In this document: one piece after another, positions 1 through 64,000 of the stretch
How the letters are laid out: each line of letters starts with the position of its first letter
Position numbering within the stretch: the first letter of the stretch is position 1
Assembly: GCA_900754115.1 (NCBI GenBank)
Contig: CAAEBM010000057.1
Coordinates: forward strand, 73,000 to 136,999
DNA: 64,000 bases
Origin: Bacilli bacterium
GTDB lineage: Bacteria > Bacillota_I > Bacilli_A > RFN20 > CAG-631
Direction: 5' to 3'
The notes under the pieces: model-generated
What the model saw: only the letters and a program-made list of their open reading frames with translations
Told to the model about the DNA's origin: nothing
Database searches by the model: none
Made by a program: the position numbers and the translations under genes

Positions 1-1175
1 TTTCGTGTTTTTGTTAAATCGATTTTAGAATCTACTAAGACTCTTAATCCATTAGAAGCTATAAACCCATAAAGAACGATAGAAATACCACCCATAACAC
101 AAGCAGGTATAGCAGAAATTAAAGCGATAAACACATTACTGAAGGATAAAAGAATAGCCAAGATTGCCGCAAGCCCTGTAACCCAAACTGAAGCGACTTT
201 AGTCATTCCTACTACTGATGTATTTTCCCCATACGTGGTATTTGCAGGGCCTCCAAATAAAGCAGCTACACTTGTTGCAATTCCATCTCCTAGTAATGTT
301 TTGTCTAATCCAGGATCTTCTAAATAATCTTGACCTGTAATTTTAGATAAAACGCTGTGGTCACCGATATGTTCACAAGCTGTGACAAAAGCTAAAGGAA
401 TAACAGGTAATGCGCCAACAAGATTTACTTTGTTAAATGTAATGGTTGTTCCTAACACATTATAAGTGGCATCTTTTAAGGATAAAAAATGGAACTCTGG
501 AATTTTAAACCATTGTGCTGGTGACTTAATAATGGATACAAAATTAGAAAAGTCAATTAATCCGAAAATGGCGGATAAAATAAAACCTCCAACGATGGCG
601 AGTAAAAAAGGAATAATTTTCATAAATTTTGTTCCTTTTAAAGCAAATAATGCAACCATTAATAAACAAGCAAGAGCAATCAAAATCATTTTCCATTGTT
701 GCACTTTACTAACCCCTTCAATAGAGCTAACTAAGCCCGCATTAGAAATGGCACTCGTACTTAACCCTAAACCAATAATCATAATCATTGGACCCACAAT
801 AATTGGTGGTAATACTTTCTTTATCCATGTTTTTCCAAAAAGACGAACAGCTAACGCAATTAAACAATAAATCACACCGACAAAAAACATTCCTGTAAAA
901 ACAGCTCCTAACCCACTGGTTTTCATTAAAGATGAAATGACAGGAATATAAGCAAAACTGCTTCCCAAATAGACAGGTACTTTCGCTTTCGTGCAGGCAA
1001 TGTAAATCAAGGTTCCAAGCCCCGAAGTAAACAAAGCAACAGAAATCGGAAGTCCAGTTAAAAGTGGTACTAAAATCGTTGCACCAAACATAGCAAAGAC
1101 ATGTTGAAAACTTAATAAAAACCACTTTAACTTACTTTTGGGTCTGTCTTTTGCGTTTAAAATCATTTTTTCCAT
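1..1175 (-). CDS. pyrP: uracil/xanthine permease (NCS2 family); C-terminal part runs off the left window edge
   Basis: Minus-strand ORF open to position 1. Translation MEKMILNAKDRPKSKLKWFLLSFQHVFAMFGATILVPLLTGL...KVPVYLGSSFAYIPV has the NCS2 uracil permease signature. RBS AGGAGGG lies upstream of the ATG (complement of 1173-1175). The gene is not in the ORF track because no stop falls in the window. Confidence 0.8.
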   Translation of the reverse strand, partial: MEKMILNAKDRPKSKLKWFLLSFQHVFAMFGATILVPLLTGLPISVALFTSGLGTLIYIACTKAKVPVYLGSSFAYIPVISSLMKTSGLGAVFTGMFFVGVIYCLIALAVRLFGKTWIKKVLPPIIVGPMIMIIGLGLSTSAISNAGLVSSIEGVSKVQQWKMILIALACLLMVALFALKGTKFMKIIPFLLAIVGGFILSAIFGLIDFSNFVSIIKSPAQWFKIPEFHFLSLKDATYNVLGTTITFNKVNLVGALPVIPLAFVTACEHIGDHSVLSKITGQDYLEDPGLDKTLLGDGIATSVAALFGGPANTTYGENTSVVGMTKVASVWVTGLAAILAILLSFSNVFIALISAIPACVMGGISIVLYGFIASNGLRVLVDSKIDLTKTR

Positions 1176-1205
1176 TCTTTTCCCTCCTCTTGAATCAAAT
1201 GATTT

Positions 1206-1239
1206 AAAAAAAAGACACTTTATCAAAGGATAAAGTGCC
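1206..1239 (-). terminator. intrinsic terminator inside the 5' leader of the permease gene (putative transcription attenuator)
   Basis: On the minus strand: GGCACUUUAUC-CUUU-GAUAAAGUGUC (11-bp stem with one G.U) followed by U8. It ends about 30 nt upstream of the permease start codon. Confidence 0.55.
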
Positions 1240-1504
1240 TTTTAATAGAAAAAGAAAAAAGAAAAAGAAGACAATCAGGTGTATAATTTTTTAATACAAT
1301 TTGATTTTTGTTCATTTTCCATTTCCCCTTTACTTTTTCTGCTATATTATATTTTAAAAAAAAATGAAATGAAAGGATTTTCTTTTATTTTTTTTTATGA
1401 TAAAATAAATATGGTTTTCTTTTTTTTACAAAAAAATAAAAAAGATAAAAACTTATTTTATTCATTAATAGAGTAAAGCATGGTGTAAGACCATGTTTTT
1501 TACA

Positions 1505-1548
1505 TCTCTTTTAAAAAAAAGAACTTGAAATATTTCATTCAAGTTCTT
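1505..1548. terminator. bidirectional rho-independent terminator
   Basis: Hairpin AAGAACTTGAA-atatttc-TTCAAGTTCTT flanked by an A-run and a T-run. It lies immediately downstream of the minus-strand lipoprotein gene, which ends at 1571. Confidence 0.6.
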
Positions 1549-1570
1549 AAAAGTACAATCAAAAGTTTTT

Positions 1571-3637
1571 TTATTTAAAATTACAATTGTTTACAATGGT
1601 TTGACCATCAACTGTTATAGATAAGACACAGAAAGCATAATATGTTTTTTCATTCCAGTTACAAGGAATGATATCAATACTTATTTCTTGACCATCATAA
1701 GGAGTTAAAAATTCATATTGTTTAGTAGCATCAGAGCAGTAAAGATTTAATTCTACATCACCAGCGGCATTTGTTATTTTAATTTGATTAGAATATGTAC
1801 CAAGAATTAATTTAACCTTTCCTGTAATAACATATGCATTGGTTGTGAGATCTTCTGTAATTGATAAATTTTTTAATTCTTCTACTGTTTTTGAAGAATC
1901 AAATGTTTCTTTTGAATATTCATGTTCTCCATATAAATTAGCTACTAAGGTTGCTTCATCCAAAGCTGATTGTCCAAGAATCCCTTTTTCTTCATTAGCT
2001 CTTACATGAGTTCTTGTCCCTTTCATAATAACCATATTGCCTAAACTTAATTTTTTAATTGTTTCAGAATCTGTACGAACTGCTAAAACACCAGTTTCAT
2101 CAATAAGATAAAAACCACTATTTTGGTTGGCTACAGAAGCAGCAACAACACCTTTAACAATCACTTCTTCATTGTCTTCAGCTTCAATTGCTTCTTTGAC
2201 TGTGACTGCTTGTTGTACATCAGGGCTAGATACATTAATTGTAATATCTTTACTATAAGTTGAAGTTGTACCATAATTTCCAGTAATTGTTACTTTTGCT
2301 GTACCTACATCTTTTGTGTGCATTACTGCGCTATCTTCTGTTGTATCAAAATAGATTACATCAGTATTATCAGATTGATAAGATAGTGTAGCATTTTCAA
2401 AACCTAAAAGAGTAGAAGAAACTTTAGTGACTAAAGATAAATTAGGATCTCCAGTGTAAGTATCTAAGAATTGATCCACTCCATAATAATCTACTACAAA
2501 TTGAGCAGTATCTTTTAAATCAAAAGTGTATCCTTCATCAATTACTTCAATTGGCATGAAACGGAAAAAGCATCCAGAATCAGTAGATTTTGCGTTGATT
2601 GCAGAGAGATAAACTGTACAAATTTTACCATCAAATTCATCTAAATAAGCAAAATCACTTCCATTACACATCGTATAAACATAAGAACCAGTTTCATCAT
2701 CTAAATCATTGATATAATAATTGACAAATCCTGTACCAGGAACTTTATTGACAACTGCATTTACTTTATAAATGTTTGTTGTAATATTTTCACTGATTGG
2801 TGTATCCACAATTGCTTTTACTGTTGTTTCTTGAATCCAAGATTTATCAAAATCTGTTTTTTGATTATCATTTTCAATTAAATAAGGATTTGAAATTTGA
2901 CAAGAACCAGGATATCCATACTTTGCTGCATTTGCTTTTTCGCTTTCTAAAACATAGTAAGTTTTTTCTCCAGCAATCGTTATAGTATTTCCTTCTTGTA
3001 CTTGACCAGCAACTTCACCATAAACATAAATGGATCCTGTATTATCTACTAAATAAAATCCATTAGGAATCATGCCATTAGCATAAGTAATTTTTGTGAC
3101 AACACCTGTTAATTTTACTTTTGTGCCTGCTGCATCATTTCTAGCAGTTGTAATATCTTTTGCTGTATAATCACCAATCTCTATATCGGGTTCATTGTGT
3201 TTAAATTCTTGAATCCAGCCAGAACCCATTTCAGGTTGATTTTTAAACATTTTTAAACTTCCGTATAAAACAACAAAATCTCCTTTTACTGGCTTGTCAT
3301 CTAATTCTGAGTAGCGTAATTCTCCATCTTTAGAATACGTTCTATAAATGTAAAGAGAATTCGTGCCATCAGTAATGGTCATCTCTCCATAAGTTGGGTT
3401 AGAAACCGTTACAATTTCTCCATAAACATAATACTTTTCAGATGTTCCTTCTTCCCCAGCTTCAGTTGCAATATTAATAGCTTCGGCAATGCTTGTACAT
3501 TTACTTGGATCTTCAATAGAACAGCCGCCGCCTGCAACAATAGAAGATGATGGGTTTTTGTCTTCTTTACAACCGACTAAACTAAACAAACATAAACTGG
3601 CAACAAACAAACTTAAATTTCGAAAATATTTTTTCAT
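1571..3637 (-). CDS. surface lipoprotein with repeated OB-fold-like modules and an Ig-like (Big_2-type) domain; function unknown
   Basis: 688-aa ORF with GGAGG RBS. Signal peptide plus lipobox: MKKYFRNLSLFVASLCLFSLVGC. Repeated motifs (KYYVYGEIVTV, NGFYLVDNTGSIYVYGEV, SGFYLIDETGVLAVRT) suggest OB-fold repeats. VTITGNYGTTSTYSKDITINV is Big_2-like. Confidence 0.6.
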   Translation of the reverse strand: MKKYFRNLSLFVASLCLFSLVGCKEDKNPSSSIVAGGGCSIEDPSKCTSIAEAINIATEAGEEGTSEKYYVYGEIVTVSNPTYGEMTITDGTNSLYIYRTYSKDGELRYSELDDKPVKGDFVVLYGSLKMFKNQPEMGSGWIQEFKHNEPDIEIGDYTAKDITTARNDAAGTKVKLTGVVTKITYANGMIPNGFYLVDNTGSIYVYGEVAGQVQEGNTITIAGEKTYYVLESEKANAAKYGYPGSCQISNPYLIENDNQKTDFDKSWIQETTVKAIVDTPISENITTNIYKVNAVVNKVPGTGFVNYYINDLDDETGSYVYTMCNGSDFAYLDEFDGKICTVYLSAINAKSTDSGCFFRFMPIEVIDEGYTFDLKDTAQFVVDYYGVDQFLDTYTGDPNLSLVTKVSSTLLGFENATLSYQSDNTDVIYFDTTEDSAVMHTKDVGTAKVTITGNYGTTSTYSKDITINVSSPDVQQAVTVKEAIEAEDNEEVIVKGVVAASVANQNSGFYLIDETGVLAVRTDSETIKKLSLGNMVIMKGTRTHVRANEEKGILGQSALDEATLVANLYGEHEYSKETFDSSKTVEELKNLSITEDLTTNAYVITGKVKLILGTYSNQIKITNAAGDVELNLYCSDATKQYEFLTPYDGQEISIDIIPCNWNEKTYYAFCVLSITVDGQTIVNNCNFK

Positions 3638-3699
3638 ATTTGTTTTCCTCCCATATCATTATAAAGAAGAAAATCTTTTTTGTAAATATAAGAAAATAA

Positions 3700-3725
3700 A
3701 AAAAGAGCAGATTACTCTTTTTTCA
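3700..3725. terminator. hairpin plus T-run overlapping the 3' end of the helicase gene
   Basis: AAAAAGAG-cagatta-CTCTTTTTT. This is a weak, short stem. Confidence 0.35.
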
Positions 3726-5927
3726 GGTTTTGAACTCTTTGAATCATCCCTTGTATATCTAACACTCCATAAGCAAATCTTTTTTTGATTAATTCAATAG
3801 GAACGAATTCATCATATTTTTCAAATAGAGGCACTTCTTTGGGATAGACAAGTTCAAAAGGATTGATTGGCTTTTGACTTTCTTCTAATAAAACCTCATA
3901 AAACTCTTGTATTGTCGCTTTCATTTGAAATTGAATAAAATAAGGTCTAGACACATTCATTTTCTTAAGTTTTAGTTTTGCTGCACATTTAATTTTTAAA
4001 AATCGTTCTAGAGCTAAAAAACTATAGGTTCCAAGCCATGGAAAAAGACAATACATTTCTCCTCCCAAACAAATTAAAGGTTGCTGAAATAAATTAGAAT
4101 GTAAAGCAATTTTTCTTCCTTCTTTTAAACGCTCTATCGCTTGCTCTTTTAAATAAGGATAAAGGGTATCTTCCTTTAAAATCTTTGCCATCTTTTCTAA
4201 TACTTTGGTATGAATGTCTCCAGGGCATAGACCAAAATAAGCGGGTACTTGTCCTTTTGCCTCTTCACAATAAATGACATGTTTTTGATAGTCAATTTCT
4301 TCAACAGTCCAAACTTTTCCTGCCAAAGCAATTTTATCTTTTAAAGGAGGTGGTTTAACAATCGAACCAATTTCTTGTGCATGGCAGCGAACAACATATT
4401 CTTCATTTTCTACAAAAACTGCATAAAATTTAAATGAACGAATGATTTTTTCTCCTGCAAGACCAATAATTAAGCCTCCTTCTTCTGTTTTTTGTAAATA
4501 ATCGATTTGAAGTAAATGATGCAATAATTGTTGATAATCTTGTTTTGTTATGGAGCAAAAGTAAGGTAAAGTTAAGACTTTTGCTGCTAGTTGTGTGGGT
4601 GTTAATTCTCCTTGAGAGGCTAAAATAGACATCGTTTGATGATAAAGTAAACTATAAGGATAGGGTGAAACTCGTAAAGGTTCAACCCATTTTTCTTCTA
4701 TATAAAGTTGAATTAAAGCGATTGCTTGCAATAGTTTCCATGGTATCGTTGCAGGAAGCATTTCTCTTGATGTTGGCATTTCTTCTCGAATGACAAACCA
4801 CATTTCTGGGATTTGGTTACGTCTTCCGGTTCGTCCCATTCGTTGTAAAAAAGAAGAAACCATCGCTGGAGCATCAATTTGAAAAGCACGTTCTAGCCTG
4901 CCAATGTCAATTCCTAATTCTAAGGTCGCCGTGGTGATGGTTGATTGTAATTGTTCTTCATCTTTCATTATCGTTTCTGCTGTTTCTCGATAAGATGCTG
5001 ATAAATTCCCATGATGGATTAAAAAACGATCGGGCTCATGATTTAATTCACAATAATGTCTTAAAGTGGAAGTGACCAATTCGCATTCTTCTCTAGAATT
5101 GGTAAAAACTAGACATTTTTTCCCTTTTGTATGTTCAAAAATATAGTTTAACCCTGGATCAGCATAGACAAGTAATTTTTCTTGTTGAGTCCGTTTTTCC
5201 TTTTTTAATGCAAGTGTTTCACTAGCATTTTGTACATAAAAATGTTGTAAAGATAAACGCCATTTTATCTTAGTTTGTGGAATTTGGGGAATCAATGTTT
5301 GTTTATCGGTTCCTAAAGCAAGCAATTCCCCAACCTCTTTTGGATTTCCTAAAGTGGCAGATAGCCCTATTCTTCTTGGATGAACATTGGCAATGCGACA
5401 AAGTCTTTGAATCAAACAAAGTGTTTGCCCACCTCGCTCATTTCTTAATAAAGAATGGACTTCATCAATAATAATAAATTGTAAGTCTGAAAACAAATGA
5501 GCAATCATATTGTGTTTATGTAAAAGTAATGATTCTAAAGATTCAGGTGTAATCTGTAAAATACCTGAAGGATATTTTAACATTCGCTGTTTATGAGAAT
5601 AAGAAACATCTCCATGCCAATGCCAAACAGGAATTTGAGCCCTATCACAAAGTGTAGTTAAACGTTCAAATTGATCATTAATTAATGCTTTTAAAGGGCC
5701 AATATAAATGGCGCCAATCGATTGAGGCATCTTTTGGTAAAACAGCGAAAGAATAGGAAAAAAAGCAGCTTCAGTTTTTCCACTAGCTGTCGAACCTAGT
5801 AATAATACATGTTCCTCTGTATTAAAAATAGCCTCTCCTGCAGCCACTTGAATGGCACGCAAAGATTCCCATTGATTTTGATATATAAAATCTTGGATAA
5901 ACGGAGCATATTTTTCAAAAATAGAAC
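3712..5927 (-). CDS. sngC: Lhr/BrxHI-like DEAH-box superfamily-2 helicase; third gene of a Shango-like (TerB - ATPase - helicase) defense operon
   Basis: Walker A LLLGSTASGKTEAAFFP, DEVH box IIIDEVHSL, and an SF2 C-terminal helicase region (QRMGRTGRR) plus a long C-terminal extension. The likely ATG is at 5927 with RBS AGGTGG; the ORF track started at a GTG at 5940. It is directly downstream of the ATPase gene. Confidence 0.65.
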
Positions 5928-5940
5928 TCATAAAAGCCAC

Positions 5941-7248
5941 CTAAACCTCAAATTCAGTAAATAATTCTTCTTCGTCTTTAAAAGAAGAAACAGATTCAAA
6001 TTCTTTTGAATTCAAAACTTCTTCAATGCTAAAAGTTGGATTTTGATAAAGAATATTTAATAATTCAATAAAATCACGAATGACTTCTCGAGGAGTAAGA
6101 TGCGTTTCCGCTCCCACTTTTCCATATTCAAGTTGCATAAAGGTTAAATAGCGATCTGGTGTTAAATTCAATGTATAATCAAACAAAACTGCATGAATTT
6201 CTGCTAATTTTTCAATTAAAACAAACATTTCTTCATAGGTTAAAGGATTTAAAGAAATGATTGGCGCAAACATATCTTGATAATTTGTTTGATTTAATCG
6301 ACCCTTACTTAAACGAGAGCGAAGTGCTTCATAACTGAATACACCTCTTTTTGTATCTTCAATACATTGAGGAGTTCCACACATGATAATTCCTAAATAC
6401 TTTGCCTTTCCTTGTAAAGTATCATTGTACATCGTCAAGATTTTTTCATAATTGTATTGGCGGGTAATACTATTGGGAATTTTATAAATATTGACTAACT
6501 CATCTATTAAAATCAGCAATCCTTGATACCCTGCTTTCTTTAAAAAGAAAGCAAATAACTTAATGTATTCATACCAATCTTCATCATTAATGAGAATATT
6601 AATGCCTAAATCTTCCTTCACTGCTGCTTTTGTAGTATATTCTCCACGAAACCATTGAACAACTTTTGTTTTTAAAGCCTCATCATCTAAAAGATAAGCA
6701 CGATAATAACACGTCAACAATTTAGCAAAATCAAAACCATGAACAAGTTCATTTAAAGAAGAAATGACTTCAAAAATCTTTTTTTCCACTAAATTAGAAA
6801 AAGAAGAAGTGGATGTTAACGTAGGATTTTCCATTTGTACTTGGGTTTGAACTTGATTAATCCATCGATCTAAAATTAAAGTGAGCGCCCCACCTTCAGG
6901 TTTTGTTTTAGTAGACATATTTTTTATCAATTCTTTATAAGTTGCAAGTCCTTGACCTTTTGTACCATGTAATCGCCTTTCTGGTGACAAATCTGCATCA
7001 ACAACGACAAAATTTCTATCCATTGCATAATTTCGAATCGTTTGTAGTAAAAAACTTTTTCCACTGCCATACTTTCCCATTATGAAGCGAAAAGTAGCGC
7101 CACCTTCTTCAATTAATGAAATATCGTGTAATAAGGCTTGAATTTCAATTTCGCGCCCCACTGTAATATAGGGCAAGCCAATTCGAGGAACCACTCCACT
7201 TTTTAATGAATTGATAATAATGGAGGCAATTCTTTTGGGTATTTTCAT
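5941..7248 (-). CDS. sngB: P-loop ATPase of the DUF2791 / BrxD-like family; second gene of the Shango-like operon
   Basis: 435-aa ORF with Walker A FIMGKYGSGKSFLLQT and Walker B-like LLILIDEL. Its start codon overlaps the stop of the upstream gene (ATGA at 7245-7248). The architecture matches the ATPase partner of Lhr-like helicases in Ter-associated/BREX type 2/Shango systems. Confidence 0.6.
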   Translation of the reverse strand: MKIPKRIASIIINSLKSGVVPRIGLPYITVGREIEIQALLHDISLIEEGGATFRFIMGKYGSGKSFLLQTIRNYAMDRNFVVVDADLSPERRLHGTKGQGLATYKELIKNMSTKTKPEGGALTLILDRWINQVQTQVQMENPTLTSTSSFSNLVEKKIFEVISSLNELVHGFDFAKLLTCYYRAYLLDDEALKTKVVQWFRGEYTTKAAVKEDLGINILINDEDWYEYIKLFAFFLKKAGYQGLLILIDELVNIYKIPNSITRQYNYEKILTMYNDTLQGKAKYLGIIMCGTPQCIEDTKRGVFSYEALRSRLSKGRLNQTNYQDMFAPIISLNPLTYEEMFVLIEKLAEIHAVLFDYTLNLTPDRYLTFMQLEYGKVGAETHLTPREVIRDFIELLNILYQNPTFSIEEVLNSKEFESVSSFKDEEELFTEFEV

Positions 7249-8690
7249 ATGGTAATCATTCCTTTCAATTCATCAAGATAATCTTCGATAATCGTTACAA
7301 CATCTGCGTCATTGATTTCAAGAACATTATCTTGAAAATGTTCAAAACATTTTTCATTGATTTGTTCAACTAGTAAAGAACACATTCCTTTTTTTTCCTT
7401 TACAAAAGTGTGATAATCTTGTTGCTTTAAAATTAAAGATAAAAACATCTTTTCATCTTGAGTGAAACTACCTTCTTCAACTATCGTGTTTTGTAAAATT
7501 GGTTCTTCTTCTAATTCTTCCTTTGTAACTAAACTTTGAAAAGTTTTTAAAGCATTTTGTCGAATTTGATTTAAAGCGCTTGGGCGAATCACAATGTTTG
7601 CTTTCTTTTTCATTTTTTCATATTGTTCAATGACTTGCTTTATTTTTTTTACCATTTCTAAAGGGATATGATACGTAAGATTTTTATTTTCTAACCCTTC
7701 TTGATTCTTTAACAATCCCTCGATAGTCAAACAAAAATAACCTAAATCCTTACTTTTTTTCGTTTCATATCCTTCTTTAAACCATTGATGATTTTGATAA
7801 AAATAAGTGGTAAGTTCATTGGCCACATAAGGTTCATTTTCTTTTTTTAAAGGGTAAAACAAAGCTTCTTGAAACAAATAAATTCTTTTTTGCTTTTTCT
7901 TTTTAAATAGTTTTTCAAAAAAAGAAATTTTTTTCTTTTCTTGATAATACTTTTTTAAAGTTTGATAAGACAACACCACAATTTGTTGCACTTTTTCAGG
8001 ATATAATTGATATATTTTGGAATTTTTTAAAGAATAAGTGGACATACAATCGATTGCTTCAAATTGTTGTTTTAACGAAGCATCACCAAAATATAAAATT
8101 TGTAAATTTTTTTCTAAAGGATCTTCTAAATCTTTTAATAAAAGAGGGTTTAAATGATAATAGATGACATAATCTTTAATCCAGTTTGTCAAAGGATTAA
8201 TGATTCTTTCATCTAGCAAACGATACACTTTTAAAAAATTTGTCAATTTTTCATAGCCATCCAAATTAGAATCAACTCCAATTTGGTTCATCAACTCATA
8301 TAAATAAACATAAACAAAAGAAAGTGACGTTTTTTCAATTTGTCCTTTTCTTGTTTTCGTTCTCCAACTAAAATATCCTCGTAATTGTTCATTACTCATC
8401 GCTTGATAAGATGGAAAATAACGAAAAAAAGTTCCATGATAGCAAAAATCATCTTCATATTTTTCCATCTGCTTTCCAAAAACATAAAAACGATACTCTT
8501 CTGATTGTTGTTTCAAGTCGGGGCGAAAAAATAATTCTTTTAAATCAGCAATTTCTTTAGGCAACCAATTGCTTGCTTGTCGAGCTGTCTTTAAAATCGG
8601 TTCGTCATGAAAAATCATGGAATCAAATTGATGACTATTTTTAATTTTATCTTGGTTGATTAATTGTTGTATCAATTCTTTTGTATCCAT
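7245..8690 (-). CDS. sngA: alpha-helical protein consistent with a TerB-N / TerB-C domain protein; first gene of the Shango-like operon
   Basis: 481-aa ORF with RBS AGAGAGG. The region LRGYFSWRTKTRKGQIEKTSLSFVYVYLYELMNQIG resembles the conserved TerB-N core. The C-terminus is acidic (EINDADVVTIIEDYLDELKG). The domain assignment is by eye only. The gene has its own upstream promoter region and a terminator behind the preceding gene. Confidence 0.45.
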   Translation of the reverse strand: MDTKELIQQLINQDKIKNSHQFDSMIFHDEPILKTARQASNWLPKEIADLKELFFRPDLKQQSEEYRFYVFGKQMEKYEDDFCYHGTFFRYFPSYQAMSNEQLRGYFSWRTKTRKGQIEKTSLSFVYVYLYELMNQIGVDSNLDGYEKLTNFLKVYRLLDERIINPLTNWIKDYVIYYHLNPLLLKDLEDPLEKNLQILYFGDASLKQQFEAIDCMSTYSLKNSKIYQLYPEKVQQIVVLSYQTLKKYYQEKKKISFFEKLFKKKKQKRIYLFQEALFYPLKKENEPYVANELTTYFYQNHQWFKEGYETKKSKDLGYFCLTIEGLLKNQEGLENKNLTYHIPLEMVKKIKQVIEQYEKMKKKANIVIRPSALNQIRQNALKTFQSLVTKEELEEEPILQNTIVEEGSFTQDEKMFLSLILKQQDYHTFVKEKKGMCSLLVEQINEKCFEHFQDNVLEINDADVVTIIEDYLDELKGMITI

Positions 8691-8747
8691 CTTTGAACCT
8701 CTCTTAAAGTTAGTTTTACTATATCATATTTTTACATCCATTTCCAT

Positions 8748-8771
8748 AAAAAAACAATGACAAAGTCATTG
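8748..8771 (-). terminator. rho-independent terminator downstream of ligD
   Basis: On the minus strand: CAATGAC-tttg-TCATTG followed by T7. Confidence 0.5.
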
Positions 8772-8783
8772 TTAAAAGTTAAA

Positions 8784-11141
8784 TTAACTAAGAGTTTGTG
8801 AGACTTTAAAAAATTGTTCCCATGGGTCTTTTTTTTGTATTTGTTTGATTGCATTAAAAAGATTAAATTGATTGGGTGTAACTTTATCTAATTCCTGATA
8901 AGAAATAGGCATGGATACACAACCATTTTTAATGCGAACGGAATAGGGGGCAACGCTAGTTGCTCCTTTAGTATTGCGTACCCAATCAATGTATATTTTA
9001 TTTTTTCTTTGACTTTTACGCATATTGCTCGTATAGCGTTCAGGCCATTTTTGTTCCATCAATTGCGCAATTTGATTTGCAAAGTCGCGAAACTTTTCCC
9101 ATTTTACTTTTGCAACAAAGGGAATAACGACATGATATCCTTTATTTCCACTTGTCTTTAAAAATGAAATTAGTGACAAGTCATCTAATATTTGTTTTAA
9201 ATCTTTTACTCCTTGTCGCACTTGGTTTAAACTTAGTTTTTCATCAGGATCTAAATCAAAAACCATGACATCTGGTTGATTAAATTGTTGAATTTTACTT
9301 CCCCAAGTGTGAAACTCAATAGTTCCCATTTGTGCTTCGGCAATGATTCCTTTTTTTTCTTGAATATAAAAATAGGTTTCTTTTTTATTTTGTTGATTAG
9401 TAATCGTTTTTATATGAATACCCGCCATTTTTTGAGTGGGATGTTTTTTAAAAAAGCATTGTTTTGTCCCTTGTGGACACCGCACAACTGATAAAAAACG
9501 ATTTTGAACATAAGGAAGCATATATTCAGCAACTTGGTTATAATATTGCACCAAATCAAATTTCGTTATTTTTTCTTTAGCAAATACGATTTTTTGAGGA
9601 TTGGTAATGACAATTCCTTCTATTTCATTTTCATTTTTTACTTCTTCTTGGACCACTTCTTTTACTTTTTTATCTTCTCGAAGCCCTTTAAAACTCGCTT
9701 GTCTTAATAAATTTTGGGCAGTCCATTCCGCAAATTGCACTTCAGCCAAAAAATGAGGTTTTAAATACACTGTCGTATTTTTACTTTTTTCTTCCTTGAC
9801 AAAAAAACTCTTATTTGATACATATTTTTTAAATTTTAATAATAATTCTTTTTGTACTTCTTGAGACATTCCTGTTCCCACTTTTCCCACATAATTCAAT
9901 TGATTCTTTTCATAAACTCCTAAAAGTAATGCTTTAATGGGACGGTCATTTTGACTAGATAGTGTATAGCCACCGATGACAAATTCTTGGCGTCGATAAC
10001 ATTTTAATTTAATCCAATCATCATTTCTACGCCCTTGATATATTGAATCGACTTTTTTTCCTATTATTCCTTCTAAATTTAATTTTTTTGCTTGGGAAAA
10101 TAAAGCTTTCCCTTGATCTAAAACGTGTTGGCTATACAACAAATTCGGATATCCTTCTTTCATGATTTGTTTTAAAATTTCTTTTCTTTCAAGCAAAGGT
10201 TTATCTCTTAAATCTTTTCCATCTAAAGCTAAAATGTCAAAAATCACATAAGTCAGCGAAAAATTTCCTTTTTGTTTAATTTTTTGTTGTAGTAATTGAA
10301 ATTGACTGACTCCCTTTTCATCTAATATTACCATTTCACCATCTAAAACCATGCTTCGATGTTGAGCAAGTTGTTTTAAAGAGGGTAAAACTTCTTTAAA
10401 AATAGTAGAATAATCTTGTTGATTTCGGGATAGTAATTTTACTTTATCTTGTTCTATAAAAGATAAAATGCGATAGCCATCATATTTGATTTCATAAAGC
10501 CATCCTTTTTCTTTTGGAATTGTTTTTTTTAATTCTGCAAGTTGAACTTGTGCTTGGTAAAAAGGATTTTTTTTATCTTCTTTTGCAATTTGTTGCATTG
10601 TTTTTTGACTAATGATACTGGTCTTAAAACGACTAATTCCTATCGTTTTTTTAGCATATTGATCTTTTTCTTTGATGAGTAGCCAATGTTTCTTTTCTTT
10701 TTGATTTAAAAGACGAATTAAAGTCCAATATCCCTTTAATCGTTTTCCAAATAATTGAAATTTTAATACGCCCTTTTTTAGTCCATCTTTTAAAGGGTGC
10801 TCACTTTCATAAACTCCTTTATCCCAAACCATAACGGTTCCTCCTCCGTATTGGTTTTGGGGAATGGTTCCTTCAAAATCAGCATACTCTAAAGGATGAT
10901 CTTCTACTTGTATCGCCAATCGTTTATCTAAAGGGTTAAAAGATGGCCCTTTTGGCACAGCAAAACTGAGCAACACTCCCTCTACTTCTAAACGAAAATC
11001 AAAGTGAAGATTGGTTGCATCATGCCATTGAACGACAAAAAGACAGGAATCTTGTTTCTTTTTTTTCACTTTTCCTTGGGGTTCACTTGTCTTTTTAAAA
11101 TCTCTTTTATTTTTGTATTGTTTTAATTTTTTTTCTTCCAT
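8784..11141 (-). CDS. ligD: multidomain ATP-dependent DNA ligase LigD (phosphoesterase - ligase - polymerase/primase order)
   Basis: N-terminal PE domain (FVVQWHDATNLHFDFRLEVEGVLLSFAVPKGPSFNP...EDHPLEYADFEG). Ligase motif I EIKYDGYRIL. C-terminal LigD Pol domain (NPQKIVFAKEKITKFDLVQYYNQVAEYMLPYVQNRFLSVVRCPQG...FFKKHP). Confidence 0.85.
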   Translation of the reverse strand: MEEKKLKQYKNKRDFKKTSEPQGKVKKKKQDSCLFVVQWHDATNLHFDFRLEVEGVLLSFAVPKGPSFNPLDKRLAIQVEDHPLEYADFEGTIPQNQYGGGTVMVWDKGVYESEHPLKDGLKKGVLKFQLFGKRLKGYWTLIRLLNQKEKKHWLLIKEKDQYAKKTIGISRFKTSIISQKTMQQIAKEDKKNPFYQAQVQLAELKKTIPKEKGWLYEIKYDGYRILSFIEQDKVKLLSRNQQDYSTIFKEVLPSLKQLAQHRSMVLDGEMVILDEKGVSQFQLLQQKIKQKGNFSLTYVIFDILALDGKDLRDKPLLERKEILKQIMKEGYPNLLYSQHVLDQGKALFSQAKKLNLEGIIGKKVDSIYQGRRNDDWIKLKCYRRQEFVIGGYTLSSQNDRPIKALLLGVYEKNQLNYVGKVGTGMSQEVQKELLLKFKKYVSNKSFFVKEEKSKNTTVYLKPHFLAEVQFAEWTAQNLLRQASFKGLREDKKVKEVVQEEVKNENEIEGIVITNPQKIVFAKEKITKFDLVQYYNQVAEYMLPYVQNRFLSVVRCPQGTKQCFFKKHPTQKMAGIHIKTITNQQNKKETYFYIQEKKGIIAEAQMGTIEFHTWGSKIQQFNQPDVMVFDLDPDEKLSLNQVRQGVKDLKQILDDLSLISFLKTSGNKGYHVVIPFVAKVKWEKFRDFANQIAQLMEQKWPERYTSNMRKSQRKNKIYIDWVRNTKGATSVAPYSVRIKNGCVSMPISYQELDKVTPNQFNLFNAIKQIQKKDPWEQFFKVSQTLS

Positions 11142-11243
11142 AAGACCTCTTTTATAGTTTACCCCTTGAATATCTTTTTATTCTTGCATTGTCTTTTTTT
11201 TAAGACAACGCTATAATAAAACTAGTTTTTGGAGGAAATACAG

Positions 11244-12236
11244 ATGAAAAAAAATTCCCCTCTTTTAGATTTAAAGACGACAGAAAAAGCGATTAAATTT
11301 GTCAAAGAAACCTTTGAACAACAATTTGCTAAACAATTAAATTTATTGCGTGTTTCTGCTCCTTTAATTCTTTTTAACCACACGGGTTTAAATGATGATT
11401 TAAATGGTGTAGAACAACCTATTGTTTTTGACATTTGTCAAAAAACTCATTCCGTAACAATCGTTCAATCATTAGCAAAATGGAAACGTTTTGCTTTAAA
11501 AAAATATCAATTTCATGTTCATCAAGGCTTATATACCGACATGAACGCTATTCGAAAAGATGAAACCTTAGATGCACTTCATTCCATTTACGTTGACCAA
11601 TGGGATTGGGAAAAAATTATCACACCACAAGAAAGAAATTTACCTTATTTAAAAAAAGTGGTAAATAAAATTTATCAAGCTCTTTTACAAACGCAAAAAA
11701 AAGTCAAGCAAATGTACCCTCAATTACAAACTTTCCTTCCACCCACACTGCATTTTATTACAACTCAAGAATTAGAAAACCATTATCCATCTTATACAGC
11801 AAAAGAAAGAGAACTTGCAATCTGTAAAGAATATCAAGCTGTTTTTTTAATGCAAATCGGTCATCCTTTAAATCATTCAAAAAAACCCCATGATAATCGA
11901 GCTCCCGATTATGATGATTGGAAATTAAATGGTGATTTATTGGTCTACTCTCCTCTTCTTGATTGTGTCATTGAACTATCTTCAATGGGAATCCGGGTAG
12001 ATAAAGAAACATTAATTCAACAATTAACAATGGCAAATCAAATGCAAAAATGCTCTCTTTTTTACCATCAACTATTGATTCAAAATCAACTGCCCTTTAC
12101 CATTGGTGGTGGAATTGGTCAATCGCGACTTTGTATGCTTTTATTAAACAAAAAACATATTGGAGAAGTACAAGTTTCTGTATGGCCTAAAACCATAATA
12201 GAACAATGTAAACAAGAAGGAATCGATTTGTTATAA
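11244..12236 (+). CDS. asnA: aspartate--ammonia ligase (asparagine synthetase A)
   Basis: SLAKWKR, HSIYVDQWDWEKII, SSMGIRVD, TIGGGIGQSRLCMLLL match AsnA. GGAGGA RBS lies 7 nt before the ATG at 11244; the ORF track began at an upstream TTG. Confidence 0.9.
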   Translation: MKKNSPLLDLKTTEKAIKFVKETFEQQFAKQLNLLRVSAPLILFNHTGLNDDLNGVEQPIVFDICQKTHSVTIVQSLAKWKRFALKKYQFHVHQGLYTDMNAIRKDETLDALHSIYVDQWDWEKIITPQERNLPYLKKVVNKIYQALLQTQKKVKQMYPQLQTFLPPTLHFITTQELENHYPSYTAKERELAICKEYQAVFLMQIGHPLNHSKKPHDNRAPDYDDWKLNGDLLVYSPLLDCVIELSSMGIRVDKETLIQQLTMANQMQKCSLFYHQLLIQNQLPFTIGGGIGQSRLCMLLLNKKHIGEVQVSVWPKTIIEQCKQEGIDLL

Positions 12237-12548
12237 AGTTCCATTTTGAAAAACTTGATTCATCAAATTAGGGTATTTTAAAATAAATTCTTGAGAAGTA
12301 AAACTTTGATTTTGATAATATAGTTTTGTCACTTTCATAAAGCCATTGTGAACTTTTACAATGATAAAGCCTGCATATAAACTTTGTATTCCACCATCAG
12401 GAAGATATTGCATCGTAACAGGACCCACATAAGGTTCATATTCTAAAAAATAAATCGGTTCATCAAAATACATGGCTTTTAAAACACGATAGGGAAAATA
12501 AATGATATCTTTTTGAAAATCAACGGCTTCAATTTTAGTGTTTTCCAT
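12231..12548 (-). CDS. hypothetical small protein (105 aa)
   Basis: Complete ORF convergent with asnA. No recognisable motif. Confidence 0.4.
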   Translation of the reverse strand: MENTKIEAVDFQKDIIYFPYRVLKAMYFDEPIYFLEYEPYVGPVTMQYLPDGGIQSLYAGFIIVKVHNGFMKVTKLYYQNQSFTSQEFILKYPNLMNQVFQNGTL

Positions 12549-12633
12549 TTTTTTATTCCTTTCTTTTTTTGTCTAGGTTTTTTTATTTTAACATGATACA
12601 ATGGAAAAAGAAAGCATCAACAGGAGGAAGAAA

Positions 12634-14487
12634 ATGAATCATATTCGCTCTTTTTTTGCCAATGAAATCGAAGTTCAAGGTTGGCTTAGACAACAATTAA
12701 AATTACAAGCAGAAGGATTAAGTGGACATTTAGATGAAATTTGGCCAGACATTGCGCAAAGTGCCTGGATTGGAAAAGATAAAGAAGGATGGGAACGTCT
12801 TCCCTATTGGTTAGATGGTTTTATTCCTTTGGCCTATTTATTAAAAGAAGAAGCTTTAATTAAAAAAGTTCAATTTTATATTCAAACGATTATGAATCGA
12901 CAACAAGAGGATGGTTGGATTTGCCCTTGCCCGCAACAAGAAAGACAAAATTATGATTTATGGGCCGTTTTTTTAATCTGTAAAGTGTTGCATGTTTACT
13001 ATCAATGCAGTCAAGATGAAAAAGTTGTAGACGTTCTTTATGCGGTCTTTAAAAATTTATATGATTTATTCAAAAAAAATGAAATCTATTTAAAACATTG
13101 GGACCAATATCGCTATTTTGAATGCTTTATGTCCTTAGAATGGTTATATGATTTAAAAAAAGAACCATGGATGCTTGAATTAGCTAGCATACTAAATGAA
13201 CAAGGAATTCATTATGAAGATTTATTAGAAACCTTAAAAGAAACGAGAACAAAATGGAATTTACAAACACATGGAGTCAATGTGGCTATGGCTTTAAAGC
13301 AAGAAGCAGTCACTCATCGACTTTTGCAACAACCTTATCAAGACATTGCTGAAAAAATGTGGCAAATTTTAATGGAATATCATGGAACACCTATCGGCAT
13401 TTTTACTTGTGATGAATGCCTTTCTGAAAAAAGTCCGATTCAAGGTAGTGAACTTTGTAGTGTCGTTGAATTAATGTTTTCTTTAGAAATGTTATTTGAA
13501 AAAACAAAAGATCCAAAATGGATTGATCGCCTGGAAAAAGTTGCTTTCAATGCCCTTCCTGCCACTTTAAGTGAAGATTTATGGACCCACCAATATGACC
13601 AAATGGTCAATCAAATTCAATGTAGCCCTTTTTCTTCCCGTTCCATATTTTTAACAAATGGGACGGAAGCGCATTTATTTGGTCTAGAACCAAATTATGG
13701 CTGTTGTACAGCCAATTTTAACCAAGGCTGGCCCAAATATGCTTGTTTTTGTTTTCAACGCTGTGATGAAGGAATTATTCATGCATCTTTAACTTCAGGT
13801 CATATCAAAACGATGATTCAACAAGTTCCCGTTGAGGTTCGTGTCACTACTCATTATCCTTTTTCTTGTGAAATTCATTATGAGATTGTAACGGATAAAG
13901 AAGTAGAGTTTACTTTTTATATTTATATTCCTCATTGGGCAAAAGAAATTCAATTCAATGGTGAAAAAATAAAAAAACAACCTTTTTTGAAAATACATAA
14001 AAAATGGGAAGGAAAACAATCTTTTACTTTACAATTGTTTGCTACTTTTCATTATCAACCATATGACGATTGCTTATGGACTTTAGAATATGGTCCTCTT
14101 GTCTTTTCTTTACCCATTGAAAGTCGTTGGGAAAAGCATGAATACACTTTTAATGGTGTGACAAGAAAATTTCCTTATTGTGACTATCATGTCTATCGTG
14201 AAAGTGATTATAATTATGCTTTTGTTCAAGAAAAATGCAAACTCATCTTTGATTCTAATACTAAAAATCCTTTTTCTTTTAAAAATCCAGGTCTTCTTAT
14301 TCAGACAAAAATGCAAAAAATTCAATGGCCTTATGAAGAAGGATATGAAAATGTTTGTGCTAAACATCCTTTATCCCTATCCCCTATTGGAACAGAAGAA
14401 ATCATTTCATTAAAACCTTATGGAAGTTGCAAATTGCGCATGACAGCCATGCCATTACTACCTCAAAAAGGAAATCATAATAATTAA
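12634..14487 (+). CDS. glycoside hydrolase, GH127/DUF1680-like (beta-L-arabinofuranosidase family)
   Basis: AGGAGG RBS before the ATG at 12634. WERLPYWLDGFIPLAYLL and the Cys-rich YGCCTANFNQGWPKY are reminiscent of the GH127 six-hairpin fold. Assignment is by eye. Confidence 0.5.
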   Translation: MNHIRSFFANEIEVQGWLRQQLKLQAEGLSGHLDEIWPDIAQSAWIGKDKEGWERLPYWLDGFIPLAYLLKEEALIKKVQFYIQTIMNRQQEDGWICPCPQQERQNYDLWAVFLICKVLHVYYQCSQDEKVVDVLYAVFKNLYDLFKKNEIYLKHWDQYRYFECFMSLEWLYDLKKEPWMLELASILNEQGIHYEDLLETLKETRTKWNLQTHGVNVAMALKQEAVTHRLLQQPYQDIAEKMWQILMEYHGTPIGIFTCDECLSEKSPIQGSELCSVVELMFSLEMLFEKTKDPKWIDRLEKVAFNALPATLSEDLWTHQYDQMVNQIQCSPFSSRSIFLTNGTEAHLFGLEPNYGCCTANFNQGWPKYACFCFQRCDEGIIHASLTSGHIKTMIQQVPVEVRVTTHYPFSCEIHYEIVTDKEVEFTFYIYIPHWAKEIQFNGEKIKKQPFLKIHKKWEGKQSFTLQLFATFHYQPYDDCLWTLEYGPLVFSLPIESRWEKHEYTFNGVTRKFPYCDYHVYRESDYNYAFVQEKCKLIFDSNTKNPFSFKNPGLLIQTKMQKIQWPYEEGYENVCAKHPLSLSPIGTEEIISLKPYGSCKLRMTAMPLLPQKGNHNN

Positions 14488-14656
14488 TTTAAAATTTTTA
14501 TCGCAATCTTTTTAATGTTTGTACTCTTAAAATGATAATCAATTACGACCTCTTCTTTTTTTCTAGTGGAGTGATTTTAAAAAATTCAATATCGTATTTC
14601 GTTAAATAAAAGTCACATTTAAAAATATTTTTTTAACCATTTTACCTTCCTAATAG

Positions 14657-14697
14657 TAAAAAAGGCGCACTACTTATTAAAGTAATGCGCTTTTTAT
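14657..14697. terminator. bidirectional terminator between GH127-like gene and hsp20
   Basis: AAAAAAGGCGCACTAC-ttattaaa-GTAATGCGCTTTTT. Confidence 0.55.
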
Positions 14698-14713
14698 TAT
14701 TTTTTTAGATATC

Positions 14714-15139
14714 TTATTCAATAGGAATAAATTGATTTTCTTTTCTTTCTTTTTCTTCTCTTTTTTCAATTTTTAAAGTCAAAACCCCATTTTCAAGCTT
14801 TGCATGAATGTCCTTTTCTTGGATATTTTCTCCTAAATAAAAGCTACGAGAATAAGAACCATAGTGTCTTTCTTTATGAATATATTTTCCATGTTGTTCT
14901 TTTTGGTCATTTTCATCATGGAAAGTTGCACTAATCTTCAAATAGCCATCATTTAAAGAAATTTTAATATCTTCTTTTTTAATTTCAGGAACATCCATTT
15001 TTAATTGATAATGGTCTCCTTCATCTTTAATATCAGTTTTCATCATTTGGTTATAATTTCTTTCACTAGAAAAGAAATCATCAAAGAAAGGATCCATAAA
15101 GTCAAATGGGTCATGACGTTTAGTAAGATAATTACGCAT
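14714..15139 (-). CDS. Hsp20/alpha-crystallin family small heat-shock protein
   Basis: Alpha-crystallin domain (DIKDEGDHYQLKMDVPEIKKEDIKISLNDGYLKISA...GVLTLKIEK). GGAGGA RBS lies 7 nt before the ATG at 15139 (MRNYLTK); the ORF track began 5 codons upstream. Confidence 0.85.
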   Translation of the reverse strand: MRNYLTKRHDPFDFMDPFFDDFFSSERNYNQMMKTDIKDEGDHYQLKMDVPEIKKEDIKISLNDGYLKISATFHDENDQKEQHGKYIHKERHYGSYSRSFYLGENIQEKDIHAKLENGVLTLKIEKREEKERKENQFIPIE

Positions 15140-15162
15140 AGTGTATTCCTCCAATCCTTACT

Positions 15163-15189
15163 TTAGCACTCTTTGTACCCAAGTGCTAA
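15163..15189 (-). promoter_or_regulatory. CIRCE (HrcA operator) copy 1, between the -10 element and the hsp20 start
   Basis: TTAGCACTC-N9-AAGTGCTAA compared with consensus TTAGCACTC-N9-GAGTGCTAA (one mismatch). Confidence 0.7.
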
Positions 15190-15193
15190 TTAT

Positions 15194-15221
15194 ATTATAC
15201 AACCATTTTTAGCAATGTCAA
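15194..15221 (-). promoter_or_regulatory. sigma-A type promoter for hsp20
   Basis: On the minus strand: TTGACA, 16-nt spacer, TATAAT. Confidence 0.6.
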
Positions 15222-15235
15222 TACTTGAGTGCTAA
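15209..15235 (-). promoter_or_regulatory. CIRCE copy 2, overlapping the -35 element
   Basis: TTAGCAATG-N9-GAGTGCTAA. The right half is perfect; the left half has 2 mismatches. Confidence 0.6.
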
Positions 15236-15272
15236 TTTTTTACATTTTTTATTTTGCCCAAAAAATAAAATT

Positions 15273-16196
15273 TTATACCTCTACTTTTTCTTTTAATCTT
15301 TTGGCCAAAGGATGATTGGACTCATAAACTTCTTTTAATCTTTTTTTACTAATATGCGTATAGATTTGCGTTGTAGATAAACTTTCATGACCTAATAATT
15401 CTTGAACCATTTTTAAATCTGCATTTTGATTTAATAAATAAGTTGCAAATGTGTGCCGAAGCATATGAGGGGACACTTTAAAAGGAGTCGCTGCTTGATT
15501 GGCACGATTTTGCAAAAGAACTTGAACCATTCTAGGAGTTAAACGATGTCCATTTTGATTGACAAATAACGCTTGTTGTGTTGGATTTTTTTGCAAAAGT
15601 TGCCCATAAGCATAATTTAAATATTCTTTTAAATAACTTTGTGCACTTTTTTGAAAATAGACACGTCTTTCTTTATTTCCTTTTCCAATGACTCGAATGA
15701 CTTGCTCTTCTAAATCGACATCTTCTACATTTAATTGGCATAATTCACTGACACGCATTCCACTTTGAAATAACAAAGCTACAATACATTGATTTCGAAT
15801 TCCTAGTTCATATTTTTTTTCACAAATATGCAATAAGGATTGCACTTGTTCTAAAAATAAATCTTTAGGTAAAGGCTTATCCATTTTTAATAAAGGAATC
15901 GTTAAAAGTGGATTTTCAATATCTAATTCATTTCGTTTAATGTAATAAGTATAAAACCCTCGCAATGAAATGATTTTGCGATTGATACTTCTTTTGTTTA
16001 GTTGTTTTTGATGCAAAAATGTTAAATAATATTGAAATAATTCTTCATCTACTTCTTCAATTTTTGTTTCTTGTTGGTTTAAAAAAGTTAAAAAAAGTTT
16101 TAAATCTCTTTGATAGGAAAGCGCAGTTTGTAAAGAATACCCTTTTATTTGTAATAAATATTCCCCATATTGAGCAATTACAGCATCATTTTCCAT
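15273..16196 (-). CDS. xerC: tyrosine site-specific recombinase XerC (CodV-like)
   Basis: The C-terminal catalytic region [12 protein letters not shown]...[15 protein letters not shown] is conserved. The position downstream of trmFO matches the topA-gid-codV order in Bacillus. Confidence 0.8.
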
Positions 16197-17455
16197 TTTT
16201 CTATCGCCTCGATACTCTTTTGTGCCAATATTTTTTTATCTTCTTTGAATTGTAAAATGCCATAGTTTGCATTCATCGGTTGAAACTTTTTTTGAGAAGC
16301 ATGACTGATATAATGGCATAAACTTCCAAGCATCGTTTCTAAAGGAAGTGTCAATAAAGGTTGATTTTTTAAAAAGCGAACCGCATTGATTCCCGCTAAA
16401 ATGCCACTAGCGGCAGATTCAACATAACCTTCTACTCCTATCATTTGCCCTGCAATAAAGAGATCTTTTCTTTTTTTACATTGTAAAGTCGCTTCTAACA
16501 ATTTTGGAGAACATAAATAAGTATTGCGATGCATGACTCCATATCGTGCAAAAGTTGCATTTTCTAATCCGGGAATCATTGAAAAAATCCTTTTTTGTTC
16601 TTTAAATAACAAATTGGTTTGAAAACCAACAAGATTATATAATTCATCTGCGACATCATCCTGTCTTAGTTGAACTACCGCAAAAGGCCTTTCTTTATCC
16701 TTTTGTTCTAAACCGACAGGTTTTAATGGTCCAAAAGTTAATGTTTTAAATCCTCTTTTTGCCATGGCTTCTATGGGCATACATCCTTCAAAGTAAATTT
16801 CTTTTTCAAAAGAATGTAAAGCCACTGTTTCACCATTGACTAATTCATGATAAAAATTAAAAAATTCTTCTTTTGTCATGGGACAATTTAAATAATCAGC
16901 AGTCCCTTTATCATAGCGATCTTTATAATATACTTTACTAAAATCAATGCTATTTTTGTACACTAAAGGTGCTGCAGCATCGTAAAAATATAAATCTTCT
17001 TCTAAAAATAATTCTTTTAAAGATTGTGATAAACCCAAAGAAGTTAAAGGCCCTGTTGCTAAAACGACAATGCCTTGAGGTAAAGAGGTCACTTCTTGCG
17101 TAATCACCTCGATAAGAGGATGCTTTTTTAAAGTTTCTGTGACCGCTTTAGCAAATAATTGCCGGTCAACTGCCAAAGCTTGTCCTGCTTGAACTCTTGT
17201 CTTATCTGCACATTGAAGAATTATACTATCGAGATAGCGCATTTCTTCTTTTAATAGTCCACAAGCATTTTCTAAATCATTTGATTTTAATGAATTGCTG
17301 CAGACAAGTTCTGCAAAATCAGCTGTATGATGAGCCCCTGTACTTTTTATGGGACGTTGCTCATATAATTTTACTTTTATTCCACGTTTAGCAATTTGAT
17401 AAGCGGCTTCACTGCCTGCAAGTCCTGCACCAATGACATGAATAGTATCTTGCAT
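16178..17455 (-). CDS. trmFO: methylenetetrahydrofolate--tRNA-(uracil-5-)-methyltransferase TrmFO (Gid)
   Basis: N-terminal FAD fold [21 protein letters not shown]. Length 425 aa. Synteny with topA. Confidence 0.85.
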
Positions 17456-17500
17456 CTTCGTTACCTCCTTTAACTGTTTTTATTATAACAAAAAAGCATC

Positions 17501-19462
17501 TTAGGATGCTTCTTTTTTTTCAGTGTATTTACATTTTGGATAATTACTACATGCTAAAAAACTACCATAACGACTTTTACGAATCACTAAATGACCAGTA
17601 TGACATAATGGACATTCTCGATCAATTGGATTTTCTTCTTTTAAAATATATTTGCAGTTAGGATAGCCACTACAAGCATAAAAGTTCCCATATCTTCCTT
17701 TTCTTAATACTAGTTCTTTTCCACATTTTGGACAGAGTTGACCATTTGTTTGCAACTCTTTTTTGATAACAGGCATCGTTTCATAAGCCTTTTCGACTTC
17801 TTTTTCAAATGGTTGATAAAAGTCTTGTAAAACGGTCACTTTATCCTTTTGTCCAGTTGCAATTTCATCTAGTGTCGTCTCCATTTGTGAAGTATATTCT
17901 ACATCCATAATGTCATTGAAATACTCTTGTAATTTTTGAGTCGTCACAATTCCTTGTTGAGTTGGAATAAAACTTCCTTTTTCAATGGTGACATAATCAC
18001 GAACTTTTATCGTATCAATAATCGTCGCATAGGTACTAGGACGTCCAATTCCTAAACGTTCCATCGTTTGAATTAAACGCGCTTCATTGTAACGATAAGG
18101 TGGTTTGGTTTCTTGTTGTTTAGCGTTTAGTTTATGTTCGCCAATAATAGAATTAGCAGTCACTTCTACATTTAAACTCTCTCTTTGAACCTTTTCAAAT
18201 TCATTATAAACTTTTGTAAAGCCATCAAATGTCGTCTTTTCTCCAACCGCTATAAAGCGATATCCTTCACAATTTAAATAGACTTTGTCTTGTTGATAAA
18301 CTTCTTCTTTCATCATTGAACACATGGTCCGATAATATATCAATTTATATAGTTTATATTCATCTTTTCCTAAATGTTCTTTAATTTGGTCTGGTACTAA
18401 ATGAATGTCTGTTGGTCGAATTCCTTCATGTGCATCTTGCACATTGGTCTTTCCATTGCTTTTATTACCCACTTTAGCCACTCCAACATACGATTCGCCA
18501 TAATTTTCTTCAATATATTTTTTAGCCGAACTGATAAACAAAGGATTAATTCGCACACTATCTGTTCTCATATAGGTGATTAAACCGACATTTCCGTTTC
18601 CTAAATCGACTCCTTCATACAACTTTTGAGCCATGCGCATCGTCTTTTTACTATCAAATTTATAAAAATTATAGGCATCTTGTTGTAAACTAGAAGTGAT
18701 ATGTACTGGTTTAGAAAATCTTCTTTTTTCTTCAGAAACAACGGTTTCTAAAACCATTTTCTTTTTCTTTAAAGCATCGATAAAGTCTTGCGCTTCTTGT
18801 AAGGTTTTAAAGTGAACTTCTTTATCTTGAGCATCAATGTGTTGAATTTTTACTTCTACTCCATCAATTAAAACAGAGCCATGTACTAAAAAATATTCTT
18901 CTTTTTGAAAATCATTGATTTCTTGTTCTCTTTCCACAATTAATTTTAAAACGACAGATTGAACTCGTCCTGCTGATGGAGAGGAAATCTTTTTTTTCAA
19001 TAAAGTGGAAAGTTTAAAGCCAATAATGCGATCTAAAATTCGTCTTGTCTCTTGGCTTTTTACCAAATTCATATCAATGAATCGTGGATTAGCAAATGCT
19101 TCTTGAATGGCTCGTTTTGTGATTTCATGGAATTCAACTCGTTTGGTTTGATTGACATCTAAATTTAATACTTCTGCTAAATGCCAAGAAATAGCTTCTC
19201 CTTCACGATCTGGGTCGGTTGCTAAAAAAACTTCTTCAGCTTCGTTGGTTTCTTTTTTTAAGCGTTTAATCATTGCTGATTTTTTCTTATCAATTTCATA
19301 AACGGGAGTAAATTGATTTTCTATATCGACACCTAAATTATCTACTCCTGTAATTGCTAAATCACGAATATGGCCAAAAGAAGACAAAACATGATAATTG
19401 GAACCTAAATATTTCATGATTGTTTTAGATTTTGTTGGTGATTCAACAATGACCAATTTCAT
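17501..19462 (-). CDS. topA: DNA topoisomerase I
   Basis: TOPRIM MKLVIVESPTKSKTI. C-terminal Cys4 zinc ribbons (CPKCGKELVLRKGRYGNFYACSGYPNCKY; CPLCHTGHLVIRKSRYGSFLACSNYPKC). GGAGGTG RBS before the ATG at 19462; the ORF track began at a GTG. Confidence 0.9.
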   Translation of the reverse strand: MKLVIVESPTKSKTIMKYLGSNYHVLSSFGHIRDLAITGVDNLGVDIENQFTPVYEIDKKKSAMIKRLKKETNEAEEVFLATDPDREGEAISWHLAEVLNLDVNQTKRVEFHEITKRAIQEAFANPRFIDMNLVKSQETRRILDRIIGFKLSTLLKKKISSPSAGRVQSVVLKLIVEREQEINDFQKEEYFLVHGSVLIDGVEVKIQHIDAQDKEVHFKTLQEAQDFIDALKKKKMVLETVVSEEKRRFSKPVHITSSLQQDAYNFYKFDSKKTMRMAQKLYEGVDLGNGNVGLITYMRTDSVRINPLFISSAKKYIEENYGESYVGVAKVGNKSNGKTNVQDAHEGIRPTDIHLVPDQIKEHLGKDEYKLYKLIYYRTMCSMMKEEVYQQDKVYLNCEGYRFIAVGEKTTFDGFTKVYNEFEKVQRESLNVEVTANSIIGEHKLNAKQQETKPPYRYNEARLIQTMERLGIGRPSTYATIIDTIKVRDYVTIEKGSFIPTQQGIVTTQKLQEYFNDIMDVEYTSQMETTLDEIATGQKDKVTVLQDFYQPFEKEVEKAYETMPVIKKELQTNGQLCPKCGKELVLRKGRYGNFYACSGYPNCKYILKEENPIDRECPLCHTGHLVIRKSRYGSFLACSNYPKCKYTEKKEAS

Positions 19463-19578
19463 AAAAATTAGCACCTCCGCGTCGATACTCTTTCATTTTT
19501 ACTACATTTAACCATTAAAGTCAATGCTATTTTTTATAACTTTATTCCTTAATATTAAAAATAATATTAAAATTTTTA

Positions 19579-20343
19579 TCATTCTAAGATATCTTTTGCC
19601 TCTTCAATTAATTTAGCTCCTTGTTTAATTAAATAATTACAACCACTTTTTTGATTCGCCATGGTAGGCACACATCCCACATCTTTTCCATATTCTAATG
19701 CATAAGTTACTGTATTCATTGTTCCAGAATGAAAGGATGCTTCAATGACTACCAAATGATGACAACAAGCAGCAATTAAACGATTTCGCAATAAAAAGTC
19801 TATAGGGAGAGGAATTTTTTTATTAGGGTATTCACTAATGAGCAATCCTTCTTGTTTTATTCTTTGATATAAATCTTGATTTTTTTTAGGATAACAATAA
19901 TCAATCCCTGAACCTAAAACAGCAATGGTCTTGATTTGATGCATTAACGCATAATGATGTACCAATCCATCTATTCCTTTTGCTAAACCACTGATAAGAC
20001 AACAAGGGGTTGATTTTAACTCTTTTACTAAAGACTCACACATTTCTTTTCCATATAAAGAAGGATTGCGAGTTCCTATTAAAGCGATAAGATGTGAATG
20101 ATTTAATAACGATAAATCTCCATAATAGTAAAGTACCCATGGTGGATTATAAATATTTTTTAGTAATTCTGGGTAATTTGGATCTATTAAAGTTACATAT
20201 TGAGATAGGATTTTTTGTTCAATGTCTATTAAATCTTTGGGAGCAACTTTTTCTTTTTGTTTAATAGCTTGATAAATTTTTTTATAATCTCCTTGATATT
20301 TTAAAGAAAAATAAAGCAATATTTTACGCATGATTGCTATCAC
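19579..20343 (-). CDS. dprA: DNA processing protein DprA (Smf)
   Basis: GIDGLVHHYALMHQIKTIAVLGSGIDYCYPKKN Rossmann-like DprA core. The position upstream of topA matches Bacillus. Confidence 0.8.
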   Translation of the reverse strand: MIAIMRKILLYFSLKYQGDYKKIYQAIKQKEKVAPKDLIDIEQKILSQYVTLIDPNYPELLKNIYNPPWVLYYYGDLSLLNHSHLIALIGTRNPSLYGKEMCESLVKELKSTPCCLISGLAKGIDGLVHHYALMHQIKTIAVLGSGIDYCYPKKNQDLYQRIKQEGLLISEYPNKKIPLPIDFLLRNRLIAACCHHLVVIEASFHSGTMNTVTYALEYGKDVGCVPTMANQKSGCNYLIKQGAKLIEEAKDILE

Positions 20344-20396
20344 CCTATTTTAATTATAGACAAGCAAATAAAAAAGGCTTTAAATGAATTAAAACC

Positions 20397-21059
20397 TTAT
20401 TTATTTAAAATTTCTTCCATATCATCTAAAGTAATTTGAACATCTTGATGAATATAGTTACTAATTGGCGAATAAGTTTTACGATGAATCGGTAAAATTC
20501 CTAATTGTGCTACTGCTTGTACATGTTTTTCAGTACAATAACCTTTGTTTTTATCTAAAAAATAACCTGGATATTGTTCATTATAGCCAATCATGATATC
20601 ATCCCGCGTCACTTTAGCTAAAATGGAAGCAGCAGCAATGGTAACGGATTTTTGATCGCCTTTGATAATGGCTTCTAAAGGTCGATCATGAATAGAAGGC
20701 AACGGCATCGCATCGGTCAAAATTGCTTCTGGCACAAGTTTTAATCTTTTAATGGCTCGTTCCATTCCGATTTGTGTTGCTTTATAGATGTTGTATTGAT
20801 CCACTTCTTCTACACTGATGATTTCTATAGCATAATCTAAAGCATCTCGTTTAATCACTTCAAAAAGTTTTCTACGTTGCTTATCCGTCAATAATTTGGA
20901 ATCATTAATTTCATAATTATCATAAAAAGTAGGAAAAATGACTGCAGCAACGACAAGTGGTCCAGCAATAGAACCTCTTCCAGCTTCATCTAATCCGACA
21001 ACGTATTCCATTCCTTGCCACCAGTATTGTTTTTCATATTCAAAACCAGCCATCGTCAT
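20397..21059 (-). CDS. rnhB: ribonuclease HII
   Basis: VVGLDEAGRGSIAGPLVVAAV catalytic motif. 220 aa. Confidence 0.9.
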   Translation of the reverse strand: MTMAGFEYEKQYWWQGMEYVVGLDEAGRGSIAGPLVVAAVIFPTFYDNYEINDSKLLTDKQRRKLFEVIKRDALDYAIEIISVEEVDQYNIYKATQIGMERAIKRLKLVPEAILTDAMPLPSIHDRPLEAIIKGDQKSVTIAAASILAKVTRDDIMIGYNEQYPGYFLDKNKGYCTEKHVQAVAQLGILPIHRKTYSPISNYIHQDVQITLDDMEEILNK

Positions 21060-21945
21060 GACACCTCTCTAATGTTATTTTCCCTATTATACCATTTTTT
21101 AAGTCATTTAAAATGGTATTTTCACTTCGTTTATAATCTTTTTTATCATTTTGAAATAAATACCCTCTTTTTAACGCTAATTTTTCTAAAAAATCCTCAA
21201 CATCTTCTTCAAAAGGGATTGCATAATGTTCTTCTAATTGAACCCGGTAGTGCTTTGCTAAAAAAAACAAAGCAACTTTAACCAATTCAAAGGATGGAAG
21301 TATTTCTTCTTTAATAGACCCTAATAAAGCGAGTTTCACTCCATTTTGATTTTCTTTTAAATTAGGCCATAACACTCCTGGTGTATCTAACAAATCTAAA
21401 TCTTTACAATGAATCCATTGTTGTGCTTTTGTAAAACCTGGTCGATTGGCAACTCCAGCACTTTTTCTTTTGGCTAACGCATTGATTAAAGTCGATTTGC
21501 CCACATTAGGAATCCCTACAATCATTGCCCGAATCGTTTTTGGTTTTAGCCCTCTTTTTTGATCTTTTAAAATTAAAGGGTAAGTAATTTCTTTGATTTT
21601 ATTTAAAATTAATGGAATCGAGTCTTTTTTGGATAAATCAACAAATAAAGCGGGAATTTGTTTTCTTTCCATTTCTTTTTTCCATTCATTAGTACATTTG
21701 TCATCAGCTAAATCAATTTTTGTAAAGATTTTTAAAAAATATTTCTTTTGTTGGTATTCTTGAAGAATTGGATTAGTTGTCGCTAAAGGCGCTCGGCTAT
21801 CGACTAATTCTAAAATGATGTCCACTAAATTCATTTTTTCCTTCATTTGCCGCAATGCTTTAGCCATGTGTCCTGGGAACCAGTTGATTACACTTTTATG
21901 CAACCCCTTATCATTATTTTCACTCATTTTTTTCACCTTCTTCAT
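21040..21945 (-). CDS. rbgA: ribosome biogenesis GTPase A (YlqF/RbgA)
   Basis: INWFPGHMAKA, circularly permuted GTPase with GIPNVGKSTLINAL and DTPGVLWP. The true start is possibly at MSENNDKG. Confidence 0.85.
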   Translation of the reverse strand: MKKVKKMSENNDKGLHKSVINWFPGHMAKALRQMKEKMNLVDIILELVDSRAPLATTNPILQEYQQKKYFLKIFTKIDLADDKCTNEWKKEMERKQIPALFVDLSKKDSIPLILNKIKEITYPLILKDQKRGLKPKTIRAMIVGIPNVGKSTLINALAKRKSAGVANRPGFTKAQQWIHCKDLDLLDTPGVLWPNLKENQNGVKLALLGSIKEEILPSFELVKVALFFLAKHYRVQLEEHYAIPFEEDVEDFLEKLALKRGYLFQNDKKDYKRSENTILNDLKNGIIGKITLERCHDDGWF

Positions 21946-21993
21946 TCTAACTAGCTAACTCAAACATTTCTTTCTCATCTTTAATAATCTTTA

Positions 21994-22110
21994 TTAATTC
22001 TTCATTTCAACAATAGCATCATCTTTATCAGCGCATAATAGTATTCCAATAGGTTCATTTTCACCATCAATCATTTGTGTTTTTTTATAATAATTAACAT
22101 ACATCTGCAT
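21994..22110 (-). CDS. possible small ORF (38 aa) between lepB and rbgA
   Basis: MQMYVNYYKKTQMIDGENEPIGILLCADKDDAIVEMKN. It is below the ORF-track threshold. The RBS is weak and the ORF is unverified. Confidence 0.2.
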   Translation of the reverse strand: MQMYVNYYKKTQMIDGENEPIGILLCADKDDAIVEMKN

Positions 22111-22203
22111 TTGCTTCCCTTTTTTAAGAATTTAATGACATTCTTAAATCAATCGTAATAGATAGTTAATATTCGTGTGAATTTACAAATTATCCTTTAA
22201 TTT

Positions 22204-22812
22204 TTATCTCAATTTTTCAACTTTTTTATAAGTAATTTTACAACCACTTTCAAAAATTCCCATTCCATTTTTATTAGGTTGATTACAAGTTTTAAAAATA
22301 AAGCCATTAATGCCATAAATTTGACTTCGTGAAACGACTGATTTTGTCGTATCATGACGATTATCTCCAATGACAAAATACTCATTTTCTTTTAAAACAA
22401 TTTCTTCTACATTAAAATCAAAAAAATATGAAGGATGGATAAAAGATTCTTCTACTTTTTGATTATTGATATATAAAATTCCTTCCACATAACTTAACGT
22501 TTCATTGGGTAATCCAACTACTCGTTTAATCCAATCATTTTGCAAATCCTTATGCAATGCAACAATATCAAAACGTTGAATTTTTGTCTTTTCATCGACT
22601 TTTTTTAAATATAAATAATGATATTCTCCTGCACTTCCAGACAAAGTAGGTTCCATAGATGAACCAGAAACAAAACGACAAACATAATTGGCATTTAAAT
22701 AAATTTTAGCAATCAATAAAAGCAATAAAACGACTAAAATCAAAGAACCAATAATCGAAGTTATCGTTTTAAAAATATTTTTCTTTTTTTTCGTTTCCAT
22801 TGCTTGTTCCAT
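22204..22812 (-). CDS. lepB: signal peptidase I (S26 family)
   Basis: N-terminal TM segment, catalytic Ser box SGSSMEPTL, and a Lys box region. Confidence 0.85.
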   Translation of the reverse strand: MEQAMETKKKKNIFKTITSIIGSLILVVLLLLLIAKIYLNANYVCRFVSGSSMEPTLSGSAGEYHYLYLKKVDEKTKIQRFDIVALHKDLQNDWIKRVVGLPNETLSYVEGILYINNQKVEESFIHPSYFFDFNVEEIVLKENEYFVIGDNRHDTTKSVVSRSQIYGINGFIFKTCNQPNKNGMGIFESGCKITYKKVEKLR

Positions 22813-22924
22813 ATCATCACCATCAACTTTATACTATTAGTATAACTTTTTTTTCTTTTTATATAAAGAAATTCTTTTTACTTATAAAAAAAGCGGTCGA
22901 TTGAAGACCGCTTGTCACACTCTT

Positions 22925-23272
22925 TTAAATTTTTTGTTTTAATTTTGCTGCTTTACCTTTTAAGTCACGAAGATAATATAATTTTGCACGTCTAACTTTG
23001 CTATGGCTGACCACTTTTACAGCGGCAATAACAGGACTATGAACAGGGAAAATTCTTTCTACTCCTACACCATTAGAAATTTTTCTAACTGTAAAAGTTT
23101 TTGCAATTCCTTCTCCACGCATTTTAATAATCGTGCCTTCAAAAGTTTGAATTCTTTTCTTATCTCCTTCAACAATGTTAACATCGACTTTTACATAATC
23201 ACCAATGTTTAATTCAGGTAAATCGTTTCGAAGTTGATTTTGTACAACTTCTTTCACTAAATTCATATTCAT
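22925..23272 (-). CDS. rplS: 50S ribosomal protein L19
   Basis: [29 protein letters not shown]...[18 protein letters not shown] before the ATG at 23272. Confidence 0.95.
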
Positions 23273-23383
23273 GGATACCACTCCTTATCTATAAGATGTT
23301 CATGGATTGTGACCATCCAGCGGACCATCAGAGCAAAAAATGCATAATAATTTTAGCAAAACAAAAGAAGAATTGCAAGTTTT

Positions 23384-24148
23384 TTATTTCATAAATTTTT
23401 TTGCTTTTTCAATCGCCTGTTGTTGTTTTCTATCATCTTGTAATTCTTGAATTAATTGGATCTCTTTTTTTGTAAATTGTTTGTCTTTTAACAAATCTGG
23501 CCGATTTTTTAAAGTTTTTTGATAACTTTGTTTAAAGCGCCATTCTTGAATGGCTTGATGATTTCCAGAAAATAAAATATCAGGAATTTTGTATTGATCA
23601 TATTCTCGTGGAAAGGTATATTGAGGATACTCTAACAATCCATTTTCAAATGATTCTTCTTCAATAGAGGGAGATGAAATCACTCCATCAATTAAACGGA
23701 TAATAGAATCTGCGACAGCCATTGCTGCAATCTCTCCACCAGTTAAAATATAATCGCCAATGCATATTTCACCATCTACATAATTTAACACCCGTGCATC
23801 AATTCCTTCATAATGACCACAAATTAAAATAAGATGCGCTTCTGACGACAATTTTTTGGCCATTGCTTGTGTATATTTTTCTCCACTTGCCGATAATAAA
23901 TAAACTTTGCTTTGAGAAGTTTTTACACTTTTAATTGCATCAATAACAGGTTGACATTGGATAATCAAACCTGCTCCGCCTCCTGTAGGATAATCATCGA
24001 CTCGTTTATTTTTATCTTTAGAAAAACTCCGCAAAGGAATGAAATGAACTTCTACTAATCCTTTTAAAATGGCTTTTTTTATAATGGATGTACGAACAAA
24101 TTGGTCAAAAAATTCCGGAAATAACGTTATAATATCAATTCTAATCAT
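23384..24148 (-). CDS. trmD: tRNA (guanine37-N1)-methyltransferase TrmD, with a Lys/Gln-rich C-terminal tail
   Basis: MIRIDIITLFPEFF, GGGAGLI and GHYEGID motifs. Confidence 0.9.
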   Translation of the reverse strand: MIRIDIITLFPEFFDQFVRTSIIKKAILKGLVEVHFIPLRSFSKDKNKRVDDYPTGGGAGLIIQCQPVIDAIKSVKTSQSKVYLLSASGEKYTQAMAKKLSSEAHLILICGHYEGIDARVLNYVDGEICIGDYILTGGEIAAMAVADSIIRLIDGVISSPSIEEESFENGLLEYPQYTFPREYDQYKIPDILFSGNHQAIQEWRFKQSYQKTLKNRPDLLKDKQFTKKEIQLIQELQDDRKQQQAIEKAKKFMK

Positions 24149-24653
24149 CAGGAATCATTCCTTTAATTGGATTTAAATCAATTCTTTTATTGTAAATATC
24201 CACCTGTTTTAAAAAACGTGATAAAAAAGGGTATAAAAAACGTTTTTGTTTATCATTTTCAATTCTTAAATTATCTTGATTCCCACAATTTTGAATTTCT
24301 ATGACGGTTCCAATTTTTTGATTATCAAAATACACTTCACAACCGATTAAATCACCATAAAAATAACTTTCTTGAGGTAAATCGTTTAAACTTGCTTGGG
24401 CATGGATTTCATATCCAACATAACGTTCAACCAAGTTGATGTCCTCTAAACCTTTGAAAGTGAGAATATCCATTCCTTTGATTGTTTTATAAGAAGCGAT
24501 TTGAAGTTGAACTTCTTCTTTTGTTTGTGGATGATACAAAAGAACTGTTGCATTCTTTTTATATCTTAAAGTGGCAAAATCGGTCATAGAATAAACTTTT
24601 AAAGCACCTTTAAGACCATAAGTATTCACAATTTTTCCAACAATGACTCTCAC
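24141..24653 (-). CDS. rimM: 16S rRNA processing protein RimM
   Basis: VGKIVNTYGLKGALKV PRC-barrel protein. Overlaps the trmD start. Confidence 0.85.
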   Translation of the reverse strand: MRVIVGKIVNTYGLKGALKVYSMTDFATLRYKKNATVLLYHPQTKEEVQLQIASYKTIKGMDILTFKGLEDINLVERYVGYEIHAQASLNDLPQESYFYGDLIGCEVYFDNQKIGTVIEIQNCGNQDNLRIENDKQKRFLYPFLSRFLKQVDIYNKRIDLNPIKGMIPDD

Positions 24654-24693
24654 TTTTTCACCCCTTTAGTAAAAAATAGATGTCGCCATCTAT

Positions 24694-24939
24694 TTATTCA
24701 TCATACGATTCAAATTTAACGTGTACTCTGACATTATCTAAACGTGCTTTAATAGAAACCACTTCACGAATCGCACTTGCCACCATGCCACCTTTGCCAA
24801 TTAAACGAGCGGTGTCTTCTTTATCTGCAATAATGACAATTTCTAAAGGTTCTCCTTCAATTAAAGGCATCGTTTTAATCATCAAAGCATCTTTATTTGT
24901 CACCATCGGTAAAACGATGGTTCTAATTAATTCCTCCAT
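24694..24939 (-). CDS. KH-domain RNA-binding protein (YlqC/UPF0109)
   Basis: 81-aa ORF with a GKGG KH loop (RLIGKGGMVASAIREV). Lies between rpsP and rimM as in Bacillus. Confidence 0.8.
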   Translation of the reverse strand: MEELIRTIVLPMVTNKDALMIKTMPLIEGEPLEIVIIADKEDTARLIGKGGMVASAIREVVSIKARLDNVRVHVKFESYDE

Positions 24940-24941
24940 GC

Positions 24942-25226
24942 TTATTTATTTCCTTTTTTTTGCATTTTTTCTTCATGTAATCTCTTTAATACGCCTTCTT
25001 TAGATAAAAAAGATCTTACAGTATCAGAAGGAATTGCTCCTTTTTTTAACCATTGATAAGCTTTTTCAGTGTCAAGGACTACTTTAGCGGGATTTGCTTT
25101 AGGATCATAAGTTCCAAGAATTTCAATAAATCTTCCATCCCGTGGGCTATGTGAATCCGCAACAACAATTCGATAATTTGGTAAATTGTGGCGTCCTGTT
25201 CTTTGCATTCTAATTTTTACAGACAT
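24942..25226 (-). CDS. rpsP: 30S ribosomal protein S16
   Basis: MSVKIRMQRTGRHNLPNYRIVVADSHSPRDGRFIE. AAGGAGG RBS before the ATG at 25226. Confidence 0.95.
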   Translation of the reverse strand: MSVKIRMQRTGRHNLPNYRIVVADSHSPRDGRFIEILGTYDPKANPAKVVLDTEKAYQWLKKGAIPSDTVRSFLSKEGVLKRLHEEKMQKKGNK

Positions 25227-25333
25227 TGTTTCTCCTCCTTTTTCCATGCATTATTATATATAATTTAAAATATCCTGTCAAGTATTTTTACTTGCCACAA
25301 AAAAAGATTCTTCAAAAGAAGAAGATACTTTTT

Positions 25334-26644
25334 TTAAAATCTACGATTTCCCATTTTAGAGGACATTTCTTTCATTAATTCTTTACTTTTTTCATACTTT
25401 TTTAAAACGGTATTGACATCGCTTACTTGCATTGCACTTCCTTTAGCAATACGAATTTTTCGAGAAGCTTTTAAAACCTCTGGATGTTTTCTTTCATAAG
25501 GCGTCATACTTTGAATAATTGCTTTTGTCTTTTTCATATCCTGTTTTGCCTTTTCCATATCTTCTGAAGAAATCTTTGGCATTCCAGGAATAAAACGTAG
25601 CAATTTAGAAATAGAACCCATTTTGTTGACTTGTTCCATTTGATATAGCATATCTTCTAAATCAAATTTCCCACTCATCATTTTATTGACACTGCGTTTT
25701 GCCTCTTTTTCATCAATTTTTTCTTGGGCTTGTTCCACTAAAGTTAAAATATCTCCCATGCCAATAATGCGATCAGCCATACGATCGGGATGGAAAATTT
25801 CAATATCTTCTAATTTTTCTCCATTTGCGACAAATTTAATAGGAATTCCTGTTAAAAACTTGATAGATAAAGCAGCTCCACCACGAGCATCACTATCCAT
25901 TTTCGTCATAATTAAGCCAGTAATATTGAGTTTTTCATGAAAAGCATTTGCAACATTGACACTATCTTGACCCGACATCGCATCAATCACTAATAGAGTT
26001 TCTGTAATACTGACAAGATTGGTAATGTTAACCAATTCTTGCATTAAAGCTTCATCAATTTGTAAACGTCCTGCAGTATCAATAATCACGACATTATGAT
26101 TATTTTCTTTTGCGTATTCCACTGCTTTTGTTGCAATTTTTTCTGCAGAAGTTTTTTCTAAAGTAAAACAAGGAACTTGAATTTGTTTGGCAATGGTTTG
26201 CAATTGTTCTACTGCTGCAGGTCGATAGATATCAGCAGCTACTAATAACGGGTTTTTCCCGTTCTTTTTTAACATTTTAGCCAATTTTCCAGAAGTTGTC
26301 GTTTTTCCACTACCATTTAACCCTACCATTAAAAAAACGCTTGGTCGATTGGGTTCAAAACGCAAAGTAGCCGTTTCTTTTCCAAACAATTCAACCAATT
26401 CATCTTTTACAATTTTAACAACCATTTGGGAAGCATTTAAAGAAGACATCACCTTTTCTCCAAGTGCTTTTTCTTTTACTTGGTTAATAAATTGTTTAAC
26501 TACTTTAAAATTGACATCTGCTTCTAAAAGGGCAATCCGTATTTCTTTTAACATTTCCTCCATATTGGATTCTGTTAATCTACCTTGTCCTCTTAATTTT
26601 TTAAATATCCCTTGTAAACGATCTTGTAATCCTTCAAAAGCCAT
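25334..26644 (-). CDS. ffh: signal recognition particle protein Ffh
   Basis: GLNGSGKTTT, DTAGR, TKMD GTPase motifs. Met-rich C-terminal M domain. Confidence 0.95.
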   Translation of the reverse strand: MAFEGLQDRLQGIFKKLRGQGRLTESNMEEMLKEIRIALLEADVNFKVVKQFINQVKEKALGEKVMSSLNASQMVVKIVKDELVELFGKETATLRFEPNRPSVFLMVGLNGSGKTTTSGKLAKMLKKNGKNPLLVAADIYRPAAVEQLQTIAKQIQVPCFTLEKTSAEKIATKAVEYAKENNHNVVIIDTAGRLQIDEALMQELVNITNLVSITETLLVIDAMSGQDSVNVANAFHEKLNITGLIMTKMDSDARGGAALSIKFLTGIPIKFVANGEKLEDIEIFHPDRMADRIIGMGDILTLVEQAQEKIDEKEAKRSVNKMMSGKFDLEDMLYQMEQVNKMGSISKLLRFIPGMPKISSEDMEKAKQDMKKTKAIIQSMTPYERKHPEVLKASRKIRIAKGSAMQVSDVNTVLKKYEKSKELMKEMSSKMGNRRF

Positions 26645-26645
26645 T

Positions 26646-26957
26646 TTAATCCTCCCTTTCTTGTAAAATGGAAAGAATTTTTTCTTGATCTTGCAAAGAT
26701 AAAGAAGGCAAAATTTCCCATAATTTTTCTTTTAACTTTAACATTTGTATCTTTGATTCATATTTTTCTAAACGTTTTGTCGTCCTTTTAATGATATCAA
26801 AGATTGCAGTACGACTAACCTGTAGTTCATTTGCAATTTCACTTAAAGAGTAATCATAACGATAATATAAAGACAAAACATCTTTTTGTTTATCCGTTAA
26901 CAACGATTCATAAAGATCTAATAATTGATTCACTCGTTCTGTTTTTTCTAAGCTCAT
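26646..26957 (-). CDS. ylxM: YlxM/UPF0122 helix-turn-helix protein
   Basis: LTDKQKDVLSLYYRYDYSLSEIANELQVSRTAIFD. Immediately upstream of ffh. Confidence 0.8.
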   Translation of the reverse strand: MSLEKTERVNQLLDLYESLLTDKQKDVLSLYYRYDYSLSEIANELQVSRTAIFDIIKRTTKRLEKYESKIQMLKLKEKLWEILPSLSLQDQEKILSILQERED

Positions 26958-27217
26958 ATAAAAACTCCAAAGATAAAACTAATGGCAATAAAAACAAGAA
27001 AATATGTAATTGCAGTTTTATGAAATAATTCTTGTTTATAAAAAGTTCTTTTATATTCTGGAGGCAAAATAATATAGGCAAAAAGTAAAGCAATGAGAGC
27101 ATCACTTACAATATTTGCCACTAAATAGTTATCTGGGAAAAGTAAAATACAAGCATAATTAATGATAACTTGCATAATTAAAATCATAAAAATATGCCAA
27201 AAAAATCCCTTTTGCAT
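26954..27217 (-). CDS. small hydrophobic membrane protein, unknown function
   Basis: 87-aa ORF with two or three predicted TM helices. Translationally coupled between ftsY and ylxM. Confidence 0.45.
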   Translation of the reverse strand: MQKGFFWHIFMILIMQVIINYACILLFPDNYLVANIVSDALIALLFAYIILPPEYKRTFYKQELFHKTAITYFLVFIAISFIFGVFI

Positions 27218-27218
27218 C

Positions 27219-28220
27219 TTATTCTCCCTCCAATCCTTTTGTCAATCCATAAAGATATTGTTCTAAATCAAATTCTTCAATATCCTCTAATTTTTCGCCA
27301 AAACAAATAAATTTAACGGGTATTTTTAATTCATCTTTAATGGCTAAGATAATTCCACCCTTTGAAGTAGAATCCATTTTAGTTAATATAATTCCACTGA
27401 CAGAGGTCGCATCAAAAAATGCTTTTGCTTGTAACACGCCATTTTGTCCCGTTGTCGCATCAACAACAAGTAAAACTTCATCTGCAGGTCGTTGCAATTC
27501 TTTATAAATAATGCGATTCATTTTTGCTAATTCATCCATTAAATTTTGTTTGGTTTGAACTCGTCCAGCAGTATCACAAATTAATAAATCATAGTGTTCA
27601 GCTTTTGCTTTTTTTAAGGCATCATAAATGACTGAAGAAGGATCACTATTTTCTTTTCCTGTCACAATGTCCACCTTTACTCGTTCAGCCCAAATTTTTA
27701 ATTGATCAATGGCTCCAGCACGAAAGGTATCTCCTGCTGCTAGTAAAACTTTTTTCCCTTGTTTTTTATAACGATTGCAAAGTTTAGCAATCGAGGTTGT
27801 TTTGCCAACACCATTGACGCCAACAATTAATAAAACCGTTAAATCATGTTCAAATTGGATTTCAGAAGTTAAATAGTCATCACTGGTATAAGCCACAAAC
27901 ATTTTATCTACTAAAATCTCATTAATCTGATTGATATCACTAATTTTGGAAGCTGCTGCTTCTGCTTGAGTAGCATCAATGATGTGCATTGCTGTATTGA
28001 CTCCTACATCTGATAAAATCAAGATTTGTAATAATTCATCAAAATATTCTTCATTACTATTTTTATATTTGGATTTTAGTTGAGCCAATTTATCAACAAA
28101 GTTTTTTCTAGATTTATCTAAACCAGAGACATACTTTTCTTGTTTTGTCGAACTTTTTTTGGATAACGCTTCTTTAATTTTTTTAAATAATCCCACAACC
28201 ATCTCTCCTTCATTTTGCAA
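27219..28220 (-). CDS. ftsY: signal recognition particle receptor FtsY
   Basis: GVNGVGKTTS, DTAGR, TKMD motifs. 333 aa. Confidence 0.9.
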   Translation of the reverse strand: MQNEGEMVVGLFKKIKEALSKKSSTKQEKYVSGLDKSRKNFVDKLAQLKSKYKNSNEEYFDELLQILILSDVGVNTAMHIIDATQAEAAASKISDINQINEILVDKMFVAYTSDDYLTSEIQFEHDLTVLLIVGVNGVGKTTSIAKLCNRYKKQGKKVLLAAGDTFRAGAIDQLKIWAERVKVDIVTGKENSDPSSVIYDALKKAKAEHYDLLICDTAGRVQTKQNLMDELAKMNRIIYKELQRPADEVLLVVDATTGQNGVLQAKAFFDATSVSGIILTKMDSTSKGGIILAIKDELKIPVKFICFGEKLEDIEEFDLEQYLYGLTKGLEGE

Positions 28221-28893
28221 CTTTTAACAAGGCTTCTTTTGCTGCAAATTGTTCTGCTTCTTTTTTTGTTTTTCCTTTTCCTCTTCCTAATTCTATGCCA
28301 TTATGAACGACTTTAAAATAGAAAGTTTTGTTATTGTCACTTCCTAAAGATTTAATTTCTACATAGCGTAAAGGTTCTCGACTATCACTTTGAATGAGTT
28401 CTTGTAATTGTGATTTGTAATCATTTACTTCTAAATCAGGTAAATCTTTTAAAATCCAATTCAACCAAGATAAGGCCACTCTTTTTGCCACTTTAAAACC
28501 TTGATCGATATAAATTGCACCTAAAAAAGCTTCTACACAATCGGCAATCAAAGAATCTTTTTCGCGACCATGACTTTTTTCTTCTCCGTGTCCTAGACGC
28601 ATATAAGAATTAATTTTAATGAAACGTCCAAGTTGAGCCAAACTGACTTCTTGCACTAATTTGATGCGCAATTTTGTCATTTCTCCTTCTTGCATTAAAG
28701 GATATCGTTTATAAATCATATCCGCAGAAACAATTTGTAAAACAGCATCCCCCATGAATTCTAATCGTTGATAATCTTTTTTAATATTTTCTTCATTTGC
28801 ATAAGAAGAATGGGTCAACGCTTCTAAATATAATTCTTCGTTTTTAGGGAAAATATGATAAGGTCGCAATAAATTTAAAAATTGACTATTCAT
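28210..28893 (-). CDS. rnc: ribonuclease III
   Basis: RNase III signature ERLEFMGDAVL. C-terminal dsRBD. Confidence 0.9.
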   Translation of the reverse strand: MNSQFLNLLRPYHIFPKNEELYLEALTHSSYANEENIKKDYQRLEFMGDAVLQIVSADMIYKRYPLMQEGEMTKLRIKLVQEVSLAQLGRFIKINSYMRLGHGEEKSHGREKDSLIADCVEAFLGAIYIDQGFKVAKRVALSWLNWILKDLPDLEVNDYKSQLQELIQSDSREPLRYVEIKSLGSDNNKTFYFKVVHNGIELGRGKGKTKKEAEQFAAKEALLKVAK

Positions 28894-29860
28894 ATTTCTC
28901 CTTTAGGGTTTGACAAATTCCCTTTTTAATCATTGAAACGGCAAATTCAATACCCGTTTGGAAGGCTCTTGCATCACTATTTCCATGCGCTTTGACACAA
29001 ACTTTATTAATTCCAATAAGCATTGCGCCTCCTCCTTTTGTCGGATCAATATGATTTTTCATTTCATCTATACCTGATTTTGCAAAAACATAGCCCATCT
29101 TCGTAAAAACATTCTTTTTAAAGGCCTTTTTTAATAATTTAGACATTAAAGAAGCGGTTCCTTCAATTGATTTTAAAAGGACATTGCCAGCATATCCTCC
29201 AGTTGCAATTACATCTGCATCACCCATTAAAACAAATTTAGATTCCATATTTCCTTTAAACCAATCATAATTTTTTTCTTTTAAGATTTGAAAAGCTTCT
29301 TTTCCTTCAGGGCAACCTTTTTTATCTTCTGCACCATTGGAAAGCAAATAAACAGAGACGTCTTTTTTATCAAATAGACTTTGATACACAATTTGTCCCA
29401 TTTCAGCAAATTGCGCAATTTGTTCTCCATTGTTTTCATTGTTTGCTCCTAAATCTAACATAAATACAAATTTATTGGGATCAATTGTTGGAAACAAAGT
29501 TCCTAATGCAGCTCTTTTAACGTTAGGAATTAATTTCACTTTTAAAGTCGATAACGTTAAAAAAGCCCCTGTTGAACCACAACTAATCACGCCATCACAA
29601 ATTCCATTTGCGACTAATTCAACAGCTTTATTCATACTTGTTTCTTTTTTACGTAAAATGGTTAAAGCCCCATCTTCCATTCCCATGACTTCTTTTGCAT
29701 CGTATAAAATGGCTTTCCCTTCTAAAGGTTGCAATTCTTCTAATTTTCCCACAACGTGAAATTCCACATCTTGGTTTTGTGCTAAATAATTTAAAACGGC
29801 TTGTATTACAATGCTACTTCCTAAATCTCCACCCATAGCATCTACAGCTAATTTAATCAT
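28886..29860 (-). CDS. plsX: phosphate acyltransferase PlsX
   Basis: MIKLAVDAMGGDLG N-terminus. 324 aa. Confidence 0.9.
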   Translation of the reverse strand: MIKLAVDAMGGDLGSSIVIQAVLNYLAQNQDVEFHVVGKLEELQPLEGKAILYDAKEVMGMEDGALTILRKKETSMNKAVELVANGICDGVISCGSTGAFLTLSTLKVKLIPNVKRAALGTLFPTIDPNKFVFMLDLGANNENNGEQIAQFAEMGQIVYQSLFDKKDVSVYLLSNGAEDKKGCPEGKEAFQILKEKNYDWFKGNMESKFVLMGDADVIATGGYAGNVLLKSIEGTASLMSKLLKKAFKKNVFTKMGYVFAKSGIDEMKNHIDPTKGGGAMLIGINKVCVKAHGNSDARAFQTGIEFAVSMIKKGICQTLKEKYE

Positions 29861-30074
29861 TGATTTTCACCTCGTATATGTTAGTATAGCATATTTTTTA
29901 TTTTTTTGGGGTACTTTACTTAATTTTTATATAAAAATTGAGTAAGGTTCTAAAATACTAAAGAAAAACATACGTTATACTGTATATCAATTTCTTTTGG
30001 TGATGCCGTTTTTTTTAAGTGTCATCTTTAAACTTCAGGCTAAATATGATATACTTAAAAAGGAGAGAAAACTG

Positions 30075-30197
30075 ATGGAATTTTTCAAAAAAATTTTTAA
30101 AAGAAAAGAAAAAAAGGTTGTAGAACAAAAAGAAACTGATTCTACAAAAACAGTAGAAAAGCCAACTGAAAACACTCCAAGTCAAAATACAAAATAG
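30075..30197 (+). CDS. small basic protein (40 aa), unknown
   Basis: MEFFKKIFKRKEKKVVEQKETDSTKTVEKPTENTPSQNTK. AAAGGAGAG RBS 7 nt upstream. A strong terminator follows immediately. Confidence 0.4.
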   Translation: MEFFKKIFKRKEKKVVEQKETDSTKTVEKPTENTPSQNTK

Positions 30198-30216
30198 CAA
30201 CAAAAGGAGAAAACAA

Positions 30217-30248
30217 AAAGAGTAGGACTCTCCTACTCTTCTTTTTTC
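30217..30248 (+). terminator. rho-independent terminator
   Basis: AGAGTAGGA-ctc-TCCTACTCT followed by a T-run. Confidence 0.65.
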
Positions 30249-30261
30249 TAAAAGGTGGTTT

Positions 30262-32385
30262 ATGGATTATCAACACAGTTTAAACGAACAACAATATCAA
30301 GCCGTCACATCACAAGATCAATACTTGAGGATTATTGCTGGTGCTGGAAGTGGAAAGACCAGAGTAATCACTTTTCGTATTGCTTATTTAATTGAAAAAC
30401 TCCATTATTTTCCAAATCAAATTTTAGCCATTACCTTTACGAATAAAGCCGCAGAAGAAATTAAATTACGCGTTCAAAAAATGTTAAATAATGATAAGCT
30501 TAATTTACGAATAGCAACGTTCCATTCTTTTTGTGCGCGCGTTTTGCGTCAAGAAATCAAACTTTTAGATTATCCTAGCACTTTTACCATTTTAGATGAA
30601 GAAGATCAAAAAAAGATTTTAAAAAAAATATTGGATGAAATGAATTTAGATAGTAAAAATTATTCGATTCGTTCCTTAATTGATTACATTGACTTTAAAA
30701 AAAATCATTGGGAAACTCCTACAAATTGCTTGCAATCCTTAGAAAATCCTTTAGAAGAAAATAAAGCACTCATCTATCAAAGTTATGAAAAACAACTAGA
30801 AAAAATGTATTATCTTGATTTCAATGATTTAATTTTAAAAACCATCACGATTTTTCAAACATTCCCTGATATTTTAAAAAAGTGGCAATCTTATTTTAAG
30901 CACATTTTGGTCGACGAATTTCAAGATGTGGATGACAACCAATATTTACTTTTAAAATTATTAGCAGGAAAAGAATGTGGCATTACAGTGGTTGGGGATC
31001 CTGACCAAACAATTTACACGTGGCGTGGAGCAAATATCAAAATTATTTTAGATTTTGATAAAGATTTTTTAAACGTCAAAACAATTCCATTAGAAGAAAA
31101 TTATCGTTCTAGCGCTAACATTTTAAAAGTGGCCAATCGATTAATTAAAAACAATACTAATCGTTTAGAAAAAAATTTGTTTACCTCTTCCAATGATGGT
31201 GAAGAAATTCATTTTTATCATGCAAATAGTAGTATTGAGGAAGCGCAATATATTGCCGATAATATTTTGACTTTATATGATGGAAATCAAGTTTGTTTTA
31301 AAGATTTTGCTGTTTTATATCGTTCTAATAGTCTAACTGCAGATTTAGAAAAAGTAATGGTAGAAAGGGGAATTCCTTACCAAATTTATGGTTCTTTACG
31401 TTTCTATCAAAGAAAAGAAATTAAAGATTGTATTGCTTATTTAAGATTAGCGTTTAATTTTAATGATGAAACGGCTTTTGAACGTTGTATTGCTACTCCT
31501 CGTAGAGGAATTGGTGAAAAAACAATAGAACAATTAAATGCGTTAGCAAATACAGAAAATCTTTCTTCGCTTACTTGTATTCTTCATCATCCTACTGATT
31601 TATCACAATCTGCTCATTTGCCTGCAAATACCACTAAAAAGTTATATTCATTTGCCCAATCGATTGCAAAACTTCATGATGATATCTTATTAGAGCCAAA
31701 AAATGCAGACAATGTTTTTTATGACTATTTAAAAGATAATGGATATATTGATGAATTACTTGTAACCCAGCAAGATGACCGGTTAGATAATATCAAAGTC
31801 TTTATAGAACAACTCGGGCAATATCTGAAAAATGAAAATGTAAATATCCAAGAATTTATCCAAGAATTAGCTCTTTATTCTTCTCAAGACGATATGAAAA
31901 ATGGCGAACAAAAAGATTTTGTTTCTTTAATGACCATTCACACTTCAAAAGGATTAGAGTTTGACAATGTCTTTATTTTTGGTTTAATTGATGGCATCTT
32001 TCCCTCTTCACGAGCGATTATGGAAAAAGTTGATGGACTAGAAGAGGAACGTAGAATTTTTTATGTTGCCCTAACTCGTGCAAGAAAAAGATTGTTTTTA
32101 ACAGATAGTGGTGGGTATAATTATACAGGTGTAAAATATCCTTCTCGTTTTTTAAATGAAATTAAAGAAACAGCGAGAAAAACTAGTTTTAAAATTCAAA
32201 ATGATAGTGCTACTTCCTTTTCACCAACCAAAATTCGCAATGGAAATATTATCGAACACCAAATATTTGGTGAAGGAATTGTCATTTCTGAACAAAATGG
32301 CCTCATTGATGTCGTTTTTCATGATCCAAAAGTAGGAAGAAAAAAACTAGTAGCCAATTATCCTTTAATCACAATCAAACATTAA
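30262..32385 (+). CDS. pcrA: ATP-dependent DNA helicase PcrA (UvrD family)
   Basis: AGAGSGKTRVIT Walker A. UvrD-family motifs. Followed by ligA as in Bacillus. Confidence 0.9.
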   Translation: MDYQHSLNEQQYQAVTSQDQYLRIIAGAGSGKTRVITFRIAYLIEKLHYFPNQILAITFTNKAAEEIKLRVQKMLNNDKLNLRIATFHSFCARVLRQEIKLLDYPSTFTILDEEDQKKILKKILDEMNLDSKNYSIRSLIDYIDFKKNHWETPTNCLQSLENPLEENKALIYQSYEKQLEKMYYLDFNDLILKTITIFQTFPDILKKWQSYFKHILVDEFQDVDDNQYLLLKLLAGKECGITVVGDPDQTIYTWRGANIKIILDFDKDFLNVKTIPLEENYRSSANILKVANRLIKNNTNRLEKNLFTSSNDGEEIHFYHANSSIEEAQYIADNILTLYDGNQVCFKDFAVLYRSNSLTADLEKVMVERGIPYQIYGSLRFYQRKEIKDCIAYLRLAFNFNDETAFERCIATPRRGIGEKTIEQLNALANTENLSSLTCILHHPTDLSQSAHLPANTTKKLYSFAQSIAKLHDDILLEPKNADNVFYDYLKDNGYIDELLVTQQDDRLDNIKVFIEQLGQYLKNENVNIQEFIQELALYSSQDDMKNGEQKDFVSLMTIHTSKGLEFDNVFIFGLIDGIFPSSRAIMEKVDGLEEERRIFYVALTRARKRLFLTDSGGYNYTGVKYPSRFLNEIKETARKTSFKIQNDSATSFSPTKIRNGNIIEHQIFGEGIVISEQNGLIDVVFHDPKVGRKKLVANYPLITIKH

Positions 32386-32397
32386 AAGGGGAAATAA

Positions 32398-34431
<2,034 letters not shown>

Positions 34432-34466
34432 TAAAAAAAAACTTCATTTTAAAGTGAAGTTTTTTA
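34432..34466. terminator. bidirectional terminator between ligA and hflX
   Basis: AAAAAAAAACTTCATTTTAAAGTGAAGTTTTTT. Confidence 0.55.
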
Positions 34467-35715
34467 ATTTTTATGGTCTAGCCAAACGTGATCTAAATAT
34501 TTTTTATAATCTTTGATACTACATTCTAGTTCAATTAAGATTCCTGTTTCTGAATATTCTTTTTTTAAAATATGAGCATGTTCATTAAGATAAGATAAAA
34601 GACTGCCCTCTTTATAAGTAAAAAACATTTTACATTTTAAATAATCTTTAAATAATTCTTTTTTCATGTGTTGGATTAAAACATTCATGTTAATGCGATT
34701 TTTAGCGGATATGAAGACATGATTTTCTTTTGTTTCCAAGGTTTCAAACCCTAATCGTTCGGCTTTATTATAAACATAAATCATAGGAATTTTAGGATTG
34801 ACACCAATATCTAATAAAGTTTGATTAGTCACCATCATTTGTCTTAAAAACATCGGATTAGAAAAATCTAATACATGCAAAATCAAATCTGCATGCAATA
34901 CTTCTTCTAAAGTAGAACGAAATGCTTTTACTAATCCCACTGGAAGTTTAGAGATAAATCCTACCGTATCACATAGTAAAAATTCTTTATTATCTTCTAA
35001 TTTTATGTGACGAATAGACGTATCTAAAGTAGCAAAAAGCATATCTTTTTCCATGACATATTTTTTTTCATTTTTTTGGTATCGTTCTAAAAACGCATTC
35101 ATTAAAGTCGATTTCCCTGCATTGGTATAGCCAACAATAGCAACTAAAGGAAGCGCATTTTTTTGACGATTTTGTCTTTGAGTCTGCCGATTCTTTTCTA
35201 ATTCTATTAAATCTTTATTTAATTGTGCAATTTTTAATGAGTCGCTTGTTTAATTCAAGTTGCTTTTCGCCACTTCCTCTCGTTTTAGCACTTCCACCTG
35301 TTTGTTGTTCATAATTGGCATCTTGTAAAACTAATCGAGGAAGTAAATAAGAAAGGCGTGCAACTTCTACTTGTAATTTCGCTTCTTTTGTTTTTGCTCT
35401 TTTCGCAAAAATATTTAAAATTAATTGCGTGCGATCTAAAACTGCACATTGCAATTCATCTTCTAAATTTTTTTGTTGCAAAGGGGTTAAATCATTATTG
35501 AATATAATCCCATCACTTTGATGTTCTGCAATCATCGACTTTAAAATGGGTAATTTCCCACTTCCCATATAATATTTTTTATTAATCGATTTTAAATTTT
35601 GTGTTAAAGTTCCCACTACTTGATAATGACAAGCACTAGCTAATCCTTTCAATTCAATAAAGGATTCTTCAAAATCTTCTTCTTGAATATCAATACCCAC
35701 TAAAATGACTTTCAT
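34464..35715 (-). pseudogene. hflX: GTPase HflX interrupted by a frameshift (N-terminal domain ORF 35215-35715 plus GTPase domain ORF 34464-35102 and its open upstream extension)
   Basis: The upstream ORF carries the HflX N-domain (KLQVEVARLSYLLPRL...GGSAKTRGSGEKQLELNKRLIK). The downstream frame continues with IAQLNKDLIELEKNRQTQRQNRQKNALPLVAIVGYTNAGKSTLMNAF..DTVGF..NKAE. The frames switch in a T5/A5 homopolymer at 35231-35235. Confidence 0.7.
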
Positions 35716-35802
35716 AACATCACCTCTATTATCTTACCACAAAATGGCAATTTTGCATATCTTTCTTATTTATAAGCAAATTAAGGGTAAGGGTGAAATC
35801 AA

Positions 35803-36345
35803 ATGAAAGTAAAAAAATTTTTTATCTTAGGAATCTTTATTATTTTTGGTTTGACAACCTTAAATCATTTTTTGTTTAAATGGACCAATTATTCTCCATT
35901 TTTTGCCTTTTTAGCACCAATCAACGAAAGTTTATTTCAACATGCAAAAATGTTTTTTTATCCCATCGTTTTATATTATTTTGGTGTTTATATTCTTTTT
36001 TCTAACAAATATCAATTGAATTTTAAAACGTGGTTCTTTTTACCCATTCTTGTCTTTTTAGTCACCTTTGTTACCGTCTTTGGTTCTTATTATTTCTTCT
36101 TACGAGTCTTTAATATCGAATCCATGATTGTTGACATTGCAAGTTTATTTATTGGTCTTGTTATCGGCAATTTATTATCTTTGCGATTATATCAAAAAGA
36201 GAGTGCATTTTTGCTCTCTCCTTCCGTTTGTTTTTTAACAATCTTTTGTTTATCTATCATTTTTACTTCTTGGACAACTAAACCACCAAAAGAAGAATTT
36301 TTCTACGATTTTGAACATCAAACTTATCAACGAAGTTATGATTAA
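35803..36345 (+). CDS. polytopic membrane protein, unknown function
   Basis: 180-aa ORF with 5-6 hydrophobic helices. Confidence 0.45.
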   Translation: MKVKKFFILGIFIIFGLTTLNHFLFKWTNYSPFFAFLAPINESLFQHAKMFFYPIVLYYFGVYILFSNKYQLNFKTWFFLPILVFLVTFVTVFGSYYFFLRVFNIESMIVDIASLFIGLVIGNLLSLRLYQKESAFLLSPSVCFLTIFCLSIIFTSWTTKPPKEEFFYDFEHQTYQRSYD

Positions 36346-38996
36346 GAAAGCTTTTGCTTTCTTTTTATTTTTTTAAATAAGGCTAAAAGTTCATGAACAA
36401 CAAGGGGTATCATAGAAAAGAAAGTAATGATAATCCAATCAGAAAATGCCAAATGAGTTGTTTTAAAAGCATTGTTTAAAAAGGGAATTTCCGTCACTAA
36501 AATTTGAATAAAGTAACCTAATACAAAAGATACAATCAATAATTTATTTTGAAATAAACGATGGTCAAATGCAGAATTTTCCATGTTTTTCATGCCAATA
36601 CTATGAAATAACTGACTGAGCGCTAAAGTACAAAAAGCATAAGTTTGCGCCTTTTTTAAAATCGTAGGATCTTTTAAGGTTTGTAAAATATTGAGGTAGG
36701 TGATTGGTGTATGTTGACTCAATAAATGATAAATTGGCACAATCAAGTAAGCATCTAAAGAAACAAAACCAATGACTAAACCATACAAAATAAGAATTTT
36801 CATTCCACCATGAGCAAATAAAGATTCTTTGGCATTTCTTGGTTTTTGATGCATTAATGTATTTCCATTATCATCTTGTCCTAAGGCTAAAGCTGGAAAA
36901 GAATCGGTTAATAAGTTTACCCACAAAATATGAATAGCTAATAAAGGAATCGGTAAATTCAATAAAATTCCTAAAAACATGGTTAAGATTTCACCAATAT
37001 TACTCGACAATAAAAATAGCAATGATTTTTTAATATTAGTATAAATTCCTCTTCCTTCTTGTACTGCTTTTTCTATAGAAGCAAAGTTATCATCACTAAG
37101 AACCATATCTGCTGCTTCTTTAGCGACATCTGTTCCACTAATTCCCATAGCAATTCCAATATCGGCTGCTTTTAAACTAGGAGCATCATTGACACCATCG
37201 CCAGTCATTGCCACGATATTTCCTTTTTCTTTTAAAGCTTTTACAATCTTTACTTTATGTTCTGGACTAACTCGAGAAAATACTCGGTATTGTTGGATTT
37301 GATTGGAAAGTGTTTGCTCACTGATTTGATCTAACTCTTCACCACTGATACATTCTTTTTCATCATTGACAATATCTAGTTCTTTTGCAATGGCAAAAGC
37401 GGTATTTTTATGATCTCCAGTGATCATCATCGTTTGTATTCCTGCCTGTTTTAAGTCTTGAATTGCTTGAATCGCTTCTTTTCTTGGAGGATCAATCATT
37501 CCAACAAGACCAACAAAAATAAGATTTTTTTCTTCAATCGTTTGCGTTGGTTTATAAGCTAAAGCTAATATTCGCATGGCTTGTTTAGCCATTTTTTCTC
37601 CTTGTAGTAACACTTCTTTTTTTTCTAATTCATTAAAGGGCAAAATGGCATCGTTAACTCTTTGATAAGAACAACAAGGTAGCAGTCGATCCAAAGCACC
37701 TTTACAAAACTGAATTTTTTGACCATTTACTTGATGCAAAGTAGACATCATTTTGCGATGACTATCAAATGGGAGTTCTTGAATTCGTGGATATTTCCTA
37801 TCAATTTCTTCTTTGTTGAGATTTAACTTTTCTGCCATTACTAATAATGCGATTTCGGTTGGGTCTCCTAAATATTGATTTTTATCAAAAAAAGCATCAT
37901 TACATAATCCCATTCCTAAAGATAAAAAATATAGTTCTGGTCGATTAAAATCTTGATATTGTTGATGATTTTGATATGCTTGAACAACGGTCATTTTATT
38001 TTGTGTTAAAGTCCCTGTTTTATCTGAGCAGATAATATTGACTGCTCCTAAGGTTTCTACGCTGTGTAATTTTCGCACAATGGTGTTTACCTTTACCATT
38101 TTTTGAACGCCAATGGATAAAACAATTGTAACTACTGCTGGCAATCCTTCTGGAATTGCAGCAACTGCTAAAGAAATTGAAGTTATTAGCATTTCTATTA
38201 CATTTCTTTTTTGAATCAATGCCACGATTAATAAAAGAAAACAAATGGATATCGCAATGATTCCTAATATTTTTCCAAGTTCTCCTAATTTTTTTTGCAA
38301 AGGAGTTAAAGTTTCTTTTTCTTCACTTAACATCTTTGCAATCTTACCAATTTGGGTATTCATACCAATATGAGTAACAATTCCTTCTCCTTTTCCATAA
38401 GCGACATTTGTTGACATAAATGCCATATTCTTTTGGTCACCAAGAGAAGTATTGGGCTTTAAAATAAGTTCAGCATTTTTTTCAACGGGTAAAGATTCTC
38501 CGGTTAATGAAGATTCATCAATTTTTAAATTGCTGGTTTTGATTAATCGTAAATCAGCAGGAACTTGTCTTCCCGTCTCTAAAATGACAACATCTCCAAC
38601 CACTAAATCTTTAGCTGGAATTTCAACAACCGTTTGATTTCTTTTGACTAAACAATGAGGAGCAGACATCTTTTTTAATTCTTCTAGTGCTTTTTCAGCC
38701 TTGCATTCTTCAATACTTCCAATAATTGCATTTAAGATGACCACACTTAAAATAATCATCGCATCGACAATTTCTTTTAAAAAAATAGAAATGAGAAAAG
38801 CAATCCCTAAAATATAAATTAAAGGATCTGTCAGTTGAGATAAAAAAACAAAAATCCAACTTTTCCTTTTCTTTTCTTCTAATTGATTTTTGTGGGTACT
38901 ACTTGTTTTTTGTAAAACTTGTTGTGTCGTTAAACCAGTTGTAAGATTTGTATTTAACTTTTTTTCCGTTTCTTTAATGGAATCTTGATAGTACAT
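36342..38996 (-). CDS. P-type cation-transporting ATPase (Ca2+-ATPase, P2A/YloB-like)
   Basis: ICSDKTGTLTQNKMTV phosphorylation site, TGDHKNTA, MTGDGVNDAPSLKAADIGIAMG. 884 aa. Confidence 0.85.
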   Translation of the reverse strand: MYYQDSIKETEKKLNTNLTTGLTTQQVLQKTSSTHKNQLEEKKRKSWIFVFLSQLTDPLIYILGIAFLISIFLKEIVDAMIILSVVILNAIIGSIEECKAEKALEELKKMSAPHCLVKRNQTVVEIPAKDLVVGDVVILETGRQVPADLRLIKTSNLKIDESSLTGESLPVEKNAELILKPNTSLGDQKNMAFMSTNVAYGKGEGIVTHIGMNTQIGKIAKMLSEEKETLTPLQKKLGELGKILGIIAISICFLLLIVALIQKRNVIEMLITSISLAVAAIPEGLPAVVTIVLSIGVQKMVKVNTIVRKLHSVETLGAVNIICSDKTGTLTQNKMTVVQAYQNHQQYQDFNRPELYFLSLGMGLCNDAFFDKNQYLGDPTEIALLVMAEKLNLNKEEIDRKYPRIQELPFDSHRKMMSTLHQVNGQKIQFCKGALDRLLPCCSYQRVNDAILPFNELEKKEVLLQGEKMAKQAMRILALAYKPTQTIEEKNLIFVGLVGMIDPPRKEAIQAIQDLKQAGIQTMMITGDHKNTAFAIAKELDIVNDEKECISGEELDQISEQTLSNQIQQYRVFSRVSPEHKVKIVKALKEKGNIVAMTGDGVNDAPSLKAADIGIAMGISGTDVAKEAADMVLSDDNFASIEKAVQEGRGIYTNIKKSLLFLLSSNIGEILTMFLGILLNLPIPLLAIHILWVNLLTDSFPALALGQDDNGNTLMHQKPRNAKESLFAHGGMKILILYGLVIGFVSLDAYLIVPIYHLLSQHTPITYLNILQTLKDPTILKKAQTYAFCTLALSQLFHSIGMKNMENSAFDHRLFQNKLLIVSFVLGYFIQILVTEIPFLNNAFKTTHLAFSDWIIITFFSMIPLVVHELLALFKKIKRKQKLS

Positions 38997-39133
38997 TTTT
39001 ATCCTCCCTTTATCCTTTATCTAATAAAATATATGAATGATTGAAGGGCAAATACCCTTTTTTTGCATCTTTCAAACAATTCTTTATATTTTTTTAAAAA
39101 ATTGATAAAATAGTAAATAGAGAGGTGAAAAGA

Positions 39134-40831
39134 ATGTTAAAATTTAGTGAATACGAGTATCACCCATTAGATATTCAAAAAATTACAAATGATTTAACGC
39201 AACTAATTGAAAAATTTAAAAATGCCAAAAGTGCACAACAACAATACGCACTTTTAAAAGAAATTAATCATTACCGAAGTGAAGTCGAAACGAATATGAG
39301 TTTAGCTAATGTTCGTTTTACCATTAATACAAAAGACTCTTACTATAAAAAGCAAAAACATCTCATTGATGAAATTGCCCCATCTTATCAAGCATTAGTC
39401 AATCAATTTTATCAAGCCTTATTAGAAAGTACTTATCGTGCAAGTCTTGAAAGAAATGCTGGGAAACTCATTTTTAAAATGGCAGAAGTCGCTTTAAAAG
39501 CGTTTGATGAAAGCATCATTGAAGATTTAGTAAAAGAAAATAAATTAACGACTCAATATGATGCTTTAATTGCATCTGCAAGAATTCGTTTCCAAGGAAA
39601 AACTTACAATTTATCTGAACTTTCTAAATTTATGCAATCCGATGTAAAAGCTACCCGTTCTGCTGCTTCTAAAGCACAATCAAAATGGTTTGAAAAACAT
39701 TTAGCAGAATTTGATGATATTTTCGACCAATTAGTGCATGTCCGTCACCAAATGGCAGTAAAATTAGGATATAAAAATTTCGTTCAACTCGGTTATTTAC
39801 GTTTAGGACGAGTAGATTATGATGCCAAAGACGTTGAAAATTATCGAAAACAAATTTACCGTTCTGTCGTTCCATTAAGTAAAAAATTATTTAAAAGACA
39901 AGCCAATAGATTACATTTTCGCACTATGAAATATTATGATTACAATTTACAATTTTTAAGTGGAAATGCAACTCCTCATGGTAATGCAAATGAATTGCTG
40001 CAATCTGCAAAACAAATGTATCGCGAAATGTCTAAAGAAACCGATGAATTTTTTACATTTATGTGCGATAGTGAACTTTTAGATTTACAAGCCAAAGCTA
40101 ATAAAGCGGCTGGAGGATATTGCACATCTTTCCCAACTTATCATGCTCCCTTTATTTTTGCGAATTTTAATGGTACTAGTGGAGATGTCGATGTCTTGAC
40201 TCACGAAGTGGGACATGCTTTCATGAATTATTGTTGTAAAGATGTCTCTTTGTTAGAGTATATGTGGCCAACTTATGAAGCTTGTGAAATTCATTCTATG
40301 AGCATGGAATTTTTTGCTTATCCTTGGATGGAATTGTTTTTTAAAAAAGATACAGAAAAATATAAATTTAGCCATTTAAGTAGTGCTGTCACCTTTTTAC
40401 CCTATGGTGCAGCGGTCGATGAATTTCAACATTACGTTTATGAAAATGTCGATATTACTCCTGCCCAAAGAAGAGCCAAATGGCGTGAAATTGAAAAAAA
40501 ATATTTACCTCACTTAAAGTATGGTAAAAACAAATTTTTAGAAGAAGGCGGAAAATGGATTCGTCAATCTCATATTTTTGATTCTCCATTCTATTATATT
40601 GACTATACTTTAGCACAAGTTTGTGCATTTCAGTTCTTTAATTTAATGAATCAAGATTATCAAAAAGCGTGGGACACTTATGTCAATCTATGTAAATTAG
40701 GGGGTAGTCAATCCTTCTTAAAACTGCTTAAAACCGTTCAATTACAAAATCCATTCAAATCTGGCTGTATTCGTAAAACTATCAAACCAATTGCTGAATA
40801 CTTAAACACTTTTGATGACTTTAATATGTAA
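39134..40831 (+). CDS. pepF: M3B family oligoendopeptidase (PepF-like)
   Basis: Zinc site HEVGHAFMNY. Length about 565 aa. AGAGAGG RBS before the ATG at 39134. Confidence 0.75.
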   Translation: MLKFSEYEYHPLDIQKITNDLTQLIEKFKNAKSAQQQYALLKEINHYRSEVETNMSLANVRFTINTKDSYYKKQKHLIDEIAPSYQALVNQFYQALLESTYRASLERNAGKLIFKMAEVALKAFDESIIEDLVKENKLTTQYDALIASARIRFQGKTYNLSELSKFMQSDVKATRSAASKAQSKWFEKHLAEFDDIFDQLVHVRHQMAVKLGYKNFVQLGYLRLGRVDYDAKDVENYRKQIYRSVVPLSKKLFKRQANRLHFRTMKYYDYNLQFLSGNATPHGNANELLQSAKQMYREMSKETDEFFTFMCDSELLDLQAKANKAAGGYCTSFPTYHAPFIFANFNGTSGDVDVLTHEVGHAFMNYCCKDVSLLEYMWPTYEACEIHSMSMEFFAYPWMELFFKKDTEKYKFSHLSSAVTFLPYGAAVDEFQHYVYENVDITPAQRRAKWREIEKKYLPHLKYGKNKFLEEGGKWIRQSHIFDSPFYYIDYTLAQVCAFQFFNLMNQDYQKAWDTYVNLCKLGGSQSFLKLLKTVQLQNPFKSGCIRKTIKPIAEYLNTFDDFNM

Positions 40832-40851
40832 TTTTTAGGGAGGAAACAACC

Positions 40852-42126
40852 ATGAAAGCAAAGGTCTATCCTTTAACTTTTCAAAAATCAATCAAAATGG
40901 AGATTCCCGCTTCTGCCAAAATGTTGCATTATGCAATTATTTGTGCCAGCATTGCTAAAGGGACTTCTGTTTTAAAAAATATCAATTATAATCGAAATGT
41001 TTTAGACACCATTGCTTGGTGTAAACAAATAGGTGCTTCCATTAAACAAGAAAAGAACCGATTAACGATTCATGGAGTAAATAATCAAATTCATTTAACT
41101 AACAATGTTTTTGAAACGAAAGCTTCTCGTTATACTTTTTTATATATGCTCCCTTTGCTATCTTTATCTAATCATCCGATTATTTTTAAAACACAAACTC
41201 CCTCCATTATTGAACAAGCTAATCCTTATAAATATATTTTTGAAAAGGAAAATCTTTATTATCATGTAGAAGGCAATACGATTAAATTAGAACAATCAAT
41301 TAAAAGTGGCTTTATTTATATTAATGGTCATGAAAATGCTTCTTTAATTTTAGGTTTACTTTTAGCTTTACCTTTATTAAGTACAGGCAGTAAAATTGTC
41401 GTTCGCGCTCCAGTGACAGAAAAAGAAGATATCGAACAATTCATTAATTTATTGAAAAAATTTGGAATTCATGTTTTATTTAATACCAGTAACCATACGA
41501 TTGAAATTTTACCTCATCAATGGTTCAAGGCCTATAGTTTTAAAATAGAAAGTGACTATTATATTCTCAGTTTATGTACTATTCTCACTGCATTTTCCGG
41601 AATTGTCAACTTTAGTCATGTTAATAAAAAATCGCAAGGAACGGACTTTTTATTACTACACCAATTAAAAGAATTCAATATTGATTGGAATAGTCGTCTA
41701 ACTTTAAATTCTAAAAAAAGAAAAGAACTTCAATTAGATAAAGTAGATGCTTCAGTTTATAAAAAAGTCTTCCCTTTACTAGTAATATTTGCTTTGTTTA
41801 ATAAAAAAGCGGTCACTTTTACTCATTTAGATACGCATGTCACCATCCAAAGACAATTAAAAATTTTGCTTCCGATTTTAGATACATTAGAAGTAGAATA
41901 CCAATACCATGAAAATGAATTAATTGTTTTTCCAAAACAAATTCAAGTTAAAAAGCAATTAGATTGTCAAAAAGATCCAGCGATTGCTATTGTATTATCG
42001 CTATTAGCAGTTATTGCAAAAGCTCCATTAATCATTAAAAATTGTCAATGTATTGACTATATTTTTGATGGTTTTTATCAACAAATTCAAAGTTTTGGTT
42101 CAATTGTTGAATTTATTCATGATTAA
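40852..42126 (+). CDS. enolpyruvate-transferase (EPSP synthase/MurA) fold protein, divergent and possibly non-catalytic
   Basis: The N-terminus MEIPASAKMLHYAIICASIAKGTSVLKNI aligns by eye with the LPGSKSxSNRxLxLAALAxGxTxxxN start of AroA/MurA. Length 424 aa. No GNSGT- or DHR-type downstream motifs were recognised. Confidence 0.4.
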   Translation: MKAKVYPLTFQKSIKMEIPASAKMLHYAIICASIAKGTSVLKNINYNRNVLDTIAWCKQIGASIKQEKNRLTIHGVNNQIHLTNNVFETKASRYTFLYMLPLLSLSNHPIIFKTQTPSIIEQANPYKYIFEKENLYYHVEGNTIKLEQSIKSGFIYINGHENASLILGLLLALPLLSTGSKIVVRAPVTEKEDIEQFINLLKKFGIHVLFNTSNHTIEILPHQWFKAYSFKIESDYYILSLCTILTAFSGIVNFSHVNKKSQGTDFLLLHQLKEFNIDWNSRLTLNSKKRKELQLDKVDASVYKKVFPLLVIFALFNKKAVTFTHLDTHVTIQRQLKILLPILDTLEVEYQYHENELIVFPKQIQVKKQLDCQKDPAIAIVLSLLAVIAKAPLIIKNCQCIDYIFDGFYQQIQSFGSIVEFIHD

Positions 42127-42152
42127 AAAAAGCATCGCAAGGATGCTTTTTT
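42127..42152. terminator. bidirectional terminator
   Basis: AAAAAAGCATC-gcaag-GATGCTTTTTT. Confidence 0.55.
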
Positions 42153-42156
42153 ATAT

Positions 42157-42687
42157 TTATGGATGAAATTTTTTTTGATAATCTTTGATAGATTGAGCAA
42201 TAATTTTAATGGCTTCTTCTTTTCCTAAAATTTCTTCCACGTGCGTTCTTTTTCCTTCTAACATTTTATAAACATTATAAAAATGCGTGATTTCATCAAA
42301 CAAATGTGTGGGCAATTCACTGATGTCATGATATCCATTCCAAAAAGGATCGTGACTAGCTATTGCAATAATTTTTTCATCCACTTCATCTTGGTCAATC
42401 ATTTTAACGACACCAATAGGATAGCATTCCACTAAGGTCATTGGCACAATCGCTCCTTGGCATAAAACTAAAACATCTAGTGGATCATGATCTCCTCCAT
42501 AAGTCAAAGGGATAAAGCCATAATTTGCTGGATAATGAGTTGCCGTGTGTAATACTCGATCTAAAATTAATGCCCCTGTTTCTTTATCCAACTCATATTT
42601 CATTTTGCTTTCTTTTGTAATTTCGATGCAAGCAATAAATTTTTCAGGATGAATTCTTTCTTTAGAGACACCATGCCATAAGTTCAT
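42157..42687 (-). CDS. ppa: inorganic pyrophosphatase (family I)
   Basis: GDHDPLDVLVL and the ESKMKYELDKE region. 176 aa. Confidence 0.85.
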   Translation of the reverse strand: MNLWHGVSKERIHPEKFIACIEITKESKMKYELDKETGALILDRVLHTATHYPANYGFIPLTYGGDHDPLDVLVLCQGAIVPMTLVECYPIGVVKMIDQDEVDEKIIAIASHDPFWNGYHDISELPTHLFDEITHFYNVYKMLEGKRTHVEEILGKEEAIKIIAQSIKDYQKKFHP

Positions 42688-43349
42688 TTTTCATTCTCCT
42701 TATCAATAATGGTTAATAACTCCATTGGAGTTTCAATAAAATAATCAATATTTAACTTTTCTAACACTTCTTTTCCTCGAAATCCCCATTGCACTCCACA
42801 AACTCGCATTTTTGCATGATTGGCTGTTAACACATCCGTTTCACTATCACCAACAAATAATGCATCATTTTTGTTTACTTTTAATTGTCTTAATGCTTCA
42901 TAAACCATATCAGGGTGTGGCTTTTTTAAAAGATCGGGTCTTTCTCCAATCATGACTGAAATATAATTGCCAAACAAGGGAATGCACAATTCTTTTACTG
43001 CGGCATCAATTTTATTAGAAACAATCGCCATTTTTATTTTTCTTTCAGCCAAACTTTTTAATAAAGCTTCAATTTGGGGATAAGGTTTTGTATGATCTGC
43101 CTTATGTTTATCATAAAGGGGTAAGAAACGCTTGTAAACTTCTGATAAAATCTCTTTTTTATTTTCGGGTAAAGCTTTTTCTAATAAAACTTGAATCCCT
43201 TTACCTAAAAAAGAGCAAACTTCTTCTTTTGTTCTTAAAGGACAATTAAATTCATTTAAAACTTGATTTGTGCATAAATACAAATCTTGTAACGTATCTA
43301 GTAATGTCCCATCTAAATCAAAAATCACTGCCTGTATCATTTTTATCAC
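42684..43349 (-). CDS. HAD-superfamily hydrolase (phosphoglycolate phosphatase/PpaX-like)
   Basis: Motif I VIFDLDGTLLDT. Motif IV region FVGDSETD. Confidence 0.75.
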   Translation of the reverse strand: MIKMIQAVIFDLDGTLLDTLQDLYLCTNQVLNEFNCPLRTKEEVCSFLGKGIQVLLEKALPENKKEILSEVYKRFLPLYDKHKADHTKPYPQIEALLKSLAERKIKMAIVSNKIDAAVKELCIPLFGNYISVMIGERPDLLKKPHPDMVYEALRQLKVNKNDALFVGDSETDVLTANHAKMRVCGVQWGFRGKEVLEKLNIDYFIETPMELLTIIDKENEK

Positions 43350-43393
43350 CTGATATCATTATAGCAAAAAAAAAGCGTTTACAAAATAAAATA

Positions 43394-43415
43394 TAGAAAA
43401 GATGTATCTTTTCTA
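43394..43415. promoter_or_regulatory. perfect 10-2-10 inverted repeat in the divergent HAD/pckA intergenic region (candidate operator)
   Basis: TAGAAAAGAT-gt-ATCTTTTCTA. Confidence 0.3.
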
Positions 43416-43540
43416 TTTTAATTTAAAAACTACGAATTATAATTGTTTTTAAAAATGAAAAGTGCTAAAATAAATTTAGTTTTAGTTTACGAAGGTAAAC
43501 AAAAAAACAGTTTTCAATTTTAAAGGAGGAAAACCAAATT

Positions 43541-45172
43541 ATGGCTACAAAAAGCAATATGCCGATCGAAGAAATTGGCACAAAAAATGCAGTTTTATTT
43601 AGTAAAGTTAGAACGACGATTGAAACGATGTTTTACCGAAACAATGTCATTGAAGTCACTTCCATGAAACAAGCCTATGAACTTGCAAAAAATGCGCATG
43701 GAACGATTATCAGTGATTTAGAAGTGGCTCATGCAAAAGAATTAGAACTCGATGAAGGATCTAAAGTTTTAATCTTTAATGACGGCGCTATAACCGGACG
43801 ACAAGCTCGTCTAAGAAGATTAGTGGATGATACTAACGTAGAATCTTTTGCATCTTTATTAAGAGAAGTAGAATTTTCTTCTAAAGATAAAGTCATGTAT
43901 CACGCTCAAGTTTATGTAGGCCTTGCACCTGAATTTATGGTGAAAGCCCATTTACTTATTCCTCAAGGATACGAAAACAATCTTTATTCTTGGTTGATGA
44001 ATTTCCAAATTGTCAATGAAGAATACACACAAATGTATAAAAATTCAAAAGTCTATGATGAAGGAGATATTTTCATTTATTCTGATCCAGATTATTATCC
44101 TTCACAATATCCAGAAGGATTGGCTTTATTTGATAGCAAACACAATTGCGCATGTTTATTAGGAATGCGCTACTTTGGCGAACATAAAAAAGGCACTTTA
44201 ACGCTTGCTTGGTCTTTGGCTGCAAGACATGGATATACTGCTTGCCATGGCGGACAAAAAAGATTTAAATTAGACCATGATAAAACAAAAATCATCAGTG
44301 TATTTGGTCTTTCTGGTTCAGGAAAATCAACGATTACTTTATCAAACCATGGTGGAAAATTAAATACCACCGTTCTTCACGATGATGCTTTTATCATTTC
44401 AAATACCGATGGTTCTTCCATTTGCTTAGAACAATCTTATTTTGATAAAACACAAGATTATCCTTTGACTAATCCACAATCAAAATATTTTGTCACCATT
44501 CAAAATGTTGGTGCAACAAAAGATGATCAAGGGCGCATTGTTCCTGTAAATGAAGACATTCGTAACGGAAATGGTCGTACGGTAAAATCAAAATTTGCTA
44601 CAAGCAATCGGGAATACAAATTCAATGAAAAGACAGATGCAATTTTCTGGATTATGAAAGATAATACTTTGCCTCCAGTTGTAAAAGTAAATTCTCCTGC
44701 TTTGGCTTCTGTAATGGGTGCAACGCTTGCAACCAAACGTTCTTCAGCTGAATATATTAAAGGAGAAGATCCCAATAAATTAGTTATTGTTCCTTATGCT
44801 AATCCTTTCCGTTTATATGAATTAGCTAAAGATTATGAAAAATTTAAATCTTTATTTGCTGATATGGGAGTGGATTGTTATATTATCAATACTGGATTTT
44901 TCTTAGATAAAAAAGTCACTCCTCAAGTCACTTTAGGCCTTATTGAAGATATTGTTCTTGAAAAAGCACAATTTGTTCCTTTTGGACCATTTAATGATTT
45001 AGAGTACTTGCCAATTACAGGTTTTGAACCAGACTTTAAAGATCAAGATTACTTACAAAATGTAAAAGCAAGATTATTAGATCGGCTCAACTATGTCTCT
45101 GAATTAGATGAATTCAATCGTTTGCCAGAAGAAGCTTTACAAGCAATCAAAAAAGTCGCAGAAGAAATTTAA
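43541..45172 (+). CDS. pckA: phosphoenolpyruvate carboxykinase (ATP)
   Basis: Kinase-1a P-loop VFGLSGSGKSTITLS. LAWSLAARHGYTACHGG region. 543 aa. AAAGGAGG RBS. Confidence 0.85.
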   Translation: MATKSNMPIEEIGTKNAVLFSKVRTTIETMFYRNNVIEVTSMKQAYELAKNAHGTIISDLEVAHAKELELDEGSKVLIFNDGAITGRQARLRRLVDDTNVESFASLLREVEFSSKDKVMYHAQVYVGLAPEFMVKAHLLIPQGYENNLYSWLMNFQIVNEEYTQMYKNSKVYDEGDIFIYSDPDYYPSQYPEGLALFDSKHNCACLLGMRYFGEHKKGTLTLAWSLAARHGYTACHGGQKRFKLDHDKTKIISVFGLSGSGKSTITLSNHGGKLNTTVLHDDAFIISNTDGSSICLEQSYFDKTQDYPLTNPQSKYFVTIQNVGATKDDQGRIVPVNEDIRNGNGRTVKSKFATSNREYKFNEKTDAIFWIMKDNTLPPVVKVNSPALASVMGATLATKRSSAEYIKGEDPNKLVIVPYANPFRLYELAKDYEKFKSLFADMGVDCYIINTGFFLDKKVTPQVTLGLIEDIVLEKAQFVPFGPFNDLEYLPITGFEPDFKDQDYLQNVKARLLDRLNYVSELDEFNRLPEEALQAIKKVAEEI

Positions 45173-45191
45173 TCAAAAAGGAGAATAAAAG

Positions 45192-46574
45192 ATGGGTGTT
45201 AAAATTGTCGATACGGCTTTAAGAGATGGTTCTCAATCTCTTATTGCAACCCGTTTAACTACAAAAGAAATTTTATCATGTGTCGGCGAAATGGATAAAG
45301 CAGGATACTACGCTTTAGAAGTTTGGGGTGGAGCTACTTTTGATGCTTGTTTACGTTTTTTAAATGAAGATCCTTGGGAACGTTTACGAGAAATAAAAAA
45401 AGTATGCAAAAATACAAAATTACAAATGTTGTTTCGCGGACAAAATATTCTCGGTTATAAACATTATGCCGATGATATCGTTGAAAAATTTGTTCAAAAA
45501 TCATTAGAAAATGGGATAGATATTATTCGTGTTTTTGATGCATTAAATGATATTCGCAACTTAAAAAGTGCGGTTCAAGCCACAAAAAAATATAAAGGTC
45601 ATTGTCAAATTGCCCTCAGTTATACCACAAGTCCAGTCCACACCGTTGATTATTATGTAAAGTTAGCAAAAGAAGTGGAAGCAATGGGAGCAGATAGTCT
45701 ATGTATTAAAGATATGGCTGGTGTTTTATTGCCAAATGATGCTTATACCTTGATTAAAAAATTAAAAGCAAACACAAAATTGCCAATTGAGCTTCATTCT
45801 CATTGTACTGGTGGAATTTGTGAAATGACTTATCAAAAAGCCATTGAAGCAGGAGTCGATATTATTGACACTGCTTTATCTCCTCTTTCAGGAGGAACTA
45901 GCCAACCTTGCACAGAAGCATTTAATTACGCTTTAGCAAATACAAAATATGATCCAAAATTAAACGTTGAACACTTAAATGCTGCATCTGCAATACTTAC
46001 AAAAATTAAAGATCAATATGTTGCAAATGGAACTTTAAATCCTAAAGCATTATCGGTCAATCCTAACATTTTAAAATATCAAGTTCCAGGTGGAATGCTT
46101 TCTAATTTAATGAGTCAATTAAAAGCTCAAGGCGCAATGGATCGTTATGATGATGTTTTAAAAGAAGTTCCTATGGTTCGAAAAGATTTAGGATATCCTC
46201 CATTAGTCACTCCATTATCCCAAATGGTCGGTACACAAGCCGTTCTCAACATCATTACGGGTGAACGATATAAAATGGTTCCTAAAGAAATCAATGATTA
46301 TCTTCACGGATTATATGGAAAAGCACCTGCTAGCATTGATCCTACGATTTTACGTCAAATCATTAAAGATGATCCTGTCATCGATTATCGTCCAGCAGAT
46401 GATATTCCCCCACAATTTGAAAAATTAAAAGAGCAATACAAGGATTTGGCAAAATCGGATGAAGATGTCTTATCCATTGCTTTATTTGAACAAGTGGCAA
46501 TTCAATTTTTAAATCGTAAATATCATCCAGCTAGTCAAGATGAAGTCGTTGAATTCAATTTATGGATAGGGTAG
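45192..46574 (+). CDS. oadA: oxaloacetate decarboxylase alpha subunit (carboxyltransferase; biotinyl domain on a separate protein)
   Basis: N-terminus MGVKIVDTALRDGSQSLIATRLTTKE (pyruvate carboxyltransferase TIM barrel). Metal ligands HSHCTGG. Confidence 0.8.
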   Translation: MGVKIVDTALRDGSQSLIATRLTTKEILSCVGEMDKAGYYALEVWGGATFDACLRFLNEDPWERLREIKKVCKNTKLQMLFRGQNILGYKHYADDIVEKFVQKSLENGIDIIRVFDALNDIRNLKSAVQATKKYKGHCQIALSYTTSPVHTVDYYVKLAKEVEAMGADSLCIKDMAGVLLPNDAYTLIKKLKANTKLPIELHSHCTGGICEMTYQKAIEAGVDIIDTALSPLSGGTSQPCTEAFNYALANTKYDPKLNVEHLNAASAILTKIKDQYVANGTLNPKALSVNPNILKYQVPGGMLSNLMSQLKAQGAMDRYDDVLKEVPMVRKDLGYPPLVTPLSQMVGTQAVLNIITGERYKMVPKEINDYLHGLYGKAPASIDPTILRQIIKDDPVIDYRPADDIPPQFEKLKEQYKDLAKSDEDVLSIALFEQVAIQFLNRKYHPASQDEVVEFNLWIG

Positions 46575-46913
46575 GTGAAGAAAATGATTTTTTCAATTGT
46601 AGAAATAAGCGATAAACCAGGACAAGCCTTTTTAGATGGTTTGATTCCTTCTTTAATTTGTATTCTTATCGTTTTTGCCATATTAATTCTCATTTATTTC
46701 ATTTTTGCTTTATTAAATAAAGTGAAGGCTTTAGATGTGAAAAAAGAAGAACCTTTAGCAACTTCATCTCATAATGAAGATGCTAAAGCAGCAATTACTT
46801 TACAAGATTTACAAGATGAAGATATGATGGTTGCGGTTTTAATCGCTTCTATTGACTATCAACAAGAAGTGAAAAAAGATGTTCGATTGGTACAAGTAAA
46901 AAGACTAAACTAG
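46575..46913 (+). CDS. oadG: oxaloacetate decarboxylase gamma-like small membrane anchor
   Basis: A single N-terminal TM helix followed by a charged tail. Position between alpha and BCCP genes. Confidence 0.55.
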   Translation: MKKMIFSIVEISDKPGQAFLDGLIPSLICILIVFAILILIYFIFALLNKVKALDVKKEEPLATSSHNEDAKAAITLQDLQDEDMMVAVLIASIDYQQEVKKDVRLVQVKRLN

Positions 46914-46924
46914 GAGGAAAAAAG

Positions 46925-47275
46925 ATGAAAATATATAAAGTAAAAGTGAATGGAAAAGTTTATGAAGTAGAATTAGATACCGTAACTGAAAACAATAAAT
47001 CCATTCAAACAGAAACAAAAAAAGAAGAAAAAATTGAAAACGCACCTACTACCAATGCTGAAGGTACACCTGTATTGTCTCCAATGCAAGGAACAATTCT
47101 TCGCGTTGATGTAGCAGTGGGTGACCATGTAAAAAAAGGTCAAATCTTAATGATTTTAGAAGCGATGAAATTAGAAAATGAAATTTTAGCTGCTCAAGAT
47201 GGTATAGTCAAAGAGATAAAAGTTACGAAAGGACAAACAGTAAATAGCAAACAAGTATTGCTAATTCTTGGGTAA
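46925..47275 (+). CDS. biotin carboxyl carrier protein (biotinyl/lipoyl domain)
   Basis: Biotinylation motif ILEAMKLENEI. 116 aa. Confidence 0.8.
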   Translation: MKIYKVKVNGKVYEVELDTVTENNKSIQTETKKEEKIENAPTTNAEGTPVLSPMQGTILRVDVAVGDHVKKGQILMILEAMKLENEILAAQDGIVKEIKVTKGQTVNSKQVLLILG

Positions 47276-47281
47276 TTGTCT

Positions 47282-48637
47282 ATGCTTGAATTAATAGAGG
47301 AATTTATCAAAAGCACAGGAATTGCCGAGTTTTTCACCAGTGGAGGTTGGAAAAATTTGGTGATGATCTTAATTGCTTTGCTACTATTGTATTTTGCGAT
47401 ATTTAAACAAGCAGAACCTTATTTACTCATTCCTATTTCCTTTGGCGTATTATTGGTCAACTTACCCCTCAGTGGAATTTTTGAAAAATCTACAGATGTC
47501 CTTTATTCTGTTGAGCAATTGGCCACAAGTACTGGAATTGGTTTAGAGAATGCAAAACAGTTTTTTACCTCTCTGGGGTTAGATATAGAGCAATCGTATA
47601 AACTTTCTCAAATTATTGAATTAGGAAAAGGAAATTTAGAGGCAATTAATGCTTTAACTTTAAATGATTTAGAACTCAAAAATTTAGTTGACTTTTTAAA
47701 TCAAGAAACACAATATTCTGGATTACTTGGCTATTTGTATTATGGAGTTCAGACAGGAATTTATCCTTGCCTCATCTTTTTAGGCATTGGAGCAACCACT
47801 GACTTTGGACCATTAATTTCTAATCCAAAGAGTATGATTTTAGGAGCTGCTGCACAAATTGGTATTTTCATTACTTTTTTAGGAGCATTATTATTAGGCT
47901 TTACTCCTCAAGAAGCCTCTTCCATTGGAATTATAGGGGGGGCAGATGGTCCTACAGCCATTTTAGTTACCAAAACCTTAGCTCCACATTTACTTTCTTC
48001 CATTTCTATTGCTGCTTATTCTTATATGGCATTGGTACCATTTATTCAACCGCCGATTATTCGTCTTTTGACAACCAAAAAAGAACGTTTAATCAAAATG
48101 GAAGAACCAACAGAAGTTTCAAAAACAAAAAGAATTTTATTCCCCATTATTGTCACAGTTGTCGTTGTCTTATTAATTCCTTCTTGTGCACCTTTAATTG
48201 GATGCCTCATGCTTGGAAATTTAATCAAAGAAACTGGTGTTGTTCCAAAACTAACGGAAGCAGCAGGAAATACAATTCTTTATTTAGTCACCATTTTACT
48301 AGGTTTATGTGTTGGAGCAACTGCAAATGCTGAAACCTTCTTATCTTTGAATACCATTAAAATCTTTGCTTTAGGTATCTTTGCTTTTGCAACTGCTACG
48401 ATGGGTGGCGTTTTAATTGGAAAGTTAATGTGCAAACTAACCAAAGGAAAAATCAATCCAATGATTGGAGCTGCTGGTGTCAGCGCAGTTCCAATGGCTG
48501 CACGAGTAGTTCATAAAGAAGGAGTAAAAGAAGATCCTAGCAACTTCTTACTCATGCATGCAATGGGTCCAAATGTAGCCGGAGTAATTGGTAGTGCGAT
48601 TGCTGCTGGTTTATTAATGTTACTATTTGGTGCATAA
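47282..48637 (+). CDS. oadB: Na+-transporting oxaloacetate decarboxylase beta subunit
   Basis: Polytopic membrane protein. GGADGPTAILV and MAARVV motifs of the OadB/GcdB/MmdB family. Confidence 0.8.
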   Translation: MLELIEEFIKSTGIAEFFTSGGWKNLVMILIALLLLYFAIFKQAEPYLLIPISFGVLLVNLPLSGIFEKSTDVLYSVEQLATSTGIGLENAKQFFTSLGLDIEQSYKLSQIIELGKGNLEAINALTLNDLELKNLVDFLNQETQYSGLLGYLYYGVQTGIYPCLIFLGIGATTDFGPLISNPKSMILGAAAQIGIFITFLGALLLGFTPQEASSIGIIGGADGPTAILVTKTLAPHLLSSISIAAYSYMALVPFIQPPIIRLLTTKKERLIKMEEPTEVSKTKRILFPIIVTVVVVLLIPSCAPLIGCLMLGNLIKETGVVPKLTEAAGNTILYLVTILLGLCVGATANAETFLSLNTIKIFALGIFAFATATMGGVLIGKLMCKLTKGKINPMIGAAGVSAVPMAARVVHKEGVKEDPSNFLLMHAMGPNVAGVIGSAIAAGLLMLLFGA

Positions 48638-48649
48638 TATGGTATAATT

Positions 48650-48680
48650 ATCGTGTTCGCAAGAACACGATTTTTATTTT
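48650..48680 (+). terminator. rho-independent terminator after oadB
   Basis: ATCGTGTTC-gcaa-GAACACGAT followed by TTTTTATTTT. Confidence 0.6.
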
Positions 48681-48693
48681 AGAAGGGATAGTT

Positions 48694-49407
48694 ATGAAAC
48701 GGATTTATTTTGATACGCTTGATTCAACCAATGATTATTGTAAAAGAAACGCTTCACTTTTACCTTCTTTTTGTGTGGTTTATACAACTCATCAAACTAA
48801 AGGAAAAGGTAGGAATCAAAGAAGTTGGGTCAGTGAACCTTTTTTAAATTTATCCCTTTCTTTATTTATCAAAAAACCAATCAATCATCCAGAATATTTA
48901 AGCATTTTAACAGCTTTAGCCGTTGTATCCACGTTAAAGGCCTTAGACATTCAACCACAAATTAAATGGCCGAATGATATTTTAATTGAAAAGAAAAAGG
49001 TTTGTGGAATTTTGCTTGAGGCTTTAAATCAAGGTAAAAAAACGGATTATATTATTGGAGTGGGAATAAATATAAACACCACTTCATTTCCTGATGAATT
49101 AAAAAAGAAAGCAACTTCTATTGCAATTTTTTTAAATCAAACCATTTCAATCAAAAAAGTATTGCGCATTTTTTTAAGAAATTGGAAAAAACTTTTTGCT
49201 ACTTTTGAAAAAAAATCTGACTTTTACATGCAAGAATATAAAAAATATTCTTGTGTTTTGCATCAAAAAATTCAATTTGAATACAATCGACAACTTTGTG
49301 AAGGCATTGTAGTTGACATTTTAAAAGATGGCTCTTTACAAATTGAAATGGAAAATAAAAAAATCACCATCAATTATGGTGAAATTTCTTTACAAAATTT
49401 TTATTGA
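48694..49407 (+). CDS. birA: biotin--protein ligase (group I BirA, no N-terminal HTH domain)
   Basis: KGKGRNQRSW biotin-binding loop. 237 aa. Confidence 0.8.
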   Translation: MKRIYFDTLDSTNDYCKRNASLLPSFCVVYTTHQTKGKGRNQRSWVSEPFLNLSLSLFIKKPINHPEYLSILTALAVVSTLKALDIQPQIKWPNDILIEKKKVCGILLEALNQGKKTDYIIGVGININTTSFPDELKKKATSIAIFLNQTISIKKVLRIFLRNWKKLFATFEKKSDFYMQEYKKYSCVLHQKIQFEYNRQLCEGIVVDILKDGSLQIEMENKKITINYGEISLQNFY

Positions 49408-49985
49408 GGATTTTTCGTTAAAGGTAAAATCTTTTTTAATCGTTGCCCAATTAATCCTGCTAAAATGCATTTTGCGATATCAAGTAAAATAAAAGGAGCA
49501 ATAACGAGTTGAAAAACTTTACCAAAAGAATAATCTAATTTCATATGGACAATAAAAATGAGATAAGCATAAATAAATCCGCAAATATAATCAATAATTA
49601 ACCCAATAAAATTGGCAATAATGGCACTAACATAAGGGTTTACTTTTATTTTTTGCAATAAACCATCAAATAGTTTTACAAATGGACAAAGAAGCAAAAA
49701 TCCAATCATAAATCCAAAGGAAGGTTGATAAACATAACTTAATCCGCCTCCCATACTAAAAATCGGAAGACCAATAAGACCTAAAAAAAGATACAAAAAG
49801 ATAATGAGCATGGCATTCCAAACCGTTGAAATTTGAGCGATTAAAAAGACAATAAATAGTTGCATTGTAAAAGAAATCGCTCCTAAAGGAAATTTAATAA
49901 AGGTAAAAATAATTAATAATGCTAATAATAATGCACTTTGAATTAGTTGTTGTGTTTTTACTCTTTTCATCGTCTTATCCTTCAT
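49401..49985 (-). CDS. bioY: biotin transporter BioY (ECF S component)
   Basis: 194-aa membrane protein with 5-6 TM helices. Convergent with and overlapping birA. Confidence 0.65.
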   Translation of the reverse strand: MKDKTMKRVKTQQLIQSALLLALLIIFTFIKFPLGAISFTMQLFIVFLIAQISTVWNAMLIIFLYLFLGLIGLPIFSMGGGLSYVYQPSFGFMIGFLLLCPFVKLFDGLLQKIKVNPYVSAIIANFIGLIIDYICGFIYAYLIFIVHMKLDYSFGKVFQLVIAPFILLDIAKCILAGLIGQRLKKILPLTKNPQ

Positions 49986-51315
49986 TTACTGGAATCTTTC
50001 TAATAATTGATTTTTCTAATTTTAAATCAAACCGGTCAATTTTTTGCTCAATTTGTTGAATATATTTTTGATGAATGTCTTCACAATACAATTGAATTTT
50101 ATCGACACTTTCTTTAATATTTTGTGCTATTTTTTGAATATTTTCAACTTGCTTTTTTAATTGTTCTAAAGGTTTATCTAAATAAGTTTCTTTAATTTTA
50201 TTAAATTCTTCTATTAAATCTTGTTGATCTTTAAATTGTAATTCTTCTTGTTTTTTAGCTGCTAATAAATTTGCAAAACGAGTAGTTATGGAAGTAATCA
50301 TATTTAAAAAGACCATCAAATAAGAAGGACGAACGACATACATATTTTCATAATTTGGCACTTTATAAATTGATAAATCATTAACTGAATCCATTTCTAA
50401 TTCACTGACTAATAAAGCATACTTACACTCTTTTTTTATACGATTTTTTTCTAAAGTAGCAAAGTAATCGGCGTTTTTCTTTTTATTGATAGAATCAGGA
50501 TTTTCACTTTTCATATCTAAACAAATAGAGGCTAATTCTTTGGTATGCGTTGAATCAGCAAAGATTTTAAAAATGTAGTCTGCTTTAGAACCTTTTACTT
50601 CTGTTTCTTCTTTTATAACTTTATTATCTTTTTGCCACGTACAATTTTGAAAACCATTTTGCATATAAGAGCGAACAGCATTGTCACACCAAATTTCTAA
50701 ATCTTCACCAATTCGCTTGACATTTAAGGAAGCTCTTTGTCTTTTTAAATCCTCTATGGTTTGCTTAGCTTCATTTAACTGATTTTGATATTGCTTATTT
50801 AGTTCTTGTCGCAAAGTTAATTTTTCTATTTGAAGTTTTGCTTCCATTTCACGAATTTGTGTTTTTAATTCAAAAATAGTATCTTTGAATTGATTTTCAA
50901 TTTTTGCTTGTTGAGTGTTTAATTGTAGTTGTTGATTATCTTTTAAAATTTGTAACTCCGTTTGAAGTTTTTGTTTTTCCTCTTGGTATTTCTTTTCTAT
51001 TTCTTGTTGCTTTATTAAAAACGATTGATTCATTTGTAACTTTTGATTGTTTAAATCTTTTTCACTTTCTAATTGTAATTGTTTGATTTGTGACTTTAAG
51101 TTATTGATTACAATTTCATTTTCTTTTGAAAAAAGAGCTTTTTGTTCTTGCAATTTTTGTTGATAAACTTGATCTTTTCCTTCAACAATGGACTTTTCAA
51201 TTGCTGAAGTATCTATTTGATAGATTTGAGTTAAATCAATGATATCCCCTTCGTTGCCAGTTTCGCATAATTTTAAAGTATTTTTATCCTGAATGAGAAC
51301 TTTGATGTGTTTCAT
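49975..51315 (-). CDS. coiled-coil protein with a C-terminal DUF2130-like domain (possible PD-(D/E)xK nuclease fold)
   Basis: Long Q/E/K/L-rich heptad-like central region. C-terminal GSKADYIFKIF...ICLDMKSE could form a D...(D/E)xK motif. This is inference only. Confidence 0.4.
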   Translation of the reverse strand: MKHIKVLIQDKNTLKLCETGNEGDIIDLTQIYQIDTSAIEKSIVEGKDQVYQQKLQEQKALFSKENEIVINNLKSQIKQLQLESEKDLNNQKLQMNQSFLIKQQEIEKKYQEEKQKLQTELQILKDNQQLQLNTQQAKIENQFKDTIFELKTQIREMEAKLQIEKLTLRQELNKQYQNQLNEAKQTIEDLKRQRASLNVKRIGEDLEIWCDNAVRSYMQNGFQNCTWQKDNKVIKEETEVKGSKADYIFKIFADSTHTKELASICLDMKSENPDSINKKKNADYFATLEKNRIKKECKYALLVSELEMDSVNDLSIYKVPNYENMYVVRPSYLMVFLNMITSITTRFANLLAAKKQEELQFKDQQDLIEEFNKIKETYLDKPLEQLKKQVENIQKIAQNIKESVDKIQLYCEDIHQKYIQQIEQKIDRFDLKLEKSIIRKIPVNEG

Positions 51316-51465
51316 TTTTTTCTTCCCTTCTTTATTTGTTTTTTATATTGTACCATAATTTTTAGGAATCACCTAGTCATTGATTCGACATTTTTTTAAC
51401 TTTTTCTGTGGATTTAATTTTTCTTTTCGTTATAATAAGATTATTGAATTAATGGAGGATTTTTA

Positions 51466-52677
51466 ATGAAAAATTTACTTGTCGCCCAATCAGGAGGTCC
51501 TACTGCAGTCATCAATGCTTCTTTATTAGGAGTGATTAAAGAAGCGTTTAAACAAGAAAAAATCAATCATGTCTATGGTTCTTTACATGGTATTGATGGA
51601 TTATTCAATGATCAATTCATCGAATTAAAAAAAGAAGATTTAATGCAATTAGAAAAATTAATGTATACCCCGAGTGCTGCTTTAGGAAGCGTAAGACATT
51701 GTTTACCTCAAGATTTATCCGATTCCCTTTATCAAAAAATAGCAGAAAAAATGAAACAATATCAAATTCATTATTTTTTGTATATTGGTGGAAATGATTC
51801 CATGGATACGGTAATGAAATTAAATCAATATTTTCAATCCATTTCTTTTCCTTGCCGTGTGCTAGGTGTTCCTAAAACAATTGATAATGACCTTGTCATT
51901 ACCGACCACGCTCCTGGCTATGGAAGTGCCATTAAATACATTGCAAACACTATTCAAGAGTTGCATTTTGATATCACTTGTTATGAAAAAGGACGAGTCA
52001 ATATTGTAGAAATCATGGGTAGAGATTCAGGATGGCTCACAGCAGGAAGTAAACTTGCTTGCTTACATCAAGCTGGTCCAGATTTAATTTATTTACCCGA
52101 AGTTCCCTTTGAAGAAGAAACTTTTTTAAAACAAATACAAACTATTTATGAGCAAAAAAAGCAAGTTTTAGTTTGTGTTTCAGAAGGGATTAAAGATAAA
52201 AAAGGAAACTATATCATGGAAAAGTCTGCCTATTTTGAAGATAACGATGTGTTTGGTCATGTTCAACTCGGTGGAGTTGCTAAAGTTCTCACTCATATTG
52301 TAAAAAAACATCTTCATCTTCCAGTTCGCGCAATTGAATTGAATTTACCACAACGATGTGCTAGTCATTTTTTATCAAAAACAGATGTCAAAGAAGCCTA
52401 TCAAATTGGAAAAAAAGCCGTGCAATTAATATTAAAAGGACATACCGGTGAAATGATGATTATCAAAAGAATTTCGCAATCGCCTTATAAAATTAAGGTT
52501 CAATCCATTGATGTAAAAAAAGTTGCCAACCAAGTTTCTTATGTTCCTTCAACATGGATTGAAAATGGGTGTGACTTAAATCAACATTTTATAGATTATG
52601 CTCTTCCATTAATTAAAGGAGAAGTTTCTTTACCTTATCAAAATGGATTAATTGATTTTGGTTCCATTAAAAAATAA
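51466..52677 (+). CDS. 6-phosphofructokinase family protein (long form, possibly PPi-dependent)
   Basis: MKNLLVAQSGGPTAVINASL, GGNDS, PKTIDND, MGRDSG motifs. 403 aa, longer than canonical ATP-PfkA. Confidence 0.75.
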   Translation: MKNLLVAQSGGPTAVINASLLGVIKEAFKQEKINHVYGSLHGIDGLFNDQFIELKKEDLMQLEKLMYTPSAALGSVRHCLPQDLSDSLYQKIAEKMKQYQIHYFLYIGGNDSMDTVMKLNQYFQSISFPCRVLGVPKTIDNDLVITDHAPGYGSAIKYIANTIQELHFDITCYEKGRVNIVEIMGRDSGWLTAGSKLACLHQAGPDLIYLPEVPFEEETFLKQIQTIYEQKKQVLVCVSEGIKDKKGNYIMEKSAYFEDNDVFGHVQLGGVAKVLTHIVKKHLHLPVRAIELNLPQRCASHFLSKTDVKEAYQIGKKAVQLILKGHTGEMMIIKRISQSPYKIKVQSIDVKKVANQVSYVPSTWIENGCDLNQHFIDYALPLIKGEVSLPYQNGLIDFGSIKK

Positions 52678-52696
52678 ATATTTTTAACCTGTATGT

Positions 52697-52728
52697 AAAA
52701 ATAGATTCAAGTGCTTGAATCTATTTTT
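52697..52728. terminator. bidirectional terminator
   Basis: AAAAATAGATTCAAG-tg-CTTGAATCTATTTTT. Confidence 0.6.
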
Positions 52729-52754
52729 GTGTTTTATATCATAAAAGACAATAA

Positions 52755-54410
52755 TTATGCGATTAAAGATTGACGAATAGAAGGTACATAATCGGTTGGA
52801 GGATTATTTGGATCATAATCAGAAATTGGTCCTCCACCCGTAATATTTCCAAACATTTCTCCCCAACCGCCTTGGTAATTCAAATATTCTTGGAAATCAT
52901 TGTAATGATTATAGGTATAAAAGACATAGCGATCTTCTAAATTCGTAATTGGTGTACCATCAGCATAATAGCGAGAGTATACAATTCTTGCTGCTCCTCT
53001 TGTAATTTGATATCCATCATTATAGACTTCAGCAGGATATCGAGGGTCACAATCGGTTCCTGTTGTGCCAATATCTACTTCATAATATTTTAAATCTCCA
53101 TCTATGCCATAGATTCGTGGAAGTTTTGGTTCATAAGGGTACTTATCGACATCTCCAGAAAAGAAACTATTGTTTAATCTTAAATATTCACCCCATGGGG
53201 ATGCATAAGGTTGTGGATAATTATACCGGTCTGAGCAATAATTAATTGGGACATCTCCAAATGCATAAATATAAGCAGCAACTTCTTCTAATGTGACATA
53301 AGCAGCCCCACGATAAACTTCAAATGCAAGTTCTCCTTGAGCATCATACACATAATAGGTATTTTTATCAGAAGAAAAATGAGTATAACTATTGTGAATC
53401 AACATTCCATTAGATGAAGGTTGATTAGAAGAGATTGTAGGCTCTTGATCTTGACTTTGAATATCTCCTGACATGAGATTATATTCGCTTCGATACATCG
53501 CATCAAGATAACTAGAAGCCCGGGTATAATTTTGATAAAATTCTTCTCTATTGATATTTTCATAAGGATTGTTTGCTTTAACCGTAATAGTTAAAGTATT
53601 AGAAATCATTCCATCTTTTGTTTCTAAATAAAGATTAGCCATTCCTTCACTTAATCCTTTTACTATAATATTTCCTGAACTATTTCGTTGAACCGATATG
53701 ACATTAGAATAATCTACATGGAAAGTTGCTTGCGAAGCATCTTGATAAAGGACTTGAACAATTTCTTCTTGTCCAACATCTAAAATGGTATTAGTCATGA
53801 GAATTTCAAATTCATAAATGGTTAATTGCACTTCATTGGAAACAATTTGACCATATTTTGCAACAAGGGTTACTTCTCCTGCTTTTAAAGCTGTCACTTG
53901 ATTTTTTGTTATAGAAACAAACTCTTTTCCTTTTGTTGCTTCATAAGTCAATGTCACTTCTTTTTGGGGAATCGTTGTCGCACTTAAAGTTGTTTTTTCA
54001 TTCACTTTTAGCATTGAAGATGAAATCGAAAGTTCAATTTTTTGAATTTCTGTCTTCTGTTGTACAACTCGTACTTCAATAGAATCACTATATCCATTAA
54101 CAGAAGCTGTAATATTTGTAGTTCCTAGCCGTTGTGCCGTTACTAAACCTTGATCATCAACTTTGGCAATAGCGGGAAAATCACTTTCAAAAGTGATTGT
54201 TCCACTAACGCCAATCAAATCAACATGTAATTGAAGGGTAGTTTCAAGGGTCATTTCAATGCTTTCCCCTTCACTAATTTCAATTCTTTTAACTGGATTT
54301 TCATCTGATGTATGAGAAAAAAGGTCACATGCTGAAAGGCAAACTGAAGAAAGTAAAGCAAATACAATACCTAAGCAGTGGAACCATGATTTTTTATTTT
54401 TCATTTTCAT
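52755..54410 (-). CDS. lipoprotein with Ig-like (Big_2) repeats and a C-terminal barnase-family ribonuclease domain
   Basis: Signal peptide plus lipobox MKMKNKKSWFHCLGIVFALLSSVCLSAC. The C-terminus aligns with barnase: VAAYIYAFGDVPINY / YYEVDIG / YQITRGAARIVYS / YVFYTYNHYNDF against VADYLQTYHKLPDNY / WREADIN / FRNSDRILYSS / LIYKTTDHYQTF. Confidence 0.65.
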   Translation of the reverse strand: MKMKNKKSWFHCLGIVFALLSSVCLSACDLFSHTSDENPVKRIEISEGESIEMTLETTLQLHVDLIGVSGTITFESDFPAIAKVDDQGLVTAQRLGTTNITASVNGYSDSIEVRVVQQKTEIQKIELSISSSMLKVNEKTTLSATTIPQKEVTLTYEATKGKEFVSITKNQVTALKAGEVTLVAKYGQIVSNEVQLTIYEFEILMTNTILDVGQEEIVQVLYQDASQATFHVDYSNVISVQRNSSGNIIVKGLSEGMANLYLETKDGMISNTLTITVKANNPYENINREEFYQNYTRASSYLDAMYRSEYNLMSGDIQSQDQEPTISSNQPSSNGMLIHNSYTHFSSDKNTYYVYDAQGELAFEVYRGAAYVTLEEVAAYIYAFGDVPINYCSDRYNYPQPYASPWGEYLRLNNSFFSGDVDKYPYEPKLPRIYGIDGDLKYYEVDIGTTGTDCDPRYPAEVYNDGYQITRGAARIVYSRYYADGTPITNLEDRYVFYTYNHYNDFQEYLNYQGGWGEMFGNITGGGPISDYDPNNPPTDYVPSIRQSLIA

Positions 54411-54565
54411 CTTCCTTTTTATTACTTTATTATATTATAGTAACTTTTATTATTAAATGCAAAATAAAAAAAGCCTTCAGAAGTGAAAACATATTTTTTA
54501 TATTGATAATCTATTTTTACTCCGATATAATAAAAACAATATAATCAAAAAGGAGCGAACATAAA

Positions 54566-56203
54566 ATGACTAAAAAAGTAAAAAAATATTTGTTTTTACT
54601 GCCACTTCTTTTACTCTCATCGTGTAATGACAATGCAAATTCTTCCTCTTCAAATTCTCAACACATCGATATTCCACAACAAATTTTAAACACTTTAAAG
54701 CAAGATTTAGTTTTACAAATTGATTTAGAAAAAAGTGCAGTCGATAAACAAACTGATGAAAAATCCAATGTGGAACAAACTAAAATGAAAACCTATTTAG
54801 GTAGTGAGGAATATTGGAACTATGAATATGTCGATGATTTAGCTTTAAATGAATCACATTACTTTAAAAATAGTAATGGAAATGTCGTAAAAAAAATGAT
54901 TTCAATGGATAATCAATCCATTGTTGAAGAAGAAGTTTATTTATACGGAGAAACGTTAATTTTTGATGAAGTCTACTATAATCCTTTTAAAAGTTTAACA
55001 AAAAGTCAAATCAAAAAAATCAACGATTCGACCTATACAATCTCTGATTTAAGTGATGAACAATTAGAATCTATCCATGGTCAACTGACTTTATATTATG
55101 GAATGATTGCAACCATTGATATTATTGTCGATGAAAACGGCATAGTTCAATCTTTAACCTATGAAGCTTATTATGATTATGGAGATTATTCTCCTTATCT
55201 TATTGGTTATGCTTTTAATGGTACTTTTTTAAATAAAAGTGAACTTGAAATTAAAAACATAGAAGTAAGACCGCACCAAGATTATCATGACCCTTTACAA
55301 GAAAAATTAAATTTACTGCAAAATCAAAATTATGCATTTACTTATACAAAAATTGATCCAGATGGTAAAATTGAAGATGAAATTTATGATGTCACTATCA
55401 CTTCTGATATGATTTTTGTCCATCATATTAAAAAAGGAGTGATAGATGAATATGGATGGATGAATACTGAATCAGGTTTAGTAAAATTTTCTGTAGAAGA
55501 AACAGACGATGCCATCTATTTTAATGCTTTAGGAAAAGAGAATTCATCATTAACAATCCAACATTATCTCAATGATTTTTCCTTAAGTGCTGAAGCGTTT
55601 TCTTTTAATGGCATAGATTATTATCTAGATACTGGATATGGATTTTATTCTTATTTAGATCATTTTTTACCAAATCAGTGTGTAGAGGATTTAAAAGATG
55701 CACGTGTTATTGATGATGGTTCACTTACTTTATCATTAGAAGATGACCAAATGGCTATTCATTACACAATTTCAGGAAACTTATGGGAAGCAAGTATTGT
55801 TGTCACTCAATTTAGCGATGTTCAAATTCCTTATGATTCATATATTTATCAACCTTTTACGAATCCTACTTCATGGGAAGAAATGGAAGATTTCTATAAT
55901 GAACTCCTTACTATGATGGATGAATCCTTGATTAGTGAAATTCCATTTTATTACCCAGAAAAAGGGTGGGATACTACCCTAGTGATGGCATTTATGAATA
56001 CAGCTATGCTAAGTGTAGATTTTGAAAATGAAAAAGAAGCAAAAGATGTTTGTTTTGATTATATTATGAATATGATTTTATCTGGATTTATGGTATCTGA
56101 TAATGATGTAGATACTTATGAAAAGATAGTAGGAGAGACAACTCTTGCAATCAGTGCTTATTGTAATGGAAATACTTTTAATCTTTATATTGTAGTCAAT
56201 TAA
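54566..56203 (+). CDS. lipoprotein, unknown function
   Basis: MTKKVKKYLFLLPLLLLSSC lipobox. 545 aa. AAAGGAG RBS. Confidence 0.55.
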   Translation: MTKKVKKYLFLLPLLLLSSCNDNANSSSSNSQHIDIPQQILNTLKQDLVLQIDLEKSAVDKQTDEKSNVEQTKMKTYLGSEEYWNYEYVDDLALNESHYFKNSNGNVVKKMISMDNQSIVEEEVYLYGETLIFDEVYYNPFKSLTKSQIKKINDSTYTISDLSDEQLESIHGQLTLYYGMIATIDIIVDENGIVQSLTYEAYYDYGDYSPYLIGYAFNGTFLNKSELEIKNIEVRPHQDYHDPLQEKLNLLQNQNYAFTYTKIDPDGKIEDEIYDVTITSDMIFVHHIKKGVIDEYGWMNTESGLVKFSVEETDDAIYFNALGKENSSLTIQHYLNDFSLSAEAFSFNGIDYYLDTGYGFYSYLDHFLPNQCVEDLKDARVIDDGSLTLSLEDDQMAIHYTISGNLWEASIVVTQFSDVQIPYDSYIYQPFTNPTSWEEMEDFYNELLTMMDESLISEIPFYYPEKGWDTTLVMAFMNTAMLSVDFENEKEAKDVCFDYIMNMILSGFMVSDNDVDTYEKIVGETTLAISAYCNGNTFNLYIVVN

Positions 56204-56204
56204 A

Positions 56205-56237
56205 AAAAATACTGTGTGAAGTGCACAGTATTTTTTA
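56205..56237 (+). terminator. rho-independent terminator
   Basis: AAAAAAAATACTGTG-tgaag-TGCACAGTATTTTTT. Confidence 0.55.
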
Positions 56238-56528
56238 TTTATCAATGGTAAGCAACACATGATGAAGTAATAAAGCAAAATCTTTAATCGTTGCTTTAAA
56301 AAGAGAAATGTGTTTTTCAGATTGAATCAACATTTCCTTTTTTTCAATATTATAAGTAAATAGTTTAAGTTACCCTCCTGCTTTGAAAATATGATTGCTA
56401 AAATAAAAATTGATTTGACCCATTTACTTTCTTTCATTCATTGATTTTTCAAACACTAATTTTATTTTAGCATATTGCTTTCTTTTTTTATAAACAAACA
56501 AATACCATAATATTCATTTCTTTTGTAA

Positions 56529-57215
56529 TTATATAGAATAATAGGTTGCCCATTTTCTTTTTATTTTAGATTTATCAATAACTTTAAATGATGCTCCCAG
56601 TATTCCAAATAAATAAACAGTCACTGCACATACTTTATTTTTATCATCTATGTCATTAACTACTTCCATTAATTCTTCATCATTTAGATGAATATGAGTT
56701 AATTCATGAAAATATTTCTTTTTTCGGTAATAAATAATTAATGTATATTCAACATATTCTTCAACAATACTTATCTTCATTGAACCAAGTAGCCAGTCAT
56801 ACCCATAGATGGTTTCTGTTAACGATCCTTTTGTAATTTTTTTAAAAATATTTTGTAATTTTCTAGTTCGATCTCGATACATAAAAAACTGCTTTGGTTT
56901 GCCATTTCCATCTTTATTTATGCATACAAATGTCCATTCCCATTTTTTATTTACTACAACAAAATTTTGTATAGACATTTCATTTTCAAAAAAAGAAAAA
57001 TTTGCATCATAAGATTTTGTTTCTTGGTCTTTGTCTAGACAAAGACATATTGCATTCTGTTGATTTACTTTTTTAAATTCGTTTATGGCATCTTCATTGA
57101 CATAATAATCTAATTCATTTTTAGTCAAAAATAAATCTTCCAAAGAAAAATTATTTATTTTATTCATACAAAAAAACGTTTTTAGCCATTTTTTTTCAAA
57201 ATCTTTTTTATTCAT
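56529..57215 (-). CDS. hypothetical cytoplasmic protein (228 aa)
   Basis: Complete ORF in an AT-rich accessory region. No recognisable motif. Confidence 0.4.
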   Translation of the reverse strand: MNKKDFEKKWLKTFFCMNKINNFSLEDLFLTKNELDYYVNEDAINEFKKVNQQNAICLCLDKDQETKSYDANFSFFENEMSIQNFVVVNKKWEWTFVCINKDGNGKPKQFFMYRDRTRKLQNIFKKITKGSLTETIYGYDWLLGSMKISIVEEYVEYTLIIYYRKKKYFHELTHIHLNDEELMEVVNDIDDKNKVCAVTVYLFGILGASFKVIDKSKIKRKWATYYSI

Positions 57216-57260
57216 AAAACGCTCCTTTTTAAAGAATGATAATTATTAAATGATGAAACT

Positions 57261-58595
57261 TTACACTCTATAAAATTCGGAAACCAATAGTATATTTTCT
57301 TTAATCTTATATGCTAAACACAAATAATTTGTTTTACTAGTATATTTTAAATCAAAAAAATGATTGGTATCCAAATTATAGATTGTATAATAATCGAATT
57401 TTTTTGATTCATTACTAAAAGTTATAGGAATAAAATCTTTTTCTTGATTGCTCAAAGTTGGTTTAAAATTAGAAACATCAATCAATCTATCATTATTGAA
57501 ATAAATAATGCTTTCAGATTTTAATGCATTATGATATAAAACTGTCGTTTTTTGTTCATATTCTTTTTGAATAATTGTTGCTTCACTAGGGATATCAATT
57601 TGAATTTTTTGTTCGATAAAATCAATATAAGTTGCATTGGTATTATATTCATCTGCTAAAAAAAAGCTAAAACTTCCATAAATCAATAATGCGATGGTAA
57701 AGATACTTCCCACAATGATATTGCTTTTTACTTTATATTTTTCTATATTTTTTATTCCATAAATTATTGCTGCTAAAGGGATAGGGATAAAAAGGTATAA
57801 AATCCATAAGTTTTTAGTCATATAGTAAGATATTTCAAGATTGTATTGATAACGAACATTTACAATTGTTCCAATAATGATGATAGATAAGCAAATAGAT
57901 AAAATGGAAAGCACATTCAATAATACGGTCCATCGTCCCTTTTGACTAGAATAATTAGTCGTTTCCATTAAAAAATTAAAACCTTCAAGTGCAGTATTAT
58001 TTTTTATTGATTCACAAATCTTTTTAACTAAAGGAATGGATGTTTTTTCGTACACTTCTTCATCAAAAGTTTGATTTTGAATCATATTGAAAATCTTATT
58101 TGCCATGTATTGTTGTTTTTTATAAATGGAAAGTTTTAAATTTTGTAATTTATGAAGAAAGAAGATTGCTTGTTGAAGATCATGGTTAGCAATTGCAAAT
58201 AAAAACCGATAATAATATAATGTTTTAACTTTTTTTAGACCTTTGTTTTCATTCATTAAAACTATTGCTTTTTCTTCTTGTGATGAAATCATATAAATCA
58301 AGATGAGTCGCTGAATATTAAAATAATATTCTTGCAAACATAAACTATTTTGCAAAGCATGATTGTAATAAACCTCTAAATCATCATATTTCTTTTCATC
58401 AAAGAGTGGTTTTGCTTTTTTAGATACTATTTCGCATTTAATTAAATAATACAAGATAAAAAATAAAGTTAATGAAAAAATTCCGATGATAAAAATATAT
58501 ATGTTTGTAAAGACAATTGCTAAAATACTTAATATAACCAAAAGTATTAGATAAATCATATTTAATAATTTATTTTTCATTTTTTTACATCCCAT
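57261..58595 (-). CDS. hypothetical polytopic membrane protein (444 aa)
   Basis: Two N-terminal TM helices, internal TM helices and soluble regions. No recognisable motif. Confidence 0.4.
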   Translation of the reverse strand: MGCKKMKNKLLNMIYLILLVILSILAIVFTNIYIFIIGIFSLTLFFILYYLIKCEIVSKKAKPLFDEKKYDDLEVYYNHALQNSLCLQEYYFNIQRLILIYMISSQEEKAIVLMNENKGLKKVKTLYYYRFLFAIANHDLQQAIFFLHKLQNLKLSIYKKQQYMANKIFNMIQNQTFDEEVYEKTSIPLVKKICESIKNNTALEGFNFLMETTNYSSQKGRWTVLLNVLSILSICLSIIIIGTIVNVRYQYNLEISYYMTKNLWILYLFIPIPLAAIIYGIKNIEKYKVKSNIIVGSIFTIALLIYGSFSFFLADEYNTNATYIDFIEQKIQIDIPSEATIIQKEYEQKTTVLYHNALKSESIIYFNNDRLIDVSNFKPTLSNQEKDFIPITFSNESKKFDYYTIYNLDTNHFFDLKYTSKTNYLCLAYKIKENILLVSEFYRV

Positions 58596-58665
58596 TTCTC
58601 AATATATATACCATTTTTATGGAAGTTTTTCAAGATTTTGAAATTATCACAAGTTTAATAAAGAA

Positions 58666-59145
58666 TTAATTTTCCTTTAAATATAAATATGTATAAATTT
58701 CAGGTTCTACATTTGTAATATGAACACTACAATAATCGCCTACGTCAGCCCATTCTTCTCTTCCAGTTGTAAATGGCTTTAGCCAAGTGCCATTTTCATC
58801 TTTATATGCAATCAGTGTTCCCGTTGCTCCATTGAATGCATCTTTAAAATTTATAAAATCAAAAGTATATTTATTAGAATCTTTATCAATGACATAAAAT
58901 TCCAAACTATAAAATTTATCAGCAACTAAATCATGTATAACATTTTTACCATTGGAACTTTTAAAAGAATCTTTTGTTATTTCTGTAATGTTTAAAAAAC
59001 AGGATTGTGTATTATCGTAATCATTATATCCTGTGAATAAGCCCGGAACAAAATAATTGATTCGTTTGCTGAGAGAAGTGAAATGGCAAGAACATAATAA
59101 TAAAATTAATGGAAATAAACTAGCTAGCCTAATTTTTCTATTCAT
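58666..59145 (-). CDS. hypothetical lipoprotein (159 aa)
   Basis: MNRKIRLASLFPLILLLCSC lipobox. Confidence 0.45.
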   Translation of the reverse strand: MNRKIRLASLFPLILLLCSCHFTSLSKRINYFVPGLFTGYNDYDNTQSCFLNITEITKDSFKSSNGKNVIHDLVADKFYSLEFYVIDKDSNKYTFDFINFKDAFNGATGTLIAYKDENGTWLKPFTTGREEWADVGDYCSVHITNVEPEIYTYLYLKEN

Positions 59146-59368
59146 ATTTAATTCTCCCTTTTAATTGATTAAACTGAATATTAAATATAATGATTATAAA
59201 ATTCTTTATTTCAATTAAATTATTTCACATGAAGTAATTTTTGTCAATTTTAGGTTTTTTCTTTAAAGATTAGCAGTTTTTATGTTTCCATAGTAAAATA
59301 TTAACTTGTTTTTACAAATTTTGTTCGCTTGTATTAAACAAAACTATTAAAATTTTTAATAATAAAAA

Positions 59369-59411
59369 GGTAAGCTTACAATATGAGTGTAAACTTACCT
59401 AATTTTATTTT
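59369..59411. repeat. hairpin element copy 1 (GGTAAGCTTAC...GTAAACTTACC plus T-run)
   Basis: Imperfect inverted repeat carrying the same single mismatch as copy 2. T-rich 3' side. Confidence 0.5.
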
Positions 59412-59621
59412 TAAAAACTGCTTACTATTTTACTTTTTAAAATTGCTACTAATAATATACAAAGTATTATTTGTTATTAGGAAAAGATTTTAATTAATAT
59501 AAAATCTTTGGCATATTTAACTTTCATGTGCATGTAAATCCATTTCTCTCTATGATGATTTTAGTCTTAATAATCTATCGTTTTTATAGCATTTACGAGT
59601 GACTAATTGATTATAAATTTT

Positions 59622-60077
59622 TTATTTTTCAATAATATAGGCTGTATCAAATAATATTTGATTGTTACTCAACTTCTTTAAGAATTCTTTTAATTTTATA
59701 ACACCTTTAATTTTTTGATTTTTTTGATAATCTAATCTTATCATCAAACAAACTTTATTAATCGGTGATTCATTCAAATAGAATTCTAAAAGATTTTGTA
59801 TGAAATCTATGTTGACTTTTGTTTCATTAACAACAACATAAGACTTATGTCTATTATAGTATAAATCGAAAAATTCATTTGAGTATACTCCTAAATCCCT
59901 TGCCTTTGGCGTTATTTGGTACCACATGCCCCTAATTGAAGATAATATTTCCCATTCAAAATAATAGCAATGAGGATTTTTTTTACATTCTACATCAATA
60001 AAATCATTAGCAAACTCTTTATCTTTTTTTACTTTTTGCTCAATGCATATTAAATTAATATCAGATATAACGGTCAT
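59622..60077 (-). CDS. hypothetical cytoplasmic protein (151 aa)
   Basis: Complete ORF with GAAGGAG RBS. Flanked by the two hairpin-element copies. Confidence 0.45.
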   Translation of the reverse strand: MTVISDINLICIEQKVKKDKEFANDFIDVECKKNPHCYYFEWEILSSIRGMWYQITPKARDLGVYSNEFFDLYYNRHKSYVVVNETKVNIDFIQNLLEFYLNESPINKVCLMIRLDYQKNQKIKGVIKLKEFLKKLSNNQILFDTAYIIEK

Positions 60078-60208
60078 TTATAATCCTAACTCCTTCTCTA
60101 TTAGACTTAAATTTAAAAATATTGTTTTCTATTTTTATTTTATTATATCATAAATATAATATAAAGTTTTAAATTTAGCTTGCACGGATATATCTCCAAA
60201 ATAATGAA

Positions 60209-60250
60209 GGTAAGCTTATTCCTTCCTCGAATAAACTTACCCTATTTTGT
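60209..60250. repeat. hairpin element copy 2 (GGTAAGCTTATTC...GAATAAACTTACC plus T-run)
   Basis: Shares AAGGTAAGCTTA and AAACTTACC arms with copy 1, and the same G/A mismatch in the stem. Confidence 0.5.
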
Positions 60251-60603
60251 TGTATTTTTATTGTGAATCCTTATTTTTATACAAACAGTCGTCAACGTAT
60301 CGCCCATTTAATTTAATAAATTTTTTTCTTTATTTTTCTGTATATTTCCTGATATATTGATTTACATTTTTCATTTTTTTCAAAATGTCAAGAATCTAGA
60401 TATTAATAAATATAATTTAAGTGTATTAAAACTACGCTCAAATTGTAAATCATCAATAAAAAAGAACTACTTTCAAACATCTTTTTAATAGATAAATAAA
60501 AAAGCAAGAAGAAATAAACACACATTAAAAAAGACCATCTATTGTAATAATAGACAGCCATTTTGTATTTGAAAAATTTTTACATTTTCTCAAATTTGAT
60601 AAA

Positions 60604-60623
60604 AGCGACCGATAGCGACCGAT
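60604..60623. repeat. perfect tandem duplication of a 10-mer (AGCGACCGAT x2)
   Basis: GC-rich 20-bp tandem repeat inside AT-rich intergenic DNA. Confidence 0.5.
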
Positions 60624-60754
60624 TATTTTTTCTTATAACTAATTGAAGGTCCTGAACCGATTTGTTTATAAGTAAATTACAATATAATTCTAATTGAACT
60701 AATAATAGAAACACAAATAGAATTATTCCTCTTTTTGAACAACTCCAATAACTA

Positions 60755-60790
60755 AAAAAACCCTAAAATACTTACATTTTTAAGGGTTTT
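60755..60790 (-). terminator. terminator downstream of tRNA-Ser
   Basis: AAAAAAACCCTAAAA-tacttacat-TTTTAAGGGTTTT. Confidence 0.55.
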
Positions 60791-60820
60791 AAAGGCAAAT
60801 AGCCTAAAATTTTAAAGCAA

Positions 60821-60910
60821 TGGCGGAACAGGTGGGACTCGAACCCACGCACCAGTTGCCCAGCCTATATCCTTAGCAGGGATACCTCTTCACCACTTGA
60901 GTACTGTTCC
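60821..60910 (-). tRNA. tRNA-Ser (anticodon GCU), class II with long variable arm, CCA encoded
   Basis: Minus-strand sequence GGAACAG-TA-CTCAAGTGGTGAAGAG-G-TATCC-CTGCTAA-GGATA-long variable arm-GTGGG-TTCGAGT-CCCAC-CTGTTCC-GCCA. Cloverleaf folds; anticodon loop CU-GCU-AA. Confidence 0.85.
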
Positions 60911-61014
60911 AAGTTTGCTTTTGTATCTTACCATAAATTAAAAAATAATGCAATATTGTAGTGATAAAACATTTAATTCATGTTAGAATAGTAATGGTTT
61001 TGGAGGATACTTCA

Positions 61015-62412
61015 ATGGAACAAATAAAAGAAAAGAAAAAGAAAAATTTTTTAGATCGTTATTTTAAAATCACAGAAAAAGGATCAACCATTGGTAAAGA
61101 ATTGTTAGGTGGTTTAATTGTTTTTTTAGCAATGCTTTACATTTTACCTGTCAATACAAATATTTTAAGTGATACAGGAATGAGCAGTGGTGCTGTTTTT
61201 GCTGCAACAGCCATATGTAGTGCAATTTGTACGATTTTTATGGGAGTCTTTTCTAAATATCCTGTAGCTTTAAGTGCTGGGATGGGAATGAATGCTTTTA
61301 TTGCTTATACTGTATGTGGAACACTTGGTTATACGTGGGGAGAATCTCTAACATTAATCTTTTTTGCCGGAGTATTATTTTTTATCTTAACTTTAACTCC
61401 ATTAAGAGAAAAAATTATAAATGCTATTCCTCAAAGTTTAAAATACGCTATTAGTGCAGGACTAGGAGCATTCATCTGTTTTGTTGGTTTAAAAATGGGA
61501 GGAATTGTTGCTTCTTCAGAAAGTACATTAGTTGAACTTGGAGATTTAAGTAATCCTACCGTTTTATTAGGATTATTCGGAATTATTTTAGTTTTAGTTT
61601 TACTCACTTGCAAAAATGCTTTAATAAAAAAATTAGCAATTGTCATTGCAATGGTTTCCGTAGCAATTATCGGTTTGATTTTAGGACTTTGCAATGTGCC
61701 AGGAATGCCAAGTTTTTCTAATACGAATTTAGGAAGTGTTAGTGAAATTAAAGATACTTTTGGACAATGTTTCAATGCAAAGAATTTAAAAGTACTCGGA
61801 GATTTTAAATCATATGCTATAATGTTTTCATTGATTTTTGTCAATTTATTTGATACAACCGCTACTTTACTTGCTGTTGGAAAAGAAGCTGGAATGTTAA
61901 ATGAAAAAGGTGAATTAGTAGATGGGAAAAAAGCCATGTTAGCTGATGCAGGCGGAGCTTTTATTTGTGGGATTTTAGGTACATCTACTGTTACAAGTTT
62001 TGCTGAAAGTACTATTGGAGTAGAAAGTGGAGCACGCACAGGTTTATCTGCCACATTTACTGGACTTTTATTTGCATTAACAATTTTAATTTTCCCTGCT
62101 TTTTCAATTTTTATGCCCATAAATGGATTGACACCCATTACTTCTTTAGCTTTAGTTGCTGTTGGAGCAATGATGTTTTCAAATTTAAAACAATTAGAAT
62201 GGGAAAATAAAATCATTGTATTTGCTTCTTTTATTACCGTTATTATGATGTTATTGACATATTCTGTTTCCGATGGTTTAGGACTTGGATTAATCACTTA
62301 TAGTTTAATGATGATTTTTGCTGGAAAAGGAAAAGAAGTTCATCCATTTGTTTATGGTATTTCTGCATTCTTTGTATTAAACTATGTTTTAAGTACTACT
62401 GTATTTAAGTAA
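61015..62412 (+). CDS. AzgA/PbuG-family purine (guanine/hypoxanthine) permease, NCS2-related
   Basis: 12-TM transporter. N-terminus MEQIKEKKKKNFLDRYFKITEKGSTIGKELLGGLIVFLAMLYILPVN is typical of AzgA-like permeases. GGAGGA RBS. Confidence 0.7.
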   Translation: MEQIKEKKKKNFLDRYFKITEKGSTIGKELLGGLIVFLAMLYILPVNTNILSDTGMSSGAVFAATAICSAICTIFMGVFSKYPVALSAGMGMNAFIAYTVCGTLGYTWGESLTLIFFAGVLFFILTLTPLREKIINAIPQSLKYAISAGLGAFICFVGLKMGGIVASSESTLVELGDLSNPTVLLGLFGIILVLVLLTCKNALIKKLAIVIAMVSVAIIGLILGLCNVPGMPSFSNTNLGSVSEIKDTFGQCFNAKNLKVLGDFKSYAIMFSLIFVNLFDTTATLLAVGKEAGMLNEKGELVDGKKAMLADAGGAFICGILGTSTVTSFAESTIGVESGARTGLSATFTGLLFALTILIFPAFSIFMPINGLTPITSLALVAVGAMMFSNLKQLEWENKIIVFASFITVIMMLLTYSVSDGLGLGLITYSLMMIFAGKGKEVHPFVYGISAFFVLNYVLSTTVFK

Positions 62413-62425
62413 AAGAGGGATATTT

Positions 62426-63031
62426 ATGAAAAAGAAATATTTATCATTTTCATTACTTGCTTCATTTTTATTACTTTTAGGTGGATGTGATTCGTCTAAA
62501 GAAGAAATTTGTGACATGGAAAAAGTTCAGTATGTTGAACAACTTATTGCTGATTTACCCACACCATCTACAGATAATGAAGTAGTTTCAACCATTTTTG
62601 ATGCAAAAGAAGCATATGACGACTTAAATAAAAAAGAAAAAGATATGGTGGAAAACTACACATCCCTTGAATCTTGTATTGAAGAAATTTACTCATTTGT
62701 CACCGAAAATGGAAGTTATTCAACAAAATATGAAGTCGCTTTGTATATCTTTTTATATGATGATTTACCTAGTAATTATATTACAAAATCGGAAGCAGAA
62801 GCTTTAGGTTGGAACGGTGGAAGTTTGTGGAATTATGCTGAAGGTAAAAGCATTGGTGGCGATCGTTTTTATAACCGAGAAGGATTATTACCAAATGGTG
62901 TTTATTATGAATGCGATATCGGTTATAAAGGAGAAAATTCTAGAAATGCCTTTAGAATTGTTTATAGTTTAATCAGTGATACTGTTTATTATACTCATGA
63001 CCATTATAGTAGCTTTGAACAACTTTATTAA
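62426..63031 (+). CDS. lipoprotein with a barnase-family (guanyl-specific microbial RNase) catalytic domain
   Basis: Lipobox LLLLGGC. The C-terminal 105 aa align with barnase: LPSNYITKSEAEALGW / GKSIGGDRFYNREGLLP / RNAFRIVYS...YYTHDHYSSF against LPDNYITKSEAQALGW / GKSIGGDIFSNREGKLP / RNSDRILYSSDWLIYKTTDHYQTF. The catalytic Lys, Glu, Arg and His are conserved. Confidence 0.8.
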   Translation: MKKKYLSFSLLASFLLLLGGCDSSKEEICDMEKVQYVEQLIADLPTPSTDNEVVSTIFDAKEAYDDLNKKEKDMVENYTSLESCIEEIYSFVTENGSYSTKYEVALYIFLYDDLPSNYITKSEAEALGWNGGSLWNYAEGKSIGGDRFYNREGLLPNGVYYECDIGYKGENSRNAFRIVYSLISDTVYYTHDHYSSFEQLY

Positions 63032-63051
63032 ATTAAAAAGGAGGAACAAAA

Positions 63052-63960
63052 ATGAGTAAAATTTTTGTGGTAGGCAGTATTAATGTCGATTATGTCATGG
63101 AAATTTCTCATTTACCTCAATTAGGAGAAACACTTCCTGGAACTTCTTTTTTGACAAATTTTGGAGGAAAAGGAGCCAATCAAGCAGTTGCTTTAGCAAA
63201 GCAAGAAGAAGACGTCTATTTCATTGCTAATGTTGGAAATGACTCAATAGGACAAGAAGCGATTGAAAATTTAAATCAATACGGCGTTCATACTGAATTT
63301 ATTCAAAAAATAGATAATCAAACCACAGGGGCAGCACTGATTTTAGTAGAAAATCATAATAATCGCATTTTATTACACGCAGGAGCTAATCAAAAAATGC
63401 AACAGAACCAAATTTTAGAAGCATTTAAATTAGCTAATCCTGAGGATTATCTTTTAGTGCAATTAGAAATTAATATGGATATGGTTTATTATGCAATCCA
63501 AGAAGCAAAGAAAAGAAAAATGCATGTAGTCATGAATCCTGCTCCTGCACAAAGTATTGCTGACAAAATACTTGATTTAATCGATATTTTAATTGTAAAT
63601 GAAATTGAATGCAAAATGTTAACTGGGTATGATTATACTCAAGAAAATGAACTCAATGCTTTTTTAAAAAATCATTCCATTTCTATTTTTATTGTAACAT
63701 TAGGCGAAAAAGGAGCGCATGTATTTACTTTAAACAATAAATACCAATTCGATGCACACCTTGTTCATGTAAAGGATACTACTGCAGCAGGAGATACTTT
63801 TATTGGTGCTTTCTTATCCGAATGGATACATAGTAATGATTTGAAAAAAAGTGCTCAATATGCAATTATAGCTAGTGCTTTAAGTTGCATGACATTGGGA
63901 GCACAAAAAAGTATTAAAAATCGTCAAGAAATTCAAAAATATATTTTAACTCATCTTTAA
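63052..63960 (+). CDS. rbsK: ribokinase (PfkB family)
   Basis: MSKIFVVGSINVDYV, NFGGKGANQAVA, DTTAAGDTFIGAF (anion hole and catalytic Asp). AAGGAGG RBS. Confidence 0.85.
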   Translation: MSKIFVVGSINVDYVMEISHLPQLGETLPGTSFLTNFGGKGANQAVALAKQEEDVYFIANVGNDSIGQEAIENLNQYGVHTEFIQKIDNQTTGAALILVENHNNRILLHAGANQKMQQNQILEAFKLANPEDYLLVQLEINMDMVYYAIQEAKKRKMHVVMNPAPAQSIADKILDLIDILIVNEIECKMLTGYDYTQENELNAFLKNHSISIFIVTLGEKGAHVFTLNNKYQFDAHLVHVKDTTAAGDTFIGAFLSEWIHSNDLKKSAQYAIIASALSCMTLGAQKSIKNRQEIQKYILTHL

Positions 63961-64000
63961 CTTGCTATTTTCATTTTTTATGATATAGTTAAGTTACGTG

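Follow-up and report, generated by a model that had tools for sequence, protein, structure and literature searches.

The closest described system is Shango (Millman et al. 2022; Johnson et al. 2023), whose anti-phage activity has been proven in P. aeruginosa and E. coli (PMC10250203; bioRxiv 10.1101/2022.05.11.491447), although the protection conferred by the validated systems is modest, 10- to 100-fold (PMC10250203). In PA14, Shango corresponds to PA14_RS11735-45 and encodes, in this order, a TerB-like protein, an ATPase, and a helicase (PMC10250203). A homologous pair composed of an ORC/Cdc6-type AAA+ ATPase, BrxD, and an Lhr-CTD-type SF2 helicase, BrxHI, is encoded by tightly linked genes in type 2 BREX (Pgl), and a loader-like role was proposed for this dyad (PMC12839542). 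The "TerB" label and a defence setting are also shared by BnzA of Bunzi and DinB of Dionysus, which are described with TerB domains and membrane-associated partners. The mechanism of Shango is unpublished and there is no solved structure; the details of an additional locus could guide experiment design. SngA, SngB, and SngC are all mandatory for a Shango call in both PADLOC and DefenseFinder.

A stretch of 64,000 nucleotides from an uncultured low-GC human-gut Bacillota close to Candidatus Caccosoma (hereafter the window) was analysed, in which the original prediction had recognized a Shango-like operon. Near full-length matches to the PADLOC Shango models were obtained with each of the products (SngA, 2.7e-57, 194 bits, residues 55-479 aligned to positions 71-527 of a 528-position model; SngB, 2.4e-184, 611 bits; SngC, 1.8e-264, 878 bits, positions 3-718 of 720), and the gene order is that of PA14. 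Judged from the sequences, the trio constitutes a complete version of this known anti-phage system; the identification was correct, and the kind of system was already known. The locus very probably represents an intact, expressed-looking chromosomal Shango (SngABC) defence operon. It has the architecture of the described systems, a TerB_N/TerB_C protein followed by a PF10923 ATPase and a DEAD/DEAH helicase, and Pfam and PADLOC searches both support this trio. In contrast to PA14 Shango, the host of which is a Proteobacterium, the present copy resides in an uncultured low-GC gut Bacillota, where it is solitary, lies outside any defence island or hotspot beside ligD, is vertically inherited, and has no mobile-element context. 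The main value of the analysis is that a Shango call made from raw sequence alone was confirmed in such an uncultured human-gut lineage.

The genes sngA (7245-8690, 481 aa), sngB (5941-7248, 435 aa), and sngC (3712-5931, 739 aa), each read from an ATG, form a tight co-directional operon on the minus strand in the order A-B-C. The coupling proposed for them was verified: the sngA stop overlaps the sngB start in the ATGA at 7245-7248, and an AGGTGG Shine-Dalgarno sequence, located as foreseen in the stop region of the ATPase gene, overlaps the TAG of sngB (5941-5943) and lies 5 nt upstream of the sngC ATG at 5931. The predicted sizes of SngA and SngB stand, whereas the 742 aa given for the helicase would require the alternative GTG at 5940; the ATG at 5931 is most likely the start because public gene calls give 739 aa, the exact 739-aa protein is present in a sequence collection, and the sister-species orthologue has an identical 9-nt sngB-sngC spacing. 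The terminators expected on both sides were found on the minus strand. That of sngC (3690-3725) consists of a 13-bp hairpin, which overlaps the sngC stop, and a U-run, at about 3697-3725; its predicted RNA fold has an energy of -11.3 kcal/mol (z -5.2), and none of 200 shuffles was equally stable. The terminator of ligD (8753-8773), located by the terminator scan, consists of a 9-bp hairpin with a U-run (-8.5 kcal/mol, z -3.9) and sets ligD apart from the Shango transcription unit. The stretch from this terminator to the start codon of sngA contains a promoter-like site, which the consensus scan placed on the minus strand at 8718-8746 (TGGAAA-17-TATAGT, with a TG before the -10 element), within the region where the operon's own promoter had been proposed. 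However, such sites are not enriched in this AT-rich region (40 found versus 47 expected from shuffled sequence), and therefore this consensus match makes the promoter only plausible.

SngB is an ORC/Cdc6-type AAA+ ATPase that matches PF10923 (BrxC_BrxD, formerly DUF2791) at 6.9e-165 over positions 1-413 of 414, in agreement with the P-loop ATPase of the BrxD/DUF2791 kind originally proposed. Across 13 SngB orthologues, its Walker A motif (GKYGSGKSF, G58-S65, nt 7054-7077) and Walker B motif (D249-E250) are conserved, apart from a single Ser-to-Ala change within the Walker A loop, and an acidic C-terminal tail of the form F-x-E-F-E-[IV] is recurrent. A PDB sequence search with SngB gave no match. 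SngC is a DEVH-box SF2 helicase of the Lhr/BrxHI type, as had been predicted, with Pfam DEAD and Helicase_C domains. Its motifs I (S47-T53), II (D156-H159, DEVH), III (S191-T193), and VI (Q363-R370) are invariant in 31 SngC homologues. The catalytic motifs of the predicted ATPase and helicase are thus intact. The closest solved relatives of SngC are Lhr (5v9x) and MrfA (6znp). Lhr translocates in the 3'-to-5' direction, and the Lhr-like fold extends past the RecA core with a winged helix and a beta-barrel domain. The sequence match of SngC to the Lhr/MrfA (YprA) repair helicases, including TIGR04121, is limited to the helicase core, and these enzymes are not paired with SngA and SngB, unlike SngC, which always is. 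The predicted structure of SngC is of low confidence (pLDDT 61).

The homology of SngB and SngC to BrxD and BrxHI (PADLOC BrxD model, 5.7e-49, 165 bits; BrxHI model, 8.5e-123, 409 bits), together with the tight linkage of that pair in BREX-2 (PMC12839542), could be taken to mean that the locus is what is left of a type 2 BREX (Pgl) system after the loss of PglX, PglZ, BrxC, and PglW. The Shango models nevertheless score far higher for both proteins, and the match of SngB to the NCBIfam BrxD equivalog NF033438 (168.4 bits) falls below its cutoff of 350. Instead of BREX partners, the pair is joined to a TerB_N/TerB_C protein gene that is translationally coupled upstream. A Pfam scan of the window ORFs that public gene calls had not already identified detected no PglX, PglZ, BrxC, or PglW, and the same combination of three genes is seen at about 30 loci. 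A BREX remnant is therefore effectively refuted by the model scores, the missing core genes, and the recurrent trio, and retains a negligible probability; the exclusion of a BREX fragment in the original prediction was sound. The higher scores of the Shango models and the lack of BREX or Ter genes among the scanned ORFs of the window support the Shango reading.

In SngA, Pfam detected TerB_N (2e-27, aa 59-253, nt 7932-8516) and TerB_C (1.8e-13, aa 360-476, nt 7263-7613), the two domains expected of the first gene product, and the YFSWR and VYVYLYE motifs were located, as were those quoted for the ATPase and the helicase. The designation "TerB-like" was too strong, however, since only these accessory domains are present and the canonical TerB core gave no match even at E <= 10. 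The domain names could point to a stress-response system of the Ter (tellurite-resistance) type, but SngA lacks the TerB core, and the scanned ORFs of the window include no terZ, terA, terC, terD, or terE; with all Ter core components absent, such a system is effectively refuted and exceedingly improbable. The predicted structure of SngA is confident and weakly resembles winged-helix domains, whereas no solved structure matches its model over the whole chain (best Foldseek E against the PDB, 1.8) and a PDB sequence search gave no match. SngA differs from BnzA and DinB in lacking a TerB core and in having partners predicted to act on DNA. The missing TerB core and the confident, weakly winged-helix fold unlike solved structures weaken the idea of membrane surveillance by TerB for Shango, and the features of the modelled fold may favour a role on nucleic acid.

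SngA is also the most divergent of the three proteins. Its score against its own model (194 bits) is much weaker than those of SngB (611 bits) and SngC (878 bits), and its identity is 25-37% at metagenome loci whose SngB and SngC reach 57-82%. The sngA alleles of this locus and of the sister species (L095) are 54% identical. In the sister-species comparison, the dN/dS ratio of SngA is 0.37, whereas those of SngB and SngC are 0.13 (0.129) and 0.12 (0.116), which corresponds to an approximately threefold faster evolution of SngA. These ratios indicate purifying selection on all three sng genes. The fast evolution of SngA suggests that it may be the specificity or sensor component, or a target of phage antagonists.

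A possible mechanism, with every role assigned to the three proteins by inference, can be outlined. SngA, which would combine a large helical TerB_N module with, possibly, an element akin to a winged helix, is probably a sensor or adaptor that recognizes a phage-specific cue and directs or licenses SngB and SngC on phage DNA. SngB, as an ORC/Cdc6-type AAA+ protein, probably oligomerizes and could load or switch SngC in an ATP-dependent manner; SngC would act as an Lhr-like DNA helicase or translocase. Because nuclease, methyltransferase, and toxin domains are not detectable in SngABC, interference would most likely come from the helicase disrupting intermediates of phage replication or recombination rather than from cleavage. 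Disruption without DNA cleavage would fit the modest protection of the validated systems.

About 30 independent metagenome loci keep the order A-B-C, as does a plasmid of Clostridium estertheticum. Relatives of SngB occur on 697 plasmid records, 542 of them conjugative, and a search of IMG/VR viral contigs returned no SngB relative. This distribution could reflect competition among mobile elements, in which case the same machinery would mainly keep out not phages but plasmids or other mobile DNA, and the limited effect of the validated systems on phages (10- to 100-fold; PMC10250203) would be in line with such a role. On the other hand, the reported activity of Shango is solely anti-phage, and no anti-plasmid data were found in the literature searched, so that exclusion of mobile DNA as the main role is improbable. 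Anti-phage defence is retained as the most probable reading of this locus.

Directly upstream of the operon on the same strand lies ligD (8784-11141, minus, 785 aa), the product of which carries phosphoesterase, ATP-dependent ligase, and primase-polymerase domains in Pfam. Shango and ligD share the locus in the sister species (L095 and L101). The dS of the sng genes against the sister species, about 1.0, equals that of the flanking housekeeping genes, and ligD has the same dS. In a more distant relative (L099), the backbone is kept, but the slot holds unrelated genes and both ligD and Shango are absent. In addition, TIGR04121, a ligase-associated DEXH-box helicase family, is the top NCBIfam match of SngC, the scan of window ORFs revealed no Ku gene, and the locus is stable without strain variation. 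Taken together, these observations would be compatible with a housekeeping DNA-repair module in which LigD, as a Ku-independent NHEJ ligase, works with the Lhr-like helicase and SngABC has no anti-phage function. This is unlikely, however, because sngA is set off from ligD by a terminator and by a promoter-like site distinct from that of ligD, an extra 186-aa gene stands between the two in the sister species, and no LigD occurs within 10 kb of about 30 other Shango loci. Moreover, the TIGR04121 match reaches only 199.4 bits against a cutoff of 850, compared with 878 bits for the SngC model, and the anti-phage activity of the family has been proven experimentally (PMC10250203; bioRxiv 10.1101/2022.05.11.491447). 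The adjacency of ligD to Shango is specific to the present lineage, in which ligD is co-inherited with the operon, yet it is not a component of Shango.

The view of the operon as an inserted defence cassette holds only on a deep timescale. The slot without Shango in L099 agrees with insertion. The trio does not consist of core genes conserved in all related genomes with a known housekeeping role. In contrast, the cassette is syntenic in the sister species with a dS equal to that of its flanks, and no mobility signature was found: mobility genes are missing, the repeat search around 1000-12500 gave imperfect AT-rich chance matches but neither att-like direct repeats nor inverted repeats at the termini, and the composition profile has no GC break at the cassette. 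In the comparison with relatives proposed in the original prediction, the operon is absent from L099 and present in the sister species. Across 11 independent gut-metagenome contigs the cassette is fixed, with identical copies, and no strain-level presence/absence variation was seen. Two further comparisons were uninformative: an AsnA-anchored search of genome contigs gave only matches of <=59% identity, with no close relative, and the lipoprotein homologues in L098, L100, L133, and L134 are non-syntenic, with no adjoining Shango. The synteny in the sister species, the matching dS, the lack of a mobility signature, and the different genes in the distant relative indicate an old acquisition, by which the operon and ligD entered the slot between asnA and the lipoprotein gene before the two sister species split, followed by vertical inheritance. 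A solitary, stably inherited, strain-invariant Shango is less typical of defence cassettes and speaks against the defence reading. If the operon is defensive, the locus illustrates that a defence operon can persist for a long time (dS about 1) by vertical descent, solitary and outside any defence island. PADLOC found no other defence system in the ten other window proteins scanned, apart from family-level GajB-type matches of PcrA (30262-32385); a Gabija system at this position was rejected, as PcrA belongs to a housekeeping pcrA-ligA pair and GajA is absent.

LigD and SngABC might also have been acquired as one four-gene block whose products cooperate, which has a low probability. Same-strand adjacency, equal dS in two species, and joint absence from L099 allow such a block, and the ligD-sngA terminator, the inserted sister-species gene, and the LigD-free Shango loci disfavour it. 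A Ku-independent LigD could then, for instance, process or reseal the ends that SngC creates or uncovers in host or phage DNA, and the locus would represent a lineage-specific "Shango plus end-joining" variant.

The region 3712-8690 carries a Shango system of an uncultured gut Bacillota, and its earlier identification as Shango (sngABC) is correct. Three successive ORFs lie on the minus strand as had been described, sngA (7245-8690, 481 aa), sngB (5941-7248, 435 aa, stop codon TAG at 5941-5943), and sngC (3712-5931, 739 aa), and each product matches its PADLOC Shango model across almost the full protein length (2.7e-57, 2.4e-184, and 1.8e-264, respectively). The expected domains were detected by Pfam: TerB_N (2e-27) and TerB_C (1.8e-13) in SngA, the DUF2791 ATPase domain, now BrxC_BrxD (PF10923, 6.9e-165, model positions 1-413/414), in SngB, and DEAD and Helicase_C in SngC. 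The gene order is identical to the TerB-like, ATPase, and helicase order of the validated Shango system of P. aeruginosa PA14 (PMC10250203); Shango is an already known system, and what is new is another instance, in an uncultured gut Bacillota. The BREX-2 models of PADLOC gave much weaker matches (BrxD, 5.7e-49 for SngB; BrxHI, 8.5e-123 for SngC), and no BREX, Ter, or Ku genes were found among the ORFs scanned in the 64-kb window. A BREX-2 remnant, already dismissed in the original prediction, was rejected because SngB scores 168 bits against the NCBIfam BrxD equivalog cutoff of 350 bits and no BREX genes were found among the scanned ORFs. SngC also falls far short of the NCBIfam threshold for ligase-associated DEXH helicases (199 versus 850 bits). 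A Ter cluster was likewise rejected, because a search as permissive as E <= 10 detected no canonical TerB core in SngA and the scanned ORFs include no Ter genes.

The proposed translational coupling is visible as an ATGA overlap of sngA and sngB at 7245-7248, and the helicase ribosome-binding site placed in the ATPase stop region is an AGGTGG Shine-Dalgarno sequence overlapping the sngB stop codon, 5 nt upstream of the ATG at 5931. The 742-aa helicase first proposed does exist as an ORF (3712-5940) if the GTG at 5940 is used, but the ATG at 5931 is the more likely start, because public gene calls use 739 aa, an identical protein of 739 aa has been recorded, and in the sister species the orthologue likewise follows with a 9-nt spacing. 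Terminators were located on both sides, as anticipated: the ligD hairpin with a U-run at 8753-8773 (minus strand; terminator scan, -8.5 kcal/mol, z -3.9) and a 13-bp hairpin with a U-run over the sngC stop codon (minus strand; -11.3 kcal/mol, z -5.2). For the separate promoter assigned to 8691-8747, a consensus scan picked out 8746-8718 (minus strand), which resembles a promoter and includes an extended -10 element; since comparable matches in the local AT-rich DNA are not enriched over shuffled sequence, it is a plausible candidate for the sngA promoter.

About 21 contigs from human-gut metagenomes encode exactly these SngB and LigD proteins, each time in an identical context, with operon DNA 99.8-100% identical in 11 of them; no operon-less strain of the species was seen among these contigs, the look-up being biased to identical alleles. 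In the sister species (L095 and L101), synteny is complete through TopA, TrmFO, XerC, HSP20, GH127, asnA, ligD, sngABC, and the lipoprotein gene. Protein identities to the sister species are 86% for TrmFO, 73% for AsnA, 70% for LigD, 80% for SngB, 81% for SngC, and only 54% for SngA, and dS is about 1.0 for every gene, ligD and sngABC included. Judged from these equal values, the cassette has co-diverged with its flanking genes. A more distant relative (L099) retains the backbone (TrmFO 82%, AsnA 61%, lipoprotein 59%); its slot between asnA and the lipoprotein gene is filled by an oxidoreductase gene and one for an 833-aa membrane protein, and neither ligD nor Shango lies anywhere in 22 kb of sequence. 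The comparison of relatives suggested earlier found the operon in the sister species and not in the L099 slot. The notion of an inserted defence cassette holds only as an ancient event, given this different slot; the cassette shows no GC break, no flanking repeats, and no mobility genes except the housekeeping xerC, and its dS equals that of the flanks. We conclude that occupancy of the slot varies over deep time and that Shango was acquired anciently and now persists here as a stable, solitary system. At the level of the whole family Shango is mobile: relatives of SngB were found on 697 plasmids (542 conjugative), and a Clostridium estertheticum plasmid carries the complete trio beside a relaxase and IS110.

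The adjoining ligD (8784-11141, minus strand) encodes all three domains (phosphoesterase, ATP-dependent ligase, and primase-polymerase). Its co-inheritance with sngABC in the sister species and their joint absence from L099 would allow a DNA-repair module of LigD and the Sng proteins. Against such a module, a terminator separates ligD from sngA, the sister species has a gene inserted between them, and about 30 other Shango loci have no neighbouring LigD. The inserted gene (L095, 9310-9870) encodes a predicted 186-aa lipoprotein with no counterpart in the window.

Thirteen SngB orthologues share Walker A (GKYGSGKS, K64) and Walker B (D249-E250), except for one Ser-to-Ala change within the Walker A loop, and SF2 motifs I, II (DEVH), III (SAT), and VI (QRMGRTGR) of SngC are invariant across 31 homologues; by alignment, the catalytic motifs of both proteins are intact. 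The acidic C-terminal tail of SngB (5944-5970, minus strand), with a recurring F-x-E-F-E-[I/V] in most of 13 aligned orthologues, might serve to dock onto a partner protein. The A-B-C order is kept in about 30 metagenome loci, in nearly all of which SngB and SngC share 57-82% identity with their window counterparts, whereas SngA shares only 25-37%; L122 is an outlier, its SngC being 38% identical. In comparison with the sister species, SngA has a dN/dS of 0.37, SngB of 0.13, and SngC of 0.12, and the SngA divergence is scattered over the full protein length. SngC shows unusual conservation across phyla: its homologues in Clostridia MAGs and Victivallis sp. are 66-68% identical, the cognate SngA reaching only about 33%, which suggests that horizontal transfer is frequent among gut bacteria and that the helicase is under strong constraint. 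On two metagenome contigs, sngA-sngB (L110, 647-4962) and sngB (L113, 243-2890) are followed by unrelated genes (cytochrome c552 and an AAA_14/DUF4143 ATPase) in place of sngC; decay of the system, a variant with two genes, or a chimeric assembly could account for these.

The literature searched contains no published Shango mechanism, its sole mechanistic idea being a TerB-related "membrane surveillance". SngB, an ORC/Cdc6-type AAA+ ATPase, probably acts as an ATP-dependent loader or switch, a role suggested for BrxD-BrxHI, its homologous pair in BREX (PMC12839542). SngC would then serve as an Lhr-like DNA helicase or translocase, and SngA is probably a fast-evolving sensor or adaptor. Because the trio has no detectable nuclease, methyltransferase, or toxin domain, interference is most likely non-nucleolytic, by disrupting phage replication or recombination intermediates, a model in line with the modest degree of protection (10- to 100-fold) reported for Shango (PMC10250203). 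An anti-plasmid role is possible but unlikely. Of 1.84 billion representatives, clusters at 50% identity that belong to the SngA family (E <= 1e-10) number about 1,400, and sequence search found no solved structure for SngA or SngB. The chief value of this locus lies in its pointers to the Shango mechanism, namely the fast evolution of SngA, its absent TerB core, and its predicted fold, which no solved structure matches over the whole chain.

Elsewhere the window consists of the housekeeping backbone expected around the trio (TopA, TrmFO, XerC, DprA, RNase HII, L19, TrmD, RimM, Ffh, FtsY, RNase III, PlsX, PcrA, LigA, and oxaloacetate decarboxylase), and a PADLOC scan of ten other window proteins gave only family-level GajB-type matches to PcrA. 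Ffh shares a 90%-identity cluster with that of Candidatus Caccosoma faecigallinarum, which places the source near Candidatus Caccosoma among uncultured gut Bacillota. The 688-aa lipoprotein downstream of Shango (1571-3637, minus strand), with only a weak OB-fold match, is part of a very large family in MAGs of uncultured Bacilli, where more than 2,300 homologues reach E <= 1e-10; in relatives it occupies at least three different genomic contexts. An HflX-type GTPase appears split into 34464-35102 and 35215-35715 (both minus strand, gap about 110 nt), with GTP-bdg_N and GTP-bdg_M on one ORF and the MMR_HSR1 G domain on the other, and could have arisen by pseudogenization, frameshift, or misassembly. 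Four successive ORFs without Pfam matches (56529-60077, minus strand; 228, 444, 159, and 151 aa) adjoin the sole tRNA gene of the window, tRNA-Ser (60821-60910), and may form a small variable or mobile region. A 201-aa protein (62426-63031, plus strand) carries a barnase-type ribonuclease domain (PF00545) at its C-terminus.

Follow-up and report, generated by a model that had tools for sequence, protein, structure and literature searches.

Architecture of the gene and its product

The gene examined here lies on the minus strand of a 64,000-nucleotide window, by which we mean the whole stretch of DNA that was analysed (Table 1). A sequence-only reading of this stretch had described it as a 551-aa open reading frame encoding an Ig-spaced lipoprotein with a barnase-like RNase domain at its C-terminus, and the reading frame was found exactly as described. 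The ribosome-binding motif AGGAAG directly precedes the first ATG and sits 6 nt before the second, and because of this spacing Met3 (54404) is probably the real start; a 549-aa product in the same 90% identity cluster is called on sister contigs, and a protein identical to the product is present on five metagenome contigs. The N-terminus is Lys-rich and hydrophobic and is followed by the lipobox that had been claimed (LSAC), whose Cys28 (54327-54329) would become the N-terminal residue after processing and carry the lipid. Lipobox-like motifs were detected in 109 of 131 diverse representatives of the family, and in every full-length member of the family alignment.

Upstream, a 155-bp divergent intergenic region holds promoter-like hexamers, which are weak evidence for a putative promoter, being consensus matches in AT-rich DNA. 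Beyond it lies a divergent 545-aa lipoprotein of no recognised kind, common only to the closest relative and one further locus, while the nearest downstream gene is a convergent PPi-dependent phosphofructokinase 77 bp away; both neighbours are uninformative on the function of the gene.

The region between the lipobox and the C-terminal domain matched Pfam Big_2 (residues 56-109, E=7.5e-7), a Hoc-like Ig protein in the PDB (residues 38-202, E=5e-4) and Ig-type structural proteins in PHROGs (residues 71-185, E=1.8e-12, and weakly residues 218-279, E=7e-4), the PHROGs matches being confined to this part of the protein. Mutual similarity of the three Ig segments was barely detectable (z=2.5, 1.5 and 0). 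For the Big_2-like Ig repeats of the earlier reading, the matches support two Ig-like domains, with a third being tentative.

Table 1. Positions of the features discussed, numbered from the first letter of the window
Feature	Position	Strand	Basis or remark
Whole ORF	52755..54410	-	551-aa predicted lipoprotein; probably 549 aa with Met3 (54404) as start
Promoter-like hexamers TTTGCA-18-TATAAT and TTAATA-16-TATAAT	54429..54463	-	Consensus matches
Predicted signal peptide and lipobox L25-S-A-C28	54327..54410	-	Sequence inspection
Ig-like spacer, residues 38-279	53574..54299	-	Pfam Big_2, PDB Hoc-like and PHROGs matches
N-terminal subdomain of the module, residues 280-364 (85 aa)	53319..53573	-	Family conservation; model
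Barnase-like RNase core, residues 365-511	52878..53318	-	hhalign, Foldseek, residue conservation
Gly-rich C-terminal tail, residues 512-551 (GGWGEMFGNITGGG...), 40 aa	52758..52877	-	Family conservation
R395	53226-53228	-	Barnase K27 equivalent
E427	53130-53132	-	Barnase E60 equivalent
E444	53079-53081	-	Barnase E73 equivalent
D446	53073-53075	-	Barnase D75 equivalent
R471	52998-53000	-	Barnase R83 equivalent
R475	52986-52988	-	Barnase R87 equivalent
H502	52905-52907	-	Barnase H102 equivalent
Xan_ur_permease, NCS2-type nucleobase permease family	60961..62412	+	PF00860, E=7.8e-27
Canonical barnase-family lipoprotein, 201 aa, lipobox L18-G-G-C21	62426..63031	+	PF00545, PDB barnase
Ribokinase-like PfkB kinase	63052..63960	+	PF00294, E=1.4e-52

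A conserved 272-aa module with a barnase-like core

The C-terminal domain had been estimated at about 150 aa; the conserved unit proved to be larger, spanning 272 aa (residues 280-551). The full model of this module reached a pTM of 0.86, with low confidence at module residues 242-253. Its N-terminal subdomain is predicted to form two helices and a three-stranded sheet (block pLDDT 82-97), and Pfam, PDB sequence and Foldseek searches with it returned no match. The core carries two inserts of about 16 and 11 aa relative to barnase, and the tail, in which G, W, F, G and N are nearly invariant across the family, has no barnase counterpart. Subdomain, inserts and tail are conserved as strongly as the barnase-like core, and over half of the conserved module is without known counterpart in barnase.

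Barnase and binase are extracellular guanyl-specific RNases of Bacillus, belonging to Pfam family PF00545 within the microbial N1/T1 RNase superfamily. The PF00545 profile search, which had been set beforehand as the test of the proposed relationship, formally failed, scoring 14.8 bits (E=0.043) over residues 438-508 only against a gathering cutoff of 24 bits; the shortfall reflects divergence rather than absent homology. NCBIfam gave no match to the protein, and the family HMM found none among PDB sequences at E<=10. More sensitive comparisons placed the alignment with barnase well above chance: BLASTP against the barnase paralog of the window gave E=2e-6, hhalign of the family profile against this paralog a probability of 96.3%, and hhalign against a 24-sequence barnase-family profile a probability of 98.5% (E=2.6e-15, 111 columns).

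Structure prediction, which had been proposed as a check on the domain, pointed in the same direction. With the whole 272-aa model, Foldseek returned nothing significant (best E=1.0); with the cropped core, the top 14 PDB matches were all barnase or binase (probability 0.80-0.99, TM 0.53-0.62 on barnase), at E-values of 0.011-0.098 and rmsd of 5.4-6.5 A for a model with a mean pLDDT of 70.9, and everything beyond them was noise at E>=3. The predicted core shows the alpha+beta fold of barnase, in which a helix at the N-terminus packs against an antiparallel sheet.

Conservation of the active-site positions was assessed in 132 diverse relatives, each representing one 50%-identity cluster. The equivalents of E73, D75, R83, R87 and Y103 were present in all 132, that of H102 in 131 and that of E60 in 124. 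In the hhalign alignment E444, H502, R471 and R475 stand in register with barnase, and the motifs named earlier are in place (E444 in YYEVDIG, R471 and R475 in TRGAARIVYS, H502 in YNHYNDF). The doubt expressed about the Lys27 equivalent was justified: the family position lies one residue off the hhalign register and is occupied by Lys in 91, Arg in 12, Thr in 10 and Asn in 8 of the 132 sequences, Arg395 taking this place in the protein studied here, and Lys or Arg occurs within two residues on either side of it in 114 of them. Within the guanine loop of barnase (S57-N58-R59-E60), E427 corresponds to E60, and Pro and Tyr occupy the positions of N58 and R59. On the strength of the profile-profile match, a fold match to barnase and binase alone and the conservation of the catalytic residues, we regard homology of the module's core to barnase as solid, and with it the core of the earlier reading.

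An extracellular disulfide was considered as a general safety device and rejected: two semi-conserved Cys residues co-occur loosely (both in 35 sequences, one only in 48, neither in 49; odds ratio 3.6, phylogeny not corrected for), and the protein studied here has one of them.

A large family named hypothetical

Clustered at 90% identity, relatives of the module form more than 2000 groups, and they occur in 438 species-representative genomes. The 80 listed loci all belong to uncultured or metagenome-derived Bacilli and Clostridia, many of them labelled gut or faecal. Between Bacilli and Clostridia the module is about 60% identical, and it stays constant while the region N-terminal to it, 1 to 707 aa long, shows no relationship from one member to the next. 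Related loci sit on chromosomes or contigs of about 1 Mb. NCBI names the family members "hypothetical protein", and our search of the open-access literature found no publication describing them. Judged from these sequences, the family is a large, separately evolving and unannotated group of barnase relatives. It is unusual in scoring below the Pfam threshold, in its "hypothetical protein" label, in having over half of its module unmatched and in its lack of an adjacent inhibitor gene (see below); a profile built from it would annotate thousands of proteins that now carry that label.

Genomic context and the search for barstar

The second barnase-family lipoprotein that had been noticed 8 kb away is a canonical member, matching PF00545 with 56.3 bits (E=4.9e-15) and barnase in the PDB with E=1.7e-20, and it retains the equivalents of K27, E73, R83, R87 and H102. 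The permease gene ends 13 bp before it and the PfkB kinase gene starts 20 bp after it; the kinase scored 291.4 bits against the TIGR02152 ribokinase model (cutoff 299.65). Two more distant relatives (64% and 54% identity) have also retained the permease next to the barnase gene. A purine riboswitch was looked for upstream of the permease, barnase and ribokinase-like genes, where just a tRNA-Ser was found.

Barnase and barstar are a textbook enzyme-inhibitor pair. Comparative genomics has tied barstar specifically to barnase-type domains (PMC3482391), and in related gut bacteria barstar follows two ordinary barnase homologs at a distance of 4-18 bp, which makes its absence at the family loci meaningful. 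The earlier statement that the window holds no barstar-like ORF was upheld by several searches. Phmmer with barstar against all stop-to-stop ORFs of the window of at least 40 aa gave a best E of 1.2; a three-sequence barstar HMM and jackhmmer, run on the window and about 80 family loci, recovered the five positive controls and nothing else. Pfam scans found no barstar either among the 25 families listed, out of 76, for 63 window ORFs of 60-260 aa, or in the free-standing small ORFs of the window taken protein by protein. Barstar was thus absent from the window, the sister contigs and about 80 family loci, although a barstar gene could sit elsewhere in the genome. A small co-directional downstream ORF occurs at only 5 of 82 family genes and these ORFs do not form one family, giving no recurrent immunity-like gene downstream of the family gene, and PADLOC found no defence system.

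At the Clostridia loci the family gene has neighbours for a SNase lipoprotein (12/81), SurE (24/81) and tandem NrnA-like DHH/DHHA1 proteins (23/81); nucleotide-salvage neighbours (SNase, SurE, NrnA-like DHH, thymidine kinase) occur in 29 Clostridia loci. The neighbourhood is partly non-specific, including an ExoIII-like repair enzyme, an M32 peptidase, a GH77 enzyme and a sugar-type substrate-binding protein, and its nuclease and salvage genes, confined to Clostridia loci, could represent synteny inherited within one or two clades. Such salvage neighbours, which the canonical paralog of the window has in its permease and ribokinase-like kinase, are absent for the gene studied here and at 32 low-GC Bacilli loci, nor was a conserved partner gene found in the 32 low-GC Bacilli-type loci; one Bacilli locus has an Endonuclease_1 gene about 5 kb from the family gene.

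A putative surface ribonuclease for RNA scavenging

Taken together, these data suggest, with a probability of roughly 0.6, that the 52755-54410 product is a surface-anchored, barnase-type endoribonuclease that scavenges extracellular RNA as a nutrient; its RNase activity, surface exposure, nutritional role and mode of self-protection are what we infer from them. The protein would be exported by Sec and processed by lipoprotein signal peptidase, with lipidated Cys28 anchoring it on the outside of the cytoplasmic membrane and the two or three Ig-like domains serving as a stalk that presents the 272-aa catalytic module. The core of the module is predicted to be a divergent, metal-independent, transphosphorylating RNase in which, by analogy to barnase, the general base would be Glu444 and the general acid His502, with Arg471, Arg475 and Arg395 holding the phosphate and Glu427 lying in the base-recognition loop; the N-terminal subdomain, the two inserts and the Gly-rich tail presumably enlarge the RNA-binding surface. 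Most likely, extracellular RNA of the gut would be degraded in this way and its nucleotides, bases and ribose salvaged by an uncultured low-GC gut bacterium. With no gene for a barstar-type inhibitor alongside, the cell would protect itself by exporting the chain unfolded. If active, the protein would give small-genome gut bacteria a surface RNase as a further tool for scavenging nucleic acids, and would be a natural test case of a potentially lethal RNase made without barstar.

Whether such a protein is a nutritional enzyme or a toxin had been left as a question, and the evidence favours the former. The barnase fold is common as a toxin domain, with barnase-type polymorphic toxins, cytotoxic binase and RNase Sa3 as precedents, and an offensive RNase, surface-displayed or shed and directed at other bacteria as an effector or at the host as a cytotoxic or immune-modulating enzyme, would be consistent with the intact catalytic residues and with the appearance of RNase Sa3, a "cytotoxic" microbial ribonuclease according to the PDB, among the weak structural matches. 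Furthermore, barnase itself kills when barstar is missing (Zhang et al. 2012, PMC3482391), and a membrane-associated nuclease of Mycoplasma is reported to cleave host tRNAs (PMC12848938). Several observations nevertheless make this role improbable: the roughly 80 loci lack the immunity gene that the controls have close downstream, with no recurrent small downstream ORF in its place; a conserved C-terminus joined to a variable N-terminus is the reverse of the polymorphic toxin pattern; the protein carries a lipoprotein export signal, and no translocation domain, nor any trafficking domain (T6SS, T7SS, RHS or other), was detected in it; and PADLOC gave no match. The opposite concern, that convergence or chance accounts for the resemblance to barnase and that the module is no RNase at all, could draw on the sub-threshold PF00545 score, the lack of a PDB HMM match and the non-significant whole-module Foldseek search; it is hardly tenable given the profile-profile E-value of 2.6e-15, the retrieval of barnase and binase alone by the cropped model and six catalytic or structural residues that are in register and invariant.

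A barnase core might also have been re-purposed for another substrate or role, such as structured RNA, nucleic acid of a biofilm matrix, oligonucleotide signals in cyclic or linear form, or a function chiefly in binding instead of bulk RNA digestion. About 125 extra residues and two inserts as conserved as the core, together with a base-recognition loop in which Pro and Tyr replace N58 and R59, would accord with this, and with a canonical barnase lipoprotein encoded 8 kb away in the same genome, the two lipoproteins may not be redundant. We nevertheless consider re-purposing quite unlikely: the full catalytic set of an RNA-transphosphorylating enzyme is invariant, which speaks for catalysis on RNA-like 2'-OH phosphodiesters, 124 of the 132 relatives retain the E60 equivalent, and the informative gene contexts point to general nucleic-acid breakdown. 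Beyond the nutritional reading, it is conceivable, if unlikely, that the family constitutes a barstar-independent barnase lineage in which the roughly 125 extra residues and two inserts either restrict folding or activation to the cell exterior, as a built-in substitute for the inhibitor, or direct the enzyme towards a particular class of extracellular gut RNA. If this were true, current annotation would be overlooking a distinct enzyme class that is widespread among uncultured gut Firmicutes.

Comparison with known systems

The closest known proteins are barnase and binase, which share with the family a homologous core of the same predicted helix and antiparallel-sheet fold, the catalytic Glu, the Arg-x3-Arg motif, the His and a buried Asp-Arg pair, and which are likewise exported. 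The family differs in the 85-aa N-terminal subdomain and 40-aa Gly-rich tail that complete its 272-aa module, in the shift or replacement of K27 and the loss of the N58 and R59 equivalents, and in the predicted lipid anchor and Ig-like stalk, whereas barnase is freely secreted. RNases Sa and Sa3, guanyl-specific enzymes of Streptomyces from the same superfamily, follow the same catalytic logic and recurred as weak matches in the whole-module search (E 1.3-5, about 20% identity, TM on the RNase about 0.3-0.4), which alone are not significant; in contrast to the family member, they are secreted proteins of 96-99 aa.

In the Tox-Barnase/Imm-barstar polymorphic toxins (PMC3482391), as in the protein studied here, a barnase-clade BECR-fold RNase ends an exported multidomain protein. 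The family departs from them in having no immunity gene, in the inverted distribution of conserved and variable termini and in its export by a lipoprotein signal, without toxin-trafficking domains.

The predicted 52755-54410 protein combines a lipoprotein signal with a C-terminal nuclease-type domain, the two features by which the class of surface nutritional nucleases is recognised. Mollicutes are reported to use membrane-nuclease lipoproteins for nucleotide salvage, and those nucleases (MnuA and the SNase-type MAG_5040) are lipoprotein-anchored in bacteria of limited metabolism, where they are thought to supply nucleotide precursors (PMC11729948, PMC12115388, PMC3585158). Their folds are metal-dependent SNase or EEP-type and sugar-nonspecific, whereas the family is of the metal-independent barnase type, which makes the analogy a functional one only; the two kinds of enzyme nevertheless meet at some family loci, where the gene lies beside that of a SNase lipoprotein.

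Barnase homology of the C-terminal domain

In the sequence-only reading, the C-terminal ~150 aa of the Ig-repeat lipoprotein had been aligned with barnase; the homology was borne out, whereas the conserved unit proved to be longer, spanning 272 aa (residues 280–551). A plain Pfam search, the check proposed there, scored PF00545 at 14.8 bits (E=0.043), under the cutoff of 24. An NCBIfam search of the target returned no match, an HMM of the family sharing the 272-aa module matched no PDB sequence even at E≤10, and Foldseek with the whole C-terminal model gave a best E-value of 1.0, RNase Sa and Sa3 recurring only in the noise. BLASTP aligned residues 365–508 with the canonical barnase lipoprotein encoded 8 kb away (E=2e-6), and the family profile matched this paralog with 96.3% probability. 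In contrast to the plain search, profile–profile comparison with a barnase-family profile built from 24 sequences gave 98.5% probability (E=2.6e-15; 111 columns). Structure prediction, also suggested earlier, retrieved the same fold from the core alone: with the AlphaFold model of residues 362–515 (pLDDT 70.9, pTM 0.71), the top 14 PDB matches in Foldseek were all barnase or binase (probability 0.80–0.99; E 0.011–0.098; TM 0.53–0.62 over the whole barnase chain), and the next matches had E≥3. These comparisons and the model point, with a probability of about 0.9, to a true but divergent barnase homolog, its catalytic set apparently intact; we assign it to the barnase superfamily and, by the Pfam criterion, outside PF00545 as now modelled.

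The motifs carrying E444, R471, R475 and H502 were found exactly where they had been placed. Barnase E73, D75, R83, R87, H102 and Y103 align with target E444, D446, R471, R475, H502 and Y503, and their equivalents were kept in 132, 132, 132, 132, 131 and 132, respectively, of 132 diverse sequences, each taken from a different 50%-identity cluster; in barnase, E73 is the general base, H102 the general acid and D75 is buried. The E60 equivalent, E427, was kept in 124 of the 132. The counterpart of Lys27, previously called unclear, is Lys in 91 of the 132, one residue off the hhalign register, and Arg395 in the target and its closest relatives; guanine-loop N58 and R59 equivalents were not retained in the family alignment. 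Judged from its sequence, the target core is quite likely an active RNase.

Features of the target and of the window
Feature	Position	Strand	Remarks
Target ORF	52755-54410	-	551 aa
Annotated start of target	54402-54410	-	Met1 without spacer to ribosome-binding motif; Met3 spacing the usual 6 nt
N-terminal subdomain of module			85 aa; predicted two helices and three-stranded sheet (block pLDDT 82-97)
Barnase-like core	residues 365-511		inserts of ~16 aa and ~11 aa relative to barnase
Gly-rich tail of module			40 aa; GGWGEMFGNITGGG
Canonical barnase-family lipoprotein	62426-63031	+	PF00545 E=4.9e-15; PDB barnase E=1.7e-20; lipobox LGGC
Permease, canonical barnase, kinase	60961-63960	+	Xan_ur_permease (13 bp) and ribokinase-like kinase (20 bp) as flanks
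Predicted lipoprotein	54566-56203	+	545 aa; LLLSSC; divergent from target, 155 bp away
Low-GC stretch	56529-60077 and 60821-60910		lowest GC of window, 0.23-0.24; four unannotated genes, on the minus strand
HflX-type ORF	35215-35715	-	166 aa; only N-terminal and middle domains (GTP-bdg_N, GTP-bdg_M)
Separate ORF	34464-35102	-	212 aa; ~110 bp gap after the HflX-type ORF
Oxaloacetate-decarboxylase set	43541-49985		Na+-pumping; carboxyltransferase alpha, biotin-carrier and beta subunits

Gene start, export signal and stalk

The open reading frame was present as described. An AGGAAG ribosome-binding motif stands directly against the first ATG and 6 nt ahead of the second; because of this spacing, and because genes on sister contigs and within the same 90% cluster are likewise called at 549 aa, the true start is probably Met3, giving a product of 549 aa. 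At its N-terminus the protein has a typical lipoprotein signal (MKMKNKKSWFHCLGIVFALLSSVCLSAC) bearing the expected lipobox, L-S-A-C28. Within the Ig-like region (residues 38–279), Pfam Big_2 matched residues 56–109 (E=7.5e-7), a solved Hoc-like Ig protein residues 38–202 (E=5e-4) and PHROGs Ig-type structural proteins residues 71–185 (E=1.8e-12) and, weakly, 218–279. The Big_2-like repeats read earlier thus resolve into a predicted stalk of two supported Ig-like domains and a tentative third; the three ~80-aa segments bear scarcely any mutual resemblance.

A large unannotated family

A search with the module matched 2005 clusters (90% identity). Among the best 120, identity was 58–83% over 94–100% of the query, and a Pfam domain in the module region was almost never present. 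Exhaustive search of 50%-identity cluster representatives gave 301 proteins with the module (173 at E≤1e-30), nearly always complete and C-terminal. Both the N-terminal subdomain and the Gly-rich tail are conserved across the family, and neither had a known match in Pfam, PDB sequence or Foldseek searches. The region ahead of the module is 1–707 aa long (median 223) and is made up of stalks, Ig-like or of low complexity, that are unrelated between members; a lipobox-like motif occurs in 109 of 131 family representatives. The module was present in 438 of ~185,600 species-representative genomes, and the 80 loci listed from these, all uncultured or metagenome-derived, belong to the Clostridia/Eubacteriales and the Bacilli (Mollicutes-like, Acholeplasmatales, Erysipelotrichaceae, Coprobacillus sp. 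CAG:698), many of their titles naming an animal gut or faecal source. Named members are labelled 'hypothetical protein' by NCBI. From its sequences, the family is best described as large, unannotated, locally barstar-less, putatively lipid-anchored and barnase-derived, with substantial extra conserved structure.

Local absence of barstar

The canonical barnase lipoprotein recognised by the sequence-only reading was confirmed by profile and PDB matches, and its report of a barstar-free window withstood every probe: phmmer found no barstar in the 64-kb window, a three-sequence barstar HMM and jackhmmer returned nothing better than E=1.8 there (five positive controls were all recovered at E≤1e-43), and Pfam scans of the window's small ORFs showed none among the families listed (25 of 76 in the scan of all 63 ORFs of 60–260 aa). 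The same probes detected none in 20-kb sister contigs or ~80 family loci. Ordinary barnase homologs in two other Clostridia, used as a control, have a PF01337 barstar 4 and 18 bp downstream. Zhang et al. (PMC3482391) describe wide distribution for barnase–barstar pairs and specificity of barstar for barnase-type domains. On these grounds, the local absence of this inhibitor from the window and the ~80 loci is a real feature both of the family and of the canonical barnase in this lineage; a barstar gene may nevertheless lie farther away in the genome, outside these 64 kb. The permease–barnase pair is retained in relatives at 64% and 54% identity in rearranged surroundings, with no barstar adjoining. 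A disulfide-based switch as self-protection without barstar was not supported.

Other features of the window

The 545-aa predicted lipoprotein had no match in Pfam, NCBIfam or PADLOC; in the closest relative it is again next to the family gene (E=3e-250); it is also present in L034, another compared locus (E=3.6e-82), and is absent from the other loci. The low-GC stretch, which encodes proteins of 228 aa, 444 aa (multi-pass membrane), 159 aa (lipoprotein) and 151 aa, adjoins a tRNA-Ser(GCT) gene, recurs with the same genes in three sister contigs and might be an island. The HflX-type ORF and the separate ORF after it may be a single HflX gene that is split or frameshifted, or may reflect an assembly error. 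The oxaloacetate-decarboxylase region also holds a PEP-carboxykinase-like gene, a BirA-type biotin ligase and a BioY transporter; this set, together with the PPi-dependent phosphofructokinase downstream of the target (NF010675, 499 bits), suggests an energy-sparing fermentative lifestyle.

Toxin or nutritional enzyme

Whether such proteins are toxins or nutritional nucleases had been asked from the outset. A toxin cassette fits the gene order poorly: the target's downstream neighbour is convergent, as in 34 of 82 family genes, and a small co-directional ORF follows within 150 bp in only five of the 82, those five constituting no family. In polymorphic toxins the pattern of conservation is the reverse of that seen here, where the catalytic end is strongly conserved and the N-terminus variable, and a search of defence-system models (PADLOC) returned no match.

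We somewhat favour a nutritional role in RNA scavenging. When the neighbouring genes of 81 loci were clustered, 24 loci had a SurE nucleotidase, in most cases immediately downstream of the family gene and convergent with it; 23 had tandem DHH/DHHA1 (NrnA-like) genes, 12 had SNase proteins and 10 a thymidine kinase. One co-directional order comprises an ABC permease, substrate-binding lipoprotein, SNase lipoprotein, ~1000-aa protein and family lipoprotein. An Endonuclease_1 gene lies ~5 kb from the family gene in one Bacilli locus. The permease and kinase that flank the canonical barnase in the window, and the retention of the permease–barnase pair in relatives, also speak for scavenging. The nuclease/salvage neighbourhood is confined to 29 loci from Clostridia that may be related by descent, and some of the genes in it are not specific to such a role (a cytoplasmic ExoIII-like enzyme, M32 peptidase, GH77 and a sugar-type binding protein); no common neighbour was found among 32 low-GC Bacilli loci, the group of this window. 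In four Clostridia loci (L007, L008, L052, L085) an unannotated 951–1157-aa protein, with a weak aBig_2 match in L008, is encoded on the same strand upstream of the family gene, with the SNase lipoprotein on its other side, and may be a third member of a set that degrades nucleic acids at the surface.

Under the scavenging reading, the target would be exported unfolded via Sec and lipid-modified at Cys28, the stalk keeping the catalytic module clear of the membrane. Cleavage of extracellular RNA would follow the barnase mechanism: E444 would serve as the base and H502 as the acid, and R471, R475 and R395 would contact the phosphate; the extra subdomain and tail may widen the substrate surface, and the products would enter nucleotide and ribose salvage.

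The enzyme class itself is familiar; what is noteworthy is how large the unannotated family is, that it is restricted to uncultured gut Firmicutes and that it is apparently independent of barstar. Mollicutes membrane-nuclease lipoproteins (PMC11729948, PMC12115388 and PMC3585158) are an established functional analogue of the family, with a different fold.

Follow-up and report, generated by a model that had tools for sequence, protein, structure and literature searches.

A candidate surface RNA-foraging and purine-salvage operon with a barnase-type RNase lipoprotein in uncultured gut Bacilli

Results

A compact three-gene unit with a single conserved promoter

In a 64-kb stretch of DNA from a Bacilli bacterium (hereafter the window), a purine permease, a barnase-type RNase lipoprotein and a ribokinase are encoded by three tightly packed, co-directional genes on the + strand. 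With somewhat better than even confidence, we read this locus as an operon for RNA foraging at the cell surface and purine salvage, comparable to the nuclease-transporter operons of mycoplasmas. The coordinates of its features are listed in Table 1. The permease and RNase genes are 13 bp apart (62413-62425) and the RNase and ribokinase genes 20 bp apart (63032-63051), and each gene carries its own ribosome-binding site, that of the RNase being AAGAGGG at 62413-62419. An earlier note on this DNA had described three co-directional ORFs with these gaps and with a ribosome-binding site each, and all of this was confirmed at the positions it gave. It had also placed the module next to a tRNA-Ser and an AT-rich region, which agrees with the tRNA-Ser(GCT) upstream of the permease and with a GC content of 23-25% at 56-60 kb versus ~31% elsewhere in the window.

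Table 1. Features of the permease-RNase-ribokinase locus (positions in the window)
Feature	Position	Strand	Remarks
tRNA-Ser(GCT)	60821..60910	-	ARAGORN; Rfam tRNA 59.5 bits; divergent from permease
Putative tRNA-Ser promoter	60925..60953	-	TTGCAT -35 (60953-60948), 17-nt spacer, TAAGAT -10 (60930-60925)
Putative operon promoter	60961..60989	+	GTGATA -35 (60961-60966), extended -10 TGtTAGAAT (60981-60989)
AzgA/AZG-family (COG2252) NCS2 purine-base permease, 465 aa	61015..62412	+	RBS GGAGGA 61002-61007
Predicted lipoprotein signal peptide of RNase (MKKKYLSFSLLASFLLLLGG followed by C)	62426..62488	+	Lipobox Cys21 codon 62486-62488; read from sequence
Acidic helical module, residues ~25-96, four helices, pI 4.05	62498..62713	+	AF2 model
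Barnase-fold (N1/T1 family) endoribonuclease domain, residues 97-201, putative guanyl-preferring	62714..63031	+	
Ribokinase (PfkB family), 302 aa	63052..63960	+	RBS GGAGGA 63040-63045
Promoter-like TTGCTA-16-TATAGT plus first base of tRNA-Val(GAC)	63962..64000	+	Promoter at L001 11537-11564

The putative operon promoter was returned by a promoter scan as a match with the TG of an extended -10 element (positions 8536-8564 of locus L001, equal to window 60961-60989), and an alignment of the region upstream of the permease shows its TGnTAnAAT block conserved in six of six lineages. It stands back-to-back with a TTGCAT-17-TAAGAT element that would serve as the promoter of tRNA-Ser, whose ATGCAA block is invariant in the same six lineages. 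No internal terminator was seen within the three-gene unit. Downstream of the ribokinase, tRNA-Val(GAC) occupies L001 11575-11650 (window 64000-64075) and thus runs past the window end, and a terminator hairpin, AAAGCCCTAAAA...TTTTAGGGCTTTTTT, follows ~25 nt after it at about L001 11674-11711. Because the gaps are tiny, one promoter is conserved and no terminator occurs before the end of tRNA-Val, the permease, RNase and ribokinase genes are very likely co-transcribed. The operon leader is only ~20 nt, which leaves no room for a riboswitch. A purine riboswitch or other RNA element 5' of the permease was accordingly rejected, the Rfam gathering scan of the whole window having returned tRNA only, and reading of the intergenic region upstream of the permease found no other purine-responsive element.

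The permease-RNase pair recurs in one small clade

The permease-RNase pair, positioned behind a divergent tRNA-Ser(GCT), was found again in six lineages of uncultured gut Bacilli, with 5-16 bp between permease and RNase and 15-82 bp between RNase and the next gene. Flanking genes are rearranged or different among these lineages, and RNase identity falls to as low as 52%. Given its recurrence in six lineages with differing flanking genes, the arrangement is more than chance. The third gene is a ribokinase in four of the six and BioY in the remaining two. The unit directly adjoins an oxaloacetate decarboxylase operon in locus L005, and BioY and a biotin-ligase-like gene lie between the two in loci L088 and L008; in the window, the unit is ~11.6 kb from a BioY gene that flanks the oxaloacetate decarboxylase operon, in inverted orientation.

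Neither a permease nor a ribokinase was adjacent to the RNase in any of ~156 other RNase-family loci examined, mostly from Clostridia, and a single one of them has a PfkB homologue, ~4 kb away on the opposite strand. The permease-RNase linkage is confined to one small clade and, as no such neighbours occur in these ~156 loci, it points to one evolutionary event. A 74%-identical permease orthologue from a common gut species (L092/93) has the same tRNA-Ser upstream and no RNase, and stands alone. The tRNA-Ser(GCT) also precedes the permease in L005, L008, L088 and L101/102 as well as in this RNase-less locus, and the tRNA-Ser/permease adjacency is ancestral to the whole group. Both the replacement of ribokinase by BioY in two of six lineages and the working of a permease orthologue without an RNase count against a salvage reading.

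The permease resembles adenine transporters

The permease is recorded in public data as a 465-aa protein starting at ATG 61015. The earlier note had started it at GTG 60961, which cannot be kept because this GTG lies inside the -35 hexamer GTGATA of the extended -10 promoter. The protein matches Pfam Xan_ur_permease (PF00860, 7.8e-27) over model positions 2-384 of 389, and its family-level homology to AzgA/AZG (COG2252) NCS2 purine permeases spans the full 14-TM core. The closest solved structures are the plant adenine/guanine permeases AZG1 and AZG2 (AZG1, 2.2e-46 in the PDB); NCBIfam held no model matching the permease or the RNase. The type of permease was compared using four characterised E. 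coli paralogues as references. In this comparison, AdeQ and AdeP gave 253 and 242 bits at 34% identity (AdeQ, 4.7e-83), against 170 and 159 bits at 26-27% identity for GhxP and GhxQ. At the columns that separate adenine from guanine types, the permease has 56 adenine-type, 25 guanine-type and 80 residues of neither type. It thus resembles the adenine transporters of E. coli more closely than the guanine/hypoxanthine transporters, and it may still carry guanine or hypoxanthine. Of the earlier assignment to an AzgA/PbuG-type guanine/hypoxanthine permease, the purine-base family stands and the guanine/hypoxanthine type does not. With it falls the proposal that a guanyl-specific RNase fits a guanine/hypoxanthine importer, since the permease scores higher against AdeP/AdeQ than against GhxP/GhxQ.

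A predicted lipoprotein with a barnase-type domain and a helical module

Lipoprotein signals were judged by a basic n-region, a hydrophobic h-region and a lipobox of the form [LVI][ASTVIG][GAS]C. Read from the sequence, the N-terminus of the RNase consists of the n-region MKKKY, the hydrophobic h-region LSFSLLASFLLLL and the lipobox LGG-C21. Cys21 does not vary among the seven clade members, all of which retain a lipobox (variants LGAC, IVSC, LSSC, VTSC and LGGC), in support of the secreted lipoprotein that the earlier note had proposed; by its signal, the RNase would be located at the cell surface. Residues 1-21 have pLDDT <50 in the AF2 model.

The RNase domain was recognised by Pfam Ribonuclease (PF00545, 4.9e-15, 56 bits with a cut-off of 24) and matched barnase/binase at 1e-20 (barnase, 1.7e-20). 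Foldseek superposed its model on barnase with a TM score of 0.86-0.91 and an rmsd of 1.1-1.6 Å. In the alignment, K121, D146, E162, R173, R177 and H193 are the counterparts of barnase K27, D54, E73, R83, R87 and H102; all six are invariant in the clade, and K121, E162, R173, R177 and H193 are invariant or nearly so in 31-76 homologues. The guanine-recognition loop FYNREG (148-153) aligns with FSNREG of barnase (S57-E60), with N150 and E152 invariant. The barnase homology claimed earlier is therefore well founded, the motifs quoted for it, including RIVYS and HDHY, being present. From these residues the RNase looks active, and by analogy with barnase we infer a preference for guanyl sites. Identity across the clade is 52-72%, with active site and lipobox intact, and the catalytic domain is 57-67% identical to enzymes of Clostridia, Lachnospiraceae and Treponema, compared with 46-50% to Bacillus barnase/binase.

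Between signal and catalytic domain lies an acidic helical module modelled with a pLDDT of ~98, its helices spanning residues 31-42, 51-65, 69-74 and 78-91. Of ~170 RNase loci, those of the permease-linked clade are the only ones with this module. A phmmer search against 1.8 billion representatives found it as 5-20 tandem copies in proteins of 1-3 kaa, with Flg_new or LTD domains in some of these proteins, and no Pfam family matched the module. Because this repeat is common to giant surface proteins, the module is probably a stalk or spacer; an inhibitory role is less likely. Its presence matches the lack of barstar without exception, but its use as a dedicated barstar substitute is disfavoured because the repeat is a generic building block of huge surface proteins.

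Barstar is directly downstream of the RNase in 120 of the 145 other loci with enough downstream sequence (~83%). In the window and its flanks, tblastn with B. amyloliquefaciens barstar returned nothing. An HMM was then built from the barstar ORFs of related loci (62 loci with a barstar match). It gave no match with E <9 in the 64-kb window or in L001-L008, and none in L100-L102 either, while recovering barstar in 66 of 80 control loci. We nevertheless make less of the missing neighbour as an anomaly, since ~17% of the other RNase loci also have no adjacent barstar, and the barnase and binase genes are themselves normally unlinked to the inhibitor gene (PMC5021464).

The third gene encodes a ribokinase

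The kinase matched PfkB in Pfam (1.4e-52) and the ribokinase model TIGR02152 with 291.4 bits, under the equivalog cut-off of 299.65, the next family scoring <100 bits. All 15 of its PDB matches are ribokinases (V. cholerae RbsK, 3.7e-55), and the ribokinase of the earlier note is thereby upheld. Its motifs GSINVD (NxD), GGKGANQ, LVQLE (Glu), NEIE (NExE) and AAGDTF align with RbsK of V. cholerae and S. aureus. These are the ribose-binding and catalytic motifs, which in the E. coli RbsK structures (1RKD) comprise N14/D16, G41-N46, E143, N187/E190 and D255.

Discussion

In the salvage reading, the three genes would be driven from one simple extended -10 promoter. The RNase, a metal-independent enzyme, would be exported by Sec, lipidated at Cys21 and tethered to the outer side of the cell membrane through its acidic helical stalk. 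There it would cleave extracellular RNA, behind G if it acts as barnase does, and leave short oligonucleotides with a 3'-phosphate and 3'-GMP. Bases would be freed by phosphatases and nucleosidases, whether the organism's own and encoded elsewhere or supplied by the gut community, and adenine, guanine or hypoxanthine would enter through the permease, a proton-coupled AzgA/AZG-type importer of purine bases. The ribokinase would yield ribose-5-phosphate and, by way of PRPP synthetase, PRPP for the phosphoribosyltransferases that turn imported bases into nucleotides. The link to the ribokinase is indirect, because ribose is not a substrate that a base permease brings in. The sequences establish what the genes encode, the intact active sites, the lipobox, the layout of the operon and the conserved permease-RNase pair, whereas we infer the surface location, the guanyl preference, the steps between cleavage and import, the connection to PRPP and any reliance of the organism on salvage.

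Barnase-type cleavage leaves oligonucleotides ending in 3'-phosphate, plus 3'-GMP. Getting from such products to free base and ribose would take further proteins: a nucleosidase, a transporter for ribose, and either a 3'-nucleotidase or a cyclic phosphodiesterase. No 3'-nucleotidase, 2',3'-cyclic phosphodiesterase, nucleosidase or ribose transporter was present among the annotated ORFs of the window (at least 100 aa) or the genes within 10 kb downstream. The coherent pathway from RNA to base plus ribose that the earlier note had drawn is therefore not coherent as written, and its suggested search for a 3'-nucleotidase or nucleosidase to complete the pathway gave none in this DNA. The pur genes were likewise absent from the 64-kb window and the 10 kb downstream, a small part of the genome. 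What endures of that account are the gene identities, the lipoprotein signal and the permease-RNase link, and what does not are the guanine type and the coherence of the pathway. Two precedents bear on a nutritional role. In bacilli, starvation for phosphate or nitrogen induces secreted guanyl-preferring RNases, which are seen as nutrient-acquisition enzymes (PMC7604891; PMC5021464), and mycoplasma membrane nucleases share operons with transporters for the uptake of nucleotide precursors (PMC12115388; PMC11729948).

The RNase might instead serve to scavenge phosphate or nitrogen, the role ascribed to binase and balifase in Bacillus, with the permease only supplying a promoter, and the permease and ribokinase serving a housekeeping salvage independent of the RNase. 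Bacillus guanyl-preferring RNases are indeed members of the PhoP regulon that react to starvation for phosphate or nitrogen (PMC7604891; PMC5021464), a sister species has the permease orthologue working on its own, and the third gene swaps between PfkB and BioY. We nonetheless consider this explanation unlikely: no Pho-type regulation is visible, the sole promoter being a plain extended -10 common to all lineages, phosphate release would also need a phosphatase, none of which is encoded here, and the short permease-RNase junction has been kept in six lineages despite rearrangement of the flanks. That last observation also weighs on the idea that the grouping has no function, the RNase gene having come horizontally from Clostridia, entered a site between two tRNA genes that was permissive and well expressed, and then been co-inherited. 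The affinity of the catalytic domain to Clostridia, Lachnospiraceae and Treponema enzymes rather than to Bacillus barnase/binase speaks for it. So do the tRNA-Ser and tRNA-Val that bracket the locus, with strain-variable or AT-rich DNA beyond, and the restriction of the link to a single clade. However, the retention of the RNase at 52-72% identity with intact active site and lipobox, tightly coupled through rearrangements, argues for selection on the unit, and the surface stalk module gained by the clade suggests adaptation over passive carriage. Passive carriage thus seems rather improbable to us.

An antagonistic or defensive effector, for instance one that poisons competitors or breaks down foreign RNA, is the least plausible of the alternatives, and we give it very little credence. 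Barnase-like domains are reportedly found in polymorphic toxins, where they would pair with barstar-like immunity, and 120 of 145 other loci, with barstar right behind the RNase, are laid out like a toxin with its immunity gene. Here, however, the enzyme would be a lipoprotein on the producer's own membrane with no delivery route into a target cell, the locus shows neither a pre-toxin domain nor a neighbouring gene for immunity or a secretion system, and the adjoining genes are metabolic. As to how the salvage operon may have come about, the clade could have drawn its barnase gene from those that are linked to barstar in Clostridia, shed the linked inhibitor, added a lipobox and the stalk of giant surface proteins, and placed the gene behind the permease, self-protection then resting on lipoprotein export or on the acidic N-terminal module as an intramolecular shield, and not on barstar. 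This history is doubtful; if true, it would make the locus the first operon to forage RNA at the cell surface by means of a barnase.

Should the operon work in the proposed way, low-GC gut Bacilli that are still uncultured would gain purines from gut-lumen RNA by coupling a tethered barnase-type enzyme directly to the import of bases and the supply of PRPP. Such a route to nutrients has until now been documented chiefly in mycoplasmas, with unrelated nucleases. The operon would then also offer a natural case of a barnase homologue kept on its producer's surface without a linked barstar, which bears on the tolerance of such toxic enzymes. For culture work, the locus points to RNA or purine bases as additions to the growth medium of these Bacilli. 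A literature search did not find barnase, permease and salvage treated together. The advance is contextual, not mechanistic, because each of the parts comes from a well-known family and is ordinary within it.

The permease belongs to the same COG2252 family as PbuG/PbuO of B. subtilis and AdeP/AdeQ/GhxP/GhxQ of E. coli. Firmicute genes of this family are typically under the control of a purine riboswitch or PurR, unlike the window permease, with its ~20-nt leader and no riboswitch found by Rfam. The RNase shares its fold with barnase (B. amyloliquefaciens), binase (B. pumilus) and balifase (B. licheniformis) at 46-50% identity, with catalytic residues and guanine loop kept. As with these enzymes, it would be exported by a signal peptide and is presumed to have a nutritional role (PMC7604891), and, as for barnase and binase, the inhibitor gene is not adjacent (PMC5021464). 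It differs from them in being a predicted lipoprotein and not freely secreted, in its 70-residue helical module, in its acidic catalytic domain (pI 4.7 versus 8.9 for barnase), and in its operon with a purine permease and ribokinase, where Pho-type regulation is not evident. Its nearest relatives are the barnase-barstar pairs of gut Clostridia, Lachnospiraceae and Treponema (57-67% identity), among which an N-terminal signal peptide and a variable linker are likewise common; these differ in having barstar within ~10-100 bp in 83% of loci, no permease or PfkB flank and no helical module. The MnuA and Mhp379-type lipoprotein nucleases of mycoplasmas, low-GC relatives of the Bacilli, follow the logic that the window would share, of a surface nuclease with a co-expressed importer (PMC12115388; PMC11729948). 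The mycoplasma enzymes are of the SNase or EEP type and sugar-nonspecific and work with an ABC system, whereas the window combines a metal-independent barnase fold, acting on RNA only, with an NCS2 base permease, and only the window has a ribokinase attached.

Organization and transcription of the predicted operon

The three-gene cluster described in the earlier note was confirmed from the ORF list and the sequence: at the right end of the window, three co-directional ORFs are separated by gaps of 13 and 20 bp, and each is preceded by its own Shine–Dalgarno sequence. The permease start listed for the ORF, GTG 60961, had to be corrected, as it sits within the −35 hexamer of the putative operon promoter; translation in fact begins at ATG 61015, eight bases past GGAGGA. 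The spacer of 104 bp between tRNA-Ser and the permease holds two putative promoters back-to-back, and alignment shows that the extended −10 promoter of the operon is kept in six lineages. The leader is ~20 nt long, an Rfam scan of the entire window found no riboswitch, and the intergenic gaps within the operon are too short for signals. Judged from this arrangement, permease, RNase and ribokinase are very likely expressed as a single transcript, which possibly reads on into tRNA-Val.

Features of the operon and of other loci (window positions unless marked L001, a fetched locus that runs past the window end)
Feature	Strand	Position	Detail
Unannotated ORF		1571-3637	688 aa; adjoins Shango system
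Shango system, complete	-	3712-8690	anti-phage
SngC	-	3712-5940	DEAD helicase, 1.8e-264
SngB	-	5941-7248	BrxD-like ATPase, 2.4e-184
SngA	-	7245-8690	TerB_N/TerB_C, 2.7e-57
LigD	-	8784-11141	785 aa
HflX-like GTPase, two ORFs	-	34464-35102; 35215-35715	112 nt apart
EPSP-synthase-like to BioY stretch		40852-49985
PEPCK/oxaloacetate-decarboxylase operon		43.5-48.6 kb
AT-rich block		56529-60714	23-25% GC vs ~31%
Putative tRNA-Ser promoter	-		TTGCAT-17-TAAGAT; conserved (alignment A4)
Putative operon promoter	+	-35 GTGATA 60961-66; extended -10 TGtTAGAAT 60981-89	promoter scan; L001 8536-8564
GGAGGA		61002-61007	before permease ATG
RNase	+	62426-63031	201 aa
Helical module of RNase		62498-62713	residues ~25-96
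Ribokinase	+	63052-63960
Promoter-like TTGCTA-16-TATAGT		63962-63989	directly 3' of ribokinase stop
tRNA-Val(GAC)		starts 64000; L001 11575-11650
Terminator, clear hairpin-plus-T		L001 ~11674-11711	3' of tRNA-Val

The module adjoins a tRNA-Ser and an AT-rich region, as had been noted, with tRNA-Ser divergent upstream and the AT-rich block (56.5-60.7 kb) just beyond it. This block carries four minus-strand orphan ORFs of 228, 444 (multi-pass membrane), 159 (lipobox LLLCSC) and 151 aa, for which no Pfam hit passed the threshold and PHROG and PADLOC gave no match. Because it is kept among strains of the window species but missing from other lineages, the block probably represents a tRNA-associated island. 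Past the window end (L001 ~12100 onward), downstream of tRNA-Val, the same-species strains L001 and L002 are wholly different, one having HD_4, acetyltransferase and ferritin genes and the other small orphan ORFs and a P-type ATPase; this is a second variable region beside a tRNA. Elsewhere in the window, a LigD with all three domains (phosphoesterase, ATP ligase and primase-polymerase) adjoins the Shango defence island. An HflX-like GTPase is seemingly split, one ORF holding the N-terminal and middle domains and the other the GTPase domain, which may be due to a frameshift, pseudogenization or misassembly.

Properties of the three products

The RNase carries an N-terminal lipoprotein signal, MKKKYLSFSLLASFLLLLGG followed by C21, then a 70-residue acidic helical module and a barnase domain (PF00545; barnase/binase at 1e-20). 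Its AF2 model (pLDDT 90, pTM 0.81) matches barnase in Foldseek with a TM of 0.86-0.91 and an rmsd of 1.1-1.6 Å. In the alignment, K121, D146, E162, R173, R177 and H193 correspond to barnase K27, D54, E73, R83, R87 and H102, and FYNREG to the guanine loop FSNREG. The description as a secreted barnase-homologue lipoprotein stands, with RNase activity predicted from the aligned catalytic residues. Some relatives have two tandem barnase domains per protein, e.g. P0008, P0010-P0036 and Candidatus Limiplasma (loci sets L009-L087 and L103-L179).

Among all the RNase loci compared, the helical module (AF2 pLDDT ~98, pI 4.05) is exclusive to the permease-linked clade. Scanning 1.8 billion representatives in full with HMMER revealed it as a repeat of ~55 residues, matched by 242 representative proteins at E<=1e-3 and arrayed in 5-20 tandem copies within surface proteins 1,000-3,000 residues long (P0279-P0427 among them), some of which also carry Listeria-Bacteroides repeats or lamin-tail domains. 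No Pfam family covers the repeat, which is uncatalogued. The module is probably a stalk keeping the enzyme away from the membrane; less probably, this acidic segment might have a shielding role.

The third gene was rightly called ribokinase: TIGR02152 is its best family by far (291 bits, 8 bits below cut-off; next family <100 bits), every one of the 15 solved relatives is a ribokinase, and the motifs for ribose binding and catalysis are preserved.

The permease (465 aa, NCS2, PF00860 at 7.8e-27) belongs to the AzgA/AZG subfamily, and its sole solved relatives are the plant adenine/guanine permeases AZG1/AZG2 (2e-46). The family part of the proposed AzgA/PbuG-type guanine/hypoxanthine assignment thus holds, but in a cross-phylum comparison the protein is nearer E. 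coli AdeQ/AdeP (253/242 bits) than GhxP/GhxQ (170/159 bits), with 56 adenine-type against 25 guanine-type matches at diagnostic columns. B. subtilis PbuG is a hypoxanthine/guanine carrier, yet has adenine-like motifs; the cross-phylum E. coli scores therefore do not reverse the specificity to adenine. The suggested match between guanyl-specific cutting and a guanine importer is unsupported, as bits and diagnostic columns favor the adenine type.

Conservation and limits of the permease–RNase link

At least 22 public contigs (up to 799 kb) carry this very RNase, each with the same three genes.

Lineages with the permease–RNase pair (P numbers are protein handles; identity to the window proteins)
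Lineage	RNase	Permease	Kinase	Gene order
P0002 species	70%	90%	67%	permease-RNase-PfkB
P0004	63%			permease-RNase-PfkB
P0007	64%	73%	50%	permease-RNase-PfkB
P0009	54%		none	permease-RNase-BioY
Rabbit-gut "uncultured Bacilli" MAG	52%	74%	none	permease-RNase-BioY

The permease–RNase junction measures 5-16 bp in all lineages, and a divergent tRNA-Ser(GCT) was found in every lineage whose upstream DNA was covered. Flanks vary: at locus L005 the unit directly abuts the PEPCK/oxaloacetate-decarboxylase operon, at L088 and L008 the two are separated by BioY and a biotin-ligase-like gene, and in the window the unit is ~11.6 kb from the BioY flanking that operon, and inverted. As the junction is tight throughout while flanks and third gene (PfkB or BioY) vary, the core pair is retained through rearrangement and the third gene is exchangeable. 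One window stretch comprises an EPSP-synthase-like gene, PEPCK, genes for Na+-oxaloacetate decarboxylase (the alpha and beta subunits were identified, with two small ORFs between them), a biotin ligase-like gene and BioY; in three other lineages the unit directly adjoins this stretch or lies close to it.

The link has limits. In a very common human-gut species, a 74% identical permease lies behind the same tRNA-Ser without RNase or kinase, and around more distant orthologues of the permease the genes are unrelated. Reference genomes and metagenomes supplied 156 further RNase-family loci, most of them from Clostridia, Lachnospiraceae, Oscillospiraceae and Treponema. In none does the RNase adjoin a permease or ribokinase gene; at one locus a PfkB homologue lies ~4 kb off on the opposite strand. 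Barstar lies directly downstream in 65/75 and 55/70 loci with enough downstream sequence, and no barstar was found near the RNase of the permease-linked clade, in the 64 kb window or any flank. This is less odd given that an adjacent barstar is also missing from ~17% of the other loci and that Bacillus barnase and binase genes are unlinked to their inhibitor, the balifase-YrdF operon being described as the exception (PMC5021464).

Functional interpretation

Barnase-type enzymes yield oligonucleotides with 3'-phosphate ends and 3'-GMP (PMC7604891). Turning such products into free base and ribose would call for a 3'-nucleotidase or cyclic phosphodiesterase together with a nucleosidase and a ribose importer, none of which was found among the annotated window ORFs or genes within 10 kb downstream. 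The coherent RNA-to-base-plus-ribose pathway proposed earlier thus has gaps. In standard salvage, ribokinase forms ribose-5-phosphate, which leads to the PRPP that purine phosphoribosyltransferases use to fix bases. A more economical link would be that ribokinase supplies ribose-5-phosphate for PRPP, so that imported purine bases could be fixed.

With modest confidence, we consider a surface RNA-foraging and purine-salvage operon the best explanation of the locus. The RNase might instead scavenge phosphate or nitrogen with the permease as an incidental neighbour, and the permease does occur without the RNase; set beside a pair retained across lineages, we regard this as unlikely. Slightly more doubtful is a functionally meaningless insertion inherited between two tRNA genes, as the tight junction is kept amid rearranged flanks. 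An antagonistic effector, lacking a nearby barstar and being lipid-anchored by prediction, is highly improbable.

Each protein of the proposed foraging and salvage operon is an ordinary member of its family, and no description of the lipobox, stalk and barnase architecture or of the operon context was found in the searchable literature. In this reading the locus shares the logic of mycoplasma lipoprotein-nuclease/transporter operons (PMC12115388; PMC11729948), but here a barnase-fold RNase is combined with an NCS2 base permease.
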